Shown here: positions 1 through 64,000 of the stretch, piece by piece | How the letters are laid out: every line of letters begins with the position of its first letter | Numbering within the stretch: position 1 is the stretch's first letter | Assembly (NCBI GenBank): GCA_050693155.1 | Contig: JBOGWA010000146.1 | Location: 8,975-72,974 of the forward strand | Direction: 5' to 3' | Length of the DNA stretch: 64,000 bases | DNA from: Actinomycetota bacterium | Lineage (GTDB): Bacteria; Actinomycetota; UBA4738; CALAEC01 | The notes under the pieces: model-generated | Told to the model about the DNA's origin: nothing | Database searches by the model: none | Seen by the model: the letters and a program-made list of their open reading frames with translations, nothing else | Translations under genes and position numbers: made by a program

Positions 1-1183
1 CTCGTACTCCTTGGGCGCCCCCGATGAAGTTGCGAAGCACCTGCGACTCGGAGAGCACCCGGGCGATCTCACCGAACCCGAGGGTGACGATCGCTAGGTA
101 GTCACCGCGAAGCCGAAGGACCGGCGCGCCGATCAGAACCCCGACGAACATCGCGATGACGATCACGATCGGGAGCGCAGCCCAGAACGAGAGGTTCAGG
201 GAGGCCGCCGGGGCGGCGGTTTCTCCAAGCGACGTGACGAGATTGGCTCCGGTGAGCAGGGCGATCGAGTACGCTCCAACGGCAAAGAAGGCGACGTAGC
301 CGAGGTCGAGGAGTCCCGCGTATCCCACCACGATGTTCAGCCCCAGGGCCATGAGCAGGAACAGCCCGACCTGCCCGAGGATATTTGACAGGATCGAGCC
401 GATCAGAAACGGAAGCCCCACAAGAACCGCGAGGAGGCCCAGCCCTCCGATCGCAAGGATGCCGGATCGCGCCTGCGATGAGGATCGCTCCCCCAGCCAC
501 TGGCGGACGGCGCTCCGGCGTGCGGCCCAGAGCCAAGATGCGCCCATTCCGACTGCCAGGACGATGATCGCCCCGCCGTAGGTGAGGCCCGCCGCCGGCA
601 GGTACAACCAGCCCGTGGGGGCGCCGAGCTCAAAGAGAATTGTCGGGACGATTCGCTGTAGGAGCGCCACCAGCAGAAGGACCGCGAGCCCCACGAACAC
701 GGGGCGTCGGTATGGCTGCGGCAGCAGCCGAAACCCCGCCGCGGCGGCCCCGAGCCCCGCGCCACCGACGACCAGAATGATCGCCGCGGCTCCGAGGCCT
801 TGATCGAAGGTGACCGTCGAAAGCAGCGTCGGCGAGATCGAGATGAAGATATTGCGGACGGCCTCCTCGCCAATCAGCTTCACGAACGAAACGAACAGGA
901 TCATGACGCCACCGACGATCGCTCCCGTCTCCGCCCCCGCGGCGAGCGCTTCCCGCGCCGGCGTGTGCTCCCACTCCCCGGCTCGCATCCTGGGACGAAG
1001 CACCAGGTAGGCGGCAGCGAACGCCGGGAGCGCGAGCATGACCCGTCCGAGCGTGATCTCGGCGCCGATGAGCTCGCGAACGCCGAATTTCTCGATGAGC
1101 CCCACGGCAGCGAGGAACACAAGCACGGCGCCCCCGATGAGACCCACCTTCACGACCTTTTGAAGAAGCTCCCGGCCGCGCAT
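1..1183 (-). CDS. livM: Branched-chain amino acid ABC transporter permease LivM (5' part; gene runs off the window edge)
   Basis: Reverse-strand translation from ATG at ~1183 gives MRGRELLQKV... followed by the LivM core (…NIVVGYAGLLDLGYVAFFAVGAYSIALL…). It lies 2 bp downstream of the livH stop. The ORF track misses it because no stop falls inside the window. Confidence 0.8.
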   Translation of the reverse strand, partial: MRGRELLQKVVKVGLIGGAVLVFLAAVGLIEKFGVRELIGAEITLGRVMLALPAFAAAYLVLRPRMRAGEWEHTPAREALAAGAETGAIVGGVMILFVSFVKLIGEEAVRNIFISISPTLLSTVTFDQGLGAAAIILVVGGAGLGAAAAGFRLLPQPYRRPVFVGLAVLLLVALLQRIVPTILFELGAPTGWLYLPAAGLTYGGAIIVLAVGMGASWLWAARRSAVRQWLGERSSSQARSGILAIGGLGLLAVLVGLPFLIGSILSNILGQVGLFLLMALGLNIVVGYAGLLDLGYVAFFAVGAYSIALLTGANLVTSLGETAAPAASLNLSFWAALPIVIVIAMFVGVLIGAPVLRLRGDYLAIVTLGFGEIARVLSESQVLRNFIGGAQGVR

Positions 1184-1185
1184 CG

Positions 1186-2295
1186 TCAGACCTTCTGTTC
1201 CTCCGCCGTGCCGAGGATTCCGCCCGGCCGGAAGATGAGAACGAACACCAGGACCATGAATGCCACGACATCTTGAAGCTGGAAGAAGGAAGGAACCCCC
1301 ACGCCCTTGAGCAGGAGCGGCGGCGCCACCGCCTCCATGAGCCCGAGGGTCAGGCCGCCGAGCGCGGCGCCGGAAATGCTCCCGATCCCACCGAGAACCG
1401 CCGCGGTGAACGCCTTGATGCCGGGCACGAATCCCATGAACGGCCCGACCTGGCCGAAGGTAAACGCGAAAAGAACGCCGGCAACACCAGCGAGAAGACC
1501 ACCGACGGCGAACGTGGTCACGATCACGTGGTCGACATTGATTCCCATGAGACTCGCGATCTCTTTGTCCTCGGATACCGCGCGCATCGACTTCCCGGTT
1601 TTCGTGCGGGCAACGAACAGAGAGAGGGCGACCATCGACAGGGCGGCTGTGAGAATGACCAGCGCTGCGGGTCGATCCACCTGGATCCCCAGGATGTTCC
1701 ACTGACCGCTCAGCACCTCCGGCGTCGGGTACCCCCGGGTCCGTGGGCTGAAGAATCCTCTGAAGGCGTTCTGGAGGAAGAGCGAGGCGCCGATCGCCGT
1801 GATGAGCGGCACGAGCCTCGGGGCGCCGCGCAGCGGACGGTATGCGACGCGTTCGAGCAGAACCGCTATGAGCATCGAGACCGCCATCGCGACGGCCATG
1901 AGAACGAGAATCGCGGCGATCGCGTTCGAGTTCAGGAACCCGCTCTCCTCGAACGTTCTCGCAACGAAGAACGACGCAAAGGCTCCGGCCATGAAGACCT
2001 CGCCGTGAGCGAAGTTGATCATGAGCAGGATTCCGTAGACGAGCGAATACCCGATGGCGATCATCGCGTAGATGCTTCCACGGGACAGCCCCTGCACGAC
2101 GAAGTCGCGCCAGCCCGCCCCGCTGATCGCCTCACCAGCCGGGAGGCTGAGGGTCTTCCACGCTCCGTAGCCGACGCCCAGAACCAGCACGACCGCGAGC
2201 GTGCCCTGAATGACCTTCCGGAGCGGGAACCGTTCGAGGAAGACGGTCCGCGTGCGCGGTGTGCTCAGGGCCCCAACCCGATCCGGCTCGGCCAC
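1186..2295 (-). CDS. livH: Branched-chain amino acid ABC transporter permease LivH (N-terminal extension; true start may be downstream of the GTG at 2295)
   Basis: 369-aa ORF with the conserved LivH core (GLSRGSIYAMIAIGYSLVYGILLMINFAHGEVFMAGA…) and multiple transmembrane segments; immediately followed by livM. Confidence 0.85.
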   Translation of the reverse strand: MAEPDRVGALSTPRTRTVFLERFPLRKVIQGTLAVVLVLGVGYGAWKTLSLPAGEAISGAGWRDFVVQGLSRGSIYAMIAIGYSLVYGILLMINFAHGEVFMAGAFASFFVARTFEESGFLNSNAIAAILVLMAVAMAVSMLIAVLLERVAYRPLRGAPRLVPLITAIGASLFLQNAFRGFFSPRTRGYPTPEVLSGQWNILGIQVDRPAALVILTAALSMVALSLFVARTKTGKSMRAVSEDKEIASLMGINVDHVIVTTFAVGGLLAGVAGVLFAFTFGQVGPFMGFVPGIKAFTAAVLGGIGSISGAALGGLTLGLMEAVAPPLLLKGVGVPSFFQLQDVVAFMVLVFVLIFRPGGILGTAEEQKV

Positions 2296-2413
2296 GTCGC
2301 CTGAACCCTCCGTGCGCTTGTCGATCGTCTATGTGGAACTCGGCAGACAAGCTGCGGGTGGGCGGTTTCGCCGCCCACCCGCAAACCTGCCGCTTCCTAC
2401 TACGCCCGAGCTC

Positions 2414-3748
2414 CTACGCTCCGCCCGCGGCCAGCGCTTCGGCCTCGGGCAGGGTCAGGGTCTCGCTGTACACGGGCTTCGCGTTCTCGTCCCCGCCCTC
2501 AACCGGAAGGCCGGGCACCTCGAACACGCCGATCGTGACGTCCGTGGCGCAGTCACCGAGGGGAGTGCAGGTGATGATCCCCGTAATTCCCTCGTACCCG
2601 CTCACCGCGTAGAGCGCGTCGCTAAGCGCCGACCGCGGGATGAACAGGGTGTCGCCTTCCTCGATTGCAACCGCCTCGATCGCGTCGAACAGGATGCTCG
2701 CTGCGTCGAAGGAGTGCGCGTGGAAGGACGCCGTTGGGGCCGTCCCGAACTGATCCGAGTACGCCGGGAGGAAGTCGTTCTTGTAGAAGTCCCCTCCCTG
2801 GAACACGGTCAGGTCCGGCCCCGAGATGAAGGTGCCGTTGGCCGCGTCCCCGGCGACCTCGAGGTAATCGGGAGCGAAGCAGCCGTCAGATCCGGCGAGC
2901 GTCGTGTCCGCCAGTCCCGGAATGTCAGCCGCCTGCGCGGCGAGGAGCCCACAGGCGGGGTTGAAGTCCGGGTAGTAGAGGAACTCCGGCGACCCCTCAC
3001 CTATGCTCGTGAGCAATGGCTTGAAGTCGGTGTCCGTGCTCTGGATCTGCTCGAACGTGGTGATCGTGCCACCCTTGGCCTCGAACACCTGACGGAACAC
3101 CGCCGCAAGCGCGTCGGCGTAGGGGCTCTCGTCGTTGATCGTTGCGGCCGTCGTCACACCGAGCTCGTCGTAGGCAAAGTTCGCCACCACCGCGCCCTGG
3201 ATCTTGTCGTTGTGCGCCGTCCGCAGATAGAACGGCTGGTGGGTCCCCTCCGACGTCAGGTTCGGATTCGTGTTCGACGGCGAGATGAGGATGATCCCCT
3301 GGTCCGACAGGATCCGGTCGGCGACACCGAGCGCGGCGCTCGAGCAGCTCGTTCCGATGACCGCGACGATGTCCGGGTCGGCAGCCAGCTTCGTTGCGCC
3401 GGCCTGTCCGCCTTCGGCGGAGCAGCCGTCGTCCTCGTTGACCTGCTCGACCTCGCGGCCCGCGACAAGTCCGCCGGTTGCGTCGAGCGTCCCGTCTCGG
3501 TTGTCGATCGCGAGCGTGGCGCCGTTGACGCTGTCCTGGCCGAGCGTGGCCGTGTCACCCGAGATCGCCAGGAGCGTACCGAGCTTGATCGGCTCTCCCG
3601 GCCCGTACTCGGCACAACCGAACTCGTCCGCGGCACAGGCTTCGGCGGCGCCGCCGCCTCCACCTTCGCCGTCGCCGCCGCAAGCCGCGGCAACCAGCGC
3701 CAGACCGGCTACCGCGGCGACCAGTATCAGCCACCTTGGCTTCTTCAT
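2414..3748 (-). CDS. livJ: Branched-chain amino acid ABC transporter substrate-binding lipoprotein (LivJ/LivK family)
   Basis: 444-aa ORF. Signal peptide with lipobox (MKKPRWLILVAAVAGLALVAAACGG). Periplasmic-binding-protein fold motifs. Strong SD (AAGGAGGT) 5 nt upstream of ATG. Sits upstream of livH/livM. Confidence 0.85.
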   Translation of the reverse strand: MKKPRWLILVAAVAGLALVAAACGGDGEGGGGGAAEACAADEFGCAEYGPGEPIKLGTLLAISGDTATLGQDSVNGATLAIDNRDGTLDATGGLVAGREVEQVNEDDGCSAEGGQAGATKLAADPDIVAVIGTSCSSAALGVADRILSDQGIILISPSNTNPNLTSEGTHQPFYLRTAHNDKIQGAVVANFAYDELGVTTAATINDESPYADALAAVFRQVFEAKGGTITTFEQIQSTDTDFKPLLTSIGEGSPEFLYYPDFNPACGLLAAQAADIPGLADTTLAGSDGCFAPDYLEVAGDAANGTFISGPDLTVFQGGDFYKNDFLPAYSDQFGTAPTASFHAHSFDAASILFDAIEAVAIEEGDTLFIPRSALSDALYAVSGYEGITGIITCTPLGDCATDVTIGVFEVPGLPVEGGDENAKPVYSETLTLPEAEALAAGGA

Positions 3749-3913
3749 CCAACCTCCTTGGGTCCTTCGATGAGTACCTATCTCGATTTCGAGACAGGGT
3801 CGATCCCTGCGACACCCCCCCTTTCCTCTACCTCAGGAAAGCTGCCTCCAAGCAACTTCTGCATCAGATAAACACAGAACACGCCAGAGTGACAACCCGG
3901 CTCCCCCGCACTG

Positions 3914-4501
3914 TCAAGCATCGAGATTGCCGCCGATGACCCGCCGAGCAACGTCGCTCATGGGCAATCGCTCGTCCATCGCGGTCTTCTGGATGAAGCG
4001 AAAGGCGTCGGCCTCCTTCATACCGTGCTTGTCCATCAGCATGCCTTTCGCACGATCCACGAGCTTGCGCGTTTCCAGCCGCTCCTCGAGGTCGGCAACC
4101 TCCTGCTCGAGCGCGACCGTCTCCTGGTGCCTCGCGACGGCCAGCTCGATTGCCGGGACGACGTCCCCCTTCTGAAAGGGCTTCACGAGATAGCCCATCG
4201 CGCCGGCCTGTTTCGCCCGCTCCACGAGCTCGCGCTGGCTGAACGCAGTCAGCACGAGAACGGGAGCGATTCGTCTCTCGGCGATCCGCTCTGCCGCGGT
4301 CAGCCCGTCGAGGCCCGGCATCTTGATGTCCAGGACGACGAGGTCCGGCGCCAGCTCTTCGGCCATCCGAACAGCGGATTGGCCGTCGCCCGCCTCCCCG
4401 ACGACTTCGTACCCCTCCTCCTCCAGCATCTCCTTCAGATCCAGGCGGATGAGGGCCTCGTCTTCCGCCAGGAGGACCCGGAGCTTCTTGCGCGGCGCCA
4501 T
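3914..4501 (-). CDS. pdtaR: ANTAR-domain response regulator (PdtaR/AmiR/NasT family)
   Basis: Receiver domain (LRVLLAEDEALIRLDLKEML…VVLDIKMPGLDGL, phospho-acceptor Asp) plus C-terminal ANTAR (ELAVARHQETVALEQEVADLEERLETRKLVDRAKGMLMDKHGMKEADAFRFIQKTAMDERLPMSDVARRVIG). Start trimmed from the ORF-track 4621 to MAPRKK at ~4501. Confidence 0.8.
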   Translation of the reverse strand: MAPRKKLRVLLAEDEALIRLDLKEMLEEEGYEVVGEAGDGQSAVRMAEELAPDLVVLDIKMPGLDGLTAAERIAERRIAPVLVLTAFSQRELVERAKQAGAMGYLVKPFQKGDVVPAIELAVARHQETVALEQEVADLEERLETRKLVDRAKGMLMDKHGMKEADAFRFIQKTAMDERLPMSDVARRVIGGNLDA

Positions 4502-4502
4502 C

Positions 4503-4802
4503 TCAAGAAGCAACGGTTGGCCGGCTCGAGATGGCGCGCTCGAGACGGCGACGCTCGTCACGAAGCTCGCCGAGCTTCTGCTCGAGTCGCAGCACCCCCT
4601 CCTCGACGCCGCGATAGGCATCGAAGGTCCGCTGGTGGTCGCGGTCGGCCACGGGCGTCTCGGCCACGAGCAGGCGAAGCCTGGACTCTTCGAGCGCCTC
4701 CTCGTGGACCGCGAGTTGCTCGCGGAGCTGCGTGAGCTCCGTTGCGAGCGCGCAAACCTCTCGGTCGACGGAGGCGAGGCGGCGGGTGAAGTGGCTGGTC
4801 AT
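4503..4802 (-). CDS. Hypothetical small coiled-coil protein (99 aa)
   Basis: ORF ends ~2 bp before the pdtaR start. Heptad-like charged sequence (ELTQLREQLAVHEEALEESRLRLL…LEQKLGELRDERRRLERA). No homology recognised. Confidence 0.35.
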   Translation of the reverse strand: MTSHFTRRLASVDREVCALATELTQLREQLAVHEEALEESRLRLLVAETPVADRDHQRTFDAYRGVEEGVLRLEQKLGELRDERRRLERAISSRPTVAS

Positions 4803-4856
4803 CTCGGTTTGGAGCGGGAGAGGGAGTCTATGGTGCGCACTTCACAGCCGCAACAG

Positions 4857-4940
4857 TGCCGGGGGCGAGAGTCGAACTCGCACGGGCCAAAGCCCAATGG
4901 ATTTTGAATCCATCGCGTCTCCCATTCCGCCACCCCGGCC
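4857..4940 (-). tRNA. tRNA-Leu (anticodon CAA)
   Basis: Reverse complement reads GCCGGGGTGGCGGAATGGGAGACGCGATGGATTCAAAATCCATTGGGCTTTGGCCCGTGCGAGTTCGACTCTCGCCCCCGGCA. It has a cloverleaf with a 7-bp acceptor stem, anticodon loop TTCAAAA (CAA), a long variable arm typical of Leu, and a T-arm GAGTTCGACTCTC. No encoded CCA. Confidence 0.85.
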
Positions 4941-4997
4941 TTCGTCAGTCTACGTCGCACTTTGCGGGCCCTCTCCGATGTGGTACGCATCTGAAGC

Positions 4998-5987
4998 ATG
5001 CGTGTAGCGGTCTGTGCGGACATGGAGGGGCTCACCGGGATCGGCCGACACGAGCAGTGCTTCCCTGCCTGGCGTGACCACTACCGCCACGGTGTACGGA
5101 TGCTCGTGGAGGACGTCCGTGCGGCGGTTGAAGCCGCGCTCGAAGCCGGAGCGAGCGACGCCCTGATCGCCGATTGGCACTACCTCGGGCGGAACATCCC
5201 GAGCGACGCTTTCCCCGACCTCCCCATCCGGCGTCTTTGGGATACCGGCCGGCCACTCGGCGGCGCCGCGGGCCTGGAGGGGGTGGATCTTGCGATCTTC
5301 GTGGGCGTTCACGCCGGCGCCGGGAACCCTCGGGGGTTCCTCTCCCATAGCTTCTGGGCAGGGATGTCGCTCCTTCTGAACGACGTTCCCCTCTCAGAGG
5401 GAGTCTTCCGCGGCCTTGCGGTGGGCGGCGGCGGCGTCGCTCTCGGGGTTCTCGCGGGAGATCAGCGAGCCGGCGAAGAGGCCGCAGGGCTGCTTCCCGG
5501 CGTCCGACATGTAGCCGTAAAGGCCGGCGTGTCCCGCACATCGGTGATCCTCCGTGCGCCGGACGACGCGCGTGAGGAGTTGAGGGAAGCCGTCCGGGCG
5601 GCCGTCTCGTCTCCGCCTCCTCCCCTCACCCACCCGTTCCCCACGACGGCCACGATCCGGTACGGGAGATCCCGATGGGCCGATCAGGCCGAGAAGGCTG
5701 CGGTCGGCGACCGAACCGGGCCCCGTGACCTCTCCGCTCGCCTGGGTTCGGTCCACGACCTGATTCCGTTCCTGGCACGAGGTTTGCTCGCAACCTCACT
5801 CGGCACGGGGCCGGCCCTCGAGAATCGGCTTCTCCCACGCCGTCAGGGTGGGGCCGCGCGGGCGTGGAGCGCGTGCCTCAGGCCGGTGATCGCTCCGATC
5901 GAGCGTCGAGTGGTCCGTTCGATATTGGTCCGCGAGCCGGCAAATAAATACCCCCCGGTGGGAGTTCCCCACCCGCCTCGCGGCTAA
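4998..5987 (+). CDS. dppA: D-aminopeptidase DppA-like (peptidase M55 family)
   Basis: N-terminus MRVAVCADMEGLTGI matches the M55 start (MKxxISxDMEGxxG). The C-terminal ~60 aa are low-complexity and may be over-extended. Confidence 0.6.
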   Translation: MRVAVCADMEGLTGIGRHEQCFPAWRDHYRHGVRMLVEDVRAAVEAALEAGASDALIADWHYLGRNIPSDAFPDLPIRRLWDTGRPLGGAAGLEGVDLAIFVGVHAGAGNPRGFLSHSFWAGMSLLLNDVPLSEGVFRGLAVGGGGVALGVLAGDQRAGEEAAGLLPGVRHVAVKAGVSRTSVILRAPDDAREELREAVRAAVSSPPPPLTHPFPTTATIRYGRSRWADQAEKAAVGDRTGPRDLSARLGSVHDLIPFLARGLLATSLGTGPALENRLLPRRQGGAARAWSACLRPVIAPIERRVVRSILVREPANKYPPVGVPHPPRG

Positions 5988-6652
5988 CTCAGGGAGCGAT
6001 CCTCTCCGGTGGGTGGCGATGAACCCGGCTGCTCCGTAAGAGGGTCCTCTTTAGGAGGCTCCTCTTTTCCCGCCGACGGTGGTTCGTCGAGAGATGGCAG
6101 CGGCGGGGGTAGCGGAGCCGGCGCCGACCGCTCGCCCCCAGGGGAGATGAGCGTCCACGCGCCCCCGGCAAGCGCAACGGCGGCCCCGCCGATCACCAGG
6201 TAGAGCCCGATCCCGGGGCTGATGCTGACGAAGGCGCGTAGCTGCTCGAGCACGACCTCCAAATTGACCGATGCGTTCTGCGACGCGAACTGCTCGGCGA
6301 TCCCGCGCAGTCCTTGGTCCTCGATGTCGACGAGATCCACCGCGGCTCCCCACACGGTGAATCCGGCCGCCACCACCATCAGCACGCCCAGGACCCGCCG
6401 GGCCACCATCGATCGGAGGAGCCAGCTCATCACCGCGAGGCCTGCCACCACGACTCCGATGATGAGAAAAACCTTCCCATCGCTCGTGTCCAGCCCGCTC
6501 ACCACCTCACGCTGAGCGGGAAGTCCGGCCTCGGCAAGCTCAACGTCCACCGTTGCCCAACGCAGCACCGACCCCGCAGCCGCGACCAGGCCTCCGATCA
6601 AAGCCAACACGAACGCGAACGTGGGTTTCTTCGTCGTTAGCGCCTCAGCCAT
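5984..6652 (-). CDS. Hypothetical polytopic membrane protein with Pro-rich C-terminal tail (paralog A)
   Basis: Four predicted transmembrane helices. Shares the motif …SGLDTSDGKVFLIIGVVVAGLAV… with the adjacent ORF. The C-terminus is PAPLPPPLPSLDEPP. Confidence 0.6.
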   Translation of the reverse strand: MAEALTTKKPTFAFVLALIGGLVAAAGSVLRWATVDVELAEAGLPAQREVVSGLDTSDGKVFLIIGVVVAGLAVMSWLLRSMVARRVLGVLMVVAAGFTVWGAAVDLVDIEDQGLRGIAEQFASQNASVNLEVVLEQLRAFVSISPGIGLYLVIGGAAVALAGGAWTLISPGGERSAPAPLPPPLPSLDEPPSAGKEEPPKEDPLTEQPGSSPPTGEDRSLS

Positions 6653-6697
6653 TTCTCTTCGCTCCCCGATTTCCTCGACGCCCAAACCTCCCGGCCC

Positions 6698-7306
6698 CTA
6701 GGGCCACGGATCGACGATGGGGGGTGCGGTCTCTTCCGAAGCGACGGACCTGGCTGCCTCCGCACTCTGCCCCGCGTCGGGCACAAGTGGCGCCGTCGCC
6801 GCCGAACTCGCAGGAGGAGGTGGGGGCGGTGGTTCCATTCGGTCCCGCGCCGGAAGCCGCCCGAAGAGGATTTGTATCGCCCCGATCGTTGCCACCCCTG
6901 CTCCGACGAGCACGATGTAGAGCCCGATTCCGGCCGTCACGGAGACGTCCGAGGCCAGGGTCTCGGGGATGTCGTCTTCCAGCGTGGTGAGGTCGAACAC
7001 GACGGCAACCACCATCAAGGCGGCCGCAAGCGTGGCGATCCCTCCAAAGATTCGACGCATCGTTGGGGAGTGGCCGATCCAGACGATCGCCGCGATGATC
7101 AAAAGAACGATTCCGCCGACGAGAAACAGCTTTCCATCGTCGGTGTCGAGCCCGTTGATCCCGATCGAGCCGAATCCCGTGATGTCCGCGGTCGCGAACG
7201 TGAGGATTGACCCCACGACGAGAAGCAGCCCTCCGGCGGCGAGGGCGCCGAGCGTGGTGACCACCGACATCTGCTTTCGGTCAAGACTCCGGGGCGTCGC
7301 CGACAT
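6698..7306 (-). CDS. Hypothetical polytopic membrane protein with Pro-rich C-terminal tail (paralog B)
   Basis: Same architecture and shared motifs (…NGLDTDDGKLFLVGGIVLLIIAAIVW…; PPPPPPPASS tail). Tandem duplicate of 5984..6652. Confidence 0.6.
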   Translation of the reverse strand: MSATPRSLDRKQMSVVTTLGALAAGGLLLVVGSILTFATADITGFGSIGINGLDTDDGKLFLVGGIVLLIIAAIVWIGHSPTMRRIFGGIATLAAALMVVAVVFDLTTLEDDIPETLASDVSVTAGIGLYIVLVGAGVATIGAIQILFGRLPARDRMEPPPPPPPASSAATAPLVPDAGQSAEAARSVASEETAPPIVDPWP

Positions 7307-7331
7307 CTCTCCCCCCTGTTGGGCCGCGTTC

Positions 7332-10300
7332 CTACCCTACCGTAGGGGTAACCCCTCCCACCACCGGCGACGCTTCTCCGGCGCCTCCCTCTCCGCTGTT
7401 GGCCGGACCGTCGCCCGTGACGGTGGCCCCTCTCCCGAGAAGCATTCGGAGCTCCGACATGAGGGCGCCGGAGCCGTCCACGCGGTAGCCCTGACCCAGC
7501 CGGAGCGTCGTGGGCGCTTCCGAGACGAGCCGAAGCAGAACTTCGCGTGATCCGGGATGGCCCGCCAAGACCTCCTTCAGCCGTGCGAGGAACCCGTTCG
7601 TGCACCGGGAGGTCGACATCTCCAAGACGAGGGCTTCGGCGCGAAACTCGGCCACTCCTGGGTCCTCGTTCTCGGAGAGCGGGCGAACCTGGTTCGCGAC
7701 GATCTGGAGCTCCCGTCCGCGCAGGTCCACCCGCCCCGTTACGAGCACGATCCGGTCGGCCTCGATGAGCTCGGGCGACCGCTCCAGCACCGACGGAAAG
7801 GCGACAACCTGCACGCTACCGGCGAGATCCTCGAGTTGAAAGAGCGCGTACGGATCTCCCTTCCGCGTGTAGCGGCGGGCGGCGGCAGTGATGATCCCGC
7901 CGACCGTGACGACATCGCCATCGCCACGGGCCGCGAGCTCGATGATCTCGAGGTCTGTCTGTTCTTCGAGCCGTTCCCTCACACCGAGGAGTGGATGATC
8001 GGTAACGTACTGACCGAGCATCGCCTTCTCGCGCGAAAGAAGCGCCGACTTCTCGAACTCCTCGCCGCCAAGCACCGATTCGTCGATCTCATGCCCGGCG
8101 AAGGCGCCCGCCCTCCCGAAGAGCGAGAACTGTCCGGCGGCCTCCGCTCTGCGGTCGGCCAGGATGGGCTGCGCGACTTTCTCATACGCCTCGAAAAGAC
8201 CGCGCCTCGAGTAGCCGAGCGAATCAAACGCCCCCGCGAGGATGAGGCTCTCGAGCACCTTCTTGTGCAGCACGCCCGCATCCACCTTTCGGCAGAAATC
8301 CGTGAACGAGGAGAAGGCGCCCTTCGTGCGGCGGGCATCGATGATCTGCGCGACGGCGCCCTCTCCCACGTTCCGAACCGCTGAAAGGCCGAACCGGATC
8401 GATCCCTCCGCTGGAGTGAAATCGACGTCGGAGCGGTTCACGTCCGGGGGAAGGACCTCGATGCCCATCACCCGACACTGATTCAGATAGAAGGGCTTGC
8501 GGTCCTTGGCGTCCTTGACGCTCGTGAGGAGCGCAGCCATGTACTCGAGGGGGGCGTGACGTTTCAGGTATGCGGTCTGATAGGCGACGAGCGCATACCC
8601 GCACGCGTGGGAGGCATTGAATCCGTAGTCGGCAAAGGGGACGATCAGGTCGAAGACGTCCTGCGCGAGCCGTTCGTCGTAGCCGCGATCCTTGGCGCCG
8701 GCCACGAAGGTCTCCCGATGCGGGATGAGCTTTTCCCGAATCTTCTTCCCCATCGCCTCGCGAAGGAGGTCGGCCTGCCCCATCGTGTACCCGCCCATCC
8801 TCACGGCGATCTCCATCACCTGTTCCTGATAGACGATGACGCCGTAGGTGTCCTTCAGGATCGGTTCCAGATCGGAGTGAGGGAACACTACGGGTCGGCG
8901 TCCGTGCTTTCGCTCGGCGTACTCGGTGTGCATGCCCGCGCTGAGCGGCCCGGGCCGGTAGAGCGCAACGAGCGCCATCAGGTCTTCAAACCGGGTCGGG
9001 GCAAGCTCCCGAATGAGCGAACGCATCCCCGAGCCTTCGAGCTGGAACACGCCGGTCGTATCGCCTCGGCGGAGCATGTCGTACGTCGGCTCGTCGTCGA
9101 GCGGGACCCGGTCGATGTCGACCGTCTCCCCGCGTTCGCGAAGAAGCCGAACCGTATCCTCGATGACCGAGAGAGTCCGAAGGCCGAGGAAATCCATCTT
9201 GAGAAGTCCGAGCTCCTCGACGTGGTGCATGTCGAACTGCGTCACGATGCGCCGGGAGTCGTCTCGTGAGTCTTTTCCAAGCTTGAGGGGGAGGTAGGTC
9301 ACCAGCGGCGCATCGCCGATCACGACGCCGGCCGCATGGACGGAGTCCTCTCGCCGCAGCCCCTCCAGGGCTCGAGCGGTGTCGATGATCTCCTTTCCCT
9401 CGGGCTCCTTTTCGTAGGCGTCCTTCAGCTCGCGGGAGTGTTCCAGGGCCCGGCTGATGGGATGCTCCCGCCCGAGAATCGCCGGCGGGAACATCTTTGC
9501 GAGCCGGTCTCCGACCGACGCCGGATACCCAAGCACCCGAGCCGCATCCCGGATGCCTTGCTTTCCCTTGATCGTCTGGAACGTGACGATCTGGGCCACG
9601 TGGTCCTCGCCGTACCGGTCGCGAACGTACTCGATGACCTCGTCACGGCGACGCTCGTCGAAGTCCATGTCGATGTCCGGCGGCTTCTTTCGCTCCGGAT
9701 TGAGGAAGCGCTCGAAGATCAATCCGTAGCGAAGCGGATCGATATCGGTGATCCTGAGGCAGTACGCCGCCACGGACCCCGCGGCCGATCCCCGCCCCGG
9801 TCCGACACGGATCCCTCGCTCCCTTGCGAATCGAATGAGATCCCACACGATGAGGAAGTAGGCGGAGAACCCCATCGATCGGATCACGTCGAGCTCCCGC
9901 TCGAGCCGTGTTCGCAGCTCTGCGCTCAACTCGCCGTACCGCTCCTCCGCTCCCCGCAGCGCCAGTTCCCTCAGGTAGGAGTCGAGGTCGAAGCCCTCGG
10001 GCGGAACGAATCGCGGCAGGTGCGATTCGCCCAGCGTGATCTCGAGGTCGCATCGCTCCGCGATCTCGAGCGTGGCGTCGCAAGCCTCGGGGAACTCCGC
10101 GAAGACCGTCCGCATCTCCTCGGCCGACTTCACGTAGAACTCCTCGGTATCGAATTTGAGCCGATCCGTATCCGCCAGAACCTTGCCGGGCTGCTGGATG
10201 CACAGGAGCACGTCGTGGGCACGCGCGTCCTGTTTTCGCGTGTAGTGCGTGTCGTTCGTGGCCACGAGCCTGAGGCCCAAGCCCTGCGCGAGACGCGTGA

Positions 10301-10874
10301 GACCCGGAAGCACCGTTCGCTGGTCTGGCAGCCCGTGGTCCTGAATCTCGACGAAGAACGCGTCGGGCTCGAAGATGTCTCGGAAGGCGGAGGCGGCCTC
10401 GACCGCCTTCTTCTCCTGACCGGCGATGAGCAGCCGGCAGACCTCGCCGGCCAGGCATCCCGACAGGCCGATCAGGCCCCGGGAGTGCTCCGAGAGGAGG
10501 TCACGGTCGATTCTCGGCCGGTGGTAGAAGCCTTCGATATGCGCGGCGCTCGTTAGACGAAGCAGATTCCGATAGCCCTCATTGTTTCGGGCGAGGAGGG
10601 TGAGGTGGCGGTACTTCTCCTCGTTCTCGCCGGGCGCACGGTCGAACCGGGACCCCGGAGCAACGTAGGCCTCCATGCCGACGATCGGCCTGACCCCACG
10701 CTCGCGGCCGGCCTTGTAGAAGTCGAGTGCGCCGAACATGGCCCCGTGGTCCGTCAGCCCGAGTGCAGGCATCCCCAGACGGGCCACCGTTTCGAAGAGA
10801 TCATCGACGCGGGAGAAGCCGTCCAGGAGTGAGAACTCGCTGTGCGTGTGCAGATGAACGAAACCGGATCCCAT
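7332..10874 (-). CDS. dnaE: DNA polymerase III alpha subunit (replicative, DnaE1)
   Basis: ~1180 aa. N-terminal PHP motif MGSGFVHLHTHSEFSLLDG. Polymerase core and OB-fold. The ORF track starts 15 nt further upstream at GTG 10889. Confidence 0.95.
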   Translation of the reverse strand: MGSGFVHLHTHSEFSLLDGFSRVDDLFETVARLGMPALGLTDHGAMFGALDFYKAGRERGVRPIVGMEAYVAPGSRFDRAPGENEEKYRHLTLLARNNEGYRNLLRLTSAAHIEGFYHRPRIDRDLLSEHSRGLIGLSGCLAGEVCRLLIAGQEKKAVEAASAFRDIFEPDAFFVEIQDHGLPDQRTVLPGLTRLAQGLGLRLVATNDTHYTRKQDARAHDVLLCIQQPGKVLADTDRLKFDTEEFYVKSAEEMRTVFAEFPEACDATLEIAERCDLEITLGESHLPRFVPPEGFDLDSYLRELALRGAEERYGELSAELRTRLERELDVIRSMGFSAYFLIVWDLIRFARERGIRVGPGRGSAAGSVAAYCLRITDIDPLRYGLIFERFLNPERKKPPDIDMDFDERRRDEVIEYVRDRYGEDHVAQIVTFQTIKGKQGIRDAARVLGYPASVGDRLAKMFPPAILGREHPISRALEHSRELKDAYEKEPEGKEIIDTARALEGLRREDSVHAAGVVIGDAPLVTYLPLKLGKDSRDDSRRIVTQFDMHHVEELGLLKMDFLGLRTLSVIEDTVRLLRERGETVDIDRVPLDDEPTYDMLRRGDTTGVFQLEGSGMRSLIRELAPTRFEDLMALVALYRPGPLSAGMHTEYAERKHGRRPVVFPHSDLEPILKDTYGVIVYQEQVMEIAVRMGGYTMGQADLLREAMGKKIREKLIPHRETFVAGAKDRGYDERLAQDVFDLIVPFADYGFNASHACGYALVAYQTAYLKRHAPLEYMAALLTSVKDAKDRKPFYLNQCRVMGIEVLPPDVNRSDVDFTPAEGSIRFGLSAVRNVGEGAVAQIIDARRTKGAFSSFTDFCRKVDAGVLHKKVLESLILAGAFDSLGYSRRGLFEAYEKVAQPILADRRAEAAGQFSLFGRAGAFAGHEIDESVLGGEEFEKSALLSREKAMLGQYVTDHPLLGVRERLEEQTDLEIIELAARGDGDVVTVGGIITAAARRYTRKGDPYALFQLEDLAGSVQVVAFPSVLERSPELIEADRIVLVTGRVDLRGRELQIVANQVRPLSENEDPGVAEFRAEALVLEMSTSRCTNGFLARLKEVLAGHPGSREVLLRLVSEAPTTLRLGQGYRVDGSGALMSELRMLLGRGATVTGDGPANSGEGGAGEASPVVGGVTPTVG

Positions 10875-10895
10875 AACCGGTTGCGACACCCCCCT

Positions 10896-10972
10896 GAGGT
10901 GTGGAGAAGGTGTGGAAAATCACATGCCTGTGATTCCAGTCCGACTCTATCCCCCGACCGCGCGTGTTGCAA
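10896..10972 (-). promoter_or_regulatory. dnaE1 promoter (-35 TTGCAA / 17 nt / -10 TAGAGT) with a downstream 18-bp perfect palindrome AATCACA-N4-TGTGATT (~10918..10935) and direct repeat GGTGTGGA x2 (~10896..10917)
   Basis: Read directly on the dnaE-sense strand: TTGCAAcacgcgcggtcgggggaTAGAGTcggactggAATCACAggcaTGTGATTttCCACACCttctCCACACC. Confidence 0.5.
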
Positions 10973-10987
10973 CCCGGGGGTCGCGGC

Positions 10988-11662
10988 TCAGTCGGGAGTG
11001 TTCTGCCGGAAAGCGCGGAAGGAGCCGACGATGTCCTGCGTCACGGGCAAGACGTCCTCAGGCGAGGCAGAAGCCTCCACGAATACGGTGATGCCGAAGT
11101 TCCGTTCCGGCCCCTGAACGATGATCGCGAGGAAGCGGATCTCCACGTCGCGCGCGTTCACCCCATGCCCGCTGGCGACATACGCGCGGCGGCCCCCGAT
11201 CTTCTCGTCCTCGACGGCAAGAACCTCTCCGCTCTCGTAGGTCGACCGCGTCGCCTCCGCGAGGCGGAAGCCGGCGAAGCGAAGCGGTCCCTCGGGTCCC
11301 AGGCCGAACGAGATGATGATGTCGTTCGTCGGGTTCGTGAGCTTGACGGCCGTCCCCTTCTCCTCGAGCGTCCACTGCGGCGGGTACCGGAACGCGTAGC
11401 CGAACGTCTCGTTGACGTACCGTTTTTCGAGTCCCCCGAGCAAGGAGGCTTCGTCACCGGTGAGCCAAACCGAGAGGCCGATCGCGATTCCCGCCAGGGC
11501 CAAGATGCCCGCGACGAGCAGGGGCGCCGCCAACGAACGGCGCCGCCCGTGCCTCCGACCTCCCCGAGGTTCCGTAGCAGGGGCGTCTGCGACGCCGGGT
11601 TCCTCGCCCGCCGCCGTCACGCCTTGGTCGGCGCCCGTTCCTTCCGATTTCGTTTCGCTCAT
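10988..11662 (-). CDS. Hypothetical membrane-anchored (N-in) extracytoplasmic protein
   Basis: Arg-rich N-terminus, one transmembrane segment (LLVAGILALAGIAIGLSVWL), then a ~170-aa globular domain (…FGYAFRYPPQWTLEEKG…). Confidence 0.55.
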   Translation of the reverse strand: MSETKSEGTGADQGVTAAGEEPGVADAPATEPRGGRRHGRRRSLAAPLLVAGILALAGIAIGLSVWLTGDEASLLGGLEKRYVNETFGYAFRYPPQWTLEEKGTAVKLTNPTNDIIISFGLGPEGPLRFAGFRLAEATRSTYESGEVLAVEDEKIGGRRAYVASGHGVNARDVEIRFLAIIVQGPERNFGITVFVEASASPEDVLPVTQDIVGSFRAFRQNTPD

Positions 11663-12558
11663 CCTTGTTGGTTGGCTCCTCTGAGCCGATTCAGCACACG
11701 TTCGAGGTCTTGAGGGAGCGGCTCGAGAACGTCGATCGGCCGCCGAGACATCGGGTGCTCGAACTTCAGCCTACACGCGTGCAGGAACGGTCGCTCAAGG
11801 CCCAGGGCGCGCGCGTCCTCCCCCCAACCACCGTACGGGCGATCCCCGAGGATCGGATGCCCGATCGAAGCGAGGTGAACGCGAATCTGGTGCGTCCTCC
11901 CGGTCCGCGGTCGAGCCAGAACCAGCGTTGATCGCGCGAAGCGCTCGAGGGTCTCGAACTCGGTTGCCGATTCGGCTCCCGTCACGGGGGTGACCACGAC
12001 TCGAGCCCCTCGTTTCCCGAGCGGAGCCTCGACCTCAAATGCGTCATTCGCCATGACGCCTCGGACAAGAGCAAGGTATTCGCGATGGACGAGCCGCTCG
12101 CCAAACATCCGGACGAGCGCCCGGTACGCCGCGTCATCCTTCGCCACCACAAGAAGGCCGGACGTTCCCGCGTCCAGACGATGAACGATCCCCGGACGTT
12201 CGGCCCCCGCAGCCGAAGCGAGGGGAAGACCCATACCGAGCAGCCGATTCACCAAGGTCCCCTCCCGGCGACGAGCGGTTGGATGCGTGAGCACCCCGGC
12301 CGGCTTCACGACGACGAGCAGACGCTCGTCCTCATAGCGAACACGAACACCGCCTGGCTCCGGCGCCAGCGGAACAATGGACTCGAGGTCCGCCTCGATC
12401 CGCTCGCCTCCCTGGAGGCGGAAGGACTTCGGTCGCGGCACACCATCAACGCGCACTCGCCCTTCCCCGATCGCGCGCTGCACGTCCGCGCGAGGGATGC
12501 TCGCCGCGGCCGCCAACACGGCGTCGAGCCGGCCCGGCGTCGCGGTGGCCCGGAACAT
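11659..12558 (-). CDS. rluD: 23S rRNA pseudouridine synthase, RluD/RluA family
   Basis: S4-like N-terminal domain plus catalytic motif GIVHRLDAGTSGLLVVAKD; lies downstream of lspA, the conserved lspA-rluD order. Start trimmed to ATG ~12558 (MFRATATPGRLD). Confidence 0.9.
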   Translation of the reverse strand: MFRATATPGRLDAVLAAAASIPRADVQRAIGEGRVRVDGVPRPKSFRLQGGERIEADLESIVPLAPEPGGVRVRYEDERLLVVVKPAGVLTHPTARRREGTLVNRLLGMGLPLASAAGAERPGIVHRLDAGTSGLLVVAKDDAAYRALVRMFGERLVHREYLALVRGVMANDAFEVEAPLGKRGARVVVTPVTGAESATEFETLERFARSTLVLARPRTGRTHQIRVHLASIGHPILGDRPYGGWGEDARALGLERPFLHACRLKFEHPMSRRPIDVLEPLPQDLERVLNRLRGANQQG

Positions 12559-12572
12559 CGCCACCACAGCCC

Positions 12573-13065
12573 CTACGTCGCACCATCCTCGCCGTGCTGA
12601 TTGCGACGTGATCGCCCGACGCCCGCAACGAGAAGCAGCGCGGCGCCGATCACGATCGCGGAATCGGCGAGGTTGAACACGGGCCAAATCTGAAGGTCGA
12701 CGAAGTCCACCACCCGCCCTGAGAATCCCGGGCCGCGCAGGGCTCGGTCGGTGAGATTGCCCACCGCCCCGCCCAGCAGGAGTCCGAGCGCGACAGCAAC
12801 CTGCCGGCCGGGGAGATCGCGAGAGGCGAATGCAATGAGCGCGATCACGACCAAGCTGGCCGCAACGAAGAGCCACGTCACGCCACCGAAGAGCCCGAAC
12901 GCCCCACCCGCGTTCGTGACGTATCGCAACTCGACAACGCCGGAGATGAGCTCGATGGGTGGTCGCCCACGGAGATGCTCCTCCGCGAGCGACTTCGTTA
13001 TCTGATCGAGGCCGTATATCGCGGCCGCCGCCGCGTAGAGCAGTAGCGCCCGGCGCGCCCTCACG
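12573..13065 (-). CDS. lspA: Lipoprotein signal peptidase II
   Basis: Motifs …NAGGAFGLFGG… and …VVDFVDLQIWPVFNLADSAIVIGAALL…. Start set to GTG ~13065, immediately after the upstream gene stop. Confidence 0.9.
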
Positions 13066-13071
13066 CGATCC

Positions 13072-13464
13072 TCAGCGGGTGCGCTCCTCCGCCTGCTTGT
13101 CCTTGATGCAGAGTCGGGCGTAGGGGAGCGCCTTGATCCTCGCCTTCTCGATCGTCCTACCGCATCGTTCGCAGATCCCGTACGTCCCGTCGTCGATCCG
13201 TACGACGGCACGGTCGATCTGTTCGATCAGATCCTTCAGGTTCTCGGCCAGGGAGAGGTCGCGTTCGCGCTCGAAGGTGAAGGTGCCGGAGTCCGCGTAC
13301 TCCTCGTCGAAGGCTGCCTCGCCCGAGAGCTCTGACTGGGAAGTCCCAAGAGAGGTCTCCTCGATCTCGGCGAACTGGGCCTCCAGCTGCTCGCGCTCCT
13401 GCTCGAGCTGCTTGCGAATCGTCTGCAGCTGTCGCTTCGTGAAGGGGCGCTTGGCGGGCGGCAT
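13072..13464 (-). CDS. DksA/TraR-family C4 zinc-finger protein
   Basis: ~130 aa with a coiled-coil N-terminus and a C-terminal CERCGRTIEKARIKALPYARLC zinc finger. Divergent from ileS. Confidence 0.7.
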   Translation of the reverse strand: MPPAKRPFTKRQLQTIRKQLEQEREQLEAQFAEIEETSLGTSQSELSGEAAFDEEYADSGTFTFERERDLSLAENLKDLIEQIDRAVVRIDDGTYGICERCGRTIEKARIKALPYARLCIKDKQAEERTR

Positions 13465-13584
13465 CAGCGCCGCGGGACGGTAGCACAATCCGGGCTCTTC
13501 GAACGGCTCTAGAATGGCCGGCCGAGCACGCAGGCGTCCGGCTCGCGGCGGCCGTCGACCGCGACTACCTTCCGAGAGGAACTG

Positions 13585-16500
13585 GTGCCGAGATACCGTC
13601 CGGTCGATTCACGCGTCGACTTCCCCGCGCTCGAGGGACGCATCCTCGAGTTCTGGCGCAAAGCGCGCATCTTCGAGAAGAGCCTCGAGTCGCGGCGCGG
13701 AGCTCCTGAGTGGGTCTTCTATGAAGGACCCCCCACGGCGAACGGGAAGCCGGGCATCCATCACGTTGTCTCGCGCACGTTCAAAGACGTCTTCCCTCGA
13801 TATCGGGCCATGACGGGTCACTACGTCCATCGGAAGGCCGGATGGGACTGCCACGGTCTTCCCGTCGAGCTCGAGATCGAAAAGGAGATCGGAACGCAGA
13901 CGAAGCGAGACATCGAGGAGTTCGGCATCCGCGAGTTCAACGCGCGCTGCCGCGAATCCGTCACCCGATACGTGAAAGATTGGGAGCGCCTGACTGAGCG
14001 GATCGGCTTTTGGCTGGACCTCTCCGAGGCCTATTGGACGATGACCCCCGACTACATCGAGAGCGTGTGGTGGTCGCTCAAGCGGCTCCACGAGCTGGGA
14101 CTCCTCTTCGAGGACGATCGGTCGGCCGCATACTGTCCGAGGTGCGGGACGGGGCTGTCGGATCATGAAGTGGCCCTCGGGTACACAACGGTGACCGATC
14201 CGAGCGTGACCGTTCGCTTCCCCGTCACGAGTGGGCCCCTCGCCGAGCGAGGGGCGTCGATCCTCGCGTGGACGACCACTCCCTATACGCTGACGGCGAA
14301 CGTCGCCCTCGCCGTTCACCCGGAGATCACCTACGCGGTCGTCCGGTCGAACGGCGAGCCGCTCGTGGTCGCCGAAGCGCTCGCCCCGAAGCTCTTCGGA
14401 GACGACGTGGTCATCGAAGAACGTCTGCCGGCGAACGACCTCGCCGGGCTCTCGTACGAGCCACCGTTCGACTTCATCGGGGGGGACGGCAACGCTCACA
14501 TCGTGGTGACCGGGGACTTCGTCACGACCGCGGAGGGGACAGGCGTCGTTCACATCGCGCCGGCGTTCGGCCAGGACGACCTTGACACGGGCAGGCGGTT
14601 TGGGCTCGCCATGGTGAACCCGATGGACGAGCGGGGCCGGCTGACGGATCTCGCCGGACCGTACACAGGTATGCCGGTGAAAGAGGCCGATCCGCACATC
14701 ACCCGGGATCTCGAGGGCAGCGGAAAGCTCTGGGCCTCCTCTCCTTACGAGCACACCTATCCGTTGTGCTGGCGATGTGACACGCCGCTCATCTACTGGG
14801 CTCGGCAGTCCTGGTACGTGGGCACGAGGGAACGTAAACAGCAGCTCCTCGATGCGAATGAGGATGTCGGCTGGTACCCGGAACACATCAAGCACGGCCG
14901 GTACGGAGACTGGCTCCGGAACAACGTCGACTGGGCCCTCTCCCGCGAACGGTTCTGGGGGACTCCCCTTCCGATCTGGCGCTGCGAGAACCGTCACGAC
15001 ACCGTGGTCGGATCGCTGACCGAGCTCTCAGACCTCGCCGGTCGTGACGTCACCCGGGTCGATCCCCACCGCCCGGATATCGACGAGGTCATGCTCTCCT
15101 GTCCCGAGTGCGGCGCCGACGCTCGACGGGTTCCCGAGGTCATCGACGCTTGGTACGACTCGGGAGCGATGCCCTTCGCCCAATGGGGCTATCACCCCGA
15201 CCTCGGGCGAGGAGCCGCCGAGTTCGAACGTCGTTTCCCGGCGGACTTCATTTGTGAGGCCGTGGACCAGACGCGCGGCTGGTTCTACTCGCTCATGGCG
15301 GAGGGGGTCCTGCTCTTCGACCAGTCGGCCTATCGGAACTGCGTGGTCCTCGGTCTCATCGTCGACAAGGACGGACGAAAGATGTCGACCAGGGTGGGCA
15401 ACGCCCTCGATCCGTGGACGGTTCTAGACCGCTACGGCGCCGACGCGTTGCGGTGGTTCCTGGTCGCGGCCGGCTCTCCATGGACCGAGCGTCGCGTTTA
15501 CCCCGAGGCCGTCGAAGACGTCGTCAGGCGGTTCCTGCTCACCCTCTGGAACACCTACGCCTTCTTCGTGACCTACGCCAACCTGGACGACGCCGATCCC
15601 GGGGGCCCGGCCGTTCCGCTCGCAGATCGCCCACCGATCGATCGATGGGCCCTCTCGCGACTCCACGGGGTGGTCGCGCACGTTCGAGACGCGCTCGAGA
15701 GCTATGACGCAACCGGGGCGGCGCGAGAGATCGACACCTTCGTCGACGATCTATCGAACTGGTACGTGCGCCGGAGCCGGCGCCGCTTCTGGGATCCGGC
15801 CCGAACTACGGACGCGGCGACGAAAGGGGCTGCCTACCAAACCCTGTACGAGTGTCTGGCGACCCTTGCCGGGCTGCTCGCGCCCTTCACCCCGTTCGTC
15901 GCAGAGGAGATCTACGGGAATCTCGCTCCGGCAGGATCGCCAGAGTCCGTGCATCTTTCGGATTACCCTTCACCCGACGACGCTCATCGGGACCCCGAAC
16001 TCGAGGCAGCCATGGACGTCTCGCGCAAACTGGTCACGCTGGGCCGCGCAGCTCGCACCCAAGCGGGTGCGCGCGTTCGCCAGCCGCTCGCTCGAGCGCT
16101 CATCCACGTTCCCGGCGATCCACGCCGACTGGACCCCCTCATCGATCTGATCGCCGAAGAGCTGAACGTGCGCACGGTCCAGTTCGCGGAGACCGCAGGG
16201 GAGCTCACGACCGTGCGGGTGAGACCGAATTTCCGGGTCCTCGGACCCAGGCTCGGCGCCCGGGCTCAGGAAGTCGGCCGCGTGCTCGCCGACGATGACG
16301 GCCGCCTCGCCGCCGACCTCGCGGCCGGTCGCTCCGTCATGGTTCCACTCGGCTCCGGGGAAGCGGTCGAACTGGCGCCCGATGACGTCGAGGTGCTCCA
16401 CGAGCCAGGGGCGAGCTGGGGCGTTGCGGCCGAGGGCGGGCTCACGGTTGCGCTCGACGTCGAGATATCCCCCGAGCTCAAGCGTGAAGGACTCGCGCGC

Positions 16501-16770
16501 GAGATCGTGCACGCCGTCCAGGGAGCGAGAAAAACCGCGGGCCTTGCCGTTGCCGATCGCATCGAACTCTCCATCGATGCCGAGGGCGAGGCTGCGGAGG
16601 CGGTGAAAGAGCACCGGGACTTGATCTCGGCGGAGGTGCTTGCAACCCAGCTGGCCCTGGGTCTCGCCTCATTGGACGACGGAACCGTGGTTCATACGGA
16701 TCGCATCGATCTCGACGGCGTGAACGTCGGAATCGCCATCAGAAAGGTGGCGTCCTTCTCAGGGAGCTAG
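13585..16770 (+). CDS. ileS: Isoleucine--tRNA ligase
   Basis: 1061 aa. Class I HIGH and KMSKS(-like KMSTR) motifs (…PPTANGKPGIHHVVSRT…; …GRKMSTRVGNAL…), editing domain, and a zinc-binding C-terminus. GTG start with SD GAGAGGAA. Confidence 0.95.
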   Translation: MPRYRPVDSRVDFPALEGRILEFWRKARIFEKSLESRRGAPEWVFYEGPPTANGKPGIHHVVSRTFKDVFPRYRAMTGHYVHRKAGWDCHGLPVELEIEKEIGTQTKRDIEEFGIREFNARCRESVTRYVKDWERLTERIGFWLDLSEAYWTMTPDYIESVWWSLKRLHELGLLFEDDRSAAYCPRCGTGLSDHEVALGYTTVTDPSVTVRFPVTSGPLAERGASILAWTTTPYTLTANVALAVHPEITYAVVRSNGEPLVVAEALAPKLFGDDVVIEERLPANDLAGLSYEPPFDFIGGDGNAHIVVTGDFVTTAEGTGVVHIAPAFGQDDLDTGRRFGLAMVNPMDERGRLTDLAGPYTGMPVKEADPHITRDLEGSGKLWASSPYEHTYPLCWRCDTPLIYWARQSWYVGTRERKQQLLDANEDVGWYPEHIKHGRYGDWLRNNVDWALSRERFWGTPLPIWRCENRHDTVVGSLTELSDLAGRDVTRVDPHRPDIDEVMLSCPECGADARRVPEVIDAWYDSGAMPFAQWGYHPDLGRGAAEFERRFPADFICEAVDQTRGWFYSLMAEGVLLFDQSAYRNCVVLGLIVDKDGRKMSTRVGNALDPWTVLDRYGADALRWFLVAAGSPWTERRVYPEAVEDVVRRFLLTLWNTYAFFVTYANLDDADPGGPAVPLADRPPIDRWALSRLHGVVAHVRDALESYDATGAAREIDTFVDDLSNWYVRRSRRRFWDPARTTDAATKGAAYQTLYECLATLAGLLAPFTPFVAEEIYGNLAPAGSPESVHLSDYPSPDDAHRDPELEAAMDVSRKLVTLGRAARTQAGARVRQPLARALIHVPGDPRRLDPLIDLIAEELNVRTVQFAETAGELTTVRVRPNFRVLGPRLGARAQEVGRVLADDDGRLAADLAAGRSVMVPLGSGEAVELAPDDVEVLHEPGASWGVAAEGGLTVALDVEISPELKREGLAREIVHAVQGARKTAGLAVADRIELSIDAEGEAAEAVKEHRDLISAEVLATQLALGLASLDDGTVVHTDRIDLDGVNVGIAIRKVASFSGS

Positions 16771-17405
16771 CCGGGTTTGCAGACGCCGCAGGCCGCGTAG
16801 CCGTCCGATTGCGCGGCGGCGCGCGCCATGGTCTCGAGTCCCTTGCCCTTGACGAAGCGGCACGAAGCGCGGTGATACTTTCCCGTCTCCGTCACGACGA
16901 CGCGTTCTGTGGTGAGCTTCTTCGCCGGAGCTCTCGCCGAGGACTTCCTGGCGCGCGGCCGAGGACGACCGGTCGGAGGGGCCTTGCTGCCGGCCGCAGC
17001 CGAGGCGCCTTCCTGCGCAGCGCGCGCGGCCACCGCCGCTACCTCGACCTCGACTTCCTCGGGGACCTCGTCCGGAACGGCTTGCGCTGCTTCGCCCGGT
17101 CGAGCGATCGGAACACCCCCGGCGGCGCCGACCGGCTCCGCCCCCCCGCTCGCCGCCGGAGCCGGCTCGGTTCCTCCCGGGATCGGCATCGGAGGAAGAC
17201 GCTCAATCGGGGGAGGAGGTTCGAATGGCGCCCCGGCGGTCGCGCCGCGGATGGCCCTCGCCCTGATCATCCCGACGAACAGAAACAGAGCGGCAATCAG
17301 GCTGGCGCCGATGGAGATGAAGATGAGGAGTACCCCGCTCTGAAAGAAGCCGATCGCAAGCGCCGCGACGGCTCCCAAGAGGAAGAGCAGGGAAGTGATG
17401 TACAC
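16767..17405 (-). CDS. Hypothetical membrane protein: 2 transmembrane helices, Pro/Ala/Glu-rich linker, C-terminal basic zinc-ribbon-like domain
   Basis: N-terminus MYITSLLFLLGAVAALAIGFFQSGVLLIFISIGASLIAALFLFVGMI. C-terminus …KKLTTERVVVTETGKYHRASCRFVKGKG…YAACGVCKPG (Cys/His cluster). Confidence 0.6.
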   Translation of the reverse strand: MYITSLLFLLGAVAALAIGFFQSGVLLIFISIGASLIAALFLFVGMIRARAIRGATAGAPFEPPPPIERLPPMPIPGGTEPAPAASGGAEPVGAAGGVPIARPGEAAQAVPDEVPEEVEVEVAAVAARAAQEGASAAAGSKAPPTGRPRPRARKSSARAPAKKLTTERVVVTETGKYHRASCRFVKGKGLETMARAAAQSDGYAACGVCKPG

Positions 17406-17422
17406 GGCCGATCGCCGAGGCC

Positions 17423-17881
17423 TTAGCTCCGCGTACTCCTGGTCGCGGGCCGTTTTCGGGTTGTCTTCTTGCGAGCCGTTTTCTTGGTCGTCGTCTTCTT
17501 CGCCACGGTCTTCTTGCGCGCGGTGGATTTCTTCCTCGTGGTCTTGGCGGCGGCCTTCTTACGTGGTGCAGCCTTCTTCCGGGCCGGAGCCTTCTTGGCG
17601 GCTGTCTTCCCCCGGGCCGGTTTCGCTCGCGACCTTGCGGCGCCGACCGCCGAGGCGACCGTCGTTACTGCCGCGCCGGTAGCGGAAACACCCGCACGGC
17701 CGATCGACGCCCCTGCCGGCGAGGCCTCCTGCTCGGCGCGAAGGACGCCTCCCGCAAGGAAGCCTGCGGCCAGGACGCTTGCCGCAATGGAAACGAAGAT
17801 CAGCCCGAGGCCGTCTTGAAAGAATCCGATGCCGAGTGTCGTGATCGCTGCCAGGAGCAGCACGAGTGCGGTTCCGTACAC
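17423..17881 (-). CDS. Hypothetical membrane protein: paralogous 2-transmembrane N-terminus plus histone H1-like Lys/Ala-rich tail
   Basis: N-terminus MYGTALVLLLAAITTLGIGFFQDGLGLIFVSIAASVLAAGFLAGGVL aligns with the neighbour. C-terminal 70 aa are AKKA/PRKK/TRKK repeats. Confidence 0.6.
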   Translation of the reverse strand: MYGTALVLLLAAITTLGIGFFQDGLGLIFVSIAASVLAAGFLAGGVLRAEQEASPAGASIGRAGVSATGAAVTTVASAVGAARSRAKPARGKTAAKKAPARKKAAPRKKAAAKTTRKKSTARKKTVAKKTTTKKTARKKTTRKRPATRSTRS

Positions 17882-17977
17882 AGACTCCCTCCGGGTTCCT
17901 TGCCGCGGAACCCCTCGCTCCGCGGAATCCTACCCTATGAGAACCGGACGATTCACCCTATTTCGCCCCCGGCGCCC

Positions 17978-19096
17978 CTACTCCTCTCCCCAGAAGAGCT
18001 CGCGCAAGGAGGGCTCGTCGTCGCTCTCGCCCTCCTCGTGGTCCTCCCCCTCATCGCGGACGGCCCGCCGGCTCGTTTCGTCGATCTGCTCCACGCCGCT
18101 TCCCAACGCAGAGCCAGAGACCGGCCGGTCCTCAGGTCTCATCTCGAAGTCACGGGGCTCCACCTCTTCCTCGATCTCAGGCAACGCCGCCTCCGGAAGC
18201 GGCGAGCCCCAGCCTTCCTCGCCGCCCGGTCCTTCCTGGTCCTGAGGCCCCTCGGACGAGTGGCTAAGGTCCCATGGGTGGGGTGGCCCCGTCGGCCCTC
18301 GCGAGATCGGCGCCGCGAATTCCTCCGAGGGCGTCAGCGCGCGGGCTGATCCCTCCTCCGGCGCAGGGGGCTGGGGACCCTCGACCGGCGGTCGGGCTGG
18401 AGGCTGCACGACCGCCTGTGGGAGCACCGGGGGGCTCGGCTCTGGAGCATCCGAGTACACCGGTTCGGGCTCTTCGAGAGGCGGCTGGGCCTGCTCGAGG
18501 GTCGTTTCGCCCTGCCCGCCGGCAAGCATGGCAGCCTCGAGCGCTTCCTCGGACGGAGCCGGTGGCTGCCCTTCGGACGGTTGCTCCTCTGGTTTCTCCG
18601 GTTCGCCCTTCGCCTGGCGTTTCAGCGAATCGGCATGTTCTTGGATGAGCGAGGCGAGCCGCCGCAGAAACTCCCGCTCGCGGATCAGGAACCAGGAGGG
18701 CGCCTTGGCCGCCTGCGCCGCAGCCCGGCCCTCCGCTTCCTCGAGGAGCCGCGCCGCATGCTCCCGCGCCCTTCGAACCGTCTCCTCCGCCTGCTGATGG
18801 GCCGTCAACGGCACGGGGGTCGCGGCCGCCTGTGCATCGGTGAGCGCTTCGCGCAGGCGCTTGTTTTCCTCATGGAGCCCCGCGAGGTCCTCGGTGATGT
18901 GGTCGAGGAAGTCATCGACGTCGTGTTCGTTGTAGCCGCGGAAGGCCAGGCGGAAAACCATCTGCTGCACGTCAACGGGTGTGATCAACCGCGGCCGTGA
19001 GTCCTCGTCTTTCACGTACTCGGTCCCGGAGGTGGGCTGACGCTGTTCCACCGAAGCTCCCGCGTGCCTCTTGTCTCGCCGACGCCGTGCCATCAA
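17978..19096 (-). CDS. divIVA: DivIVA-domain protein (Wag31-like) with long Pro/Glu-rich C-terminal region
   Basis: DivIVA N-terminal domain …TPVDVQQMVFRLAFRGYNEHDVDDFLDHITEDLAGLHEENKRLRE… followed by coiled coil; lies immediately downstream of yggT. Confidence 0.85.
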   Translation of the reverse strand: MMARRRRDKRHAGASVEQRQPTSGTEYVKDEDSRPRLITPVDVQQMVFRLAFRGYNEHDVDDFLDHITEDLAGLHEENKRLREALTDAQAAATPVPLTAHQQAEETVRRAREHAARLLEEAEGRAAAQAAKAPSWFLIREREFLRRLASLIQEHADSLKRQAKGEPEKPEEQPSEGQPPAPSEEALEAAMLAGGQGETTLEQAQPPLEEPEPVYSDAPEPSPPVLPQAVVQPPARPPVEGPQPPAPEEGSARALTPSEEFAAPISRGPTGPPHPWDLSHSSEGPQDQEGPGGEEGWGSPLPEAALPEIEEEVEPRDFEMRPEDRPVSGSALGSGVEQIDETSRRAVRDEGEDHEEGESDDEPSLRELFWGEE

Positions 19097-19102
19097 GCCA
19101 CC

Positions 19103-19366
19103 TTAAAACCCACCAAAGCCGCATCCAAGTGCGCTCTGAACGACACCCAGGGCGATGAAGACCACGATCGGGGACAGGTCGAGTCCCATCGCTCCCATCC
19201 TAATGGGGGGAATGAGCCCACGGACGATGCGAAGAACGGGGTCGGTAACGTCATGGATGACCTCGACGATCGTGCGTGCGATCCCCGAACGGGGTGGAGG
19301 CAACCACGTCAGGATGATCCGCGCGAACAGTACGAACCAGTAGACGCTCAGGAGGATGCAGATGAC
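19103..19366 (-). CDS. yggT: YggT-family membrane protein (start codon non-canonical or affected by a frameshift)
   Basis: In-frame, stop-free translation …VEVICILLSVYWFVLFARIILTWLPPPRSGIARTIVEVIHDVTDPVLRIVRGLIPPIRMGAMGLDLSPIVVFIALGVVQ… matches YggT over ~90 aa. The first ATG/GTG/TTG in this frame is the TTG at 19303, which falls inside the conserved first transmembrane helix. Confidence 0.7.
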   Translation of the reverse strand, partial: VICILLSVYWFVLFARIILTWLPPPRSGIARTIVEVIHDVTDPVLRIVRGLIPPIRMGAMGLDLSPIVVFIALGVVQSALGCGFGGF

Positions 19367-19388
19367 CTCGACGGCCCCTCACCCCCCT

Positions 19389-19886
19389 CTAGAACTGATT
19401 GAAGAAGTCGCCTTCGCGGAGCCGCTCGCGCTCCTCGGCCGAGACTTCCACGTTTCTCGGCGTGAGGAGATACACGCGATTCGCGACAAGCTCGATCTTC
19501 CCATCCAGCGCAAACACCAACCCCGACGCGAAATCCACGAGGCGGCGGGCAGTGGGGTCCTCGGTTTCCTGAAGGTTCATGATCACGGGGACACCTTCTT
19601 TGAACTTCTCTCCCAGCTCTCGGGCCTCGTTGAACCGGCGGGGCTCGGCTCGGTGAATGGCCGATGCCTGGGTTGGCGGAGGAACCGTGCGAACGATCCC
19701 TTCGTTCTCGAAGGTAGGCGCCGGCTGCACCCTGGGAGTGCGAGCGACCCGCCGCGTGGGCCGATCTCCCGCAAACGTCCGCACGCCGACCGGTTCTTCA
19801 ACCGGAACGTTCTGCTCCACCTCGTCGAACTCGTCGTCTTCGACAAGACCCAGATACATCAATGTCTTTCGCCAAAGGCCTGCCAT
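19389..19886 (-). CDS. sepF: Cell division protein SepF
   Basis: MAGLWRKTLMYLGLVEDDEF… and C-terminal …VIMNLQETEDPTARRLVDFASGLVFALDGKIELVANRVYLLTP…. Confidence 0.9.
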   Translation of the reverse strand: MAGLWRKTLMYLGLVEDDEFDEVEQNVPVEEPVGVRTFAGDRPTRRVARTPRVQPAPTFENEGIVRTVPPPTQASAIHRAEPRRFNEARELGEKFKEGVPVIMNLQETEDPTARRLVDFASGLVFALDGKIELVANRVYLLTPRNVEVSAEERERLREGDFFNQF

Positions 19887-19898
19887 GGGAGATCCTCC

Positions 19899-20594
19899 TC
19901 AGGGTCGAGGGCCGAAGATGGCCGTCCCGACACGTATCATCGTAGCCCCTTCCTCGATCGCGACTTCGTAGTCACTCGTCATTCCCATCGAAAGCTCGCG
20001 CACGTCGGGAGCGACTTCCGCGGCATCCTCACGGAGCTCGCGCAAGCGCGCAAAGTACGGTCGCGGGTCCTCTCCGAGAGGCGGCAGCGTCATGAGCCCG
20101 GTGACCCGAAGACCCGGTCGATGAGCAATCTCCTCCAGAAACCACCGGAGCGAGTCGGGCGCGACCCCGACTCGTCGGCCGGTGAAGTCCACCTCGACCA
20201 GGCAGAAGGTGGGCGAGGGCTTCTCTGCCGCAAGTCGTTCCAGAAGATCGGTTGCCGCGCCGGGCTCGAGCGTCTGCACGACGTCTGCCGACTCGAGCAA
20301 CCGCGCAACCTTGTTCCTCTGGAGACGCCCGATGAAGTGCCACGTCGCGTCCGGGGCCGCTCCCCTTTTCTCCTCAAGTTCCTGCACGTAGTTCTCCCCG
20401 AAATCCGTCAGCCCGGCGGCCGCGGCAGCCGCAACCCGCTCCGAAGCTACCAACTTCGTGGCGGCGATCAGGCGCACATCGCGCGGGTCGCGATTGACGC
20501 GGGCGCAGGCTTCGGCGATCCGCGATCTGACGGCGCCAATGGCCTCGCCGATATCAGCGATTCTAGCACTAGAGTTAACAGTCACTGACAACAC
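19899..20594 (-). CDS. yggS: YggS-family pyridoxal-phosphate homeostasis protein (PLPHP)
   Basis: Alanine-racemase-N-like TIM-barrel motifs (…RLIAATKLVAS…; …WHFIGRLQRNK…; …SMGMTSDYEVAIEEGATMIRVGTAIFG). Confidence 0.9.
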   Translation of the reverse strand: MLSVTVNSSARIADIGEAIGAVRSRIAEACARVNRDPRDVRLIAATKLVASERVAAAAAAGLTDFGENYVQELEEKRGAAPDATWHFIGRLQRNKVARLLESADVVQTLEPGAATDLLERLAAEKPSPTFCLVEVDFTGRRVGVAPDSLRWFLEEIAHRPGLRVTGLMTLPPLGEDPRPYFARLRELREDAAEVAPDVRELSMGMTSDYEVAIEEGATMIRVGTAIFGPRP

Positions 20595-20623
20595 TTGACC
20601 CTAGGCTCCATTTGCGACATCCA

Positions 20624-21394
20624 TCACAGGCGCACCCCAATGAGCGCCTGCCGCCCCGTCCCCCCGTCTCGGCGGTAGGAGAAGAACCGGTCGTTCAGAC
20701 AGGCGGTGCAGACGCCGCTCTCCTCGATCCGCTTGACGCCCGCCGTCCGCAGCCGGCGTGCCACAGTGGCCGCGAGGTCCACGTACAGACGCCCCCGGCG
20801 CCTCGCCAGCGTCGGCCGCGAGGAACCACCCGAGAGCGCGCCCACGACGTCCGGTCCCACTTCGTAGTGGCACGAGCCGATCGCAGGCCCGATCGCCGCC
20901 CACACCTCCGCGGGGCGTTCGAAGACTCCCGCCGACCGTTCAACGAGTCCACCTGCGATCCCTCGCCAGCCCGCGTGGACCACGACGAGACGCTCCTCGG
21001 TAGGCGACCCAAGTGCGAGTGGGACGCAGTCCGCGACGAGAATGGCGACAGGCGCCGATGGGCGCGTCACGGCGAGCGCATCGGCCGATTCGAGCTCTCG
21101 GTCCGCTCGAGCGAACCCTCGGCCGGCGCGGCCTCGGCCGACGGGGAGCACCCGCGTGCCGTGGACTTGACGCGCGGTCGCGAACGGTGCGCATCCGAGA
21201 GCCTGTACCGTGCGCCGGCGATTCTCCGCGACGCGAGAGGACGTGTCGCCCGTGTCGAAGGCGAGGTTCAGGCTCTCGAACCTCCCGCGGCTCACGCCGC
21301 CGACTCGTTCGGTGAAGGCTGCCATGAATCCCCTCGTCTCAAGATCTCGCGACACGAGGGCATGCATGCGCCCCGCAAGGCGAACCCGGTCCAT
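20624..21394 (-). CDS. pgeF: Peptidoglycan editing factor PgeF (YfiH/laccase-domain, purine nucleoside phosphorylase family)
   Basis: Motifs …ESLNLAF…; …RQVHGTRV…; …ADALAVTRPSAPVAILVADCVPLAL…; …HAGWRG…; located between ftsZ and yggS. Start trimmed to MDRVRLAG ~21394. Confidence 0.85.
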   Translation of the reverse strand: MDRVRLAGRMHALVSRDLETRGFMAAFTERVGGVSRGRFESLNLAFDTGDTSSRVAENRRRTVQALGCAPFATARQVHGTRVLPVGRGRAGRGFARADRELESADALAVTRPSAPVAILVADCVPLALGSPTEERLVVVHAGWRGIAGGLVERSAGVFERPAEVWAAIGPAIGSCHYEVGPDVVGALSGGSSRPTLARRRGRLYVDLAATVARRLRTAGVKRIEESGVCTACLNDRFFSYRRDGGTGRQALIGVRL

Positions 21395-21507
21395 GCGTTG
21401 GAGCTCCTGCTTCAAAGAGTAAGTGGGGGCGGGGAAGCCACCTACCGTCAAGGCGGGGGAAGGGCGCCTTGGAGGGCGCTCCCCGCCCCCACGTTCAGGC
21501 CCCGGAC

Positions 21508-22644
21508 TCACTCCTTTAGAAAGTCCGGGATATCCAGGTCCCCGTTCGCGTCGATCCGAACCGAGGCAGACGCGGGCTGGAACAGCTCTTCTTCCTCCTC
21601 TTCCTGAAGAATCGAAGGCACTTCGATCTCCCCCTCGTCGTCACGAGCAGGCTCGGCCCGGAAGGCGGGAACGCGCAGCCCCAGAGTGTCGCCGAGCAGC
21701 CGATCGAATCCGGCCGCGATGACGGTCACCCGAACCTCTTCTCCGAGCGAGTCGTCGATGACCGCGCCGAAGATGATCGTCGCGTCCGGGTGAGCTGCGC
21801 GCGTCACGGCCTCGGCTGCGGCGTTCACCTCGTGCAAGCCGAGATCGGACGGTCCCGCGATCGAGAGAAGGAGACCCTTTGCTCCCTCGATGGACGCCTC
21901 GAGCAACGGTGAGGAGAACGCGGCGCGCGCCGCTGCCTCCGCACGATCGTCTCCGGTACCGTGCCCGATCCCCATTAGCGCGGATCCCGCTCCGGTCATG
22001 ACGGCCTTGACGTCCGCAAAGTCCAGGTTGATGAGACCCGGAGTCATGATCAGGCTCGTAATTCCTTCGACACCCTGATACAGCACTTGGTCGGCCATCC
22101 GGAACGCATCAAGCATCGACGTGTGCGTGTCGGACACCTGGAGGAGACGATCGTTCGGCACGATGATCAGCGTGTCGACGCTCTCCTTGAGCTCCTGAAT
22201 GCCCATATCGGCCTGCGACGCCCGTCGCCGACCTTCGAACGAGAAGGGTCGGGTCACGACGCCGATCGTCAGCGTGCCCAGCTCTCGCGCGATCTGAGAT
22301 ACGACCGGCGCTCCTCCGGTCCCGGTCCCGCCACCAGCGCCGGCAGTGATGAAGACCATGTCGGAGCCCTTCAAGATCTCCTCGATCTCGGATCGGTGCT
22401 CCTCCGCGGCGCGACGCCCGATCTCCGGATCGGATCCGGATCCGAGACCCCGCGTCGTCTCGCGACCGATGTCCAGCTTCACGTCCGCCTCGGACATGAG
22501 CAGGGCCTGCGCATCCGTATTGATCGCGATGAACTCGACGCCCTTCAAGCCGGCCTCGATCATCCGATTCACGGCGTTCACGCCTCCGCCGCCAATCCCT
22601 ACGACCTTTATGACGGCAAGGTAGTTCTGTGGTTGTTGCATCAT
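21508..22644 (-). CDS. ftsZ: Cell division GTPase FtsZ
   Basis: [15 protein letters not shown]…, tubulin signature [13 protein letters not shown]-terminal DIPDFLK clamp-binding peptide. Start trimmed to [11 protein letters not shown] ~22644. Confidence 0.95.
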
Positions 22645-22744
22645 GATTGCCTCCGTGTCCCGGCCACTTCGGCTGGTCATCTCCTCCCTCTGGACCAATC
22701 CGGTGGATGATCTGAAATTCGCTGACCACGAACGGCCTGAGCAC

Positions 22745-22785
22745 AAGCCTCAGGCTTGACTTCAGGTTTACTGTTATGTAAACCT
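22745..22785 (-). promoter_or_regulatory. ftsZ leader region with two adjacent inverted repeats (AAGCC-tca-GGCTT; AGGTTTAC-tgttat-GTAAACCT)
   Basis: Read directly in the 110-bp AT-richer ftsQ-ftsZ intergenic region. Confidence 0.4.
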
Positions 22786-22855
22786 AACCTACAGGACGAG
22801 AATCTATACGAGCACTCATAAGTTGTCAACCCCCAACAAGCGGCGCCAGGCGAAA

Positions 22856-23566
22856 TTAATCGGCGGGTTTCAGGGTCGGCGTGCCCGGTGCTCGGACGTC
22901 GATGTAGCCGACCGCGATCCCCTGCTCCTCGCTCCACCTGAGAAGCGAAGCGATCGCCGCCGCCTTCTCTGGGCGGTCGGTGGCATCGCCGTAAAGCACC
23001 AGCCCGCCCCGACGCAGATCGAGAACGATGCCCCTGGGTCCCGGATGGATCGTGTCGACGCGGCCTCGGATCTCAGGCGGAAGCGATCCCGCAACGGCCA
23101 GCAGATCGGGCGACGGGACCCGATCCCCCGGTTCAATAGCGATCGTGATCGCGGGAATCTCGATCCCGCGAGGAGCGCTCGTGCTTCGCTCGAGAACCAC
23201 GCCGTCGGCTGCGAGGAGGACGATTCCCTCCGGATCCCGCGCCCACGCCACGGCCGAACGCTCCGTGATCGAGAGAAGCAGAGCCCCCGAGAGGGACCAC
23301 TCGGCGCCTGAGCGCAGGATCCAAGGATGGGCCTCGAGACGCTGCTCGATCGTCTCGAAGTCGAGCGTCGTGAGATGTTTCCCAATCACGTCTCCGGCGA
23401 GATCGATGACTTCACTCTTGACGATGTGGGTGTTGCCCTCGATCCGAATCGACCGAACGCGAAACACCGGGCCCGCCGTCGCCGCCCAGCCGATAGCACC
23501 GACGGTGAAGAGCGCCCCCAGGGCGATCAACAGGCGGCGGGGAACGAGTCGCCGAGCTCTACGGAC
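22856..23566 (-). CDS. ftsQ: Cell division protein FtsQ/DivIB (POTRA domain)
   Basis: Single transmembrane segment (LLIALGALFTVGAIGWAA), then POTRA (…FRVRSIRIEGNTHIVKSEVIDLAG…). Confidence 0.85.
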   Translation of the reverse strand, partial: VRRARRLVPRRLLIALGALFTVGAIGWAATAGPVFRVRSIRIEGNTHIVKSEVIDLAGDVIGKHLTTLDFETIEQRLEAHPWILRSGAEWSLSGALLLSITERSAVAWARDPEGIVLLAADGVVLERSTSAPRGIEIPAITIAIEPGDRVPSPDLLAVAGSLPPEIRGRVDTIHPGPRGIVLDLRRGGLVLYGDATDRPEKAAAIASLLRWSEEQGIAVGYIDVRAPGTPTLKPAD

Positions 23567-24515
23567 CGATGTTCCCAACGAGCTGTACCTCACGCTCGAG
23601 TCTGACGCCGAACCGCTCGACCACACGTTCCTCGAGCAGCGCGATCAAACGACCGACGTCCCGAGCGGTCGCTCCCGGTCCGGCGATGATGAAGTTGGAA
23701 TGCTTCTCCGATACGCGAGCCCCGCCGACGGAAAGGTCTTTTCCCCCGATCGCTTCGATGAGACGCGCCGCGTGGTCACCCGGTGGATTCTTGAACACGC
23801 TCCCGCAGTTCGGGTCGGAGAGCGGCTGGGTCGCGCGGCGCCACTCGCGAGCCTCCTGCATCGCGTCTCGAATCGCCTCCTCCGGCGCCGGCGTCAGGCG
23901 GACCGTCCCCCCGACGACGACGCCCGCGGACGGCAGATGAGACGCCCGGTAGTCGAGCTCCGCAGCCGCGGCGGGTACAAACTCGACCGAGCTCGTCTCG
24001 AGGTCGAACACTTCGATCGTTTCGAGCACGTCTCCGACGGCGCGGCCGTGCGCTCCCGCATTCATGCGGACCGCCCCACCGAACGATGCAGGAATAGCGA
24101 CGCCGAACTCGAGCCCCGAAAGCCGGTGCCGTAGCGCCACACCCGCGAACGCCGGAAGGGGCATCGCGCCGCCGGCAGAGAGCCGGCTCCCATTACGACC
24201 CGCCCACCTGAAGAAACGGCCCAAACGAACCGCCAGCCCCCGGAAGCCCTCATCGGAAATGAGCAGATTCGATCCCTTCCCGACGACCGTGATCGAGATG
24301 TTGGTCTCGCGCACCGCCCGCGCGACCGCATGGAGGTCCCCAAGGGAATCGGCCTCCAGATACACCTGAGCGGGACCGCCGAGTCGAAAACTCGTCAGCG
24401 GAGCGAGTGGAAAGTTCCGCCGAACGCGGTCGCCGGCAGCCTCGCGAAGGATTCGCTCCGCCGCCAGGCCGTCCCTATCGGCCGGTCGCGTCGAGTCGCG
24501 CAATCGTCTCCTCAC
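23559..24515 (-). CDS. murB: UDP-N-acetylenolpyruvoylglucosamine reductase MurB (start uncertain; ORF track overlaps murC by 185 bp)
   Basis: FAD-binding …NFPLAPLTSFRLGGPAQVYLEADSLGDL…ITVVGKGSNLLISDEGFRGLAVRLG… and the C-terminal MurB domain. Confidence 0.85.
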   Translation of the reverse strand: MRRRLRDSTRPADRDGLAAERILREAAGDRVRRNFPLAPLTSFRLGGPAQVYLEADSLGDLHAVARAVRETNISITVVGKGSNLLISDEGFRGLAVRLGRFFRWAGRNGSRLSAGGAMPLPAFAGVALRHRLSGLEFGVAIPASFGGAVRMNAGAHGRAVGDVLETIEVFDLETSSVEFVPAAAAELDYRASHLPSAGVVVGGTVRLTPAPEEAIRDAMQEAREWRRATQPLSDPNCGSVFKNPPGDHAARLIEAIGGKDLSVGGARVSEKHSNFIIAGPGATARDVGRLIALLEERVVERFGVRLEREVQLVGNIGP

Positions 24516-25896
24516 CCACCATGGTGATATCACCGGCCCCAAGCGTGAGTACGAGGTCGCCCGCTCGAACAGATCCGGCCAGGAAGCGGGCGACGTCAAT
24601 CCGGTGCGGGAGATACACGACCCGTCGCCCCGGGACCAGCTCGACGAGGGCGTCGACAACCAACTTCCCGCTTACGCCTGGGATCGGCGCCTCGCCGGCC
24701 GGGTAGACGTCCGTGACCACGACAACATCCGCGGCAGCCAGACTCTCGCCCAGCCCGCGCCAAAGGGCCGCGGTCCGCGAATAGCGGTGCGGCTGAAAAA
24801 CCGCCCACACTCGACGGTCCCCATCCGAACGGGCGGCAGCGAGGGTCGCCGCGATCTCGGTTGGGTGATGGGCGTAGTCGTCGACGAACTCCGCGCCCCG
24901 TGCCGTGCCCCGCTCTTCGAACCGGCGGTGCACGCCGGCAAATTGCTCGAGGATGCGCGCGGCCTCGTTCGGCGGGACGCCCGCCTCGCGAGCAGCAATG
25001 ATCGCCGCTACCGCGTTGTGGAGGTAATGGCGTCCCGGAAGGCGGATTGAGAGATCGAGTTGCTTGCCCAATCCGTCGACCCGGCACCGCCCGCCGGCGC
25101 GAGCAACGTCAATCCCGCTGATGCGCACATCACATTCGTCCGTCTCCCCGTAGGTGACGGCTCGAACTCCGCTTCGTGCGAGCACTCGACGGGCCCCATC
25201 GTCGTCGCCTGAGGCCACGGCGAGCTCAGCCCGCGTGCAGAACTCGACGAATGCGTCCTCGACCTCCTCCCGGTTCGCATAGAAGTCGTGATGCTCTTCC
25301 TCAACGTTCGTCACGACGGCGATCTCCGGTGAGAGCAGGAGAAACGACCCATCCGATTCGTCTGCTTCGGCGACGAAGTATTCACCCGCGCCCGATCGCG
25401 CGTTGCTGCCACTCTCGTTCAGATCGCCACCGATCACGTAGGTCGGGTCGGCGCCGGCTCGCTCGAGCACAACGGCAAGCATCGACGTCGTCGTCGTCTT
25501 CCCGTGGGTCCCGGCAATCGCGATCCCTCGGTGCTCCTGCATGAGCGCGGCGAGCACCTGCGCGCGGGAGAGGATGGGGATGCGACGTGCCTGCGCGGCT
25601 CGAACCTCAACGTTTCGTGCCGGAATCGCCGTCGACACGACCACGGCGTCCGGCTCGCCCACGTAATCGGCCCGGTGACCGATTCGGATTTGCGCGCCGG
25701 CGGCGCGAAGCGCGGCCAGACCGGCCGCCTCTTTCAAATCGCTCCCGCTGACCACGACGCCGCGGGCGAGCAGCAGGCGGGCGATTCCGCTCATCCCTGC
25801 CCCCCCGATCCCGACCAGATGCGCGGAGCGGAGCGTCCGCATATCCGGGATCGCGAGAGTGCGGATGCTCTTCGGGGGATGCTTGGACGGCGACAC
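24475..25896 (-). CDS. murC: UDP-N-acetylmuramate--L-alanine ligase MurC
   Basis: …HLVGIGGAGMSGIARLL…, Mur ligase central domain GTHGKTTTTSMLA, C-terminal domain. Confidence 0.95.
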   Translation of the reverse strand: MSPSKHPPKSIRTLAIPDMRTLRSAHLVGIGGAGMSGIARLLLARGVVVSGSDLKEAAGLAALRAAGAQIRIGHRADYVGEPDAVVVSTAIPARNVEVRAAQARRIPILSRAQVLAALMQEHRGIAIAGTHGKTTTTSMLAVVLERAGADPTYVIGGDLNESGSNARSGAGEYFVAEADESDGSFLLLSPEIAVVTNVEEEHHDFYANREEVEDAFVEFCTRAELAVASGDDDGARRVLARSGVRAVTYGETDECDVRISGIDVARAGGRCRVDGLGKQLDLSIRLPGRHYLHNAVAAIIAAREAGVPPNEAARILEQFAGVHRRFEERGTARGAEFVDDYAHHPTEIAATLAAARSDGDRRVWAVFQPHRYSRTAALWRGLGESLAAADVVVVTDVYPAGEAPIPGVSGKLVVDALVELVPGRRVVYLPHRIDVARFLAGSVRAGDLVLTLGAGDITMVGEETIARLDATGR

Positions 25897-25899
25897 GGC

Positions 25900-27003
25900 T
25901 CAGCTCGGGCTGACGGATCGCACGAGGTCGGCAACCTCCGCCGCCGCGTCGGGCTTGCCGAATCGCTCGGCTGCCTCAGCCATCGCCTTCAGGCGCTCTG
26001 GGTGATCGATGAGGGCACCGATCCGATCGGCGAGCGAGGAGGGCGTGAGCTCGTCGTCCAGGAGAACGCTCGCGGCTCCGGCCCGCTTCAGCGCGCGCGC
26101 GTTCGCTTCCTGGTGACGTGCCGTTGCATAGGGATACGGGATGAGGAGTGCGGGTATTCCACAGGCGGATACCTCCGCAACGGTCGAGGCCCCGGCTCGG
26201 GCCACGACGAGATCCGCGACCGAGTACACAAGTTCCATCCGCTCGACGAAAGGCAACGTCCGCAAGAGGAGCCCATCGGTGGTCAATGGCCGGGCGAACG
26301 CACGGGCGTGAGCGGGACCGGTGATGACGAGGAATTGAAGGTCTTGGCGCGATGCGAGAAGCCGCGACGCGCCTGCGGCATCTCGGTCCAGGTGGAGCGC
26401 GCCCTGACTGCCGCCGAAGACCACGATGGTCTGTCTCCCCGAATCGAGCTCGAAGTGCCCCATCGCTTCGTCCCGAAGCGCGGCCCGCTCATCTCGCACT
26501 CGCAGAACGGAGGCACGGATCGGCGTCCCGGTGACCGCGTTTCGGACCCGAGCCGGAAGTCGCGGTCGCGCATCCTCGAACGCGAGCGCGATGGCCTGTG
26601 CCCACCGGGCGGATAGCCGATTGGCGAGCCCCGGCACGGCGTTCTGCTCGTGTAGCACGAGCGGAACCTTCGCTCGCCAGGCCGCCAGGGAGGCGGGAAC
26701 GCTCACGAAGCCGCCCATCCCGACAACAACGTCAACCTCGCGTACGAGCGGCCGGCAGATGCTCGCCGCGCGGAGGGCGGTCAGTGGGGCGCGGACCGCG
26801 GCCAGAGAAAGGCCGCGATGAAACGGTCGAGCCGGGGCCGTGGCAAGCGGGAATCCTGCGGTCGGCACGAGCTTGGATTCCTGACCGCTCGCGGTTCCAA
26901 CGAACCGGACCTTCGCCCCGAGTTGGTCGCGCAGCTCTTCGGCCAGGGCGATCCCCGGGAAAACATGCCCGGCCGTGCCACCCGCTGCAATCAGAACCCG
27001 CAC
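25900..27003 (-). CDS. murG: UDP-GlcNAc:undecaprenyl-PP-MurNAc-pentapeptide GlcNAc transferase MurG
   Basis: MRVLIAAGGTAGHVFPGIALAEEL… and GT28 N- and C-terminal domains. Confidence 0.95.
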   Translation of the reverse strand: MRVLIAAGGTAGHVFPGIALAEELRDQLGAKVRFVGTASGQESKLVPTAGFPLATAPARPFHRGLSLAAVRAPLTALRAASICRPLVREVDVVVGMGGFVSVPASLAAWRAKVPLVLHEQNAVPGLANRLSARWAQAIALAFEDARPRLPARVRNAVTGTPIRASVLRVRDERAALRDEAMGHFELDSGRQTIVVFGGSQGALHLDRDAAGASRLLASRQDLQFLVITGPAHARAFARPLTTDGLLLRTLPFVERMELVYSVADLVVARAGASTVAEVSACGIPALLIPYPYATARHQEANARALKRAGAASVLLDDELTPSSLADRIGALIDHPERLKAMAEAAERFGKPDAAAEVADLVRSVSPS

Positions 27004-27007
27004 GTCG

Positions 27008-28186
27008 CTACCTCCGCGTGGCGTTACTCCGGCGCCCGCGTCCGATCGAGGTGAGGATTCCCATCGCGGTCATCGACACGATGAGCGATGAGCCTCCGAA
27101 CGAAACGAATGGGAGCGGCACCCCGGTGATCGGCAAGAGCCCCGTGACCGCGCCCAAGTTCACGAGCGCTTGCACCGCGATCAGCCCGACGATGCCGGCG
27201 CCGAGAAGCCGGCCGAATGCATCCGGAGCGCGGGTCGCAATGCGAATCCCCGCCACGATCAACGCTCCAAAGAGCGCGAGCACCAACAGATTGCCGAAAA
27301 GCCCAAGCTCCTCCCCGATGATCGAGTAGATGAAGTCCGTGTGCGCATTCGGGACGTAGAGCCACTTCTGCCTGCTCGCCCCGAGACCGACGCCGAATGG
27401 CCCGCCCGAGGTAAGCGCAATCAGGGACTGAATGCTCTGATAGCCGCTGCCCTGAGGGTCGGACCAGGGATTGAGGAACGAGACGAAGCGGGACCAGCGA
27501 TACCCTTCCGCGAAGATCAAACCAAAGCCGAGGGCGCCGGCCCCGAGCGCACCGACGATCAGATGCTTGAGACGGGCGCCGGCGGTAAACAACAGCACGA
27601 ACACCGCAATCACCAAGGTGACCGCCGTTCCCAGATCCGGCTGAAGGAGGATGAGTGCTCCAACGAGGCCGACGAGGGGCATCAATGGGAGCGCAAGGGC
27701 CCGAAGATCGTCGATCCGTCGCCACCTGGCGGCGAGCATCGCTGCCGCGAACACGATGACCGCGAGCTTCGCGAACTCCGACGGCTGGACGGTCACGGGG
27801 CCCATCTCGATCCAGCGAGCGGCTCCGCCGGCTCGCTCCCCGATCGAGGGGACGAGCACCAGCACGAGCAGCAGCAGGCTCGACAGCAGCAGAGGCGCCG
27901 CAAGGTCGCGCCACCGTGCGTACGGCATGCGGCCGGCGACCGCGAAGCACACGATGCCGATTCCCGCGTAGAGAAGCTGTCGCCGGAAGAAGAGGAAGCT
28001 CGACCCATACTCCGTGTAGGCCGAGATCGACGATGCCGAGAGCACCATGACGATGCCGAGAACGACCAACGCAGCGGTCGAGACGAGGATGACGGCGGAT
28101 GGGGAAGCGAGGCGACCCGGACGCCGATCTAGCAGCAGCCGCAGGCTGCCAGGGAAACGCCGACCGGCAACCGCCGCTGCGCTAGC
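27008..28186 (-). CDS. ftsW: SEDS-family peptidoglycan polymerase FtsW
   Basis: 10 transmembrane helices and motifs (…LGTAVTLVIAVFVLLFTAGA…, …PITGVPLPFVSFGGSSLIVSM…). Start placed at a GTG overlapping the murD stop. Confidence 0.9.
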   Translation of the reverse strand, partial: ASAAAVAGRRFPGSLRLLLDRRPGRLASPSAVILVSTAALVVLGIVMVLSASSISAYTEYGSSFLFFRRQLLYAGIGIVCFAVAGRMPYARWRDLAAPLLLSSLLLLVLVLVPSIGERAGGAARWIEMGPVTVQPSEFAKLAVIVFAAAMLAARWRRIDDLRALALPLMPLVGLVGALILLQPDLGTAVTLVIAVFVLLFTAGARLKHLIVGALGAGALGFGLIFAEGYRWSRFVSFLNPWSDPQGSGYQSIQSLIALTSGGPFGVGLGASRQKWLYVPNAHTDFIYSIIGEELGLFGNLLVLALFGALIVAGIRIATRAPDAFGRLLGAGIVGLIAVQALVNLGAVTGLLPITGVPLPFVSFGGSSLIVSMTAMGILTSIGRGRRSNATRR

Positions 28187-29558
28187 CACTCGTCGCTCCC
28201 GTCTTCGTCGTCGCATCGGCAAGCCGGCGCGCGGCTGCCGAGAACCGGTCCCCTCGCTCCGCGTAGTCCCGGAACATGTCGTGGCTCGAGCAGGCCGGCG
28301 CGAGCAGGACCACTCCCCGGTTGTCTGCCGCATCGAACGCGCGTGAGACGGCCTCTTCGATGGAGGACGCTCGATAAACGGGAACTCGACCTTCGAACAT
28401 TCCGGCGAGATCCTCGGCCGCCTCCCCGATCGTCACGAGTGCGGTCAGTCTCGGGGTTGCCGCAATCAATGGGCTGAGGTCGAGGCTCTTCGCGCGCCCA
28501 CCGGCAATCAGGACGACCTCGTCCATTCCCTCGATCGCAGCCAAGGCAGCGTGTGGATTCGTGGCCTTGGAATCGTCGATGAAGCGAACCCCGCGGATTT
28601 CGGCAACGACCTCTCCTCGATGGGGCGGGGGGGTGAATCCCTCGAGCGCCTTGCCCACGGACTCCGGGCGGATCCCAAACGCGAGCGCCGCAGCGGCGCC
28701 CGCAGCAACATCCGCGCGAAGTGACGCGCCAGAAAATGGCGGGCGGCCGAGCGAGACGTCGGAGCCGAGACGCGCGATGAGCTCCTGACCTACGTACCCA
28801 ACCTCACCGGGTCCGGGCTCTCCGAGCGTGAACCACATCCGCCGGCAGGGGGCGCCGCGCGAGAGCGCCGCCGCGTGGGGATCGTCGCGGTTGCCAACGT
28901 GCACATCGTCTGCCGCCTGACGGACGTAGATCTGTCGTTTTGCTGCGCCGTAGGCGGCCACATCACGATGCCAATCAAGATGGTCCGGCGCGAGATTCAG
29001 GAGCACGGACACCTGCGGATGGAACGATTCGTGAAACCGCAGCTGGAATGAAGAAACCTCCACCGCGAGCGCGTCGTGATCCTCGCGAGCGGCAAGAGAC
29101 ACCGGGTATCCCACATTGCCGCACGCGATCGCGCCAAGTCCGTCCGCGCGCATCGTCGCAGCGACCCACTCCGTGGTTGTCGTCTTTCCGTTCGTCCCGG
29201 TGATCGCGACCACCGGGCACCGAAGCAATCGAGCCCCGATCTCGAGCTCGCTCCAGATGGGAAGACGTTGCTCGCGAGCCCAGGAAAGAATGGGAGCCTG
29301 CTCTCGGACTCCCGGGCTAGCGACGAGCAGAGATGCTCCCTCGAGGTGGTCCGGGCGGTGGCCACCGGCGCGCACGTCTGCACCGGCAGCTTCGGCCTCC
29401 GCGATGGCCTCGCCGATCTCCTCCTCCGGCTTCGCCTCGCTCACGCGAACGACCGCCCCGAGATCGGCCAGGACGCGGACGGCCGCCCGGCCGCTCGCGC
29501 CGAGCCCGACGACCACGACCCGGCGACCCGCGACATCGAGGCCGGGCTCCTCGCTCAT
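28182..29558 (-). CDS. murD: UDP-N-acetylmuramoylalanine--D-glutamate ligase MurD
   Basis: …VVVVGLGASGRAAVRVLADLGA…, GTNGKTTTTEW P-loop. Confidence 0.95.
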   Translation of the reverse strand: MSEEPGLDVAGRRVVVVGLGASGRAAVRVLADLGAVVRVSEAKPEEEIGEAIAEAEAAGADVRAGGHRPDHLEGASLLVASPGVREQAPILSWAREQRLPIWSELEIGARLLRCPVVAITGTNGKTTTTEWVAATMRADGLGAIACGNVGYPVSLAAREDHDALAVEVSSFQLRFHESFHPQVSVLLNLAPDHLDWHRDVAAYGAAKRQIYVRQAADDVHVGNRDDPHAAALSRGAPCRRMWFTLGEPGPGEVGYVGQELIARLGSDVSLGRPPFSGASLRADVAAGAAAALAFGIRPESVGKALEGFTPPPHRGEVVAEIRGVRFIDDSKATNPHAALAAIEGMDEVVLIAGGRAKSLDLSPLIAATPRLTALVTIGEAAEDLAGMFEGRVPVYRASSIEEAVSRAFDAADNRGVVLLAPACSSHDMFRDYAERGDRFSAAARRLADATTKTGATSG

Positions 29559-30616
29559 GGGATCCCCCCGCGCGCGAGGAAGTCCGCATAGAAGAGTCCC
29601 AGCCCAAAAGCCACGACGAGCCCGGCCACGATCCAGAACCGAACGATCACGGTGAACTCAGGCCATCCGAGCACCTCGAAATGGTGATGGATCGGCGCCA
29701 TTCGAAAGAGTCGCTTCCCGAACATCCGGAAGGAAACGACCTGAAGGATCACCGACGTCGTTTCGAGCACGTACAGCCCGCCCAGAACCAGAAGGAGCAA
29801 TTGGGTGTGCGTGGTGATCGCCATTGCGGCGATCAGTCCCCCGAGGGCAAGTGAACCGGTGTCCCCCATGAAGATCTTCGCCGGCGCCGCGTTCCACCAG
29901 AGAAACCCCGCGAGCGCACCGAGCCCAGCCGCGGCAACGATCGCCAGGTCGAGCGAGGTGGACAGATCGATCCGGTAGCAGCCGGCCGTCGGGAGCTGCG
30001 CGCACGTATGCCGGAATTGCCAGAACGCGATGATCACGTACGCGCCCATCACCATCGCGGCCGAACCAGAAGCCAATCCGTCCAAGCCGTCCGTCAGATT
30101 GACCGCATTCGACGTGGACGCGAGCATCAGGAAAACCCAGAAGATGAAGATGAAGCCCAGATCCAGACCGGTCTCTCGAATGAAGGAGAGCTCCGTCGAG
30201 ACGTTGGTATAGCGGGCAAGCGCGAGTGCGAACACAACCGCCACGATGGCTTGCCCGATCACCTTGCCGGTCTTGCCGAGCCCAAGCGAGTGATCCCTGC
30301 GAATCTTCAGGAAGTCGTCAAGAAACCCGACCGCTCCGAGTCCCGCCGCGGCGCCGACGACGAGGGCGCCCGTCACCGTGGCGCCCCCGAATACGAGGCT
30401 GCTGACCCCGTAGGCAAACAGCATGCCGCCGAGAATGACGAGCCCGCCCATCGTTGGTGTGCCTCGCTTCTCCTGATGTGGCGGGCTGGGACTGTGCGGT
30501 TCGGGCTCCCGAACGCGCTGCCCCCAGCCGAGGAACCGAAAGAGCCGGATCGCGATTGGGGTCCCGAGCAAGGTCGCGAGGAGCCCGACGGCCGCCGCCA
30601 ACAGGATTCTGTTCAC
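29555..30616 (-). CDS. mraY: Phospho-N-acetylmuramoyl-pentapeptide transferase MraY
   Basis: Motifs …VNLTDGLDGLASG…, …DTGSLALGGLIAAMA…, …MAPIHHHFE…. The GTG start overlaps the murF stop (GTGA). Confidence 0.95.
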   Translation of the reverse strand: MNRILLAAAVGLLATLLGTPIAIRLFRFLGWGQRVREPEPHSPSPPHQEKRGTPTMGGLVILGGMLFAYGVSSLVFGGATVTGALVVGAAAGLGAVGFLDDFLKIRRDHSLGLGKTGKVIGQAIVAVVFALALARYTNVSTELSFIRETGLDLGFIFIFWVFLMLASTSNAVNLTDGLDGLASGSAAMVMGAYVIIAFWQFRHTCAQLPTAGCYRIDLSTSLDLAIVAAAGLGALAGFLWWNAAPAKIFMGDTGSLALGGLIAAMAITTHTQLLLLVLGGLYVLETTSVILQVVSFRMFGKRLFRMAPIHHHFEVLGWPEFTVIVRFWIVAGLVVAFGLGLFYADFLARGGIP

Positions 30617-32031
30617 GGAGTTCCCTCCGAGCGATGGGCTCCCGTGGCGGTCCCTTGCGTTTCCTGGCCGGGGTGAAGGAGGGACGCAGCAACCCGCTCG
30701 AGACCAACGGCCCGAGAGGCTTTGACGAGCACCACATCCCCCGGCCGGACGAGCTCGCGAACGGCCTCCTCGGCCTCGGCGACGGACGCACACATCGTCA
30801 CCCGATCGGGTTCGAAGCCCTCCCGCGTCGCGCTCACCCCGATCCGACGCCCCCACGCCCCGACGACGACGAGACGATCGATCCGGAGCCGAGCCGCGAG
30901 CTCACCGATCCGCTCGTGCTCCTCCTCTGCCACAGGGCCGAGCTCGGCCATTTCTCCCAAGACGGCGATAAGGCGCCCCGGCTCCGCCATCCACCTCGTC
31001 GTCCGCAGTGCGGCCGCCATCGACGAGGGATTCGCGTTGTAGGCGTCGTTCACGACCCGGACCCCGTCCGACGTTTCTGCGATCTCCATCCGCCAGCGCG
31101 AGACTCGAGCGTTCGCCAGAGCCTCCGCACATTCCCCCGGAGGCACACCGAGCGCGATGCCGGACGCCGCCGCCGCAAGCGCGTTCTGTGCCATATGCTC
31201 GCCGGGAACACTCAGTCGAAGGTGGAATCCATCTCCCCCGACTCGAACGCGAAACGACGCGCGACCCATCGAATCGAGCGAGAGCTCCTCGCCCCGCACC
31301 TCGGCATCCTGGACAAACCCGTAGCGCAGGATCTCCGCCTTCGTGCGTTCCGCGAACGTTCGCACGACCGCGTCGTCGGCGTTGAGCACCGCGGTTCCCT
31401 CCCGGGGGAGCGCTTCGACGAGCTCAGCCTTTGCGTCTGCGACCGCTTCGCGGCTCCCGAAGTACTCAAGATGTGAAGTACCGACGTTCGTCACTACCCC
31501 CACCGTTGGTCGGGCCACCCGAGCGAGCTCCGTGATTTGACCGGGCCCGCGACTTCCCATCTCGCAGACGATCACGTCCGTATCCTCTGGAGCCTGCAAA
31601 AGGGTCAGAGGAACGCCGACCTCCGTGTTGTACGACTCGGGGCTCGCGTGGACGCGGTGGACCGAGCCCAGGACGGAGGCCGCCAGATCTTTGGTGGAGG
31701 TCTTCCCGCTGGACCCGGTGATTCCTACGACCGCAACGTCACGATCGGCCCGTTCCGCCCCTGCAAGCAAGAGGAGTCCATCTCGGGTGCTCTCGACGAC
31801 CACCTGTGGACCGGAAGCGTTCGTTTGCCGCTCGACCAGCGCGCCGACCGCTCCGCGAGAGAGTGCATCCTCAACGTGGTCATGGCCGTCCGTTCGCTCA
31901 CCCGAGAGCGCGACGAAGAGGTCACCGGCAGTGACCCGACGACTGTCCACGGTCACGCCGGTGATCACGGTGTCCCGCCCTTCCAGCCTGCCCGCGCAGG
32001 CAGCGGCGATCCAGGTGAGAGGACGCTTCAC
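30613..32031 (-). CDS. murF: UDP-MurNAc-tripeptide--D-Ala-D-Ala ligase MurF
   Basis: …VGITGSSGKTSTKDL… and Mur ligase domains. Confidence 0.95.
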   Translation of the reverse strand: MKRPLTWIAAACAGRLEGRDTVITGVTVDSRRVTAGDLFVALSGERTDGHDHVEDALSRGAVGALVERQTNASGPQVVVESTRDGLLLLAGAERADRDVAVVGITGSSGKTSTKDLAASVLGSVHRVHASPESYNTEVGVPLTLLQAPEDTDVIVCEMGSRGPGQITELARVARPTVGVVTNVGTSHLEYFGSREAVADAKAELVEALPREGTAVLNADDAVVRTFAERTKAEILRYGFVQDAEVRGEELSLDSMGRASFRVRVGGDGFHLRLSVPGEHMAQNALAAAASGIALGVPPGECAEALANARVSRWRMEIAETSDGVRVVNDAYNANPSSMAAALRTTRWMAEPGRLIAVLGEMAELGPVAEEEHERIGELAARLRIDRLVVVGAWGRRIGVSATREGFEPDRVTMCASVAEAEEAVRELVRPGDVVLVKASRAVGLERVAASLLHPGQETQGTATGAHRSEGTP

Positions 32032-33596
32032 GGCTCCGTCTCCTCGCGGGAGGCGCTTCCGGACGACGCACGACGGGAGAGCTCCTCTCTCGCGACTACG
32101 CGATCGTCGAACGGCACGGTTCGATCCGCGAACTCCTGTCCCGTCTCGTGTCCCTTGCCGGCGATCACGACGACGTCCCCGGGACGCGCCTCAGCGATGG
32201 CGGACCGGATCGCTGTTCGCCGATCTGGGAGTATCTCGTAGGCGCCGCCTCCGGCTCCTGCACCGGTTTCGATCTCACTGATTATCGCGGCCGGATCTTC
32301 GGATCGAGGGTTGTCGCTCGTGATGAAGGTGAGGTCCGCGAGCCGAGTTGCCGACTCCCCCATTCGGGGCCGTTTCGCCCGGTCACGATCCCCTCCACAG
32401 CCGAAGACCGCGATCACACGGCCGCCGGCAAGCGTTCGCGTTGCGTGAAGCACGTTCTCGAGGCTATCCGGCGTGTGCGCGTAGTCGACGAGCACCTCGA
32501 AGGGCTGTCCCGCATCGATCGGTTCCATCCGTCCGGGAACTCCCCCGACTGCCTCGATGCCACGCAAGATGGCGTCGTCGCTGATGCCGACCTGCCTGGC
32601 AGCGGTCAAGGCAGCGAGGCAGTTGTAGACATTGAACGCTCCACGAAGCGGAGACCGGATCTCGAGGCCGTCGACACGAAACTGGATCCCTTCGGTCGAT
32701 AACCGGATCTCGCGCCCGACGATGTCGGCCCCAGCCTCAGTCCCATACGTGAGGGTTGGCACGCCGGTCTCTAGCAGGCGCAGCCCGTGCGGAGAATCGC
32801 GATTGACTACCGCAGCGCCGGTCATCTCCGGGGTGAACAACCGGGCCTTGGCATCGAAGTACGCATCCAGGGATCCGTGGTAGTCCAGGTGATCCTGCGA
32901 GAGGTTCGTGAAGACGGCACAATCGAACAGAATTCCCCCGACGCGATGCTGATCGAGCCCATGGGAGGAAACTTCCATCGCGACACCTCGGACCCCGCGT
33001 TCGCTCATCTCGATGAGAAGGCGGTGCAGATCGGGAGCCTCGGGCGTGGTCCGTGCCTGAGGACGGGGGCGACCGGCGACCCGAACCCCGGTCGTCCCGA
33101 TCACCCCGGACGTGAGACCCGCCTTCTCGAAGACGCCCTCCATCAGGTAGGTCGTCGTCGTCTTCCCGTTCGTTCCCGTGACCCCGATCAGCGTCAGGGT
33201 GTCCGCAGGTCGCTGGAAAAAGGCGGCAGCCATCGGGCCCATAGCCGCCCGAACTGACGGCACGCGGACCTGCGCAACCGAGTCCGGCAGCTCGAGCCAT
33301 CGCTCAACGACGACCACCGACGCGCCACGGCCCACGGCGTCGGGCGCGAAATCGTGCCCGTCGGCGGTGGCTCCGCGGACACAGAAGAACAGCGATGCGG
33401 GACTCGCTTCGTCCGATCGATAGCCGAGATCGGCAACGACGGCAGCCTGGTCGCCGCGGACCTCAGCAGCCGGAATCGGCGCCAGCAACTCGGAGAGTGG
33501 ACGGGGGACAGGAGACAACAGCGGATCGTCTCGATTCGTGAAAACGGCCCGAGTCCCCTCGGGCCACCGAGATTCTAGCATCGACCCCGTTGGCAT
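32028..33596 (-). CDS. murE: UDP-MurNAc-L-Ala-D-Glu--2,6-diaminopimelate (or L-Lys) ligase MurE
   Basis: …IGVTGTNGKTTTTYL…, …DNPRSEDP… (DNPR motif). ATG start (MPTGSML) overlaps the ftsI stop. The upstream 180 codons in the ORF track are a spurious extension. Confidence 0.95.
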   Translation of the reverse strand: MPTGSMLESRWPEGTRAVFTNRDDPLLSPVPRPLSELLAPIPAAEVRGDQAAVVADLGYRSDEASPASLFFCVRGATADGHDFAPDAVGRGASVVVVERWLELPDSVAQVRVPSVRAAMGPMAAAFFQRPADTLTLIGVTGTNGKTTTTYLMEGVFEKAGLTSGVIGTTGVRVAGRPRPQARTTPEAPDLHRLLIEMSERGVRGVAMEVSSHGLDQHRVGGILFDCAVFTNLSQDHLDYHGSLDAYFDAKARLFTPEMTGAAVVNRDSPHGLRLLETGVPTLTYGTEAGADIVGREIRLSTEGIQFRVDGLEIRSPLRGAFNVYNCLAALTAARQVGISDDAILRGIEAVGGVPGRMEPIDAGQPFEVLVDYAHTPDSLENVLHATRTLAGGRVIAVFGCGGDRDRAKRPRMGESATRLADLTFITSDNPRSEDPAAIISEIETGAGAGGGAYEILPDRRTAIRSAIAEARPGDVVVIAGKGHETGQEFADRTVPFDDRVVAREELSRRASSGSASREETEP

Positions 33597-35305
33597 CAGC
33601 CACTCGTCACCGTCGGAGGAATCGCCGGCCGCCCCTCCGTCGGTACATGAAGGTACCCGAGTGCGAACTGCGTGATCTCCTGGAAGAGTGGCGCGGCGGC
33701 GATACCCCCGTAGACGGTCGCCGGCTCGTCGAGCATGACCGCCACGACGACCCGAGGATCCCGAGCCGGAGCGAATCCAATGAAGGAAGCGATCACCTCC
33801 TCGCTGTATCCCCGCTCGTCCTCCAAGGGCTTGCGAGCCGTCCCCGTCTTCCCGGCGACCCAATACCCCGGAATCTGTGCCAGCCGGCCGGTTCCGGCCC
33901 GAACGGCCCTCGCGAGCATGCCGGTGACGATCCGCGCGGTCCGCCCGGAGACAACCCGCCGCTCCTCGGACTCCGCGGCGAGGTCGAAGCGGCCGTTCGC
34001 ATCGATGGTCGCACGGACGAGCCTCGGAGTCACGGCAACGCCGTCGTTCGCAACCGTTGCGTACACGGTGGCCATCTGCAGCAGCGTGACGGCGATTCCC
34101 TGTCCGAGAGGGATCGTTCCCATACTCGTGCCCCACCAGCGGTCGGCTGGCAGCACGAGCCCCTTGGCTTCTCCGGGAAATCGAATCCCCGTCTCGCGAC
34201 CGAAACCGAACCGGTCGAGGTAGGTGGTGAGCCGCCCCTTCCCGAGGCGTTCAGCGAGCTGGATCGTCCCCACGTTGCTCGAGTAGGCGATGACGTCGGT
34301 GATCGTCATCCGGGCCGGCGGGTGCTGTTCGTTGTCATGAAACCACTTGTCCCCAACGCGATACCGATCCGGAACCTCGAGAACTTCGGCGAGATCGACG
34401 AGATTCTCCTCGACCACGCCCGTGGCGGTGATCACCTTGTTTACCGATCCCGGCTCGTACATGTCGGTGACCGGACGATTCCGGGTGAGCGCAACCGGAG
34501 TCTCCTGGAAGCGGTTCAGATCGAACGTCGGCGCCGTTGCCATCGCGAGGACGTCGCCTGTGACCGGATCGAGGACGACGGCCATCCCCCCCTTCGCGTC
34601 GTTCCCGCGAACGGCTCGACCCAGAGCCCGCTCGACGTGGAATTGGATATCTCGATCGATGGTGAGCGCAAGACTTCGACCGGGAACCGGTGCGCGCCCC
34701 CGCCGCTCTCCTTGAGGGATTAGCCTTCCGGCCGCATCCTGCTCGACGACGATCGACCCCGGGCGCCCGGCGAGCAGCCGCTGATATTCGAGCTCGAGGC
34801 CCGCGAGCCCGGCGTCGTCGACGCCGACGAACCCAAGGACCTGCGCCGCCAGCCCCTCGCCCGGGTAATAGCGCTTGCTCTCCTCGAGGAAGCCGATCCC
34901 CGGCAACTCCAGCTCTTCGATCCGGCGAGCGAGGCCGAGATCAACCTTGCGCGCCAGGTACACGAAGGCCGCCTTGCGAAGGAGCGCACTCCGAAGCGGC
35001 CCCGGCTCGACGCCGAGCACCTTGGCGATCCGTCGCGCCACGCGGGCCGGATTCCGAACGAGCCTCGGATCCGCGTAGACCGTTCGTGCGGGCAGCGACA
35101 GCGCCAGTTCCCGTCCGGCCCGGTCGTAGATCACCCCACGATCCGCCGGAAGCGCGAGACGCCGCAAGCGCTGCTCGCGTGCGAGCGCCTCATAGGCGGC
35201 GGCATCGCGAACCTGGAGCGTGACGAGCCGCGCGCCGATGCCGGTGAACGCGAGAAGGAGAACCACCAACAGGGACCCCAGCCTCGCGACCGGAGGCCGG
35301 CTCAT
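33596..35305 (-). CDS. ftsI: Penicillin-binding protein 3 / FtsI (class B PBP transpeptidase)
   Basis: Transmembrane anchor plus dimerisation domain. SxxK (…TGTAR?/…SVNKVIT…), SxN and KTG(T) motifs (…GKTGTARK…). Start trimmed to MSRPPVARLG ~35305. Confidence 0.9.
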   Translation of the reverse strand: MSRPPVARLGSLLVVLLLAFTGIGARLVTLQVRDAAAYEALAREQRLRRLALPADRGVIYDRAGRELALSLPARTVYADPRLVRNPARVARRIAKVLGVEPGPLRSALLRKAAFVYLARKVDLGLARRIEELELPGIGFLEESKRYYPGEGLAAQVLGFVGVDDAGLAGLELEYQRLLAGRPGSIVVEQDAAGRLIPQGERRGRAPVPGRSLALTIDRDIQFHVERALGRAVRGNDAKGGMAVVLDPVTGDVLAMATAPTFDLNRFQETPVALTRNRPVTDMYEPGSVNKVITATGVVEENLVDLAEVLEVPDRYRVGDKWFHDNEQHPPARMTITDVIAYSSNVGTIQLAERLGKGRLTTYLDRFGFGRETGIRFPGEAKGLVLPADRWWGTSMGTIPLGQGIAVTLLQMATVYATVANDGVAVTPRLVRATIDANGRFDLAAESEERRVVSGRTARIVTGMLARAVRAGTGRLAQIPGYWVAGKTGTARKPLEDERGYSEEVIASFIGFAPARDPRVVVAVMLDEPATVYGGIAAAPLFQEITQFALGYLHVPTEGRPAIPPTVTSG

Positions 35306-35661
35306 CCCGATCCCCCGGGCGCCTCCTCGAATGCGAGCGTGCCGCTTGGAGCTTGCGGCGAGGGGGGCCGTTCTGCTCCGGGCATCGGAACGTAGAGCAG
35401 CCTCACTTCCCGCGGGAGGACGAGCCCGGCCCGCCGTGCCGCCCGGACGATGTTGTCCGGGGAAGAGAGCTCGGCGAGGCGCAGCCGAAGCCGATCGGAG
35501 GCCGAGCTCAGTTGCTCGGCTCGCTCGTTCAGCTTGTTTGCACGCAGCGATGTCTGCGCGACGAGGACCTGGGTGCTTGCGAGCGCAACGATCATCATCC
35601 CGACGACAACGAGGGAGAAGAGCAGAAACGGCACGCCGCGATCTCGCCGACGCTTCGTCAT
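35302..35661 (-). CDS. ftsL: Cell division protein FtsL-like (septum formation initiator)
   Basis: Small bitopic protein with a transmembrane segment (FLLFSLVVVGMMIVALA) followed by a coiled coil; sits between rsmH and ftsI. Confidence 0.75.
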   Translation of the reverse strand: MTKRRRDRGVPFLLFSLVVVGMMIVALASTQVLVAQTSLRANKLNERAEQLSSASDRLRLRLAELSSPDNIVRAARRAGLVLPREVRLLYVPMPGAERPPSPQAPSGTLAFEEAPGGSG

Positions 35662-36545
35662 CAGGCGGCCTCCCTTTGGGCGGCCCGGAGTTTCGCGCTG
35701 CGAGCACGAGGGTTCCGTGAGATCTCGGCGCGACCGGCTCGAAGCGGCTTTTTCGTCAGTACGCGGAGCCCGGGTTCGCCCACCAGGAAGCGCTTCACGA
35801 TCCGATCTTCGAGCGAGTGATAGGCGATCACGACGATCCGCCCGCCGGGGAGGAGCAGTTCGAGGGCCCGTGAAAGGGACGTCGCAAGCTCCTCGAGCTC
35901 TCGATTGACTTCGATCCGAATCGCTTGAAAGCTGCGTCGTGCCGGATGCGGGCCTCCTCGCCGACGCGGCACGGAGGCAGCGACGACCGAGGCGAGCTCG
36001 CGGGTCGTGGACAGTGGTCGGCGGGAACGGGCCCGCAGAATCGCCTTCGCGATCCTTCTCGCATGGCGTTCCTCCCCGAAGTCGCGAAGGACCCGCACGA
36101 GCTCGTCTTCCGAGTATCCATTCACGACGTCCGCGGCCGTGGGCCCGTTCTCCGTCAGGTCCATCCGCATGTCGAGGGGCCCATCGGCACGGAACGAGAA
36201 GCCACGCTCCGGGCGGTCGAGGTGGAGGGAGGAGACTCCGAGGTCGTAGAAGAGACCGTCGACCGCCCGGACCGCAGCCTCTCTTGCGATCCGGCTTACA
36301 TCCGAGAACCGGGCTGCAACCGGCGTGAACCGGTCGCCGTAGTCCGCCAGCTGGGCGCGCGCGAGGGCCAGGCTGTCTGGGTCTCGGTCGACTCCCACGA
36401 CGCGCTCGGTCCCCGCACGCAGGAGCGCACGCGCGTGTCCGCCGGCCCCGACCGTGAAATCGAAAACCGTACGGGTCCCCGCCATCAGTCGGACCACCTC
36501 CCGCACGAGGACCGGTTCGTGCGGGACTCGCGCCACCTCACCCAC
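35661..36545 (-). CDS. rsmH: 16S rRNA (cytosine1402-N4)-methyltransferase RsmH (MraW)
   Basis: …HEPVLVREVV…DFTVGAGGHARALL… SAM-binding motif, …DLGVSSLHLDRPERGFSF…. Confidence 0.95.
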   Translation of the reverse strand: MGEVARVPHEPVLVREVVRLMAGTRTVFDFTVGAGGHARALLRAGTERVVGVDRDPDSLALARAQLADYGDRFTPVAARFSDVSRIAREAAVRAVDGLFYDLGVSSLHLDRPERGFSFRADGPLDMRMDLTENGPTAADVVNGYSEDELVRVLRDFGEERHARRIAKAILRARSRRPLSTTRELASVVAASVPRRRGGPHPARRSFQAIRIEVNRELEELATSLSRALELLLPGGRIVVIAYHSLEDRIVKRFLVGEPGLRVLTKKPLRAGRAEISRNPRARSAKLRAAQREAA

Positions 36546-36562
36546 ATCCGCTCCTCACTCCC

Positions 36563-36994
36563 CTAGCCGCGCTCCGGAACGAGCGCGCCGGTCGAATACG
36601 AACCCTCGTGGGTCTGCAGGTACCGATCCCAAGCCTCGAGGCCCCAAATCTCGAGCCGATCGGACACCCCGACGACGGTGACCTCCCTGCCCAGCGTGGC
36701 GTTCTCCCTGAGCTTGCGGGGCAGCACGAGGCGCCCCTGCACATCCAGCTCAGCCCGCTCCGCGTTGCCGAAGAACATCCGGGCGTACGCTCGGTTCCTG
36801 GGATCCGAGATCGCAAGCTCCTGGATCTCGGTGCGCCGCCTGTCCCACTCGACTCGGGGGAACGCGAAGAGGCACCCGTCCTGGCCCAGCGTGAGGAAGA
36901 CGCCCTCGGAGAACGCGTCTCGGAATTTGGCCGGAAGGGAGATGCGTCCCTTCGCGTCCAGTTGATAGCGATGTTCGCCCAGGAGTTCGGCCAC
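36563..36994 (-). CDS. mraZ: Transcriptional regulator MraZ
   Basis: Two DXXXR motifs (…LDAKGRISLPAKFR…; …LDVQGRLVLPRKLRE…). GTG start with GGAGGAGGGG SD. Confidence 0.95.
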   Translation of the reverse strand: MAELLGEHRYQLDAKGRISLPAKFRDAFSEGVFLTLGQDGCLFAFPRVEWDRRRTEIQELAISDPRNRAYARMFFGNAERAELDVQGRLVLPRKLRENATLGREVTVVGVSDRLEIWGLEAWDRYLQTHEGSYSTGALVPERG

Positions 36995-37009
36995 CGGAAC
37001 TCCCCTCCT

Positions 37010-37054
37010 CCACTAGGGGTCCACCTTTATGCCACCTGGACTCCACCAAGTCAA
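37010..37054 (-). promoter_or_regulatory. mra promoter with MraZ-box-like direct repeats: four GTGG(A/C) units at exact 11-bp spacing overlapping -35 TTGACT / -10 CATAAA
   Basis: mraZ-sense strand reads TTGACTtGGTGGAgtccaGGTGGCATAAAGGTGGAcccctaGTGGAGGAGGGGagttccgGTG. The fourth repeat overlaps the SD. Confidence 0.6.
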
Positions 37055-37145
37055 GAGGTAAGGGGCGAATTACAGTGATGTAAGTTGACCTCTGTAAACA
37101 AGTGTTCCTAGAGTGAGGTGACTGTGTTACGTCTTGATGCTCGGG

Positions 37146-37628
37146 TCAAGTAGTGAGGTATGGCTCCCACGAGGGGTCGAGGCGGCCAAGCGAGAGTCGG
37201 AACACGTCCTTGGGAGCGTACGGCTTGCGACGCAGCTTGAGCCCGGCCTCGTGTGCGGGACGGTTCTGCTTCCTGGAGTTGCACCGCCGGCACGCGGCGA
37301 CGACGTTCTCCCAAGCGTGAGTCCCTCCGCGCGAGCGCGGGATGACGTGGTCCACGTTCTCCGCCGGATCACCGCAGTACTGACACATCCAGTCGTCTCG
37401 AGCGAAGATCGCCCGGCGCGTGAGCGCCGCTCGTGCCCGATGGGGGACGCGAACGAAATAGGTCAACCGGACGACGGAGGGCGCCGTGATCGTGAGCCGT
37501 TCCGACCGAAAGACCATCCCGTTGGACTCGACGACGTTGGCCTTCTCTTTGAGGACGAGGACAATCGCCCGTCTCGCTGCGACGACAGCGAGCGGCTCGT
37601 ACGACGCATTCAAGACCAGTGATCGCAT
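37146..37628 (-). CDS. HNH endonuclease family protein
   Basis: HNH core …CQYCGDPAENVDHVIPRSRGGTHAWENVVAACRRCNSRK…. Confidence 0.8.
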   Translation of the reverse strand: MRSLVLNASYEPLAVVAARRAIVLVLKEKANVVESNGMVFRSERLTITAPSVVRLTYFVRVPHRARAALTRRAIFARDDWMCQYCGDPAENVDHVIPRSRGGTHAWENVVAACRRCNSRKQNRPAHEAGLKLRRKPYAPKDVFRLSLGRLDPSWEPYLTT

Positions 37629-37904
37629 CGTTCAACCGTCTTCTTCGAAAATGTGGCGCTCATTATAAGAACGTCGCTCTGATCCGGTACCTTGCCGCTC
37701 CTCGAACCGCCTGACAGAAACCACATGGAGATGCTTGATACTCAAGGATCACAGAAGTGTAATTCATGATCAGAGGAAGGCGGCGTCCCGAAAGTGTCGG
37801 CGCTCCAGGTATGAAGGGCGCCCGAGAGCGATTGGGGCCGCGCGGGGTGTCTCAGGGATGAAGGGCGCCGGCCACGCCGCCTTCCGCATTCCTCTTTTGA
37901 ATCC

Positions 37905-38699
37905 TCACCCTCCCGGTCGCGGAGACTCTGGGCGCTCTCCCGCTCCGAACCGCGCAAGGCCTTCGGCAAGCGCCGGATCGCCCAGCGACTCGTATCCGCG
38001 TTCGATCTCGGCCCCGAGTCCCTCCAGGAGAGGCCGACCGAGCGCCTCCAGCGCGGAACGTCGGTCGGCCCGAAGGCTCGCCTGGGGATAGGCCTCGATC
38101 GCCTCCGCGAGCTCGAGCGCGCGATCGAGCGCGCGGCCCGCGTCGACGATTTCGTCGACCAGTCCCATGCGCAAGGCCTGCTCGGCATCGAGCCGCGCTC
38201 CGCTGAGGATCAGATAGAGCGCATGCCCGAGCCCGACGATTCTCGGCAGACGTTGAGTGCCGCCGTCGACGAACGGAACTCCCCAGCGGCGATTGAGCGC
38301 ACCGAACTCCGCGGTTCGGCCTGCGATCCTGACGTCCGCCCAGGCCGCGAGCTCCAATCCGCCGGCAAAGCAGTATCCCTCGATCGCGGCGATCGAGGGC
38401 TTGTCCGTCACAATGTGCGCGAAACCCATGGGCCCCGTGCGCCTGGCATCGGGGCGAGTCACGAGCTCACCGGCCGCTTTCAGGTCGGCGCCCGAGCAGA
38501 AGGCCCTCGATCCGGTCCCGGTTACGACGAGCACCCGCGCGTCCGAGCTCGAGGAGAAGGCCTCGAACGCCTCGGTAAGCAGGTCGGCGGTCTCGGCGTC
38601 GACGCAGTTGTGAACCTCGGGCCGATTGAGCGTCACGATGGTGATGGGGCCGCGCTCATCGACCTTCACCTTCGCCACGAAGGCAGCATACGATTCCAT
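37905..38699 (-). CDS. Enoyl-CoA hydratase/isomerase (crotonase) family protein
   Basis: …ITIVTLNRPEVHNCVD…RVLVVTGTGSRAFCSGADLK… oxyanion-hole motifs. Confidence 0.85.
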   Translation of the reverse strand: MESYAAFVAKVKVDERGPITIVTLNRPEVHNCVDAETADLLTEAFEAFSSSSDARVLVVTGTGSRAFCSGADLKAAGELVTRPDARRTGPMGFAHIVTDKPSIAAIEGYCFAGGLELAAWADVRIAGRTAEFGALNRRWGVPFVDGGTQRLPRIVGLGHALYLILSGARLDAEQALRMGLVDEIVDAGRALDRALELAEAIEAYPQASLRADRRSALEALGRPLLEGLGAEIERGYESLGDPALAEGLARFGAGERPESPRPGG

Positions 38700-38704
38700 C
38701 GGCG

Positions 38705-39676
38705 ATGGCAACGGCAGGACGCGATCGCGAAGAGTGGGAGCGCTTCGGAACGCTCTTCGAGGCGCTGCAAGAGAACGTTGCCCACATCATCCGAGGAAAG
38801 TATCCGGAAATCCGGCTCGCGCTGGTGACGTTGATCGCCGAAGGGCATTTGCTCGTCGAGGATGTTCCCGGCGTCGGCAAGACGATGCTTGCCAAGGCCA
38901 TTGCTCGATCCATCGACTGCTCGTTCCGGCGAATTCAGTTCACCCCGGATCTCCTGCCGACCGACGTGACCGGGGTGAACATCTACAGCCAGGAACGCGG
39001 CGATTTCGAATTCCGCCCGGGCGCGATCTTCGCGAACGTCGTTCTCGGAGACGAGATCAATCGCGCGAGCCCGAAGACACAATCCGCCCTGCTCGAGTGC
39101 ATGGAAGAGCGTCAGGTTACGGTCGACGGGGAAACGTACGAGCTCGGGGTCCCCTTCATGGTGATGGCGACCCAGAACCCGATCGAGCACGAGGGAACCT
39201 ATCCCCTTCCGGAAGCCCAGCTCGATCGGTTCATGATGCGCCTCACGATCGGCTATCCGGATCCAGAGACCGAATCGCAGATCCTTGCCACGCACCGTGC
39301 GGGGGAGGAGCTTCGCGACCTCCGGCCCGTCACCGATGCCGCAGGCGTCGCCCAGCTCATCGCGGCGGTGAGGATCGTGCACGTCTCGGAGTCGGTCCGC
39401 CGCTACATCGTCGAGCTCGCCGACGCCACGAGACGCCATCCCGACATTCATCTCGGGGCGAGCCCGCGTGCATCGATCATGATGCTTCGAGCCAGCCGAG
39501 CCGCGGCGGCGACCGAAGGACGTGACTTCGTCATCCCCGACGACGTGAAGCTTCTCGCGACGCCGATGCTCGGGCATCGAATTCTCGTCTCAGCGGATGC
39601 GGCGATGAGCGGCCGGACGCCTGGGGCGATCCTCGCCGACCTCCTCGACGAGGTCCCCGTTCCGGTCGCGAGCTAG
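38705..39676 (+). CDS. MoxR-family AAA+ ATPase
   Basis: Walker A GVGKT, …ILGDEINRASPKTQSALLECMEERQVTVDGETYELGVPFMVMATQNPIEHEGTYPLPEAQLDRF…. Confidence 0.9.
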   Translation: MATAGRDREEWERFGTLFEALQENVAHIIRGKYPEIRLALVTLIAEGHLLVEDVPGVGKTMLAKAIARSIDCSFRRIQFTPDLLPTDVTGVNIYSQERGDFEFRPGAIFANVVLGDEINRASPKTQSALLECMEERQVTVDGETYELGVPFMVMATQNPIEHEGTYPLPEAQLDRFMMRLTIGYPDPETESQILATHRAGEELRDLRPVTDAAGVAQLIAAVRIVHVSESVRRYIVELADATRRHPDIHLGASPRASIMMLRASRAAAATEGRDFVIPDDVKLLATPMLGHRILVSADAAMSGRTPGAILADLLDEVPVPVAS

Positions 39677-39677
39677 G

Positions 39678-40904
39678 GTGCTCACTCCCAGAGGATTCAG
39701 CGTCCTCGGAGCCGGGGGTCTTCTGTGGCTCGCGGCCCGGATCATGGGTTCGACGGATCTACACGCCGTCGCCTTCGGACTCATCCTCCTGCCGCTCCTG
39801 GCCCTTCTCGTCGCCCGGCGCTGGTGGTACGACCTCGAAGCCACCCGACGGCTCGATGAACGGCGGGTCTTCCCAGGCACTCGTGTGACGGTCGAGGTGG
39901 AGGTCCGAAACCGCCTCGGCTCCCGCACCGCCGCTCTCCTCCTCGAAGACCGGCTACCTCCAGCCCTCGGCCGACGGGTACGTGGGGTCATTCGAGGCCT
40001 TCCCCCCCGAGGCCGGGACACCCTTCCATACACGCTCACGTGCGGCCGTCGAGGAAAATATGAGATCGGTCCCCTCCGGGTCACCGTTTCCGATCCGTTC
40101 TTCCTCGCCCGCCAGCGGATCGATGTCGCCGACCGAAGCGACGAGCTCCTCGTGTATCCCGCGGTCGAGGAGCTCGGGGCGGCTCCCAAGGACGTCGGCG
40201 CCGGGGGTTCCGGCGAGTCGGCTGTCGGGCGACTCCTACACGCACGGGGCGACTTCTACACGATGCGCGAGTACCAGATCGGTGACGACCTCCGGCGGGT
40301 GCACTGGGCGTCCACCGCACGGACCGGCCACCTCATGATCAGACAGGACGAATCCGAGCGCGGCGCCAACGCCACGGTGGTGCTCGACACCCGAAGCCAC
40401 ACGTTTGGCGGGCCCGGTGAGACGTTCGAGCGAGCGGTGTCCGCCGCCGCGTCGCTCGGCTTTCTCTACGCGCGGGGCGGCTTCGGCCTGCGACTCGCCA
40501 TGCCGGATGTCCCACCCCAGGTCGTCACTCGGGAGCTGCTGCTCGAAACCCTTGCGACCATCGGCCCGTCGAGGACCCGAAACCTCGCAGAGACGCTCCG
40601 CGTCCTCCGACCGAAGGGGGCCGCCGCATCGACCCTCGTCGTTGTAACCGGCGTCCCTTCCCCCCAGGACGTCGAGGCGCTCTTGGGGGCCGGGGCGGGT
40701 TTCGCAGCCCGCATCGGCGTCTTCGTACTCGGTGAAGACGCTTCCAGACGATCAACGTTGCAGAAGGAAGCGGATGAGCGCGTGACCCTGGCCCGAGCAC
40801 AGCTCTCCCGGGCCGGATGGCGCGTCTTACCGCTTCCGCCGGGTCAGCCACTCCGAGAGCTATGGACGCTCCGAACTCCAAGCCACATCGCGGCCTCCTC
40901 CTGA
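39678..40904 (+). CDS. DUF58 (vWA-like) protein, MoxR partner
   Basis: Two N-terminal transmembrane segments and the DUF58 hallmark …DFYTMREYQIGDDLRRVHWASTARTGHLMIRQDE…. Begins 2 bp after the moxR stop. Confidence 0.85.
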   Translation: MLTPRGFSVLGAGGLLWLAARIMGSTDLHAVAFGLILLPLLALLVARRWWYDLEATRRLDERRVFPGTRVTVEVEVRNRLGSRTAALLLEDRLPPALGRRVRGVIRGLPPRGRDTLPYTLTCGRRGKYEIGPLRVTVSDPFFLARQRIDVADRSDELLVYPAVEELGAAPKDVGAGGSGESAVGRLLHARGDFYTMREYQIGDDLRRVHWASTARTGHLMIRQDESERGANATVVLDTRSHTFGGPGETFERAVSAAASLGFLYARGGFGLRLAMPDVPPQVVTRELLLETLATIGPSRTRNLAETLRVLRPKGAAASTLVVVTGVPSPQDVEALLGAGAGFAARIGVFVLGEDASRRSTLQKEADERVTLARAQLSRAGWRVLPLPPGQPLRELWTLRTPSHIAASS

Positions 40905-43129
40905 CGGGGCTGCTTCTACTCGTCGCCTCGACGGGGGCTGCGTTCGGCCGCATCTTCGAGGGCGCCGGTCTCGTCGTGGCGTTCGCGGGTGTCGGTGTCG
41001 TGGCGCTCCTGGTTTCACACGTGACCCGGCGGTGGCCGCTTCCACTGTCTCTCCTCGTTTCGGCGGTTGGGGCGTTCGTCGCTATCGGCTTGCTCGTCTT
41101 CCGGGACACAACGGTCGTCGGAGTGCCTACACCCAGCACGCTCGAGGCGTTTCGCGATGCGTTCGGTCGTTTCGGTGTCGATGCCGCAGAACAGGTGCCT
41201 CCGGTTCCGCACCTGCCTTCGCTCGTCGCGATCTCGGTAATTGCGATCTGGCTCACAGCAACGGCTGCACACGTAAGCGTCGTGCGATATCGGATTCCCG
41301 CCCTCGGATTGCTTCCCCCGGCGACCCTTCTTGGGTTCACCGGGCTCGTCAACGCCGAGGGACTCTTTCGCGTGTACGCAGCCGGATTTCTGCTGGGCGC
41401 GTTTGCTCTCCTCCTCGACTCCGGCTCTACCCTCCTCGGGCGCTGGGGTCGCTCGCGCCCATCTACGTCACACGAGGCGCGATTGCGCGGGATGCGAGCC
41501 GGCCGGTTGGCCGTCGGCGCCGTGGCGGTGGCGGTCTTCCTGCCGGGAATCCTGCCAGGGTTCGGAGCAGCTCCTCTCCTCGACGTCAAGGGAGGCGGAG
41601 GGGGCGTCGGCATCCGCGCCCTAGTGGACATCCGGCCGAGCCTCAATCGAGATGATCCGGTCGAGCTGTTTCGCGTTTTCGCGGATCGAGTGACCGCCGA
41701 TGTGCCCGCCTACTGGCGTCTGCTTTCCCTCGACGAGTTCGATGGTCGCGTATGGAAGATCGGCGTCGAGGGTGGGGCGCCGATTCAGCAGATCCAGGGG
41801 CAAGGACCGCTCGCGGGCGCAACTTCAGCCCCCGCCATGCTCCTTCGCCAGCGGATCTTGATCCGCCACCTGTCCACGCCGTGGCTTCCGGCGGCCTTTC
41901 AGCCTGTCGGGATCGATATCCAAGAAGAGACGGTTCGCTACGACTCGGACCGGGCGGTCATCACACTCCCGACCGGCACGAGGGAGAACCTCCAGTACGA
42001 CGTCGATTCACAGGTGGTCCAGCCGACTCCGGAGGAGCTCGAGCAAGTCACCGACTCGGCGTGGGCCGCATCCGGGTGGTCCGGGCTCGAGCGTTACACG
42101 CGTCTCCCCGCCGATCTCCCACCGGTGATCGGCGAGTTCGCGCGCCGGGCCTCCGCCAGCCTGACCTCCCCCTACGCGCGAATCCTGGCGATCCAAAACT
42201 ACCTGAGGACTTTCACCTACGACGAGGAGGCGCCCGCGGGCCACGGAATCGACGATCTCGCCTATTTCCTCCTCGAATCCCGCCGCGGCTACTGCGAACA
42301 GTTCGCAGGGACGATGGCGGTGATGGTCCGAAAGCTTGGGTACCCAGCTCGGGTCACCATTGGCTTCCTGCCCGGGGAGCTTCGCCAGGACGGATGGCGC
42401 CACGTCACGACCGACGATGCACACTCCTGGGTGGAGGTCTATTTTCCGTCGTTCGGCTGGCTCGCCTTCGAGCCGACCCCAACACGGTTCAACCCGATCG
42501 CGCAGCCCTATACGCATCCCGTCGGGCTCGAGGCGGCAGCCGGTCGCTTCTTCCTGGGAGAAGGCGGTTTCCTCGCGACGAACCAGATCCCCGGCGCGCT
42601 GACCGACGCCCTCGAGCTCGAGCGGCGCTTTGGCATCGGCCGAGGCGGGACGGGGGGGACGTCACCGGAGCAGAGCCGCCTCCCGGTTGTCATCGCCGTC
42701 GTCGTGGGAGCGCTCCTGCTCGTTCCCATCGTCAAGACGCTGTCTCGACGCTTTCGACGGAGGAGCGCTCGAACCCCCCACGATCGAGTGATCGCGTGGT
42801 ACCGCTACTTCGAGCGGCAAGCCTCGGATCTTGGCTTCGGCCGGCTTGAGGGCGAGACCCTCAGAGAGTACGGCTGGCGATTGGCCGAAGGAAGATCGAG
42901 TCCCGAACCCATCCTTGATCGGCTCACCCTCGTGACGGCGGAGGCGCTCTACGCAGGGAGGACCGACGAGGGAGGTCCTGGCGAGATCGCTCGAGCTACC
43001 CGCGAAACCCTTCGAGGTCTTCGTCGCCGCGCGGGGGCGGTGCGCCGAGTCTTGGCTGCCTACCGGCTGAGACCGACCCGCTCCGACTTCGCATCGCGCA
43101 CCGCGCTCCGCAGTGTTCTCAGGAACTGA
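40862..43129 (+). CDS. Transglutaminase-like domain membrane protein (TgpA-like)
   Basis: Multi-transmembrane N-terminus and a transglutaminase core with the Cys/His/Asp triad context (…RRGYCEQFAGTMAVMVRKLGYPARVTIGF…DDAHSWVEVYFPSFGWLAFEPTP…). Overlaps the end of the DUF58 gene. Confidence 0.85.
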   Translation: MDAPNSKPHRGLLLTGLLLLVASTGAAFGRIFEGAGLVVAFAGVGVVALLVSHVTRRWPLPLSLLVSAVGAFVAIGLLVFRDTTVVGVPTPSTLEAFRDAFGRFGVDAAEQVPPVPHLPSLVAISVIAIWLTATAAHVSVVRYRIPALGLLPPATLLGFTGLVNAEGLFRVYAAGFLLGAFALLLDSGSTLLGRWGRSRPSTSHEARLRGMRAGRLAVGAVAVAVFLPGILPGFGAAPLLDVKGGGGGVGIRALVDIRPSLNRDDPVELFRVFADRVTADVPAYWRLLSLDEFDGRVWKIGVEGGAPIQQIQGQGPLAGATSAPAMLLRQRILIRHLSTPWLPAAFQPVGIDIQEETVRYDSDRAVITLPTGTRENLQYDVDSQVVQPTPEELEQVTDSAWAASGWSGLERYTRLPADLPPVIGEFARRASASLTSPYARILAIQNYLRTFTYDEEAPAGHGIDDLAYFLLESRRGYCEQFAGTMAVMVRKLGYPARVTIGFLPGELRQDGWRHVTTDDAHSWVEVYFPSFGWLAFEPTPTRFNPIAQPYTHPVGLEAAAGRFFLGEGGFLATNQIPGALTDALELERRFGIGRGGTGGTSPEQSRLPVVIAVVVGALLLVPIVKTLSRRFRRRSARTPHDRVIAWYRYFERQASDLGFGRLEGETLREYGWRLAEGRSSPEPILDRLTLVTAEALYAGRTDEGGPGEIARATRETLRGLRRRAGAVRRVLAAYRLRPTRSDFASRTALRSVLRN

Positions 43130-43557
43130 TCCCGGTCCCTACGGAACTCGCTCACCTCAGTATCGAGTGAGCGAACGATGCGGTCGATCGCAACGAAGAA
43201 CGCCAGCTGACCCTGTCGCAAGGCGTCCAGGATCTCTCCCTGGCGGCGGGCGATCTTGAAGATGCTCTTTCCGTCGGTGACGAGCTTCAGCTCCGCAAGA
43301 TGGCCCTCCAGCTTTGCCTCTTTCCGGAGATAGTCGAGCGCTCGCCGAACCCGCTGGAGCGACATCCCGCTATCGAGCAGGGACTTGATTACCTTCAGGG
43401 CGACAAGGTCGCGAAACGAAAACAGACGCGGAACCCCGGGACGTCCACCCGTTTGTTGCACGGACGGCGTGACGAGCCCGCTCTGATCCCAATACCTCAA
43501 TTGGCGTTGGGTACAGCCGGTCAATCGGGAAGCCTGATGCGAGGTGAATCCTTCCAT
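43060..43557 (-). CDS. MerR-family transcriptional regulator
   Basis: HTH …FTSHQASRLTGCTQRQLRYWDQSGLV…GGRPGVPRLFSFRDLVALKVIKSLLDSGMSLQRV…. Confidence 0.75.
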   Translation of the reverse strand: MEGFTSHQASRLTGCTQRQLRYWDQSGLVTPSVQQTGGRPGVPRLFSFRDLVALKVIKSLLDSGMSLQRVRRALDYLRKEAKLEGHLAELKLVTDGKSIFKIARRQGEILDALRQGQLAFFVAIDRIVRSLDTEVSEFRRDRDQFLRTLRSAVRDAKSERVGLSR

Positions 43558-43698
43558 CCGAGTCCCCCAACCCCACGCCCGCGTTCGTCTCCGGAACCGA
43601 AACCGTCGGGCACGCGTCCACCCGGTCCCGGGGGAAGGAAAAGCGGACACTGTTCTAGCCCAAAAGCGGTGTCAGAGCAAAACGGGGTTTGGCGAGGG

Positions 43699-44067
43699 TC
43701 AGCCGCGGGCTTGCGGGTTACCGCGGAATCGCTCGGCCAACCGCGCGAGCAGTCGCGAGAGCGAGGCACGATCCGGGCGGCCGCGCGCGTGACTCCCGCT
43801 GATCCGCCGGAGCTGGTGGTAGGCAAAGAGCGCCGACGCGAGCATCGCAGCGAACCCGATGATCGCGACCCAGACGGAGACCGCGAACAACATGAGCATG
43901 ATGAAGCCGGCGACAAAGGACAGCGTCGCCAGCCGGACACGTCTCGCCAGATGCGCATGAAGAGACGTGCGGGAGACGGCCTCGGCCAACCTCGGGTCTT
44001 CCAGCTCGAGTTGTCGCTCGATTTCCTCGAGGACTCTTTGCTCGTGGTCAGACAGGCCGCCGCCCAT
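43699..44067 (-). CDS. DUF3040-like small membrane protein
   Basis: N-terminus MGGGLSDHEQRVLEEIERQLELEDPRLAE followed by 2 transmembrane helices; pattern characteristic of actinobacterial DUF3040. Confidence 0.6.
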   Translation of the reverse strand: MGGGLSDHEQRVLEEIERQLELEDPRLAEAVSRTSLHAHLARRVRLATLSFVAGFIMLMLFAVSVWVAIIGFAAMLASALFAYHQLRRISGSHARGRPDRASLSRLLARLAERFRGNPQARG

Positions 44068-44163
44068 GTTTCCTTGCTCCCGTGGGCTCCCGTGTCTCGG
44101 TCCCCCCATTATAGGGACGGGTGCGGAAGGCTCACCAGGCCCGCCAGGGGGGATCCGAGCGCA

Positions 44164-45357
44164 TTAGTCGGGAGGGAGGAGGACCGCCGGAAACGCGGCT
44201 CCGGGACCGAATCGTGATTCGATCCGGTCGAGCGCCTGCTCCGCATCGTCCCATCGTCCGGCGCGGACGAGCGCGAGCTGAACCGCGCCCGCAGGCTCGA
44301 GCCCCGCCCCGGCGACGCCGAGAAGCCGAATCCGGCGATGCTTGGACGCCGGAAGCCGTCCGTAGAGTTCGGAGGTCATTCGGTACAGGTCGGCCCCGGT
44401 GTCGGTCGCGCGCGGGAGCGTATGCGACCTCGTGAGCGTCGTGAAGCTTGCGAGCCGAGCCTTCAAAGTAACGGTGCGGGCCCGGTAGCCCTCGCGGCGG
44501 AGTCTGGCGGCGACACGGAACGACAACCGAAGCAGCTCGCGGAGGACGTCCTCTTCCCGATCGAGATCCCGATCGAAGGTCTCCTCGTGACTCACCTGCT
44601 TCGGCTGCTCGAAAGGAACGACCGCTCGATCGTCTTGGCCCATCGCGAGGTCCGCGAGGCGCCGGGCCTGATGCTCTCCCAGCAGCGGTTGGAGCACCCG
44701 GAGTGGGGTTGCCGCCAACTCGCCGACCGTCCGAACACCAAGGCGCGCAAGCGTTTCCTGAGTCCGCTCGCCGACGCCCCACAGCGCATGTGCCGGAAGA
44801 GCGTGGAGGAACGTGAGCGCCTCGTCTGCCGGGATCACCAACAGGCCGTCGGGCTTCGCGTCTTCGGAGGCGAGTTTCGCGATGAGCTTCGTCGGTCCTA
44901 CACCGACCGAGCATGTGAGATCGAGCTCCTTCCGGACCCGAGCGCGAACGGTCTCGCCGATCTGCGGGGGCTTCCCGAAGAGTCGCGTCGCGCCAGAGAC
45001 GTCGAGAAAGGCCTCATCGAGGGAGAGTGGCTCGACGAGCGGAGTGATCGAGAGCAGGACCTCCCGGAGGCGGGTCGCGAATGCCCGGTACGAGGAGAAT
45101 TCGGGCTCGACGAAGACGAGCTGCGGGCAGAGTCGGCGAGCCCGTGCCGAGGGCATCGCCGAGTGAACCCCAAAGCCGCGCGCCTCGTATGAGGCCGACA
45201 TCACGACCCCACGAGGCCCGGCGCCGCCGACGGCGATGGGCCTCCCCGCGAGCGAGGGACTCTTCAAGACCTCGACCGACGCATAGAACGCATCCATGTC
45301 CACGTGAAGGATGGGCTCGCCCACCCGGCGGGAAGTCGCTTCGCCACCCATCCGCAT
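44164..45357 (-). CDS. dinB: DNA polymerase IV (DinB, Y-family)
   Basis: Catalytic motifs …ILHVDMDAFYASVE… and …SLDEAFLDVSG… (acidic residues present, so it is not ImuB); little-finger domain. Confidence 0.9.
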   Translation of the reverse strand: MRMGGEATSRRVGEPILHVDMDAFYASVEVLKSPSLAGRPIAVGGAGPRGVVMSASYEARGFGVHSAMPSARARRLCPQLVFVEPEFSSYRAFATRLREVLLSITPLVEPLSLDEAFLDVSGATRLFGKPPQIGETVRARVRKELDLTCSVGVGPTKLIAKLASEDAKPDGLLVIPADEALTFLHALPAHALWGVGERTQETLARLGVRTVGELAATPLRVLQPLLGEHQARRLADLAMGQDDRAVVPFEQPKQVSHEETFDRDLDREEDVLRELLRLSFRVAARLRREGYRARTVTLKARLASFTTLTRSHTLPRATDTGADLYRMTSELYGRLPASKHRRIRLLGVAGAGLEPAGAVQLALVRAGRWDDAEQALDRIESRFGPGAAFPAVLLPPD

Positions 45358-45359
45358 CG

Positions 45360-46619
45360 TCACTCCGTCATGAGCGCCCCACGGCGCATGCGAAGCCCCG
45401 CAATGCCCACCGTCGTCATCGCGACCGCCGCACCGATCAGCCACGGCTGAACCAAGACGACCCCACCCGCCACCGCGACGAGCCCCGACGCCGCCAGCTC
45501 ACCCGTTTCGTGGGTGAGCGCGAACAGCCCACTCACCTTCCCGGGTTGCTCTGCGACCCGCTGGATGAGGGCATCCCCGGCGGCGACGACGATTGCATAG
45601 CCCAGCCCGAGGACGATGCTGCCGAAGACGGCCGCCGCCATCGTCCCAAGCGCCACGTAGACGAGGAACCCCATCCCTCCCCCACCGATCCCCAGGACGA
45701 TGAAGTTCTCCTCCCGTCCAGCTCCCCGTTTCAGCTTGGAGAGAAAGAACGAGCCGGCCACGGCTCCGACTCCGGACAGGGACCACAGCAGCCCGAGGGT
45801 GTCCTGGCCGCGACCGAGGACATCCTTGACGAACAGCGGCTCCAGCGGGATCAAGAGCCCCAGGAGAAACCACGCCGTGAGCGTGTACCCGAGCAACCTC
45901 CGGAGTTCCGGGACCACCCAGGCTTCCCGCGCCCCCGCCGCCAACTCGGTGATGCTGACTCGCTCCTCCATCGATGTCGCGCGGGGGTCGGGAAGCGTCG
46001 AGGCGATCGCGGCGGCGACCAGCGCCGCGGCTCCGATGAGAAGGTACGGGGCGTCCTGTCCCACGTTCCGCGCGATGAAGCCACCGAGGACGGGACCGAT
46101 GAGCAGCGGGATGTGGCGCACGACGCCAAGCAGTCCGTTGGCCCGAACCAGAAGGTCCTCCGGGATGAGCCGGGGAACGAATGCGCCGCGGGCCGGGACG
46201 AGTACGCCGGCGGCAAGACCCATCAGGGCTGAGGTAACGAGCAGTCCACCAAGCGAGGCGGCGGCGAATGCGATGAGCGCCGCCCCCAGCTTCATCACGT
46301 TCCCAATGACGAGCATCCATTTCGGGCTCCATCGATCCGCCGGGATTCCGAACGGGGCGGCCGTCAGGATGAACGGTACGGACCACGAAGCCACCAGTGC
46401 TGCAAGCTCCCCAGGCGAGGCCCGAAACCCAAACGCCGCCTCCCCGAGGATTGCGACGAAGAACACCTCCCCCGCAAGGAACGAGAAGCCCTCGCCGACG
46501 GCCAGACGATAGAAAGGCGCTCCGAGTCGCGGGCCACGAAGCGCGGCCACGTCGAGCGCCGGCGGGATGTCGTGCGGAAGGGGTTCGGCTCCTTCAAGGG
46601 AGCTGTGTTTTTCGCTCAC
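45360..46619 (-). CDS. MFS transporter (12 transmembrane segments)
   Basis: Hydrophobic profile and MFS loop motifs. Overlaps the dnaE2 stop by 4 bp and ends 3 bp before dinB. Confidence 0.8.
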   Translation of the reverse strand: MSEKHSSLEGAEPLPHDIPPALDVAALRGPRLGAPFYRLAVGEGFSFLAGEVFFVAILGEAAFGFRASPGELAALVASWSVPFILTAAPFGIPADRWSPKWMLVIGNVMKLGAALIAFAAASLGGLLVTSALMGLAAGVLVPARGAFVPRLIPEDLLVRANGLLGVVRHIPLLIGPVLGGFIARNVGQDAPYLLIGAAALVAAAIASTLPDPRATSMEERVSITELAAGAREAWVVPELRRLLGYTLTAWFLLGLLIPLEPLFVKDVLGRGQDTLGLLWSLSGVGAVAGSFFLSKLKRGAGREENFIVLGIGGGGMGFLVYVALGTMAAAVFGSIVLGLGYAIVVAAGDALIQRVAEQPGKVSGLFALTHETGELAASGLVAVAGGVVLVQPWLIGAAVAMTTVGIAGLRMRRGALMTE

Positions 46620-49600
46620 CAGCCGGACGAACCTCCGCTCGCATGCCAGAACTTTCTGGCGGGGACGTGAACATCAACGGGCCCAGGCCTGCCGCCCCGA
46701 AGCGCGTCGGCGAGCCTTCCCTCTCGCCGGGCCGCGTCCAGGACAGGCAGGTCCCAGGCCGCTTCCGCAACGATACTCACCCCCTTCACACCCGTTCGGC
46801 GGAGACGACCTCGGATCGCGAGGAGCGACGAGTGGAACACGACCCGGGCACACCGCTCCTGCGCCCGCTCGAAGACGGTGACGTCGACCGGCCCTGTCGC
46901 GTCGTCGAGGGTGAGGAAGATGATTCGCTGTCCGCTCCTGACCGCGGGGGTCTGCGAGGCGACCTTCACCCCGGCGACCGTCACCCGCTCCCCGCCACGG
47001 TGGCGGGAGAGATCTCGGGACCGAACGGCGCCGAGATCGGCGAGGAGCGGCTCGTAGAACGAGATCAGGTGTCTCGAAGCGTCGACACCGAGCACTTCGA
47101 GCTCTGCTCGAACCCGCTCCCCGTCCGTGTACTCCCGAAGCCCAGGGGGGAGAGGCTCTCCCGCGAGGGAAAGCGCGAGCTGCTCGCCCTCCCACGGCGA
47201 CTCGGCCGTCATCGCGAGGAACAGCCGATCTCGGCGGGTGCCGCTCTTCAGCTCGTCAAACGCCCCCGCGTGGGCGAGCGCCTCGGTCACTGGACGCGAG
47301 ACGCGTGCTCGCCGGATGAAGTCTCCAACGCTCGCGAACGGCCGCTTTCCGAGGATCTCCCCGATCTCATCGTCCGAGATCCCATACACGTCCCGGAGCC
47401 CCAACCGAATCCCCCACCCGCTCTCCCGCCCTGGCGAGCCTGCGGACCACTCCCATCCTGGTGGAGGCGACGTGGCCCTCACCCATCCCGGTGAGCCTGC
47501 GCGGCTGCTCCGCTCAACGTCCTCGACGACGCCGGGAACATCGAATGATCCATCCGAAACCGGCGTCGTCTGCGGGATGTTTCGCTCCGCACCCCGCGCA
47601 GTCTCTCCCGTCCACAGGCGTGATCCGTGCGTCACCAACCACGCTGGATGGGCGGAGGAGGCGAGCGTGGCGTTCCGAGGGGGGGAAGGAGGGGTGGTCT
47701 GCCTCGCCTTCACCAGGTCGGGAGCGGGTTCGACGGTGTAGTCGCGTTGGCTAGCGTTGATGTCGAGCGGGAGGATCGCTATGCCGTGCTCGCGAGCGTC
47801 CTCGAGGATGAGCCGCCGTGGGTACATGCCGGGCTCGTGGGTAAGAACGCCGGCAAGGAAGTGCGCCGGGTAGTGCGACTTCAGCCATGCGGACTGGTAC
47901 GTCGGGACGGCGAACGCGGCGGCGTGTGCCTTGCAGAACCCGAACGAGGCGAACGACGCGAGCTCACGCCACACCTTCTCGGCGTCGTCGGCGCCGAGCC
48001 CTCGGGCAGTGACCCGATACAGAAAATTGCGATGGAGCGAGTCGATCTCACCGTCGTCATCGAGGTGTCGCCGGATCCGATCGGCCTCCGCGAGCGAGCA
48101 CCCGGACGCAGCGAGGACTCGCATGACCTGCTCGTGGTAGACGATCACGCCGTGAGTCTCCTGGAGGATCGGTTTCAGCGACGGGTGAGCGTATCGAGGG
48201 CGCTCGAATCCGTGCCGGCGGTTCAAGAACGGCGCCACCATGTCGGACTTCACCGGGCCCGGACGGAAGAGCGAGATGTCGATGATGAGGTCCTCGAAGC
48301 GATCCGGCTGGAACTTCTGGAGAAGCTCTCGCTGCCCGGGGCTTTCGATCTGAAAGCAGCCGATCGTTCGTGATGCCCGGATCAACTCATAGGTCGCCGG
48401 GTCGTCGTTCGGGATCCGATCGAGATCAGCCCGCTCCCCCGTCGTCCGTTCGATCTCATCGAGCGCATGACGCATAGCCGAGAGCATCCGGACGCCCAGG
48501 ACGTCGAGCTTGAGGAGCCCGAGGACCTCGACGTCGTCCTTGTCGGCCTGCACCATCCGATAGCCGCCGAATGACGGTTCCACCGGCGCCCGGTCGGGAA
48601 GGTCCTTCCCCGAGAGCACGATCCCGGAAGGGTGCAACGCGATGTGCCGGGGAAACCCGTTCAGTCGTTCCGCGACCCGAAAGAGCGTCTCGAGCTGTCC
48701 GGCAGCGAGATTCGAGCCGCGAAGCTCGGGGAGGTCGCGGATGGCCTCCCGGATCTTGCCTGCCCCGATGTGAGGGAATGCCTTCGAGACCCTGTCGACC
48801 TCGCCATCCGGATACCCAAGCGCCTTCCCGCTCTCTCTGATCGCGGACCGGGCTCGGTACGTATCGATCATCGCGACACACGCACATCGTTCCTCGCCAT
48901 AGCGGGCCAGGATCGCGTCGTAGACCTCTTCCCTGCGTGCCGATTCGACGTCGAGGTCGATGTCCGGAAGCTCGTCGCGGAGGGGGTTGAGGAATCGCTC
49001 GAAGAGCAGCCCGTGCCGGATCGGATCGACCTCGGAGATCTCGATCGCGTAACAAACGAGTGACCCCGCAGCCGAGCCGCGGCACGCGCACCGGATGCCC
49101 ATCGCCTTTACCTCGGCGACGATATCGGCGACGGTGAGGAAGTAACCCGAGTAGCCCATTCGCCGGATTTGGTCGAGCTCGTGATCGAGGCGGCCGCGAA
49201 CGTCCGGCGTCAGGTGAACCCCGCGGCGGCGAATCCCTTCGTGACACCGCTCGGCGAGAACCGAGGTCGCACTCCTGCCTCGAGGCGTCGGAAACTCCGG
49301 GAAGTGGACGGACCCGAGACCGAGGTCGACGTCACAGGCCTCGGCGATCCGTAGCGTGTTCCGAAGGAGGTCCGGGCGGTCGGCGAAGAGCATCCGCATC
49401 TCTCTCGGCGACTTGAGGTAGCCCTCGGCGTTCCTTCTGGTGACGTGGTGCGGGGCGACCGGAACGATCTCCCGCATGCACTCGAGCGCGTCGGCGAGGA
49501 AGGCGTCGCCGGACACGAGGTACCGGACCGCGTTCGTCGCGACCGCGGGAAGCCGACCCTCCTCGGCGAGGCGCAGGAGGCGGCGGAGCTCCGATCGACT

Positions 49601-50152
49601 CCCCATCTCGAGGTGGTTCCTGACCTCGATGAAGCAATCGTCGCCGAAGGCCTCTCGAAAGGACCGCGCCGCCTCACGAGCGGCCCCGGCAAGCCCAGCG
49701 ACCGCGAGCATCCCGGGCTCCGATTCAGGTCCGAGCAGGCAGACGAGGCCTTCCGTCCGCCCCCAGATCTCTCCCGGCCAGAGCCATGGATTCCCCCGCT
49801 CTTTGGCATGCGCAGCCGTGATCAGCCGGCACAGATTCGCGTACCCCAGATCGTCTTTCGCCACGACCACGATCCAGTTCGTTGAGGACCGACCGGCGCC
49901 GGAGGAGCGACGTCGGCACGGGCGGCCATCGCCGGCAAAGGACGAGACGGTGAGTTGGGCGCCGAGGATGGGTTTGACGCCGAGGTCGCGGCAGGCGGTG
50001 ACGAAGCGGGCGACGCCGGTGAGCGAGTCGCTGTCGGTGAGCGCAACCGCCGGCATTCCAAGCTCGGCCGCCCGAACCGCGAGGGATTCGGGGGAGAACG
50101 CCCCATCCTTCAGGGAGAAGTACGACCGGCAGTGGAGGTGAACGAAGGCCAC
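46616..50152 (-). CDS. dnaE2: Error-prone DNA polymerase DnaE2 (ImuC-type PolIII alpha paralog)
   Basis: 1178 aa. N-terminus MAFVHLHCRSYFSLKDGAFSPESL resembles the DnaE2 type (…HAHSAYSFLDGASTPEEL) more than DnaE1. Second PolIII-alpha copy in the window, SOS box upstream, dinB downstream. Confidence 0.85.
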   Translation of the reverse strand: MAFVHLHCRSYFSLKDGAFSPESLAVRAAELGMPAVALTDSDSLTGVARFVTACRDLGVKPILGAQLTVSSFAGDGRPCRRRSSGAGRSSTNWIVVVAKDDLGYANLCRLITAAHAKERGNPWLWPGEIWGRTEGLVCLLGPESEPGMLAVAGLAGAAREAARSFREAFGDDCFIEVRNHLEMGSRSELRRLLRLAEEGRLPAVATNAVRYLVSGDAFLADALECMREIVPVAPHHVTRRNAEGYLKSPREMRMLFADRPDLLRNTLRIAEACDVDLGLGSVHFPEFPTPRGRSATSVLAERCHEGIRRRGVHLTPDVRGRLDHELDQIRRMGYSGYFLTVADIVAEVKAMGIRCACRGSAAGSLVCYAIEISEVDPIRHGLLFERFLNPLRDELPDIDLDVESARREEVYDAILARYGEERCACVAMIDTYRARSAIRESGKALGYPDGEVDRVSKAFPHIGAGKIREAIRDLPELRGSNLAAGQLETLFRVAERLNGFPRHIALHPSGIVLSGKDLPDRAPVEPSFGGYRMVQADKDDVEVLGLLKLDVLGVRMLSAMRHALDEIERTTGERADLDRIPNDDPATYELIRASRTIGCFQIESPGQRELLQKFQPDRFEDLIIDISLFRPGPVKSDMVAPFLNRRHGFERPRYAHPSLKPILQETHGVIVYHEQVMRVLAASGCSLAEADRIRRHLDDDGEIDSLHRNFLYRVTARGLGADDAEKVWRELASFASFGFCKAHAAAFAVPTYQSAWLKSHYPAHFLAGVLTHEPGMYPRRLILEDAREHGIAILPLDINASQRDYTVEPAPDLVKARQTTPPSPPRNATLASSAHPAWLVTHGSRLWTGETARGAERNIPQTTPVSDGSFDVPGVVEDVERSSRAGSPGWVRATSPPPGWEWSAGSPGRESGWGIRLGLRDVYGISDDEIGEILGKRPFASVGDFIRRARVSRPVTEALAHAGAFDELKSGTRRDRLFLAMTAESPWEGEQLALSLAGEPLPPGLREYTDGERVRAELEVLGVDASRHLISFYEPLLADLGAVRSRDLSRHRGGERVTVAGVKVASQTPAVRSGQRIIFLTLDDATGPVDVTVFERAQERCARVVFHSSLLAIRGRLRRTGVKGVSIVAEAAWDLPVLDAARREGRLADALRGGRPGPVDVHVPARKFWHASGGSSGW

Positions 50153-50164
50153 ACCTGCCCGCCC

Positions 50165-50485
50165 TTAGTCCCAGAGCCGCTCGAGATGCCAGCGGCCGGC
50201 CGAGCGGTCCCGGTAGAGGTCACAGACCACCGTCTGACTGGGGGGTCCGCTCGCTGTACGTCCCTCGGCATTGGCGATTTTGGACGAGCTACCCCCCCGG
50301 ACCCCCCGGGCCCTCACCTCGACCCGCCAGTACTCGCGGTCGCGGCCGTCCTCCCACCAACGTCCCTCGATCCGCCAGCGGCCGATCACGTCGACGACGT
50401 GGTACGAACGGCCGTTCCACGAGAAGGCCGACGGCAGCCCGCCATCGAGGTCGACCTCGACCTGCTGGTCGTACCGCTTCGCCAC
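50165..50485 (-). CDS. Hypothetical small Trp/Arg-rich protein (~106 aa) co-transcribed with dnaE2
   Basis: GTG start with SD AAGGGAGG located 20 nt downstream of the LexA box. Sequence VAKRYDQQVEVDLDGGLPSAFSWNGRSYHVVDVIGRWRIEGRWWEDGRDREYWRVEVRA…VVCDLYRDRSAGRWHLERLWD. Ends 12 bp before the dnaE2 start. The ORF-track N-terminal extension (to 50656) would contain the SOS box, so it is rejected. Confidence 0.6.
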   Translation of the reverse strand: MAKRYDQQVEVDLDGGLPSAFSWNGRSYHVVDVIGRWRIEGRWWEDGRDREYWRVEVRARGVRGGSSSKIANAEGRTASGPPSQTVVCDLYRDRSAGRWHLERLWD

Positions 50486-50505
50486 CGGGCCTCCCTTCAA
50501 GGGAA

Positions 50506-50521
50506 TCGAACATATGTTCGA
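50506..50521. promoter_or_regulatory. LexA (SOS/Cheo) box TCGAACATATGTTCGA
   Basis: Perfect 16-bp palindrome matching the actinobacterial/Gram-positive LexA consensus TCGAAC-N4-GTTCGA, directly upstream of the small ORF-dnaE2-MFS-dinB operon. Confidence 0.8.
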
Positions 50522-50675
50522 GAACGCTAAACGTACTCCTCGGCTGCAGCAGTTGTCAAGGGCGAGGAACGACCAGGTGGAAGGGCAATGGGGCCGGCGT
50601 GTGCCGGAGGAGCGACTTTCAGATGGCGGAGCTCCGACGGCGCCGCCGGCTCCCACCAGGTGGGAAAGCGCTGGA

Positions 50676-51284
50676 TCAGGTACCGAGGAGGCAGCCGATC
50701 ACCTCACCCGGAAGCCCGGGGAAGTCGAGGCCCGCGCCTCCGGTCACGAAGTCATACGGCGTCCCTGCCCACTTTCCCGACAGCCCCTCGTACGCACGGC
50801 GCCTCGGGTTTGCGCCCTCGTACTGGAATCCTCGCCAGTCCGGGGAGAAGTATCCCATCGTCCCATACGGCGCCACCGCCGAGAGGCCGGAACCGAACTC
50901 GCGCTCCTCCACCAGGAAACGCCCGCGGAACGACGGCTTCTTTGCGAGCGCTCCCTTCACGTACCATCGTTTCACGAGGAGGAGATACCCCTTGTCGCTC
51001 GGCGGGGACTCGGGGCCTTCGAAGTACCGCATCGCGTCGACGATCCACTTCCCGCGCTCCCCCGTCGTCCGTCGAATTACTCGAAGCGGCTTCTGAAAGA
51101 GCGCCGTTTCATCCCCGGGGGTCGTCCATCCCTCGACGCAGCTGGGAGTCGGCGGCCCCACGGTTGCGCCCGGCCCCGGCGCCGCCGGACCTTCGGAAGG
51201 GTCGTCGCTGCAAGCGGCAAACAGAAGCGCTCCCGCAAGCACATACGTGAGCAATCGCGGGGACCGCAGAGGGAGGGTCGTCAC
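50676..51284 (-). CDS. Hypothetical lipoprotein
   Basis: Signal peptide with lipobox (…LLTYVLAGALLFAACSDD…), GTG start with GGAGG SD, no recognisable domain. Confidence 0.55.
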   Translation of the reverse strand: MTTLPLRSPRLLTYVLAGALLFAACSDDPSEGPAAPGPGATVGPPTPSCVEGWTTPGDETALFQKPLRVIRRTTGERGKWIVDAMRYFEGPESPPSDKGYLLLVKRWYVKGALAKKPSFRGRFLVEEREFGSGLSAVAPYGTMGYFSPDWRGFQYEGANPRRRAYEGLSGKWAGTPYDFVTGGAGLDFPGLPGEVIGCLLGT

Positions 51285-51330
51285 GACGCGGAAGGATAAC
51301 CTCCGGGGAGCCCGATAAGATGGTTGCCCC

Positions 51331-52698
51331 GTGCCGAGGCGCGTTTCTCGTCGCCACTTCATCGGAACGTCGGCAGCTGCGGCCGCCGGCGTCCTTCTGT
51401 CCTCCCCGCGCTCCGGCCTGCGGGCACAGCCGGGCTCGGGTCCGAACGCCGATTCGATCGACACACAGTGGCCGATCAAGCGCGTCGTCTACCTCATGCT
51501 CGAGAACCGCAGCTTCGACAACATCTTCGGCCGGTTCCCCGGAGCAAACGGCGCGACCGTGGGAGTTCGCGAAGGTCAAGAAGTCCCTCTGATCCGCTGT
51601 CCCGAGTGGCTGCCGGGCGACATGCCTCATGACACGTTCTCGTATTACGTCCAGCTGAACGACGGGAAGCAAGATGGTTTCGCCCACGGGAAGTACGGAC
51701 CCTTCTACGCCTACTCGCAGTTCGAGGAGCAACAGATCCCCAACTACTACCACTGGGGAAAGAACTACGTCCTCTGTGACAACTTCTTCCAATCTGCGAT
51801 CGGCCCCTCGCATCCGAATCACCTCTTCTTCATCGCGGGCACCTCCGGTGGCGCGATCGACAACCCGGAAAACATCCGGGTTCGCGCGTACCCGGACGGC
51901 AGGCAGGTGAAATCGTGGGGCATCGACGCCGACGGTGAGGCCGTCTACGTCTTCGTGAGAGACGAGCGGGGAAACCTCACCAAGCACAGCACCGCCTTCG
52001 ACGTCCCGACCTATGGAGAGGAGCTCTCGAGGGCAAAGGTCGACTGGGCGTACTACGCGGCCGAGCCCCACCAGCCCGGATACATCTGGTCAGCCTACTC
52101 GGCCATCCCCAACGTTTTTTTGTCCGATCTCTGGGATCAGCACATCCGACCGGTGGACGACCTCCTCGCCGACATTCAGGCAAACGAGCTTCCGTCGGTG
52201 ACGTGGATCACACCGCGGTTCCAGCTCTCCGACCATCCGCCGTTCAGCACCTGCCACGCCCACGATTGGGTGACCGACATTGTGAACTCCATCATGCGAA
52301 GCGCGATGTGGGACAGTGTCGCGATCTTCATCACCTGGGACGAGTGGGGCGGCTTCTACGACCATGTGCCTCCGCCGTCACCCGATCCCGTCGGTTTCGG
52401 CTTTCGCGTTCCGATGCTCGTCGTCTCCCCGTACGCGCGCCACGGCTACATCGACGACGCGCTCGGAGAGTTCTCCTCTCCCCTGAAGTTCATCGCCGAC
52501 AACTGGGACCTCCCCTACCTCACCGATCGCGTGCGGGCGACGCACAACTTCGAGCACGTCTTCGACTTTTCGCAGAGCCTCCGGCGGCCCGACCCCCAGC
52601 CGAAGCTCAGGAACTGCACGAGTACCGCATTTGAATTCCCCGAGGATTACGACGGGTGGCTCGAAGGTATTGAGCCGGATCCGCCGAAGATCGCCTAG
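51331..52698 (+). CDS. Tat-secreted phosphoesterase-family protein (phospholipase C / acid phosphatase AcpA family)
   Basis: Tat signal RRHFIGTSAAAAAG. Phosphoesterase-family blocks (…VVYLMLENRSFDNIFG…; …HPNHLFFIAGTS…; …ITWDEWGGFYDHVPPP…; …GFRVPMLVVSPYAR…). Confidence 0.85.
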   Translation: MPRRVSRRHFIGTSAAAAAGVLLSSPRSGLRAQPGSGPNADSIDTQWPIKRVVYLMLENRSFDNIFGRFPGANGATVGVREGQEVPLIRCPEWLPGDMPHDTFSYYVQLNDGKQDGFAHGKYGPFYAYSQFEEQQIPNYYHWGKNYVLCDNFFQSAIGPSHPNHLFFIAGTSGGAIDNPENIRVRAYPDGRQVKSWGIDADGEAVYVFVRDERGNLTKHSTAFDVPTYGEELSRAKVDWAYYAAEPHQPGYIWSAYSAIPNVFLSDLWDQHIRPVDDLLADIQANELPSVTWITPRFQLSDHPPFSTCHAHDWVTDIVNSIMRSAMWDSVAIFITWDEWGGFYDHVPPPSPDPVGFGFRVPMLVVSPYARHGYIDDALGEFSSPLKFIADNWDLPYLTDRVRATHNFEHVFDFSQSLRRPDPQPKLRNCTSTAFEFPEDYDGWLEGIEPDPPKIA

Positions 52699-52759
52699 GG
52701 CTTTCCGATCGGGGGACCGCTCGCCCTCGCGCGAAGAGGGCGGGAGCGCCCCTGGCGAG

Positions 52760-53524
52760 CTATCCCCCCGAACCCCCCGCCATCTCGGCGAGGGCCTCCG
52801 CGTACCGGCCGCCGTCGCCCTTCTGGACCGAGTCCAGCGTCGCCCCGCAATCCGTCAGGCTCTCCGCCCACCTGGCGGCAGCCCGCCGCGCCGGGTCGCC
52901 GAGGAGCCGGAGCGTGTCCTCGACAACTCGCTCGAGAGCGCGGGTGGCCCCGTCGTGCATCCGGAGCAACCGCCGGAGACGCGGAAGGCGTACCAGCTCG
53001 TCGCGTGAGAGCGCGACAACCGCGGTTCTCACATCGAGCGCTTCGATGGATTCCCGATCCTCGTCCGAATGGACGATGACACACCGGGCCCGGCGGGCGA
53101 CGAACGCCGCCGACGCCGCTTCGGGCGATGCTCCCAGCGCGCGTCCGATCGACGACGCTTCGTTCCGGCTCCGCTCCCCCAGCCGATCACCGTTTGCGAT
53201 CAGCCCTCGAATCAACGGCCGGAGGTCGACTTCGTGCAGGATCACCAGCCCGGGGTACCGCGTGGCCAGCCGGTAGACTTCGCGATGCCTGGCGAAATTG
53301 CTCTCGAGCTCGTACACGGCGAGGTCGCTCGTCTCGAGCAGGTCCTCCGCGTCGGCCGGCGGCGGCCACGATGCTTCCACGAGACGGCGGCGCCCGAGGC
53401 CCAATCGAGCGAGCCGGGCGAGCGGCGAGCGTCGCCACCCAGAAGAGCCGCGCTCAAGCTCCGGCGAGAAGAAGACCACGCGGACCTTGAGGCGGTGGAC
53501 CCTCGGGCGGCGACGGAGTCTCAT
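52760..53524 (-). CDS. Hypothetical protein, translationally coupled (ATGA) to the upstream GT4 gene
   Basis: ~254-aa ORF in the same operon as the GT4 gene; no recognised domain. Confidence 0.45.
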   Translation of the reverse strand: MRLRRRPRVHRLKVRVVFFSPELERGSSGWRRSPLARLARLGLGRRRLVEASWPPPADAEDLLETSDLAVYELESNFARHREVYRLATRYPGLVILHEVDLRPLIRGLIANGDRLGERSRNEASSIGRALGASPEAASAAFVARRARCVIVHSDEDRESIEALDVRTAVVALSRDELVRLPRLRRLLRMHDGATRALERVVEDTLRLLGDPARRAAARWAESLTDCGATLDSVQKGDGGRYAEALAEMAGGSGG

Positions 53525-54570
53525 CCGAGGAGCCGTTCCACAACCTCGGGCCACGCGGGAACCCGATCGCGCACGAATTGTTGCCCGGCTGCGCCGAGGC
53601 GCTCCGCAAGACCGTGGTCACCGATGAGGCGGTCGAGAGCGTGCGCGATCGCACGAGGCTTTGGAGGGGGGATCAACCCGGTCTCCCCCTCGGCAACGAA
53701 CTCGAGCGGGCCGCCGCTGTCGCTCGTCGTCACGACTGGCCGACGCACGGCCATCGCTTCGAGCGTGACGTATCCGTAGTCCTCGTCGAAGGGGCCGTAG
53801 TACACGGCGCCCGCTCCCGCATAGAGATCGAGGAGCCGTTCCTCCGAAACCGCCCCGGTCATTTCGACGCGGTTCCACAAGCCCCCATCCTCGATCTGTC
53901 TCCGGAGCGCGAACTCGTCGGCGCCGCTCCCGACCAGGATGAGCCGGGCCCCGCTGCGCACATGGCGCATCGCATCGATCGCGAGCGACTGGCGTTTGAT
54001 CCCCTCGAGCCGACTTGGGAACAGGACGTAGTCTCCGTATGGCCCGGGCTCGCGCGCGAGGAGCGCCTCGTAGATCGACGACGGGTGATAGAGAGCCTCT
54101 GCGGACATCTCCAGATTGCGCATGAGACGCTCCCTGACGTTGGCCGAGTTCGTGAAGATTCGCTTCGCCTCACCGAGCGCGATCCGGTCGGCGCTGTGGA
54201 TCATCTCCCGAACCCGCGGCCCCTCTTCATGCGCCGCCAGGTCTCCGAAATCGGGGTGGTCCCAGAGCTCGTACGCCGTTCGGTGCTGGTGGATGAGCCA
54301 GACCACCTTTCGCTCGTGCCGCACGAGGTAGGCCGGGAACTTCAGCGCGATCGTCATGTCGATCCGATCACCCCCGGTCTCGGAGAGGTCGAGGCTGCGC
54401 CAGAGCGCCATGTGATGAACCAGCTCCGACGGCGGGTACCACTTGAAGGGGATGCGCAGGAGCTCGACCTCGTGGCCTGCCTCGCGGAGGGCGCGCGCCA
54501 AGCTTTCCGTGTGCATCTCGGCGCCGCCACGCGCGAACGGCACCTGTGGATCGCAGATCGCGATCCTCAT
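53521..54570 (-). CDS. Glycosyltransferase family 4 (GT-B, retaining)
   Basis: MRIAICDPQVPFARGGAEMHTESLARALREAGHEV… N-terminal domain. C-terminal …LILVGSGADE…YGPFDEDYGYVTLEAMAVRRPVVTTSDSGGPLEFV… (EX7E region). Confidence 0.85.
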   Translation of the reverse strand: MRIAICDPQVPFARGGAEMHTESLARALREAGHEVELLRIPFKWYPPSELVHHMALWRSLDLSETGGDRIDMTIALKFPAYLVRHERKVVWLIHQHRTAYELWDHPDFGDLAAHEEGPRVREMIHSADRIALGEAKRIFTNSANVRERLMRNLEMSAEALYHPSSIYEALLAREPGPYGDYVLFPSRLEGIKRQSLAIDAMRHVRSGARLILVGSGADEFALRRQIEDGGLWNRVEMTGAVSEERLLDLYAGAGAVYYGPFDEDYGYVTLEAMAVRRPVVTTSDSGGPLEFVAEGETGLIPPPKPRAIAHALDRLIGDHGLAERLGAAGQQFVRDRVPAWPEVVERLLG

Positions 54571-54968
54571 TCGCCTGTTGTGTGAGGCTTGCCGGAGCGC
54601 CGAGTCTCCTCATCAAGGCGCCGCCTCAATGCTCCGAGCTCGGTTTCCAGTCGGTTGATCTGCGATTCGGCCCTGCCGAGGAGATCGGCAAGCACCGCCC
54701 CGGTCGCGGCGAGTTCCGCGGTGATGCGGTCGTAGCGCCTCGTCAGTGGGCGGAAGACCCGGTGCATGATGATCTTCACCCGGCGGAAGCGTGACCCCCG
54801 CCGGAGGCCGGGATCGGTCCATGGGGCGGCGTTCTCAAAATCGTTCTTCACGACCTGAGCGAGACGGTCGAGGGCGGCACGGATCTCCTGGGCCGTGCCG
54901 GGAGGTTCACTCTCCTTGCCTTCGAGCCAGTACACCTCCCGCTCGAGGGTCCGCCGCATCTCGTCCAT
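54567..54968 (-). CDS. Hypothetical coiled-coil protein
   Basis: 133-aa ORF overlapping the GT4 start by 4 bp; C-terminal heptad-rich segment. Confidence 0.4.
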   Translation of the reverse strand: MDEMRRTLEREVYWLEGKESEPPGTAQEIRAALDRLAQVVKNDFENAAPWTDPGLRRGSRFRRVKIIMHRVFRPLTRRYDRITAELAATGAVLADLLGRAESQINRLETELGALRRRLDEETRRSGKPHTTGE

Positions 54969-55054
54969 GGCGGCATCGTAATCCAGCCGACGGGGGGGCT
55001 AACGCGTCGCGGCTAGTTGCGCTTCCTGCATGCGTGCCGTTTACTAGCCGGCCA

Positions 55055-56701
55055 GTGATCCGGAGGCGCATCCCCGCCCTCCTCCTGCTCATCGCCGTCG
55101 CTTGCTCCGAGGCAGCGCTGCCCGGAGAGCCGCGCGTGCCGGAGGAGTCTCCGCCTGGAACCGGGGGCACGGGCCCCGTGGCGTCCGGGCCGTTCGTCGA
55201 CGCCATCTGTGGGCTTCCGGCCATTCAGGCCCTGCGCGTCTGGCGCGGCTACTACCCGGGCCGTTCCGGCGAGCTCCAGTTCGTCGCCAAGCCCTTCAAC
55301 TTCTTCGGGGGGTGGTCGCATTCGGGGCCGGCGCCCTATCTCCAGCGGATCCCGATGCTCTTCTACGGCCCCGGTCATGTTCCGGCGCTCGGTCCCGTCG
55401 ATCGAGGGGTCACGATGGCCGATCTCGCTCCGACCCTCGCTCGATTCCTCGACTTCGACTTCGAGACCGCAGACGGGTCGGCAATGGAGCAAGCGATCCT
55501 TCCCGACCAGGCTCCGCCTCGTCTCATCTTCGTTCTCGTGTTGGACGGCGGCGGGCGAAACGTCCTGACCGCCTACCCGGATGCATGGCCGAACACGGCG
55601 GAGCTGATTCGCCGTGGGGTCTGGTTCGACAACGCGACCGTCGGCTCGTCGCCCTCGGTGACGCCGGCGATCCACACCACGCTCGGGACCGGAGTCTTCC
55701 CTCGGCGGCACGGCCTCATCGACCTCCGACTTCTGTTCGACGGCCGGTTGGTGGGGCCCCACACCGCCGGACCTCAGTTCCTTCGCGCACCGACGCTCGC
55801 CGACCGCTACGACCAGGCGCTGGACAACGAGCCGGTCATCGCCTTCGTTGCGCCGGAAGGCACGCTGGGGATGATCGGTCACGGTTCCTTCCTCGAAGAC
55901 GCCGACCAGGACTTCGCCCTCGCTCAACGGGAAGGGTCTTGGGGCCTGAGCGAGGCCAACCAAGGCTTCTACGACTTCCCTTCCTACATCAACCAGATCG
56001 GAGGGCTGAACGAGGCGGCGCGCCGACTTGACGTGAGCGACGGCCGACAGGACGACGCCTGGCTGGGGCTGCGCGTGCTGGACACCCCCGCCCAGCTCCA
56101 GCTCACACCGGCGTGGACGGAGTACCAGACGGGCGTGCTCCGCGAGGTCATCCGCCGTGAGGGATTGGGGGATGACGACATCCCGGATCTCCTCTTCACG
56201 AACTACAAGCAGATCGACAAGGTCGGCCACGAGTGGAGCTTCCCGAGCGTCCAGATGGAAGCGGTCGTCGGGGCTCTCGATCGAGCGGTCGGCGATCTCG
56301 TTCGGACGTTGAACCAAGAGGTTGGCCGCGGCGAGTGGGTCCTCGCCCTGACCGCCGATCACGGCGTGACTCCCCGCGAGGACACGACGGGAGGATTCCG
56401 CATCGACATCGGGGAGATGCTCAATGACATCAGTGCGGCCTTCGACGGTGACGGCGATGATCGGAATGTCGTTTCGTCGGTTCGCGTGACACAGTTCTGG
56501 ATGAACACGGACGAGCTCGCCGAAAACGGGTACTCGCTCGAGGACGTGGCAACGTTCGTGATGGAGTACACGAAGGAGCAGAACGTTTTGGACCCGAATC
56601 TGCTGCCCGAAGAGGAGCGGAGTGAGACGCTGTTCGCTGCGGCCTTCCCGGGCCCCGTGCTCGAGAAGAACCTCCCGTGCCTCCCGCCGACGAACGCATG
56701 A
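55055..56701 (+). CDS. Alkaline-phosphatase-superfamily protein (type I phosphodiesterase/nucleotide pyrophosphatase-like), lipoprotein; paralog 1
   Basis: GTG start, signal peptide with lipobox (VIRRRIPALLLLIAVACSEA). Metal-site and nucleophile blocks (…LIFVLVLDGGGRNVL…; …NATVGSSPSVTPAIHTTLGTGVFPRRHGL…; …LALTADHGVTP…). Confidence 0.8.
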   Translation: MIRRRIPALLLLIAVACSEAALPGEPRVPEESPPGTGGTGPVASGPFVDAICGLPAIQALRVWRGYYPGRSGELQFVAKPFNFFGGWSHSGPAPYLQRIPMLFYGPGHVPALGPVDRGVTMADLAPTLARFLDFDFETADGSAMEQAILPDQAPPRLIFVLVLDGGGRNVLTAYPDAWPNTAELIRRGVWFDNATVGSSPSVTPAIHTTLGTGVFPRRHGLIDLRLLFDGRLVGPHTAGPQFLRAPTLADRYDQALDNEPVIAFVAPEGTLGMIGHGSFLEDADQDFALAQREGSWGLSEANQGFYDFPSYINQIGGLNEAARRLDVSDGRQDDAWLGLRVLDTPAQLQLTPAWTEYQTGVLREVIRREGLGDDDIPDLLFTNYKQIDKVGHEWSFPSVQMEAVVGALDRAVGDLVRTLNQEVGRGEWVLALTADHGVTPREDTTGGFRIDIGEMLNDISAAFDGDGDDRNVVSSVRVTQFWMNTDELAENGYSLEDVATFVMEYTKEQNVLDPNLLPEEERSETLFAAAFPGPVLEKNLPCLPPTNA

Positions 56702-59700
56702 GCGACGTCTCCGAGAAGCGGGGAGGCGAAGCGACCGGCGGGGAAGCGTCCTCGGGCATTGCCGGGAGGCTCCAAACGGTCGCTCGGCAACCCTGGCTGG
56801 TTGTCGCCGCGGTGGCCGTGGTCGCCTTGCTGCTCGGTTGGCAGTTCCTCACCGATCCAACCCGAGGGGTTCCCGCCTTCGACGAGCCCTTCTATCAGTG
56901 GCGGGCCGAGTACCTCCAGCAAGCGGAACCGCAGGCGCTGATCGCTCTGCGTGGCGCGCGGGGAGCGCTGGCGGGCGGGTACCGCGTCGCCGAACCGGTC
57001 CTCGGAGCGCTCATGCGCACGGTCGGGGGTCTGGGCGCCTCGACTCCCACGATCGTGCTCTCGGTCCTGTTCCGCGTGATCTGCGCCCTCGGGCTTGCCG
57101 CATTCGCATGGCGACACCGGAAGAGCTGGCTGCTCTTTTACATCACGCTCTTCGCCGTTCCGGCGCTCTTCCTTCTCCAGCGGTTCTTCGGGTTCCTCGA
57201 CAATTTCTTTGCGCTTGCAGTCACAACAGGCGTGCTCCTTCTCTTGGAGCCGCTCCGAAGGAACTGGTTCGCGTGGCTGGCCGTCGCGGGGTTCCTGTTC
57301 ATCGGGGGGCTCACACACCCGACGTCGCTTGCGTTGTTCCTCCTCGCGATCGGCGCCGTGGCCGGCTACCGGCTCCTCCGCGAACGCAGCCTCGCTGCCG
57401 TCCTGCACTCAGAGGGCTGGCTCCTGCTCGCGGGGACGGTTGCGGTCGTTCTTACCGCTGCATTCTGGATGGGGGGACTCTGGGGTGAGCCGTCGAGCTT
57501 CGGCGACGCCGCGGTTCCGCCGCCGGAAGACGTCGATTTCTTCGTCAACCGCTCGCTCGGCGTCTTTCGCGGGCTCCAACCCGAGATCCTCATCCCGATC
57601 GCGGCCATCGGTTTCGTTTACCTCGTCTATCGGAGCCTGAAGAAGAAGGACTCCTTCGCCGAAGTGACGGTCGCCTGGACGCTGCCGCTCGTCGGCATGT
57701 TCGGATTCCTGATCGGGGCGGCCTACCCGTACTTCCGGTTCTTCAACGGCACCCTGGCGCCGCTCGTCGTGGCCGCCGTAGGACTGTGGTTGCTCGCGTA
57801 TGGGCCATCGCTGCTTCGTCGGCGGGCCGTGGCGAAGGTCGGCGCCGGGATCGGCGTAGTCGCGGTCGCGGCGATCCTTTTCGGCTGGTGGTCCCAGGGC
57901 CTTCAGGACTGGAACTCGAGCGGCTCCTGGCTGACACCCGAGCTCCGAGAGCAGACCGCGGCTGCCGACGGCTACCTCGGGGCGGAGCCCGCCAACCGAC
58001 AGGCCGTGTTCGTCGTCGATGCGCAGCCGGGTGAGGTCGTTTCCTACGGGAAGTACAAAGAGGCCGTCAACGGAATCTACGCGGGCCTCGCCGGCGAGCG
58101 GATCGGACGCACGACGTTCTTCTTCGGGCGAATCGAGGACTTCTCGAACGGCACGCCGACGACCACGGGGGACGAGGTCTACGACGAGATATCCAGAGAG
58201 ACCGCCGAGGGAGCACTCGTGTTCCTGATGGACCCCTCGAACGTCGTCGTGTTCGTGCCGGCGGTCTTCAACGAGCACTCACCGAACGCCGAGTTCCTCG
58301 AAGACTGTCCCGCGACCGAATGTCGACAGGTTGGGGAAAGCGGGCTGTTCGTTCTGACCGACCCCGGGGCCGGGGTCTCGGAGCCGTCGCTGGAGACTGC
58401 CGAGCGAGCCGCTGCGGCCGCACGATCCTTCGTCGCGAGCCCTCCTGGCTTCACCAACGGTCTCGGAAGCACGCTTCTCGCGATCTTTCGACTCGTCGCG
58501 CTCTTCGGTCTCCCTGGATACCTGCTGTGGCGTGGCTTCCCCGAACGACGATGGTTGGAGGGACTGGTCCTCGTCCCGTTGCTGTCGATCACGATGCTGA
58601 CGACCGTCGGCGTCTTCCTTCTCGCGGCCGTGCGCCAACCGTTCGGCGAGGCGCTCGGCTGGCTCACCTGGGGGATCGCCTCGGCAGTCGGTGGTCTAGT
58701 GGCCCTCCGGGCCCACGCTCGTCGGAACACTCCCCCGTCGTCGGGACCGTCCGGGTCGCGCGTCGCGCAAATGGCGCGCGACACGCTCAGCCTCTTCGGC
58801 AAGCGGGACTTCACCTTCCTCATGGGAACCCAGTGGTTCGCGCAGGCGGCCGACGGGCTCGTCGGCGTCGCGCTTGCCAAGCACATCGTTTTCGGCGGGC
58901 AAGCGGGGTTCTCGCTCGAGGAGGCCCGGAGTCCGGAGGACATCCTCCGGATCGCGCTCCTCACCTTTCTCCCCTACGCGGTGCTGAGCCCGTTCTTCGG
59001 GGTGCTTATCGACCGCTTCGACCGCAGGAGACTGCTCGTCGGGGCGAACGCGATCCGCACCGTTGCGATCATCGCGATCGCCGTCCTCGGCATCGAGCGC
59101 CTCACCGACTCCCCGTTGGGCGATGGGGTGCTCTTCGGCTCGTTCCTCCTCGTGCTCGCGGGGACACGGCTGATGCTCGCAATCAAGGGCGCCGGGGTTC
59201 CCGCTGTGCTCGGGGAACGCGACCTGATCCAGGGGAACTCGATCTCGCAGGCGGGAAGCGCCATCTTCCAGCTCGGCGGCGCGGGGACGGCCCTCGTGGC
59301 GGCGACGTTCGTGCCCTCGGAGCCCATCATCCTGATCGGGGCCCTCGGGTATGCGGTCGCGACGGCCTCGGCTTGGGCGATCGGACGGCTCGGCTATGCG
59401 GATCGAAGCACGCCGCTTCGCGAAGAGGTCCGCCGCATAGCTCGAGACCTCGCCGAAGGCATCAAAGAGGTGCTCCGACGGCCCCGCGCGGGCCTCGCAC
59501 TCACCTCGTTCCTTGGGATCCGGACGCTGCTCTCGTTCGTCCTCATCTCGATTGCGCTCGCCTCTAGAGAATTCCTCGCGGCGCGAAGCGACGTAACGAC
59601 TGCGATCCCGGCCGTGGCGGGGGCGCTTGGAGCCGCGGTCGGCTTCTTCGCCGCACACGCGATGCGAGAACGTGTCTCGCCGGTTCGGATCGTCGTCGGC

Positions 59701-60060
59701 GCGCTCATGTTCGCCGGCGCCGGCGTCGTCGCCTTCGGAGGGATCATCACCCTCGCCGGGCTCTCCCTCGTGGGATTCGTCGTCGGCGTCGGGTTCTTCC
59801 TGGGCAAGGTGGGCGCCGACACCCTCATGCAGCAGTCGTTGGAGGACTCGTTCCGCGGACGCGGCTTCGGGCTCCAGGACCTCGTCTACAACCTCTCATG
59901 GATCCTCCCCGCGCTCGTCGTCTCGGCGCTGTGGAGTGACGAGCGCGCCCGCGCCCTTCTGATCGGTGGAGGGGTGCTCTTTCTTGCATGGGGGGCATTG
60001 ATCGCACTCTGGGCGCGCACGCTTCCGGCTGAGTCGCCGGCGCATCCGCCTCGACGTTAG
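56698..60060 (+). CDS. Large fusion membrane protein (~1120 aa): N-terminal GT-C-like polytopic domain, central soluble domain, C-terminal MFS-type 12-transmembrane domain
   Basis: ATG overlaps the upstream stop (ATGA). The first extracytoplasmic loop carries FDEPFYQWRAEYL, resembling the ArnT/PMT DE-x-x-Y motif. Residues ~430-640 are hydrophilic. Residues ~640-1120 form ~12 transmembrane helices with MFS-like motifs (…FLMGTQWFAQAADGLVGVAL…). Confidence 0.7.
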   Translation: MSDVSEKRGGEATGGEASSGIAGRLQTVARQPWLVVAAVAVVALLLGWQFLTDPTRGVPAFDEPFYQWRAEYLQQAEPQALIALRGARGALAGGYRVAEPVLGALMRTVGGLGASTPTIVLSVLFRVICALGLAAFAWRHRKSWLLFYITLFAVPALFLLQRFFGFLDNFFALAVTTGVLLLLEPLRRNWFAWLAVAGFLFIGGLTHPTSLALFLLAIGAVAGYRLLRERSLAAVLHSEGWLLLAGTVAVVLTAAFWMGGLWGEPSSFGDAAVPPPEDVDFFVNRSLGVFRGLQPEILIPIAAIGFVYLVYRSLKKKDSFAEVTVAWTLPLVGMFGFLIGAAYPYFRFFNGTLAPLVVAAVGLWLLAYGPSLLRRRAVAKVGAGIGVVAVAAILFGWWSQGLQDWNSSGSWLTPELREQTAAADGYLGAEPANRQAVFVVDAQPGEVVSYGKYKEAVNGIYAGLAGERIGRTTFFFGRIEDFSNGTPTTTGDEVYDEISRETAEGALVFLMDPSNVVVFVPAVFNEHSPNAEFLEDCPATECRQVGESGLFVLTDPGAGVSEPSLETAERAAAAARSFVASPPGFTNGLGSTLLAIFRLVALFGLPGYLLWRGFPERRWLEGLVLVPLLSITMLTTVGVFLLAAVRQPFGEALGWLTWGIASAVGGLVALRAHARRNTPPSSGPSGSRVAQMARDTLSLFGKRDFTFLMGTQWFAQAADGLVGVALAKHIVFGGQAGFSLEEARSPEDILRIALLTFLPYAVLSPFFGVLIDRFDRRRLLVGANAIRTVAIIAIAVLGIERLTDSPLGDGVLFGSFLLVLAGTRLMLAIKGAGVPAVLGERDLIQGNSISQAGSAIFQLGGAGTALVAATFVPSEPIILIGALGYAVATASAWAIGRLGYADRSTPLREEVRRIARDLAEGIKEVLRRPRAGLALTSFLGIRTLLSFVLISIALASREFLAARSDVTTAIPAVAGALGAAVGFFAAHAMRERVSPVRIVVGALMFAGAGVVAFGGIITLAGLSLVGFVVGVGFFLGKVGADTLMQQSLEDSFRGRGFGLQDLVYNLSWILPALVVSALWSDERARALLIGGGVLFLAWGALIALWARTLPAESPAHPPRR

Positions 60061-61787
60061 TACCCGAGAACGTCGAGCCGTGGCGCGGTGTGGAGGTCTC
60101 CCTCGGGATACCGACCGTCGCCGAACGAACGGACCGTGGAATCGCTGAGGCCGGCCAGGAACGAGCCGGGAAACGCGCCGGCGAAGATCCGTTCGTCGAG
60201 AAGAGATTCCGGAAGCGCCGCGAAATCCGCATCGGACGGCAGACAATCTCGGTACGTGAGATCGCCGATGAAGCGGGCGACGTCCTCGAGTCGAATCTGC
60301 CGGTCGCCGATCACCCCGGAGTTCAGATAGATCCCGGAGGGCGTCACCTGCTCCACGACGTCTCCGAAGTGCTCCTGCACGCGGCGGCCGAGCACGTCCG
60401 GGTGGATTCGAACCCCGTCCTTGGTCTCGGGGAGAGGTGTTTGGCCGTGGTCGGCGGTCAGGGCGAGCACGTAGTTCCTCGGACCGATCTCCTCGTCGAA
60501 GAACTCCACGAGCCGACCGAGGACCTCGTCCTGTGCGCGGAGGACGAACTCTTCCTCCGGAGCGACCATGTTCCAGATGTGGCCGCCGAAGTCCGCCGGC
60601 TTCAGCTCCACGAACAGGAAGTCCGTGAGCCCGTCGCGGCCGACAGGCTCCCGCTTCAAGATCTCCACGAGCGCGTCTCCCTGGTAATTCACGAAGGCCG
60701 GGGTTCCCGGAACGATCGTCTCGTCCCCGAGGTCGTGGCCCATCCAGAGACCGTCCCGTGCCCCGTCGCTCGCGTCGAGATCCCGCAAATGCTCATCGAG
60801 GACGTCGGCTCCTGGAAGGTAATCCGGCAGGGTGTACACGTCCTCGTTCGTGAAAAACGTGGACGTTTCGGGCTCCCAGAGCACCGCCACGTCGGCGTCG
60901 CCTCCCGGCGACTGCGATCCCTGCCCCATCATCCCGAGGTGCCACGACTCGTACCCGAGGAGCCCGACCCACGGCCGGTTGTCGTTCTCCCGATCCCAAG
61001 CGTCGGCGAGCGTTTCGGCCTCCAGCAACCGAGGGTTGGCCTCGTCGAAGTAGATCTCGCCGATCCTCCCGTCGGGCAGCCGAGCGACGTTCTCGGAGAG
61101 GCCGTGCTCCTGCGGGTACGCCCCCGTTCCCATCGTCGCGTGGATCGCAGCGGTCACCGAGGGGGCCGAGCCTATCGTCGCGTTGGTGTACGTCGTTCCC
61201 TCGCGGGCAAGGCGGAGTTGCGTTGGCCACGCATCCGGCCACTGCGCGAGGAGGTTCCACCCGACACCGTCGTAGGCGACGACCACGACGACGCGCGGCG
61301 CGCCGTTTCGATCGCGGGGCGGCAGAAGGGCCTCGTGCAGCACCTCACCGTTCGGGGCGTCGAAACCGAAGCCCAGGAGGTCGGTAAACGTTGGGGCCAG
61401 ATCTGCGACATCGATTGACAGGGTGGAAGTCGCGCCCGATCGAACGTACCCGGGCCCGTACAGCATGATCGGGACGCGCTGGTGGTAGTCCCAGGGCGTC
61501 GGGTGGCTGCTTCTCGGGTCGGCCGCCGACGTTCCGAGCCCCTCCGCGCGGAACCTAACGACCGTGTTCCACGGTTGCGGCACGAACGCGACGTCCGGCG
61601 AACGGCCCTCGAAATAGCCCTGCTGGAGGTGCTCGATCACGTCGGCCCCGACCGCGGCGGCCATCTCATCGAGCGTCCTCGACCCGGTCGGCGCCCCAGG
61701 AGAAGACGAGCATCCGCCCGACAGGAGAGCGCCGGCAATCAGCACGGCTGCGATCCGGCGGCGAGCCTGGTTGCGGGTGCGGGTCAC
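60057..61787 (-). CDS. Alkaline-phosphatase-superfamily phosphodiesterase-like lipoprotein; paralog 2
   Basis: Lipobox (…AGALLSGGCSSS…). Same conserved blocks (…VVVVVAYDGVGWNLL…; …NATIGSAPSVTAAIHATMGTGAYPQEHGL…; …LALTADHGQTPLPE…). Confidence 0.8.
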   Translation of the reverse strand: MTRTRNQARRRIAAVLIAGALLSGGCSSSPGAPTGSRTLDEMAAAVGADVIEHLQQGYFEGRSPDVAFVPQPWNTVVRFRAEGLGTSAADPRSSHPTPWDYHQRVPIMLYGPGYVRSGATSTLSIDVADLAPTFTDLLGFGFDAPNGEVLHEALLPPRDRNGAPRVVVVVAYDGVGWNLLAQWPDAWPTQLRLAREGTTYTNATIGSAPSVTAAIHATMGTGAYPQEHGLSENVARLPDGRIGEIYFDEANPRLLEAETLADAWDRENDNRPWVGLLGYESWHLGMMGQGSQSPGGDADVAVLWEPETSTFFTNEDVYTLPDYLPGADVLDEHLRDLDASDGARDGLWMGHDLGDETIVPGTPAFVNYQGDALVEILKREPVGRDGLTDFLFVELKPADFGGHIWNMVAPEEEFVLRAQDEVLGRLVEFFDEEIGPRNYVLALTADHGQTPLPETKDGVRIHPDVLGRRVQEHFGDVVEQVTPSGIYLNSGVIGDRQIRLEDVARFIGDLTYRDCLPSDADFAALPESLLDERIFAGAFPGSFLAGLSDSTVRSFGDGRYPEGDLHTAPRLDVLGY

Positions 61788-61866
61788 TGCGTCACTTTCG
61801 GATTCGTGGGCGAGAGTCTACGCGAGGCCCCCTCCACCCGACGCCGCGTAGATATTCTGCGTGCGT

Positions 61867-63627
61867 CTAGGTCAGAGGCCGGCCGGTGAGCAGTCCCCGG
61901 ACACTCAGAGGAGACGTCAGGTCTCCCTCCGGGTACCGTCCCTCTCCGAGTGCGAGGAGATCTTCGGCGCCGATCTGCTCGAGGAGGCTCCCCGGGATCG
62001 CCGCAGCGAAGACGCGTTCGTTCAGCCGGGCCTCGTCGATGAGCGTCGGGTCGGACCCTTCGGGGAGCGCGTCCCGATACCGGTAGTCGCCAAGGAACCG
62101 CGCGATCTCGCCCACGGCCAGGCCGGCCGAGCGAACCTCGTCCATGTCGAGGTAGACGTCGTCGGGGTGGACGGCTTCGATGACCGACGCGCCGAAGTAG
62201 TCGTTCACCTCATTGGCGATCTGGAGCCGGTCGATCCGCAGGCCGCCCGTCGTCTCGGGAAGAGGGGTCTGCCCGTGATCGGCTGAGACCGCGAGGACGT
62301 ACCGCCCCGCTCCGATGTTTCGATCGAGGAACGAGACGAGCCTACCGATGACCCGATCCTGGGCCCGCAGGATCGCGGCAACCTCAGGGCCTTCCATGTT
62401 CCAGATGTGCCCTGCGTAGTCGCTCGACTTCAGCTCGAGAAATAGGAAATCCGTGAGGTTGTCCGTGGCGATGGGTTCGCGTCGGAGCACCCGGAACAGG
62501 CTCTTCCCCATGTAATCGACGAACGCGGGCGTGCCCGGAACGATGAAGTCGCTCTCGAGGCTGTTCCCCCGCCAGGCTCCGTCGGTAATGCCATCGGTCC
62601 GATCGAGCGCAGCGAGGTCATCGGCGAGGCGCTCGGGCCCGGGAAGATAGGAGGGCAGTCGGTAGAAACGCTCGTTCGTCCAGAGTCGGCCCTCCTCGCG
62701 CTCCCAGAGGACGGCGACGTCGCGATCCCCCCCGAGCGATCGGGTCCCCTTGCCCATCATGCCGAGATGCCAGGACTCGAAGCCGAGCATTCCGACCCAC
62801 GGTTCGTTCCCGTTGGCCTTGTCCCAGTGGTCGGCAAGACTCCCGCGACGAATAAGCCTGGGGTCCGCCTCGTTGAAGAAGAGCTCGCCGAGCTCGCCAT
62901 TCGGGAGTCGTCCGGTGTTCTCCGGCATCCCGTGGAGGCGGGGATAGGCGCCCGTGCCCATCGTCGCGTGGACGGGAGCCGTGACCGAGGGCGCCGAGCC
63001 AACGGTTGCATTCGTGTACGTCGTTCCTCCCGCGGCCAGCCGCCGCACGTTCGGCCACGCTCGGGGCCAGCGTTCGAGGACGTTCCACCCGCCCCCGTCC
63101 TGCACCACGAGCACGACGAGCCGCGGGACCGATCGATCGGGTCGCGGAAGAAGCGCTTCGCGAAGCACCTCCCCGTCCGGCGCCTTGAATGGGAAATCGA
63201 GGATCTCCGCAAACGTCGGGGCGAGGTCCGCAACCGTCACGGGCCAGTCCACCCGCCCTCCGGCCCGGATGGTTCCAGGGCCGGACAGGATGATCGGAAC
63301 CCGCTGGTGATACGACCACGGGGTGGGGTGCGTCGTTCTCGGATCCTCCGGTCCTCTTAGACCCTCCGGCCACTGGCCGATGACGTTCCAGGGCTTTGGG
63401 ACCAAGGAGATCTCTCCCGAGCGATCGGGAACGTATCCCCGAGCGAGGTGCAGGACCACGTCGCGCCCGACGGTGCGAAGCATCTCCTCCACCGTGGGGG
63501 CCCCAGCAGGAGCATGTCGCCGGCCAACGGCCGTGGTGCAGCTCGCCGCGACGAGCGCGCAGACGATGAGCAGCAACGGGCCGACTCGGCCCGGGCGCGT
63601 TCGAGAACGGGGATGCGTTTCACGCAT
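61867..63627 (-). CDS. Alkaline-phosphatase-superfamily phosphodiesterase-like lipoprotein; paralog 3
   Basis: Lipobox (…IVCALVAASCTT…). Conserved blocks (…LVVLVVQDGGGWNVL…; …NATVGSAPSVTAPVHATMGTGAYPRLHGM…; …LAVSADHGQTPLPE…). About 55-60% identical to paralog 2 by eye. Confidence 0.8.
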   Translation of the reverse strand: MRETHPRSRTRPGRVGPLLLIVCALVAASCTTAVGRRHAPAGAPTVEEMLRTVGRDVVLHLARGYVPDRSGEISLVPKPWNVIGQWPEGLRGPEDPRTTHPTPWSYHQRVPIILSGPGTIRAGGRVDWPVTVADLAPTFAEILDFPFKAPDGEVLREALLPRPDRSVPRLVVLVVQDGGGWNVLERWPRAWPNVRRLAAGGTTYTNATVGSAPSVTAPVHATMGTGAYPRLHGMPENTGRLPNGELGELFFNEADPRLIRRGSLADHWDKANGNEPWVGMLGFESWHLGMMGKGTRSLGGDRDVAVLWEREEGRLWTNERFYRLPSYLPGPERLADDLAALDRTDGITDGAWRGNSLESDFIVPGTPAFVDYMGKSLFRVLRREPIATDNLTDFLFLELKSSDYAGHIWNMEGPEVAAILRAQDRVIGRLVSFLDRNIGAGRYVLAVSADHGQTPLPETTGGLRIDRLQIANEVNDYFGASVIEAVHPDDVYLDMDEVRSAGLAVGEIARFLGDYRYRDALPEGSDPTLIDEARLNERVFAAAIPGSLLEQIGAEDLLALGEGRYPEGDLTSPLSVRGLLTGRPLT

Positions 63628-63709
63628 GGGAAAACCGCTCGGTCGAGCGCTCCGAACGGTGCCCTAGAATATGCGCGCTTGAACGAGAACACTCGCCCAG
63701 GCGATCCCC

Positions 63710-64000
63710 CATGCGAATCCTGATCCTCGGAGGTGACGGCTATCTCGGATGGCCAACGGCCATGCGCTTCTCCGCGCGTGGTCACGACGTGCACTGCGTC
63801 GACAGCTATCTGCGTCGTCGCGCGGTCCGGGAGGAAGCAGCCGACTCCCTGACCCCCCTCGCCGACTCACTGCCGGCCCGCGCCGAAGCATGGAAAGCGG
63901 TCGGCGGGAGAGAGATCGGTGTGACCGAGGGGGACCTCTGCGACTGGGAGGTCGTCGAGCGCTCCTTTCGGGAGTTCGCTCCGGAAGCAATCGTCCACTA
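63710..64000 (+). CDS. sqdB: UDP-sulfoquinovose synthase (SqdB/SQD1/Agl3 family short-chain dehydrogenase), 5' part; gene continues beyond the window
   Basis: MRILILGGDGYLGWPTAMRFSARGHDVHCVDSYLRRR…SLTPLADSLPARAEAWKAVGGREIGVTEGDLCDWEVVERSFREFAPEAIVH aligns closely with the SQD1 N-terminus (…VIGGDGYCGWATALHLS…VDNLVRR…[36 protein letters not shown]…FEPDSVVH). Confidence 0.75.

Follow-up and report, generated by a model that had tools for sequence, protein, structure and literature searches.

A candidate MraZ operator of four phased GTGG boxes upstream of mraZ in an uncultured Actinomycetota lineage

Few operator designs are as widely conserved in bacteria as MraZ boxes. In the 64-kb stretch of DNA analysed here (the window), four GTGG units stand immediately upstream of mraZ, and the locus raises the question of whether these units form an operator for the product of the gene that follows them. 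The boxes have the same sequence as experimentally proven MraZ boxes; they are repeated and deeply conserved, and the residues with which MraZ contacts DNA are kept. On the strength of these sequence comparisons, we consider it very probable that the four units are the MraZ-binding repeats of the mraZ/dcw promoter and that they serve negative autoregulation. Operators of this type are already well known, and the locus in the window is a further instance; its 11-bp phasing, with the candidate −10 element between boxes, is one modest architectural twist, shared across the lineage.

The repeat array and the candidate promoter

The gene downstream of the array, on the minus strand at 36563–36994, encodes a 143-aa protein from a GTG start codon. 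Its designation as mraZ in the initial annotation is borne out by a Pfam match (MraZ, PF02381, E = 1.2e-35) and by gene order. Specifically, it is the first gene of a dcw cluster and is followed by rsmH/mraW (35661–36545), an ftsL-like gene, a PBP gene, and murE, in an order identical to that of the closest contig. An in-frame TAG at 37013–37015 fixes the mraZ start at 36994 and rules out the GTG of the fourth box (box 4) as an upstream start in the window. In many relatives (L001, L014–L046), the GTG of box 4 is in frame, 21 nt upstream of the mraZ start; several database MraZ entries (P0003–P0009) have lengths of 149–153 aa, compared with 142–143 aa, and probably carry over-extended N-termini that begin at this GTG. 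The intergenic region upstream of mraZ is 151 bp long and is bounded by an HNH-endonuclease gene (37146–37628, minus strand, 160 aa), which lies directly upstream on the same strand and ends at 37146. An enoyl-CoA hydratase gene precedes the HNH gene, an order kept in the closest relatives; in several distant relatives, the C-terminal W-E-x-Y-L motif of the HNH protein can be read ahead of mraZ, and cultured Actinomycetes have different genes upstream of mraZ, e.g., DUF3040.

Re-reading of the minus (sense) strand upstream of the mraZ GTG revealed four GTGG units, starting at 37046, 37035, 37024, and 37013, with a spacing of exactly 11-11-11 bp, as the initial annotation had described. In the sense direction, TTGACT (37054–37049) is followed by tg, box 1 (GTGG, 37046–37043), agtccag, box 2 (GTGG, 37035–37032), CATAAA (37031–37026), g, box 3 (GTGG, 37024–37021), accccta, box 4 (GTGG, 37013–37010), AGGAGGGGAG, ttccg, and the GTG start codon (36994). 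The third spacer had been given as cccta, whereas the actual sequence is GGTGGA-CCCCTA-GTGGA; the 11-bp spacing is unaffected. The array is located 16–52 nt upstream of the mraZ start. In extended form, box 1 reads GTGGAG (37041–37046) and matches the B. subtilis box GTGG[A/T]G, and box 4 reads GTGGAGGA (37006–37013).

The array stands out from the sequence around it. The pattern GTGG-N7-GTGG-N7-GTGG-N7-GTGG has one match in the 64-kb window and was found in 0 of 100 dinucleotide-preserving shuffles. When steps of either 10 or 11 bp are allowed, the array is the sole chain of at least three boxes on either strand, among 591 occurrences of GTGG in the window; 200 block shuffles yielded a mean of 0.115 chains of at least three boxes and 0 chains of at least four. 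MraZ boxes are recognised as at least three direct repeats in the same orientation with a GTG(G/T) or TGGG core, and the window has four GTGG units on the sense strand. The canonical MraZ-box period is 10 bp (a four-base core and a 6-nt spacer), compared with 11-11-11 bp in the window, which is still approximately one helical turn; we therefore read the 11-bp period as an architectural difference that does not exclude membership among the MraZ-binding repeats. A further GGTGGC coincides with the start codon and is 19 bp away from box 4; it was considered as a fifth box and rejected: its distance varies between ~18 and 24 bp among relatives, and the start codon of L051 is TTG. We treat this GGTGGC as a coincidence of the GTG start and an Ala codon.

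The array overlaps a candidate σ70/SigA-type promoter. Promoters of this type combine a TTGACA-like −35 element with a TATAAT-like −10 element, which has A in its second and T in its sixth position, across 16–18 bp. In the window, TTGACT (37049–37054, minus strand) is the candidate −35 element of the mraZ/dcw promoter; CATAAA (37026–37031, minus strand) is the candidate −10 element, positioned 17 bp after the −35 element; and CATAAA is preceded by TGG from box 2, which could serve as an extended −10 "TGn". This TTGACT/CATAAA pair had been proposed in the initial annotation, and the pair is conserved. CATAAA ends in A where a −10 element usually has T, in keeping with the absence of a promoter-scan call there; the −10 assignment is therefore tentative, and the register between promoter and boxes is likewise not certain. 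Homology with other Actinomycetota promoters strengthens the assignment, from which we infer a transcription start near 37019–37022. The promoter scan made a single intergenic match, TTGACC-18-TAGAGT at 37085–37114 on the plus strand, directed away from mraZ and antisense into the HNH gene; its −35 element is not kept in L049 (TTAACG), and we set the match aside as probably due to chance.

The repeats had been described as lying inside the −35/−10 spacer and running onto the ribosome-binding site. Boxes 1 and 2 do lie between the two elements, but box 3 is located just after the candidate −10 element, at the expected transcription start or immediately before it, and box 4 is located in the leader. 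Box 4 indeed overlaps the Shine-Dalgarno region, read from the sequence as GGAGGGGAG (37000–37008, minus strand), 5–9 nt before the GTG start. In relatives, a second GGGGAGGA is present near the start codon.

If the promoter is assigned correctly, boxes 3 and 4 and the Shine-Dalgarno sequence would be part of the transcript, and the conserved sequence might then act in RNA, as a structured leader controlling mraZ translation. Such a role is vanishingly unlikely: boxes 1 and 2 are upstream of the expected start, the conserved elements are direct repeats and not paired arms, a search for Rfam families returned none at E ≤ 1, and the leader fold has a z-score of −0.6, with 48 of 200 shuffles folding as well.

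Conservation within the lineage and in other lineages

The initial annotation had pointed to the upstream regions of related mraZ genes, where a lack of the repeats would speak against an MraZ operator. We aligned these regions and found the boxes in all ~77 loci of the lineage: 47 loci from a scan of the genome collection (all uncultured Actinomycetota MAGs, with 51–77% MraZ identity), three closer contigs (L049–L051, with 92–93% MraZ identity), and 27 metagenome loci. The arrangement TTGAC-N2-4-GTGGAG-N5-GTGG-CATAAA-N-box3-N6/7-GTGGAGGA is kept in all of them, with box 3 degenerate in part.

Per-column information, calculated from 50 aligned lineage sequences, separates the boxes from the sequence between them. 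TTGAC is invariant (2.0 bits per position), as is box 2 (2.0 bits per position; 50/50 sequences); box 1 (GTGGAG) and box 4 (GTGGAGGA) each have 1.9–2.0 bits per position; CATAAA has 1.3–1.9 bits per position; and the first spacer has 0.1–1.1 bits per position. Box 3 is the weakest box, with 1.8, 0.9, 2.0, and 1.6 bits at G, T, G, and G, respectively; it reads GTGG in 29 of 48 sequences and GGGG, GGGA, AGGG, or GAGG in the others (~40% degenerate). Boxes 1, 2, and 4 are thus invariant among relatives while the intervening spacers vary, both in the 50 aligned sequences and, with box 3 again weaker, in the 27 metagenome loci. The difference between boxes at 1.9–2.0 bits and spacers at 0.1–1.1 bits is the footprint expected of a protein-binding site.

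The spacing of the boxes is also conserved, with one variation. Every locus of the lineage has an 11-bp step from box 1 to box 2, and the −35 element is separated from box 1 by 2–3 nt in the lineage and by 2 nt in the window. Throughout the array, L049–L051 match the window base for base, down to the additional base in the third spacer, and share its 11-11-11 spacing; all 47 genome loci have 11-11-10, as do 16 of the 27 metagenome loci, the remainder being partial, with box 3 degenerate. The exact 11-bp phasing noted at the outset therefore holds for the window and its closest relatives, and the wider lineage has 11-11-10.

Conservation of this kind could in principle reflect core signals alone, i.e., a −35, an extended −10, a −10, and a Shine-Dalgarno element that happen to contain GTGG, in the absence of any operator. 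As this explanation would have it, box 2 can double as the TGn of an extended −10, and a GGAGG near the start codon overlaps box 4. Box 1, however, invariably reads GTGGAG although it stands mid-spacer, where no particular bases are required by RNA polymerase, and independent signals would not be expected to yield four identical tetramers in strict phase. Moreover, other lineages, which have 10-bp spacing, carry fourth boxes reading GTGGAGGA at 34–115 nt from the start codon; box 4 is thus an operator box and not merely a ribosome-binding site. We give core signals without an operator very little credence.

The comparison with other lineages rests on a metagenome scan built on Actinomycetota sequences only and on comparator homologue searches, from which only returned database proteins were used. 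Among 53 metagenome loci of other lineages (39–46% identity), 28 have four boxes with 10-10-10 spacing and 19 have three boxes with 10-10 spacing. Spacing is 10 bp in all 57 loci from other lineages examined, in E. coli, and in each MraZ operator characterised so far, and the 11-bp forms are found in the lineage of the window. In the literature, three boxes are usual and four are regarded as a Mycoplasma trait; the 28 four-box loci led us to discard box number as a special feature of the window. In 29 loci from other lineages, box 1 directly follows a TTGnnn hexamer.

The 11-bp period could also suggest a different regulator, e.g., an OmpR-family response regulator such as MtrA, which binds 11-bp direct repeats. 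MtrA binds the mraZ promoter in Dietzia, and its consensus, two 6-nt direct repeats with 5 nt between them, has the same period as the array. The period alone fits, however: the site (G/T)T(G/A)ACC-N5-GT(G/T)AC does not occur at the array, where GTGG is followed by A, C, or G, so that the fourth base is an invariant G and positions 5–6 are not CC. The window has four repeats, not two, and GTGG boxes that are proven MraZ sites precede mraZ across phyla at a 10-bp period. Binding of the repeats by MtrA or another such regulator is accordingly highly improbable, and the repeats are best explained as MraZ boxes.

Predicted regulation by MraZ and candidate regulatory sites nearby

The MraZ protein of the window gives an ungapped alignment with the MraZ structures of M. 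genitalium and M. pneumoniae (PDB chains). The alignment places K15, R17, and R88 at the three base-contact positions and reveals both DXXXR motifs (D13-AKG-R17 and D84-VQG-R88), including the supporting aspartates D13 and D84. By analogy, MraZ, encoded immediately downstream of the array, would bind as an oligomer, with one subunit per box, and would reach into one major groove after the next along a single face of the DNA with K15, R17, and R88. Boxes 1 and 2 would fill the −35/−10 spacer, box 3 would be positioned at the expected start, and box 4 would be positioned in the short leader. An MraZ oligomer bound in this manner would cover positions from ~−27 to +11 and would exclude RNA polymerase; with a start near 37019–37022, promoter occlusion is the most likely mechanism. 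The predicted outcome is negative autoregulation of mraZ together with the downstream division and cell-wall genes.

MraZ might instead bind the array as an activator, or as a dual regulator whose effect depends on its concentration. Activation by over-expressed MraZ is reported from M. gallisepticum, so repression is not guaranteed in the lineage of the window; furthermore, the weakness of box 3 in many relatives would allow the array to be partly occupied. Against this, the boxes overlap the core promoter from ~−27 to +11, which is a repressor position, and MraZ repression has been shown in E. coli, B. subtilis, and M. genitalium, with comparable layouts. We assign activation or dual regulation a small probability and retain autorepression by MraZ as the preferred reading.

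The intergenic region contains a second element. A perfect inverted repeat, TTACA-TCAC-TGTAA, is located at 37070–37083, 15 nt upstream of the −35 element, with a second site at 37749–37762. The pattern TTACA-N4-TGTAA, with at most one mismatch, has 3 matches in the window, compared with 0.03 expected. The TTACA and TGTAA arms are invariant in relatives that carry the repeat (L003–L005, L049–L051), with a different centre in L051. Upstream of its HNH gene, the window also carries the related site GAATTACA-N4-TGTGA, and a form similar to it is present ~700–900 nt upstream of mraZ in L001, L005, L006, and L047. The TTACA-N4-TGTAA repeat is probably the operator of another regulator.

In a sister clade (L014, L017–L046, and metagenome loci), a different element is found: a perfect Cheo/LexA-type box, CGAACA(A/T/G)CAGTTCG, 34–35 nt upstream of box 1. 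Of the 75 loci with 11-bp spacing, 34 have the box at this fixed distance, compared with 0 of the 33 loci with 10-bp spacing; in the L020 promoter it reads CGAACAnCAGTTCG. The window has no LexA-type box at the equivalent position, ~37065–37085. In the loci inspected (e.g., L020), the upstream gene is a same-strand HNH gene, and a divergent promoter therefore does not explain the box. In a limited literature search, no mraZ promoter with a LexA box came to light; in the sister clade, such a box would tie the dcw promoter to the SOS response. Elsewhere in the window, a perfect SOS box, CGAACATATGTTCG, is located at 50507–50520, immediately ahead of a DUF6504 ORF (50165–50494) and a gene for a 1178-aa DnaE-type polymerase (46616–50152), both on the minus strand. 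This locus looks like a LexA-controlled mutagenesis cassette, and it suggests that LexA of the organism recognises the canonical Gram-positive motif.

Comparison with known MraZ operators

The initial annotation had stated that MraZ binds direct GTG-containing repeats in its own promoter in other bacteria, and the boxes of B. subtilis, E. coli, and M. genitalium agree with that statement. The proposal of a candidate MraZ operator in the window is supported by conservation, by the match to these proven boxes, by the contact residues, and by the overlap with the candidate promoter.

In M. genitalium, four AAAGTG(T/G) boxes (AAAGTGT-N3 ×4) with a 10-bp period are located directly upstream of mraZ, and the transcription start lies inside a box (PMC12957436). 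In the cryo-EM structures (9QLR, 9QLG, and 9SX6), one subunit of the opened MraZ ring occupies each box, and Lys13, Arg15, and Arg86 contact TG(T/G) in the major groove (PMC12957436). The window shares with M. genitalium four direct repeats approximately one helical turn apart, a GTG(T/G) core, and the Lys/Arg/Arg triad. The period (10 bp in M. genitalium, 11 bp in the window), the G+C content, and the promoter layout differ, as does the A-rich flank: AAA precedes every M. genitalium box, whereas in the window it precedes box 3 alone. EMSA in the same study indicate that MraZ tolerates altered box spacing (PMC12957436), and an 11-bp period is therefore compatible with binding.

In B. subtilis, three GTGG[A/T]G boxes with 4-nt spacers in the −35/−10 region are needed for MraZ repression of the mra operon (bioRxiv 10.1101/2022.02.09.479790). 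The window shares this hexamer, with boxes 1 and 4 reading GTGGAG, and shares the placement of repeats in the −35/−10 region; the B. subtilis promoter has three boxes at a 10-bp period, whereas the window has four at 11 bp. In E. coli Pmra, read directly from NC_000913.3 (L048), the boxes are GTGGGaaattGTGGGgcaaaGTGGG (GTGGG-N5 ×3), downstream of TTGACA-18-TAAACT. These are likewise GTGG-type MraZ boxes, and E. coli MraZ is annotated as a repressor; in contrast to the window, there are three boxes, at a 10-bp period, and all three are located downstream of the −10 element.

DNA has a helical repeat of 10.5 bp, and steps of 10 bp and 11 bp therefore wind successive boxes around the helix in opposite directions. 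A shift from 10 to 11 bp that is not neutral, but reflects a co-evolved change in the seating of the MraZ oligomer on DNA, is unlikely in our estimation; if such co-evolution took place, the superhelical path or the subunit angle of MraZ would differ from that in the M. genitalium complex. The N-terminus of the window MraZ, which is two residues longer (MAELLG versus MFLG), might be part of it. In either case, the lineage constitutes a natural experiment, in which ~77 loci were re-spaced from 10 to 11 bp and had the candidate −10 element moved between boxes while the boxes and the DNA-contact residues were kept. Set against the MraZ-DNA cryo-EM structures, this spacing could reveal the geometric tolerance of the open-ring oligomer.

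The locus extends MraZ boxes to an uncultured lineage of Actinomycetota and allows the dcw promoter and operator of that lineage to be annotated with confidence. In the common actinobacterial layout, represented by Mycobacterium koreense, Rhodococcus, Micromonospora, Cryptosporangium, and most of the 53 metagenome loci, boxes 1 and 2 are located in the spacer behind a TTGnnn −35 element. Specifically, the −35 element abuts box 1 and a TAnnGT −10 element overlaps box 3, as in TTGACG-GTGGggggaaGTGGag-TACAGTGG. The window shares with this layout the filling of the −35/−10 spacer by boxes 1 and 2, the position of box 3 at the −10/start, and a fourth box that often reads GTGGAGGA. It differs in having 2 nt between the −35 element and box 1, CATAAA between boxes 2 and 3, a spacing of 11-11-11 (11-11-10 in the wider lineage) in place of 10-10(-10), and a much shorter leader.

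Follow-up and report, generated by a model that had tools for sequence, protein, structure and literature searches.

The window, i.e., the whole stretch of 64,000 nucleotides that was analysed, encodes between 50.7 and 64 kb a PF04185-family phosphoesterase, a GT4 glycosyltransferase with a short glycosyltransferase-like ORF and a small protein, three lipoproteins, a GT-C/MFS protein, and the 5′ end of sqdB. The five gene classes that the first-pass annotation had listed here (an exported phosphoesterase, phosphodiesterase lipoproteins, a GT4 operon, a giant GT-C/MFS protein, and sqdB) were all found by Pfam and NCBIfam matches. The first ORF of this range, at 50676–51479 on the minus strand, was absent from that list. 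It encodes another lipoprotein with a signal peptide, the lipobox LFAAC, and a mature part of about 200 aa, and matched no Pfam or NCBIfam family. Its gene is divergent from the PF04185 gene, its true start is probably near 51265, and orthologues with 43–58% identity occupy the same position in L005, L006, L009, L010, L015, and L033.

The PF04185 gene (51331–52698, plus strand; E = 3.7e-65) encodes a Tat-signal phosphoesterase of the phospholipase C (PLC)/AcpA family consisting of 455 aa. Its N-terminus, MPRRVSRRHFIG, contains a twin-arginine motif and scored 19.2 bits against TIGR01409 (cutoff, 16.7). The protein comprises the catalytic domain only. Its top PDB match was AcpA (2d1g, E = 3.6e-28), followed by bacterial PLCs, and its scores were under both NCBIfam cutoffs: 148 versus 580 for PC-PLC and 150 versus 363 for AcpA.

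The GT4 operon lies on the minus strand. Its first gene (54567–54968) encodes a small cytoplasmic protein of 133 aa without a family match, whose orthologues, 48–51% identical, are always located 5′ of the GT4 gene. The second (53521–54570) encodes a GT4 glycosyltransferase of GT-B fold consisting of 349 aa (Glycos_transf_1, E = 2.9e-27), with orthologues of 65–70% identity in every clade-A locus. The last (52760–53554) encodes a glycosyltransferase-like ORF of 264 aa without a Pfam domain, whose similarity to the 425–442-aa second glycosyltransferase (GT1-domain) of relatives is confined to the N-terminal third of that protein (~180 aa; 35–37% identity with L005 and L006); the short form also occurs in L010 and L015. 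The operon described earlier thus contains one intact GT4, whereas its second glycosyltransferase is this short ORF and a small protein precedes both. The GT4 could not be identified as SqdX, Agt, or another diacylglycerol (DAG) glycosyltransferase: all its NCBIfam matches were far under cutoff, and it reached no equivalog, the best score being 66 bits against 400. The PF04185 gene and the conserved GT4 operon are convergent in all clade-A loci and absent from the distant clade-B loci. They are a lineage-specific neighbouring module, which may make a glycolipid.

The GT-C/MFS protein, PafA-like lipoproteins, and sqdB

The giant membrane protein on the plus strand consists of a GT-C-fold glycosyltransferase domain (residues 1 to ~700; 56677–58776) and an MFS transporter domain with about 12 transmembrane helices (58777–60060; MFS_1, E = 2.2e-16; TIGR00900, E = 7.8e-29). 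The GT-C family has no Pfam model. The first outside loop (AFDEPFYQWR) carries an invariant Asp, D69; the oligosaccharyltransferase motif WWDYG was not conserved in the GT-C domain, where only WWxxG is present. The MFS domain is fused to GT-C here, and it is encoded by a separate adjacent gene in L003, L004, L007, and L034. The donors of GT-C enzymes are polyprenyl-linked, and their acceptors, glycosylated outside the membrane, are envelope glycans, lipids, or proteins.

The three lipoproteins, NPP1–3, flank the giant gene. NPP1 (55055–56701, plus strand; PF01663, E = 2.4e-23; lipobox IAVAC) starts with GTG at 55055, corrected from the mechanical ORF start at 54791, and its stop codon and the GT-C/MFS start overlap. 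NPP2 (60057–61787, minus strand; PF01663; lipobox LSGGC) is identical to MGH2740716.1 and shares 53% and 36% identity with NPP3 and NPP1, respectively. NPP3 (61867–63627, minus strand; PF01663, E = 5.1e-28; lipobox VAASC) matched PafA and PhoK in the PDB, and its gene is divergent from sqdB. In all three, the lipobox is followed by a short Ser/Thr/Pro-rich linker. The earlier description as three paralogous lipoproteins holds with respect to the lipoboxes and PF01663, and the closest model is that of PafA/PhoK alkaline phosphatases. By comparison with these models, NPP1–3 are predicted two-metal phosphoesterases of the PafA/PhoK type, with catalytic residues conserved and the Thr nucleophile intact.

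The sqdB gene for UDP-sulfoquinovose synthase (63711–64000, plus strand) is cut by the window end, so that only codons 1–96 were available, in agreement with the annotated divergent sqdB. This part contains the Rossmann motif GGDGYLGW and is 67–71% identical to full-length orthologues, which match SQD1 (E = 1e-157) and NF041015 (E = 1e-144) and have the YHASK catalytic motif. SqdB is thus a true SQD1-family member. The C-terminal 181 aa of SqdB followed by a GT2 gene were found on L037, and the accession order MGH2740716 to 719 supports this placement in the source MAG. There, the gene next to sqdB encodes MGH2740719.1 (P0304), a DUF2304-like module of three transmembrane helices joined to a GT2 domain, followed by thiE and thiS. 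The first-pass annotation had proposed looking for an sqdX/sqdD-like gene beyond position 64000; neither SqdX (GT4) nor SqdD (GT8) adjoins sqdB as its partner, and the adjoining gene encodes this DPMS/PpgS-like GT2. The head-to-tail pairing was present in all six relatives whose sequence reaches that side (L001, L002, L005, L006, L009, and L015), with a gap of 0–2 nt.

The top NCBIfam matches of GT2 were AglJ, PpgS, and Dol-P-hexose transferase, although its score was far under the equivalog cutoff (101 versus 325 bits), and the top PDB matches of its orthologues were DPMS and ArnC. Its three helices are N-terminal with a DUF2304 match, and PF10066 was recorded in several homologues. These features identify GT2 as a membrane-anchored enzyme of the predicted polyprenyl/dolichyl-phosphate sugar synthase type. 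Diacylglycerol is the acceptor of some GT2 enzymes, and MGH2740719.1 might likewise act on a lipid.

Conservation and genomic setting

The gene order is shared with relatives at GT-C identities of 52–59%; it is kept in L005, L006, L009, L010, L015, and L017 and occurs in a rearranged version in L033. Because the order recurs in these loci, the clustering exceeds chance, which bears out the earlier report of a conserved cluster with correctly identified members. The term "island", in contrast, is not supported in the sense of foreign DNA: the GC content of the region (0.657–0.674) is like that across the window (0.64–0.68), and the neighbours of the locus (the dcw cluster, dnaE1, ileS, and dnaE2) belong to the core chromosome.

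At 30–36% identity, the surviving core comprises the PafA-like lipoproteins, GT-C, and MFS, whose stop and start codons overlap. On the flanks of the distant cores lie Wzy_C, Wzx, and a sulfotransferase (Sulfotransfer_3, E = 1e-28), which points to glycan assembly. In L033, matches that were marginal or below cutoff indicated a sulfotransferase-like gene (weak) and a pyruvyl-transferase-like gene (marginal); sulfatases are present in L007 and L034. The sulfotransferases, sulfatases, and pyruvyl-transferase-like gene around the core suggest a recurrent theme of anionic or sulfur substituents. SqdB is missing from L033, L007, L034, and clade B generally, although the GT-C core is present, so the core does not require SqdB.

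Proposed function and alternative explanations

Our tentative preference, held at somewhat below even probability, is that the locus is a conserved cell-envelope sulfo-glycan system of uncultured Actinomycetota with attached phosphatases and a route from SqdB through GT2 to GT-C. Here sqdB is paired with lipid-carrier enzymes of the surface-decorating kind and lacks a sulfolipid synthase; thus, an envelope glycan is likelier than membrane-lipid remodelling. Beyond the identity of the genes, we infer the following scheme from sequence. SqdB would form UDP-sulfoquinovose in the cytoplasm, and GT2 would place sulfoquinovose on polyprenyl phosphate. The lipid-linked sugar would then cross the membrane, possibly via the fused MFS domain, although we know of no MFS protein that is a polyprenyl-phosphate-sugar flippase. 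At the outer face, the GT-C domain would transfer sulfoquinovose to an envelope acceptor (candidates are a glycopolymer of the wall, a lipoglycan, and the lipoproteins encoded alongside), and the product would be an anionic surface group without phosphorus. The PafA-like lipoproteins, whose translation is coupled to that of the GT-C gene and which belong to the invariant core, would most likely hydrolyse phosphoesters, or transfer from them, at the same membrane face; to our knowledge, the known polyprenyl-phosphate-sugar/GT-C systems give no role for such proteins. If this is true, sulfonate charge would replace or complement the phosphate-based charge of the envelope, as teichuronic acid replaces teichoic acid.

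The genes may instead form no single unit, with the PF04185 enzyme, the GT4 operon, the phosphatase/GT-C/MFS operon, and sqdB–GT2 sharing inherited synteny only. The cluster, set in a conserved core chromosome, contains four or five transcription units on both strands, the unrelated DUF6504 gene and dnaE2 are interleaved with or adjoin it in relatives, and clade-B loci lack PF04185/GT4 and SqdB. About 3.6 kb, with two phosphatase genes, separates the sqdB–GT2 pair from the GT-C gene, and this nearness in one lineage could itself be inherited synteny. However, a GT2 polyprenyl-phosphate sugar synthase depends on a GT-C partner, which the locus supplies less than 4 kb away. In L022 and L028, clade-B loci without SqdB, the same GT2 family (43–44% identity) rejoins the core, and the block from PF04185 through the glycosyltransferase, GT4, and small-protein genes to NPP still adjoins the GT-C core after the rearrangement in L033. 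We regard independent neighbours as unlikely.

It is quite unlikely that the locus is dedicated to protein glycosylation, in which GT-C would O-glycosylate the co-encoded PafA-like lipoproteins with the GT2-made polyprenyl-phosphate sugar to yield glycosylated surface phosphatases. Actinobacterial Pmt/Ppm1 O-glycosylates secreted lipoproteins, and a GT-C gene beside that of its own protein substrate is known, e.g., the TfpW/pilin pair. That GT-C always shares an operon with the lipoprotein genes beside it, in many cases through overlapping codons, and that Ser/Thr/Pro-rich linkers follow the lipobox are consistent with this, but WWDYG is not conserved, with only WWxxG present, and Wzy_C/Wzx at distant loci suggest a polymer target over a protein.

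Equally improbable is the phosphate-starvation unit proposed in the first-pass annotation, in which the exported PLC-type enzyme frees DAG from phospholipids, SqdB with GT4 or GT2 builds sulfoquinovosyl diacylglycerol (SQDG) or glycolipids, and the PafA-like lipoproteins scavenge phosphate: its gene identities, the cluster, and PF04185 adjoining and convergent with the GT4 operon stand, and a Tat-signal PF04185 enzyme with three PafA/PhoK-like lipoproteins represents classic phosphate-scavenging exoenzymes, but sqdB is coupled to a polyprenyl-phosphate sugar synthase type instead of SqdX/SqdD, the GT4 is 9 kb off in another operon with no DAG glycosyltransferase model above noise, and distant cores lie near Wzx, Wzy, and sulfotransferase genes, not lipid genes. 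DAG lipid synthesis has no step for a GT-C enzyme; we know of no GT-C enzymes that rebuild such lipids. The search for pho repeats suggested earlier gave no Streptomyces-type PHO box within 50–64 kb, upstream conservation was limited to −10-like elements with no conserved repeats, and no pst/pho genes were present among the window ORFs scanned. The substitution of SQDG for phospholipid when phosphorus is limiting has ample documentation among phototrophs (PMC13436972).

Comparison with known systems

PlcP–Agt pairs, which remodel lipids during phosphate starvation in other bacteria, are loosely resembled by the PF04185/GT4 adjacency in that a phospholipase-C-family gene adjoins a GT4 gene; PlcP, however, is a metallophosphoesterase of a different enzyme family. 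Compared with PlcH/PlcN, the PF04185 protein lacks their C-terminal domains and is as close to AcpA as to PLCs. NPP1–3 share 18–19% identity with PafA (Flavobacteria) and PhoK/SPAP (Sphingomonas) and scored 93 bits against the PafA equivalog model (cutoff, 650). Unlike these enzymes, they are lipoproteins, their genes share operons with a GT-C enzyme, and their last metal-ligand His seems to lie at the N-terminus, an apparent circular permutation.

The SQDG pathways (SqdB/SQD1 with SqdX/SQD2, and SqdB–SqdD–SqdC) share with the locus SqdB and the SQD1 YHASK motif (Tyr182/His183/Lys186), whereas the locus, from a non-phototrophic actinobacterium, has a translationally coupled DPMS/PpgS-like GT2 in place of a GT4 SqdX or GT8 SqdD partner. 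UDP-sulfoquinovose serves a non-lipid glycoconjugate in Sulfolobus Agl3 N-glycosylation, as it would in the proposed scheme. In Haloferax, AglJ, AglD, and AglS carry out Dol-P-sugar/GT-C steps, and AglJ is the best model match of the GT2; in contrast to archaeal N-glycosylation, the locus is bacterial and lacks the AglB-type WWDYG.

A GT2 of the polyprenyl-phosphate sugar synthase type together with a GT-C enzyme acting outside the membrane is also found in the three-component systems GtrA/B/C, ArnC/ArnT, and CsbB/YfhO, and in the mycobacterial precedent of PpgS (Rv3631), the small membrane protein Rv3632, and the GT-C enzyme Rv3779 (PMC3485146). In both the mycobacterial group and the present locus, a DUF2304-type membrane module is joined to the GT2, and here the two are fused. 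The locus differs in that the sugar implied by the coupled SqdB would be sulfoquinovose, its GT-C belongs to a family without a Pfam model and is fused to MFS, and its operon holds two to five PafA-like lipoproteins.

Gene content of the locus and its surroundings

The 50.7–64 kb region was mapped by GC3-guided gene calling combined with Pfam and NCBIfam scans. Its left end encodes a conserved lipoprotein with no assigned family (50676–51479, minus strand) and a PF04185 phosphoesterase carrying a twin-arginine signal (51331–52698, plus strand). These are followed by a minus-strand three-gene operon encoding, from its first gene on, a small protein (54567–54968), a GT4 glycosyltransferase of 349 aa (53521–54570), and a short GT-like ORF of 264 aa (52760–53554). 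On the plus strand, the gene for NPP1 (55055–56701), one of three paralogous PafA/PhoK-like lipoproteins, overlaps that for a giant membrane protein of 1127 aa (56677–60060), and the genes for NPP2 (60057–61787) and NPP3 (61867–63627) lie on the minus strand. The window ends inside sqdB, of which the first 96 codons are present (63711–64000, plus strand). The gene calls made by eye in the first-pass annotation were borne out by the gene calling, the family scans, and a structure model.

The remaining window is core chromosome (dcw cluster, dnaE1, ileS, MoxR/DUF58/TgpA, and dinB), and the GC level is even throughout. The locus had been described as an island; a horizontally acquired one was ruled out by this flat composition and the conserved core context. 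An Rfam search of the whole window at gathering thresholds detected only a tRNA, located at 4857–4939 (minus strand), and a promoter/terminator scan gave 0 promoter-like and 10 terminator-like sites, counts not above those of shuffled controls.

Several surrounding genes were also located. The dcw cluster for division and cell-wall synthesis (21508–35755, minus strand) comprises ftsZ, ftsQ, a murB-like gene, murC, ftsW, mraY, and ftsI, and DivIVA is encoded at 17978–19102. Within 1186–4939, genes for the permease and the binding protein of a branched-chain amino acid ABC transporter stand beside that for an ANTAR response regulator (3914–4798). Two DnaE-type polymerase III alpha subunits, DnaE1 and DnaE2, are encoded at 7332–10919 and 46616–50152 (both minus strand), respectively; the MoxR/DUF58/TgpA genes are separated from dnaE2 by a Y-family polymerase gene (dinB-like, 44164–45498, minus strand) and a MerR regulator gene. 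Directly upstream of dnaE2 is a DUF6504 ORF (50165–50656, minus strand; DUF6504 homologues have 81–91 aa) with a perfect LexA-type SOS box, CGAACATATGTTCG, at 50507–50520, just upstream of the DUF6504-matching part. The identical box precedes DUF6504 in the related loci L005 and L009, where DUF6504 is embedded among phosphatase genes. A role for DUF6504 as a DnaE2 partner under SOS control is possible. dnaE2 and the SOS-boxed DUF6504, located just upstream of the 50.7–64 kb locus, are unrelated to it.

Comparison of related loci

Neighbourhoods were mapped by tblastn in 33 related loci from genomes and metagenomes (L001–L034 and L037), gathered through the GT-C, NPP, and GT2 families. In clade A, whose GT-C proteins are 52–59% identical to that of the window, the order is PF04185, GT, GT4, small protein, NPP(s), and GT-C/MFS, continuing with NPP, a segment of degenerate NPP, ArsP_1, and DUF1980, then NPP, SqdB, and GT2. 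The SqdB–GT2 pair was found in all six clade-A loci extending far enough in that direction. The version in the window is a reduced one, without ArsP_1 and DUF1980. Clade B (30–36% identical) lacks PF04185, GT4, and SqdB and keeps the core NPP–MFS–NPP–GT-C, with Wzy_C, Wzx, and a clear sulfotransferase downstream; in L022 and L028, the core is preceded by the same GT2 family at 43–44% identity. The rearranged locus L033 retains the PF04185/GT4 block and the core; the place of SqdB is taken there by a marginal pyruvyl-transferase-like gene with a GT2 of another kind, and by a gene with a weak sulfotransferase match. L007 and L034 additionally carry sulfatases and further GT-C paralogues. From the gene contents of clade A, clade B, L033, L007, and L034, the invariant unit is PafA-like lipoproteins plus GT-C plus MFS, and its accessory genes suggest the assembly of a glycan with anionic substituents, sulfur-containing or other. 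On the basis of their co-location (6/6 clade-A loci, plus L022 and L028 in clade B), the GT2 and the GT-C are predicted to be functionally linked. We consider unlikely a reading in which these genes are separate units that share inherited synteny.

Further variation was noted around the core. The ArsP_1 permease, DUF1980, and the degenerate NPP-like protein of 425–450 aa are found near the core in most relatives (16358–18060 in L005; also L006, L009, L001–L004, and L028); in the window, where all three are missing, the gap between NPP2 and NPP3 is only 79 bp. The ArsP_1–DUF1980 pair might supply metal to exported metalloenzymes. Wzy_C-like, Wzx-like, and PAPS-type sulfotransferase genes follow the GT-C core in a fixed order in the distant clade, namely, in L004 (8384–12957), L023, L024, L028, and L030.

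Properties of the encoded proteins

Full-length SqdB orthologues, 67–71% identical to the 96-codon fragment, match plant SQD1 with an E value of 1e-157 and carry YHASK at 182–186, that is, the Tyr182-His183-x-x-Lys186 catalytic arrangement of the SQD1 family. NPP2 is 100% identical to MGH2740716.1 of an Actinomycetota bacterium MAG at NCBI, and the accessions MGH2740716.1–MGH2740719.1 imply the gene order NPP2, NPP3, SqdB, and GT2. The Logan contig L037, which encodes exactly this GT2 (MGH2740719.1), carries the C-terminal 181 aa of SqdB of this organism (68% identical to the L005 protein), then the GT2 at zero gap, and then thiE and thiS. The best family matches of the GT2 were AglJ (E 7e-29), PpgS (6e-23), and Dol-P-hexose transferase (2e-22), all under the equivalog cutoffs, and its orthologues match DPMS and ArnC in the PDB. 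In both clades, the GT2 carries three fused N-terminal transmembrane helices, a putative small membrane partner of the Rv3632 or GtrA kind; their DUF2304 matches were weak (E 1.2e-4, 22.7 bits, and E 1.2e-3, 19.5 bits, under the Pfam gathering score of 25.5), and several homologues have precomputed PF10066 assignments. AglJ/PpgS/DPMS-class GT2 enzymes make polyprenyl-phosphate sugars for GT-C enzymes; PpgS itself is a polyprenyl-P-GalNAc synthase.

The first-pass annotation proposed that the locus remodels membrane lipids to sulfoquinovosyl diacylglycerol (SQDG) under phosphate limitation while scavenging phosphate from phosphoesters, and suggested looking for an sqdX/sqdD-like transferase downstream of position 64000. 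The SQD1-family SqdB and the exported phosphoesterases fit this reading; no diacylglycerol sulfoquinovosyltransferase partner (GT4 SqdX/SQD2 or GT8 SqdD) was found, the next gene encoding the GT2 with best matches of the AglJ/PpgS/DPMS type, and for the GT4 at 53521–54570 no diacylglycerol glycosyltransferase model among the NCBIfam family models rose above noise. The phosphoesterase at 51331–52698 scored 220.8 bits against PF04185 (gathering score, 23) and stayed under both NCBIfam cutoffs, at 148 versus 580 for TIGR03396 (phosphocholine-specific PLC) and 150 versus 363 for TIGR03397 (AcpA). Its closest PDB match was AcpA with PLCs close behind, and it stands as far from AcpA, an acid phosphatase, as from bacterial PLCs. 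The supposed phosphate control gained no positive support. No two tandem Streptomyces-type PHO-box units with up to 3 mismatches were found in 50–64 kb, the consensus being that of Streptomyces and perhaps not that of the host lineage; this is weak negative evidence against Pho control, since the lineage's own operator may differ. By-eye comparison of the orthologous intergenic regions, which are short, showed nothing in common beyond −10-like hexamers, such as a conserved TAGAAT/TACAAT upstream of sqdB, and no pst/pho genes lie near the locus. We regard the SQDG and scavenging model as improbable; part of its phosphate theme may yet hold.

SqdB homologues were also observed on plasmids of cultured actinobacteria, in Pseudonocardia autotrophica pPA12743CP (57% identity), beside a GT2/GT21-like transferase and a MurJ-like flippase, and in Rhodococcus qingshengii (47%), beside a BcsB-like protein, a processive GT2 of 624 aa, and an alkyl sulfatase. 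They were dropped as models for the window locus because the partner GTs differ. Since these homologues have yet other partners, the pathways supplied by sqdB across Actinomycetota seem to lead to several distinct products. As for the GT4 operon, its second GT (52760–53554) is without the catalytic C-terminal GT1 domain present in the corresponding GT of L005, L006, L009, L017, and L033, and the short form is seemingly common to L010 and L015.

All three NPPs have lipoboxes and match PF01663. Their fold is closest to PafA/PhoK, with the Thr nucleophile and bimetallo site of the alkaline phosphatase superfamily, and the nucleophile and the Asp/His ligands are invariant. Their scores of 91–93 bits do not reach the cutoff of 650 for the PafA equivalog NF042991, and they form a subfamily of their own, in which the C-terminal element is apparently permuted. 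No His after the DH motif is invariant among them, and an invariant His95 (HPTPWDY) lies in the N-terminal ~100 mature residues, in a segment that aligns with the PafA/PhoK C-terminal element bearing the last metal ligand, which suggests that NPP1–3 are circularly permuted. A sulfatase reading was ruled out by the Thr nucleophile in an SVT context and a model closest to PafA and PhoK; the formylglycine motif Cys/Ser-x-Pro-x-Arg is absent.

Residues 1–700 of the giant protein have no Pfam match. Their model (27 sequences; pLDDT, 80; pTM, 0.85) retrieved only GT-C glycosyltransferases among the top 20 structural matches, with scores of 18.4, 18.0, 17.9, 16.3, 15.9, and 15.5 for AglB, STT3B, ALG12, AftA, AftD, and ArnT, respectively. 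The first extracytoplasmic loop contains an invariant Asp, corresponding to the conserved acidic residue of GT-C enzymes, and residues ~710–1127 were identified as an MFS transporter by Pfam/NCBIfam. A reading of the GT-C domain as an N-oligosaccharyltransferase was discarded, since the WWDYG motif is retained only as WWxxG, without conservation of its Asp and Tyr. That the GT-C glycosylates the co-encoded lipoproteins has little probability in our judgment.

Proposed function and relation to known systems

The most economical reading, which we favor tentatively and at slightly less than even confidence, is envelope glycosylation through polyprenyl-P-sulfoquinovose and the GT-C, with every step beyond gene identity being inferred. 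UDP-sulfoquinovose would donate its sugar to polyprenyl phosphate, the lipid-linked sulfoquinovose would cross the membrane, perhaps with the fused MFS domain as its flippase, and the GT-C domain would transfer it to an envelope acceptor, with the PafA-like phosphoesterases acting on the same surface. A broader reading is possible but doubtful: polyprenyl-phosphate-sulfoquinovose and the dedicated GT-C/MFS fusion would place sulfoquinovose on an envelope polymer or lipoproteins, the GT-C/MFS/PafA-like core would be a platform with lineage-swapped, phosphorus-free anionic cassettes, and the phosphatases would remove or recycle phosphate groups. The alternative cassettes would be SqdB, a PAPS-type sulfotransferase with Wzx/Wzy, and a pyruvyl transferase. 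Speculatively, a sulfonate-bearing, phosphorus-free surface polymer beside exported phosphatases would be comparable to the switch from teichoic to teichuronic acid.

Sulfoquinovose is viewed as a phototroph lipid headgroup and an archaeal N-glycan sugar. Its attachment to an envelope polymer or lipoproteins, if it occurs here, would give bacteria their first example of a non-lipid sulfoquinovose glycoconjugate. If an actinobacterial lineage of soil or sediment routes UDP-sulfoquinovose via polyprenyl phosphate to a GT-C, the sulfoquinovose cycle would gain both a sink and a source, the lipid-linked sugar donors would gain a further class, and there might be a sulfonate analogue of the teichoic-to-teichuronic switch. 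Our literature searches found no description of polyprenyl-linked sulfoquinovose, the SqdB/PpgS-like pairing, the GT-C/MFS fusion family, or DUF6541, and nothing relevant on sqdB in Actinobacteria. Two unannotated protein families are defined, namely, the GT-C/MFS fusion without a Pfam model and the apparently permuted PafA-like lipoprotein, and for annotation practice, sqdB by itself should not be taken as evidence of sulfolipid synthesis.

The locus shares SqdB of the SQD1 family with the SQDG pathway, whereas its GT2 is neither of the known SQDG synthases, SqdX (GT4) and SqdD (GT8) (PMC13436972). Coming from an uncultured lineage, it is classed as a variant of the polyprenyl-P-sugar/GT-C glycosylation systems, the textbook case of which is the mycobacterial PpgS/Rv3632/Rv3779 trio (PMC3485146).

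What the first reader, a model, noticed from the sequence alone, without database searches (positions are those of the whole stretch)
56698..60060. Large fusion membrane protein (~1120 aa): GT-C-like glycosyltransferase domain fused to an MFS transporter domain, translationally coupled to a phosphodiesterase lipoprotein
The architecture has three parts:
- an N-terminal polytopic domain whose first outer loop carries FDEPFYQWRAEYL, the DE-x-x-Y signature position of ArnT/PMT-type GT-C enzymes that use polyprenyl-phosphate-linked sugar donors;
- a ~200-aa hydrophilic middle domain;
- a complete 12-transmembrane MFS-like C-terminal domain.

I know of no characterised GT-C::MFS fusion. An attractive model is a single polypeptide that flips or imports a lipid-linked or lyso-lipid substrate (MFS part, compare LplT or MprF flippase logic) and glycosylates it on the outer face (GT-C part). 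It is bracketed by three AP-superfamily paralogs, and its ATG overlaps the stop of one of them (ATGA).
Basis: partly seen in the sequence, partly recalled or inferred. Interest (0 to 1): 0.7.

Follow-up and report, generated by a model that had tools for sequence, protein, structure and literature searches.

The report
GT-C glycosyltransferase fused to MFS transporter
This is a real gene from an uncultured actinobacterium that joins a GT-C-type membrane sugar-transferase fold to an MFS transporter, always sits next to secreted phosphatase-like enzymes, and may point to a transporter family that supplies lipid-linked sugars to outer-face glycosyltransferases.

Summary
One ORF (56698..60060 +, 1120 aa; NCBI calls it from GTG 56677 as "MFS transporter") overlaps the stop of an upstream alkaline-phosphatase-superfamily (AP) gene (ATGA).

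- **Motif.** D62 and Y66 are invariant; the "E" of the DE motif is not conserved.
- **C-terminal module.** Residues ~700-1106 form a complete 12-TM MFS.
- **Not an assembly artefact.** Among 83 related loci from Actinomycetota MAGs, 36 carry the fusion. 25 have an AP-MFS-AP-GT-C operon and 4 a nearby divergent MFS.
- **AP partner.** An AP gene abuts the GT-C gene in 58 of 65 loci, and most AP copies keep all catalytic residues.

Most likely this is an outer-face glycosylation machine with a built-in candidate lipid-linked-donor flippase and phosphoesterase partners. Donor, acceptor and the AP role are inferred, not shown. I rate it a new variant of a known kind, interest about 0.6.

The parts
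55055..56701 (+). AP1: PafA/NPP-type alkaline-phosphatase-superfamily protein with a lipoprotein-like signal peptide (MIRRRIPALLLLIAVAC...). Its stop overlaps the start of the fusion gene.
   Evidence: Pfam PF01663, E 2e-23. Closest solved sequence is PafA 5tj3, E 9e-19. It is 100% identical to the 548-aa NCBI protein MGH2740714.1, which fixes the start at 55055. ATGA overlap.
56698..60060 (+). The fusion ORF, GT-C module plus MFS module: 1120 aa from the ATG. An alternative GTG start at 56677 gives the 1127 aa used by NCBI.
56791..57918 (+). GT-C core: TM1 to TM11 (aa 32-407), with the long first outer loop EL1 (aa 53-115).
56881..56883 (+). Codon GAC for D62, the invariant aspartate at the start of the first outer-loop helix. 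It is the candidate catalytic or metal-binding acid. The family motif is D62-x-x-x-Y66-x-W68-R69.
   Evidence: Invariant in alignments A2 (37 sequences) and A4 (42 sequences). Codon checked. Also kept in the 604-aa and 633-aa paralogs of L087.
57919..58461 (+). Extracytoplasmic alpha/beta domain (aa 408-588). It is acidic (27 D/E against 11 K/R), with invariant W411, K454, N458, G477 and Y495.
58462..58728 (+). TM12 to TM14 of the GT-C module (aa 589-677), also present in the stand-alone homologues. They bring the chain back to the cytoplasm.
58729..58758 (+). Fusion linker TPPSSGPSGS (aa 678-687), modelled with low confidence.
   Evidence: pLDDT about 54 for this block. Sequence. Stand-alone MFS orthologues begin just after this point.
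58759..60015 (+). MFS module: an N-terminal amphipathic helix (aa 688-699), 12 TM helices (aa 703-1106), a central loop helix (aa 907-927), and motif A (G768-x3-D772-R773-x2-R776).
60057..61787 (-). AP2: paralogous PafA/NPP-type AP-superfamily lipoprotein, convergent with the fusion gene (4-nt overlap).
   Evidence: PF01663, E 2e-21. 35% identical to AP1 and 53% to AP3. The catalytic residues D173, T212, H216, D399, H403, D446, H447 and H95 are conserved in the family.
61867..63627 (-). AP3: the third AP-superfamily lipoprotein paralog.
   Evidence: PF01663, E 5e-28..
51331..54968 (.). Looser companions, shared only within the window's own clade. A TAT-signal PF04185 phosphoesterase (51331..52698 +), a remnant of a second GT4 (52760..53554 -), a GT4 glycosyltransferase (53521..54570 -) and a conserved 133-aa protein (54567..54968 -).
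   Evidence: The same gene set is found in L003/L004 but is absent from the distant clades.

Best explanation
The ORF is one genuine gene for a 26-helix membrane protein. A 14-TM GT-C-fold module carries an outer-face alpha/beta domain. A 10-residue linker joins it to a 12-TM MFS transporter. Together with one or more secreted PafA/NPP-type phosphoesterases encoded right beside it, it forms a conserved three-part module of uncultured Actinomycetota. The module works on the outer face of the cytoplasmic membrane.

Most likely mechanism:
1. The MFS part moves a polyprenyl-phosphate-linked sugar, or another lipid-linked substrate, across the membrane directly next to the GT-C part.
2. The GT-C part transfers the sugar to an envelope glycan or glycolipid acceptor. 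It uses the active site formed by its outer loops (D62/Y66/W68/R69, D168/N169, H207, R285, Y345/R347).
3. The AP enzymes cleave or transfer a phosphate ester on the donor, the acceptor or the spent carrier of the same pathway.

Shown: the gene, the two folds, the topology, the outer-face position of the conserved residues, the fused and split forms, and the AP adjacency. Inferred: glycosyl transfer, the lipid-linked donor, the flippase role of the MFS, and what the AP enzymes do.
For: **Fold**
- The AF2 model of aa 1-690 has pLDDT 90 and pTM 0.91.
- The Foldseek top 10 are all GT-C, then the E-value jumps to 0.15.

**Active-site logic**
- By my count, 38 of the 46 invariant GT-C-module residues in the 42-sequence alignment lie in outer loops or at the outer ends of helices.
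- The orientation rests on 32 K/R in short inner loops against 14 in outer ones, and on the fixed N-in topology of MFS proteins.

**MFS**

**Functional link between GT-C and MFS**
- Among the 83 related loci analysed, 36 are fused, 25 have an AP-MFS-AP-GT-C operon, 4 have a divergent MFS nearby and 1 has a separate MFS downstream. Most of the rest are contigs too short to tell.
- In an NJ tree of the 78 loci with a near-complete domain (plus the window), one clade is all fused, one all split and one mixed.
- The split MFS is 60% identical to the fused one.
- In the one genome that seemed to lack an MFS, it lies 10 kb away, directly after two paralogous GT-C genes.
- The MFS subfamily drops from 45% identity to 33% and then 27% outside this family.

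**AP link**
- 58 of 65 loci with enough upstream DNA have an AP gene abutting the GT-C start on the same strand.
- 101 of 118 AP copies keep the Thr nucleophile and all metal ligands.

**Glycan context**
- One clade continues into Wzy_C, Wzx and sulfotransferase genes.
- The window's clade carries GT4 genes, and a related genome carries GT2 and pyruvyl-transferase genes.

**Precedent**
- Extracytoplasmic glycosylation uses a lipid-linked-donor synthase, a flippase of varying family (GtrA, SMR, MATE) and a GT-C enzyme (PMC11127046).
- MFS proteins such as LtaA and LplT flip glycolipids and lysolipids (PMC8866510).
Against: - No polyprenyl-phosphate-sugar synthase (GT2 of the GtrB/Ppm1 type) is consistently encoded nearby. 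None was found among the window ORFs scanned, so a donor source is assumed.
- The role of the AP enzymes, the most constant partner, is not explained by any known GT-C pathway.
- The split clade already has a Wzx flippase next door, so the MFS must carry something else.
Confidence: 0.45

Rival explanations
1. Dedicated protein glycosylation. The AP lipoproteins are the acceptors, not helpers. The GT-C module glycosylates them as they emerge from the membrane, using a lipid-linked sugar supplied by the MFS. The acceptor genes sit just upstream of the transferase gene.
For: - The AP gene or genes always lie immediately upstream and are translationally coupled.
- The copy number of AP genes varies from 1 to 5 or more while the GT-C/MFS pair stays single.
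- The best structural matches include the protein-glycosylating GT-C enzymes STT3B, AglB, PglB and Pmt.
- One clade adds a Wzy_C protein. From my own knowledge, this domain also occurs in PglL/PilO O-oligosaccharyltransferases.
- From my own knowledge, pilin genes are followed by their GT-C or O-OTase genes (tfpW, tfpO), and actinobacterial Pmt mannosylates secreted lipoproteins.
Against: - No conserved sequon or acceptor motif was looked for or seen.
- The AP copies are conserved as active enzymes, and some loci add a metal-permease pair (ArsP_1/DUF1980). This fits enzymes that matter for their chemistry.
- Some genomes have three paralogous GT-C genes. That fits stepwise glycan building better than a single protein modification.
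Confidence: 0.15
2. Carrier-lipid recycling coupled to transfer. The GT-C module uses a polyprenyl-diphosphate-linked glycan, as OST and WaaL-type enzymes do. The AP enzymes remove the terminal phosphate from the released polyprenyl diphosphate on the outer face. The MFS returns polyprenyl phosphate to the inner leaflet.
For: - The three conserved parts would form a self-contained cycle that needs no dedicated GT2 gene. This matches the lack of one.
- The top structural matches are the diphosphate-donor enzymes STT3B and AglB.
- The split clade sits next to Wzy_C and Wzx genes. From my own knowledge, that pathway releases undecaprenyl diphosphate outside.
- PafA/NPP-type enzymes hydrolyse phosphate monoesters, diesters and anhydrides (family knowledge).
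Against: - To my knowledge, the known polyprenyl-diphosphate phosphatases are BacA and PAP2 enzymes and the known undecaprenyl-phosphate recyclers are DedA and DUF368 proteins. No AP-superfamily or MFS protein is known in either role.
- Several paralogous AP enzymes per locus seem excessive for one housekeeping reaction.
- The ranking of diphosphate-donor over monophosphate-donor GT-C enzymes is within noise (18.2 against 17.5-17.8).
Confidence: 0.15
3. Phosphate scavenging or membrane remodelling. The AP enzymes and the PF04185 phosphoesterase strip phosphate from external organophosphates or from outer-leaflet phospholipids or teichoic-like polymers. The MFS moves the lipid or organic product. 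The GT-C module glycosylates the phosphate-free lipid, or simply anchors the hydrolases.
For: - Phosphoesterases are numerous: three AP paralogs plus a TAT-signal PF04185 PLC/acid-phosphatase-like enzyme in the window, and five or more AP copies in a related genome.
- GT4 genes lie beside them. They give weak, far sub-threshold NCBIfam matches to diacylglycerol and phosphatidylglycerol glycosyltransferase models.
- A weak LplT-type match (NF006386, E 0.003).
Against: - No PHO-box enrichment: 34 matches against 25.7 expected, and none placed at the relevant promoters.
- PF04185 and the GT4 genes are absent from the distant clades, which still keep the AP + GT-C + MFS set.
- The strict conservation of the GT-C outer-loop residues argues against a mere anchor.
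- The MFS is not of the organophosphate:phosphate antiporter type; its best match is the DHA3-like TIGR00900.
Confidence: 0.15
4. Assembly or annotation artefact: two neighbouring genes (a membrane protein and an MFS) joined by a frameshift or a chimeric contig.
For: - Stand-alone versions of both halves exist.
- One related locus (L017) has the MFS downstream as a separate ORF with a 418-nt gap. Another (L073) has a degraded MFS part.
Against: - 73 full-length fusion proteins at 52-64% identity, plus more distant ones at 30-36%, come from independent JGI, ENA, Logan and NCBI assemblies.
- 36 of the analysed loci carry an uninterrupted in-frame fusion.
- The junction is a short Pro/Ser/Gly linker at the point where stand-alone MFS proteins begin.
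- The topology is consistent: the GT-C module ends inside the cell and the MFS starts inside.
Confidence: 0.01

Closest known systems
Three-component extracytoplasmic glycosylation systems (GtrA/GtrB/GtrC, ArnC/ArnEF/ArnT, CsbB/GtcA/YfhO, the PPPRS/MATE/GT136 pentofuranose system)
   Same: A GT-C-fold enzyme acts on the outer face. A membrane transporter encoded beside it is assumed to flip the lipid-linked sugar. The flippase family already differs from system to system (PMC11127046).
   Different: - The candidate flippase here is an MFS, and in about half of the family it is covalently fused to the GT-C.
- No GT2 donor synthase is part of the conserved set.
- A secreted AP-superfamily phosphoesterase is a constant third partner, which none of these systems has.
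Solved GT-C enzymes: oligosaccharyltransferases STT3/AglB/PglB, ArnT, and the mycobacterial AftA/AftB/AftD/Emb/PimE
   Same: - N-in topology.
- A long first outer loop with an invariant aspartate.
- Conserved basic and acidic residues in the outer loops, and an extracytoplasmic soluble domain.
- Several paralogs in some genomes, as with the Aft and Emb enzymes.
   Different: - No sequence-level match to any Pfam, NCBIfam or PDB GT-C family. hhalign against E. coli ArnT gives 3.6% probability.
- The soluble domain sits between TM11 and TM12 rather than at the C-terminus, and three more helices follow it.
MFS lipid transporters coupled to lipid-modifying enzymes: LtaA (with YpfP/LtaS) and LplT (with Aas, fused in some bacteria)
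   Different: - Sequence similarity is negligible: the LplT-containing model NF006386 scores E 0.003 against a cut-off of 1221 bits, and LtaA is 9% identical.
- Drug exporters match just as well.
- The partner enzyme is a GT-C, not an acyltransferase or LtaS.
PafA / PhoK / NPP branch of the alkaline-phosphatase superfamily
   Same: PF01663 domain. The Thr nucleophile and two-metal-site ligands are conserved. PafA is the closest solved sequence (E 9e-19).
   Different: - Scores are far below the PafA equivalog cut-off (93 against 650 bits).
- The segment that is C-terminal in PafA and in a sulfatase aligns to the N-terminus here, which suggests a circular permutation.
- These proteins are lipoprotein-anchored and genetically tied to a GT-C/MFS pair.
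AP-superfamily phosphotransferases with their own polytopic membrane domain (PigN/PigO EtNP transferases, EptA/MCR-1, LtaS, OpgB)
   Same: An AP-superfamily catalytic domain on the outer or luminal face works with a multi-helix membrane domain that handles a lipid substrate. PigN-type enzymes use the same PF01663 domain (family knowledge).
   Different: Here the AP domain is a separate lipoprotein. The membrane partner has a GT-C fold, not the 5-TM EptA/LtaS-type or PigN-type membrane domain. No transferase activity can be inferred.

Membership tests
GT-C glycosyltransferase superfamily | Three-dimensional fold shared with solved GT-C enzymes | tested here: met
   [not shown]
GT-C glycosyltransferase superfamily | Polytopic N-in topology, with a long first extracytoplasmic loop that carries a conserved acidic residue | tested here: met
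   TM1 is aa 32-52 and EL1 is aa 53-115. D62 is invariant in 37 and in 42 sequences, and in two paralogs. K/R bias of 32 inside against 14 outside. E63 of the proposed 'DE' pair is not conserved.
GT-C glycosyltransferase superfamily | Sequence membership in a described GT-C family (Pfam/NCBIfam models such as PMT_2, STT3 or ArnT) | tested here: not met
   No Pfam or NCBIfam hit on aa 1-690, even at E 10. Of 37 members, none matches a GT-C model. No PDB sequence hit. hhalign against E. coli ArnT gives 3.6%. Only sub-threshold DUF6541 hits appear.
GT-C glycosyltransferase superfamily | Transfer of a sugar from a polyprenyl-(di)phosphate-linked donor | not testable with these tools
   Needs biochemistry. 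Some GT-C-fold proteins among the hits (PIG-U, GAB1) are, to my knowledge, not enzymes.
Major facilitator superfamily | Pfam MFS_1 above the gathering score | tested here: met
   60.2 bits against a cut-off of 33.4, aa 745-1070.
Major facilitator superfamily | 12 TM helices in two bundles of six with a central cytoplasmic loop, and motif A (G-x3-D-R-x2-R) between TM2 and TM3 | tested here: met
   [not shown]
MFS lipid transporters (LtaA, LplT, MFSD2A, Spns) | Specific relatedness to these transporters, or an amphipathic central cavity | tested here: inconclusive
   [not shown]
PafA/NPP-type alkaline-phosphatase superfamily (the three neighbours) | PF01663 domain, with a Thr nucleophile and the two-metal-site ligands | tested here: met
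   PF01663 E 2e-21 to 5e-28. The residues are conserved in 98-101 of 118 family ORFs.
PafA/NPP-type alkaline-phosphatase superfamily (the three neighbours) | Equivalog-level identity with PafA or PhoY | tested here: not met
   91-93 bits against a cut-off of 650, and at most 62 against 1000. The order of segments appears permuted.
Three-component extracytoplasmic glycosylation system (Gtr/Arn type) | A cytoplasmic GT2 polyprenyl-phosphate-sugar synthase encoded with the flippase and the GT-C | tested here: not met
   No GT2 among the window ORFs scanned, nor in the conserved gene clusters. A GT2 is present only in the L003/L087 genome.
Three-component extracytoplasmic glycosylation system (Gtr/Arn type) | A small flippase of the GtrA, SMR or MATE type next to the GT-C | tested here: not met
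   The only transporter tied to the GT-C is the MFS. The functional equivalence is inferred.

The most novel reading that the evidence does not exclude
The MFS module is a dedicated flippase for a polyprenyl-phosphate-linked sugar, or a scramblase for its carrier, physically docked to the GT-C enzyme it feeds. The secreted AP enzymes complete a previously unseen outer-face reaction on a phosphate-containing envelope polymer. The fusion would then identify a transporter class for polyprenyl-phosphate sugars, a step that to my knowledge is still largely unassigned in Actinobacteria (polyprenyl-phosphate mannose, decaprenyl-phosphate arabinose) and in eukaryotes (dolichyl-phosphate mannose and glucose). 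It would also define a new GT-C family with an obligatory phosphoesterase partner.
Probability: 0.25. Interest if true: 0.8.

Novelty: new variant of a known kind. Interest (0 to 1): 0.6.

Why it matters
GT-C enzymes build much of the cell envelope on the outer face of the membrane: arabinogalactan, lipomannan, lipid A modification, and protein N- and O-glycosylation.

For most of them, the protein that brings the lipid-linked sugar across the membrane is unknown or only guessed from gene neighbourhood. PMC11127046 states that direct flippase evidence is lacking even for the prototype systems.

A fusion that alternates with operon-linked split forms is among the strongest purely genomic arguments that two proteins act on the same molecule. 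Here it links a GT-C family not covered by Pfam, NCBIfam or PDB sequence searches to a dedicated MFS subfamily. This gives a concrete candidate that can be expressed and tested.

The constant phosphoesterase partner has no counterpart among the GT-C pathways I know or found. It suggests an uncharacterised phosphate-containing envelope glycoconjugate in a large group of soil Actinomycetota known only from metagenomes.

Public annotation currently calls the protein just 'MFS transporter', so half of its function is hidden.

Tried and rejected
- **Sequence searches for the GT-C module.** Pfam and NCBIfam on aa 1-690 at E up to 10 found nothing. A profile search of PDB sequences gave only chance hits. 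hhalign against E. coli ArnT gave 3.6% probability. The fold is visible only by structure.
- **AFDB search.** Foldseek against afdb50 was not available on the machine.
- **PHO-box search.** GTTCAYY-N4-GTTCAYY with up to 3 mismatches gave 34 hits against 25.7 expected, none at the relevant promoters. No evidence for Pho control.
- **Promoter and terminator scan of 54.4-64 kb.** No promoter-like sites, and terminator-like sites at chance level inside coding sequence.
- **Literature.** No paper mentions DUF6541. None describes a GT-C::MFS fusion or a GT-C/AP-lipoprotein pairing.
- **Looking beyond the window end.** Exact-sequence look-ups of the window's own proteins found no record, so what lies past 64 kb is unknown (for example ArsP_1/DUF1980, as in related loci).
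- **AP::GT-C fusions.** Longer or offset hits were checked (P0212, P0124, P0126 and others) and the top 120 AP homologues inspected. None was found.
- **Residue-level superposition.** I considered checking D62 against the catalytic Asp of ArnT or PglB.


Full report
**1. The observation**

The window has a single long ORF at 56677(GTG)/56698(ATG)..60060 on the + strand, 1120 aa from the ATG. The ATG overlaps the TGA of the upstream ORF as ATGA. NCBI deposited the same protein from the GTG start: 1127 aa, MGH2740715.1, named only 'MFS transporter', from an Actinomycetota MAG contig of 76,297 nt. The upstream gene is 100% identical to the 548-aa NCBI protein MGH2740714.1, 'alkaline phosphatase family protein'. 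This fixes its start at 55055.

Two more paralogs lie downstream on the opposite strand, at 60057..61787 and 61867..63627. All three carry Pfam PF01663. They are 35-53% identical to each other. Each has a signal peptide ending in a Cys (by inspection). The motif FDEPFYQWRAEYL is at aa 61-73.

**2. The N-terminal module has a GT-C fold**

Residues 1-690 match no Pfam or NCBIfam model even at E 10. A 37-sequence profile finds no PDB sequence.

- AglB, 18.1
- ALG12, 17.8
- ArnT, 17.5
- AftA, 15.7
- AftD, 15.0
- PglB, 14.2
- Pmt4, 14.1
- then ALG9, PIG-M, Pmt1/2, ALG3, AftB, PimE, DPY19 and ALG6, down to 9.7

The next hit is at 7.2. Foldseek agrees: the top 10 are all GT-C at probability 1.00, after which the E-value jumps from 5e-3 to 0.15. 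The scores do not say which GT-C subgroup is closest.

**3. Anatomy and conserved residues**

The model and the hydropathy profile give this layout:

| Segment | Residues |
|---|---|
| TM1 | 32-52 |
| First outer loop, with two short helices | 53-115 |
| TM2 to TM11 | 116-407 |
| Acidic alpha/beta domain | 408-588 |
| TM12 to TM14 | 589-677 |
| Pro/Ser/Gly linker TPPSSGPSGS | 678-687 |
| MFS | 688-1106 |

They belong to the GT-C module, because the stand-alone 670-700 aa homologues contain them. Short loops assigned to the cytoplasm hold 32 K/R against 14 outside. The GT-C module ends inside the cell, where an MFS must begin.

In the 42-sequence full-length alignment (30-65% identity), I count 46 invariant positions in the GT-C module. 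Of these, 38 lie in outer loops or at the outer ends of helices:
- D62, Y66, W68, R69, G94, Y95, R96 in loop 1
- G165, D168, N169 in loop 2
- H207-P208-T209 in loop 3
- W262 to R285 in loop 4
- P344, Y345, R347, F348, N350 in loop 5
- K454 and N458 in the soluble domain

. This is the pattern expected for a GT-C active site at the membrane/outer-face boundary. E63 is not conserved; the family motif is D-x-x-x-Y-x-W-R.

**4. The C-terminal module is a complete MFS**

- Pfam MFS_1 scores 60 bits (cut-off 33) over aa 745-1070. TIGR00900 (DHA3-type) gives E 8e-29 over aa 705-1078.
- The full-length model has pLDDT 85.9 and pTM 0.78. It shows 12 TM helices with a central loop helix.
- Motif A (G768-x3-D772-R773-x2-R776) is invariant.

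Lipid-moving MFS proteins are thus among the best matches, but they are not separable from drug exporters. By sequence, the links to LplT (E 0.003) and Spns1 (E 0.033) are negligible.

**5. The fusion is real, widespread, and alternates with split forms**

A protein search found 73 full-length fusions at 52-64% identity, eight more at 30-36%, and about 38 stand-alone N-terminal-module proteins. They come from JGI, ENA, Logan and NCBI assemblies.

A scan of one genome per species found 310 relatives. The best 80 are all uncultured Actinomycetota MAGs, one of them labelled Solirubrobacterales. A profile search of 1.84 billion representatives found 570 clusters at E<=1e-3. The family is modest in size and restricted in range.

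I analysed 83 loci: those 80 plus three found earlier.

| Arrangement | Loci |
|---|---|
| GT-C and MFS in one uninterrupted frame | 36 |
| MFS upstream on the same strand (AP-MFS-AP-GT-C) | 25 |
| MFS upstream, divergent | 4 |
| MFS as a separate ORF downstream | 1 |
| No MFS found in the DNA held | 17 |

Most of the last group are contigs too short to tell.

A neighbour-joining tree of the 78 loci with a near-complete GT-C domain, plus the window, gives three clades. The window's clade is mixed (fused and split), the second is all fused, and the third is all split.

The split MFS of L001 is 60% identical to the window's MFS module. The one long locus that seemed to lack an MFS (L003) has it 10 kb away on the same contig. 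There it lies directly after two genes of 604 and 633 aa, which hhalign shows to be paralogs of the GT-C family (98.8% and 98.6%, with the D-x-x-x-Y-x-W-R motif kept).

Searching with the MFS module alone returns stand-alone orthologues at 45-66% identity. Several are on the same contigs as stand-alone GT-C proteins. Identity then drops to 33% and 27%. So the MFS is a dedicated subfamily tied to this GT-C family.

**6. The AP enzymes are the most constant partner**

- In 58 of 65 loci with at least 1.8 kb upstream, an AP gene ends within a few hundred bases of the GT-C start on the same strand. In five of the other seven an AP gene lies one gene further up.
- The pairing holds in the distant clades, whose other neighbours are unrelated.
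- The AP cluster has 162 ORFs in 73 loci.
- Of 118 aligned copies, 98-101 keep the Thr nucleophile and all metal ligands. About 16 lack all of them; I take these to be the divergent ~440-450 aa gene upstream.
- The closest solved sequences are PafA (E 9e-19) and NPP, far below the equivalog cut-offs.
- The top 120 AP homologues are all stand-alone proteins; no AP fusions were seen.

**7. Wider context differs by clade but is about envelope glycans**

- **Split clade.** The operon continues into a Wzy_C protein, a Wzx-type Polysacc_synt flippase, often a sulfotransferase, and UPF0047.
- **Window's clade.** It has a GT4 with a conserved 133-aa partner, a second GT4 (reduced to a remnant in the window), and a TAT-signal PF04185 phosphoesterase. 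The related L003 genome adds GT2, a pyruvyl-transferase-like gene, a sulfotransferase-like gene, ArsP_1 plus DUF1980_C, and at least five AP copies.
- **Fused distant clade.** It has ArsP_1/DUF1980_C upstream, and an alpha/beta hydrolase and AlaX downstream.
- **Rest of the window.** Housekeeping genes: DnaE1, IleRS, DivIVA, FtsZ, MraW.

**8. How it most likely works**

Shown:
- One gene with two folds.
- Topology that places the GT-C conserved residues and the alpha/beta domain outside.
- A 10-residue linker that forces the two membrane modules side by side.
- Repeated fusion and fission of the same gene pair.
- A constant, catalytically intact, secreted phosphoesterase partner.

Inferred from what is known of GT-C enzymes and of three-component glycosylation systems (PMC11127046), and of MFS lipid transporters (PMC8866510):
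1. The MFS delivers a lipid-linked sugar, most simply a polyprenyl-phosphate sugar made by a housekeeping synthase, to the outer leaflet beside the GT-C groove.
2. The GT-C transfers it to an envelope glycan or glycolipid.
3. The AP enzymes act on a phosphate ester of the donor, acceptor or carrier.

I give this about 0.45.

The three live rivals, at about 0.15 each, are:
- The AP lipoproteins are the acceptors.
- The module combines transfer from a diphosphate-linked donor with carrier recycling.
- It serves phosphate scavenging or lipid remodelling.

An artefact is at about 0.01.

**9. Comparison with what is known**

It works like a Gtr/Arn-type extracytoplasmic glycosylation system. It fails two membership features: there is no linked GT2 synthase, and no GtrA/SMR/MATE flippase. 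It also adds a phosphoesterase.

It is a member of the GT-C superfamily by fold and topology, but of no described sequence family. The MFS is a bona fide MFS of no characterised subfamily. The AP enzymes are PafA/NPP-like, but they are not PafA equivalogs and appear circularly permuted.

I found no paper that describes a GT-C::MFS fusion or a GT-C/AP pairing. The library does not cover all journals.

**10. Verdict**

The architectural interpretation is supported. The functional model is plausible but untested, and it is incomplete because it leaves out the AP partner. I rate it a new variant of a known kind, with interest 0.6. The main value is a testable candidate for the missing lipid-linked-sugar transporter of GT-C pathways, together with a GT-C family not covered by Pfam, NCBIfam or PDB sequence searches that comes with an obligatory phosphoesterase.

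**11. Dead ends**

Listed under 'tried and rejected': sequence searches for the GT-C module, the PHO-box and promoter scans, the unavailable afdb50 library, look-ups of the source contig, and attempts to place the MFS among lipid flippases.

Noticed in passing
window 60057-61787 (-), also 55055-56701 (+) and 61867-63627 (-): The AP paralogs look circularly permuted relative to canonical AP-superfamily enzymes. AP2 residues 93-146 (with H95, conserved in 98 of 118 copies) align to the C-terminal segment of PafA (473-522). Residues 72-140 align to residues 282-358 of a sulfatase (6ust). The nucleophile region (157-234) and the DHG region (380-506) align to PafA 9-90 and 275-411.
   Followed up: partly
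window 52760-53554 (-): Remnant of a second GT4 glycosyltransferase. Only residues 3-169 and 365-421 of the 425-aa orthologue in L003 align, in the same frame. About 195 residues of the catalytic half have been lost by an in-frame deletion. Pfam finds nothing in it.
   Followed up: partly
window 44164-50656 (-): One string of genes on the minus strand: DUF6504 (50165-50656), a second Pol III alpha of DnaE2 type (46616-50152), an unrelated MFS (45360-46619) and a Y-family IMS polymerase (44164-45444). It looks like an SOS-mutagenesis cassette with a transporter in the middle. DUF6504 also lies next to the AP/GT-C cluster in L001 and L003. The housekeeping DnaE1 is at 7332-10889.
   Followed up: no
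L087 2223-5935 (+), same contig as L003: Two tandem paralogs (604 and 633 aa) of the new GT-C family lie directly upstream of the stand-alone MFS. This genome therefore has three family members. The window has only one.
   Followed up: yes
L005 4893-6224 (-), L087 9192-10544 (+), and about 16 ORFs in other loci: A divergent 440-450 aa AP-like protein lies next to an ArsP_1 permease and a DUF1980_C protein. In L005 this is next to znuABC and a Fur-family regulator. About 16 of the 118 aligned AP-family ORFs lack every catalytic residue, and I take them to be this gene. It is possibly a pseudo-enzyme linked to metal supply for the AP enzymes.
   Followed up: partly
L027, L030, L033, L039, L047, L064 at about 7900-12700 (+): In the split clade the operon runs AP-MFS-AP-GT-C and continues into Wzy_C (PF04932), a Wzx-type flippase (PF01943), a sulfotransferase (PF13469) and UPF0047. 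This hints at a sulfated surface glycan. A sulfotransferase-like gene also follows the GT-C gene in L003.
   Followed up: partly
L073 about 8259-9351, and L017 7141-8836: Signs of decay or fission of the fusion. In L073 the MFS part survives only as two weak matches in different frames. In L017 the MFS is a separate ORF 418 nt downstream.
   Followed up: no
window 38705-43129 (+): A MoxR AAA ATPase, DUF58 and TgpA transglutaminase gene trio. It appears unrelated to the finding.
   Followed up: no
protein cluster holding the window's fusion protein: The 1127-aa protein is filed in a 90%-identity cluster whose representative is only 49 aa long. This explains why the first homology search did not return an exact match. 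It is a database quirk, not biology.
   Followed up: no
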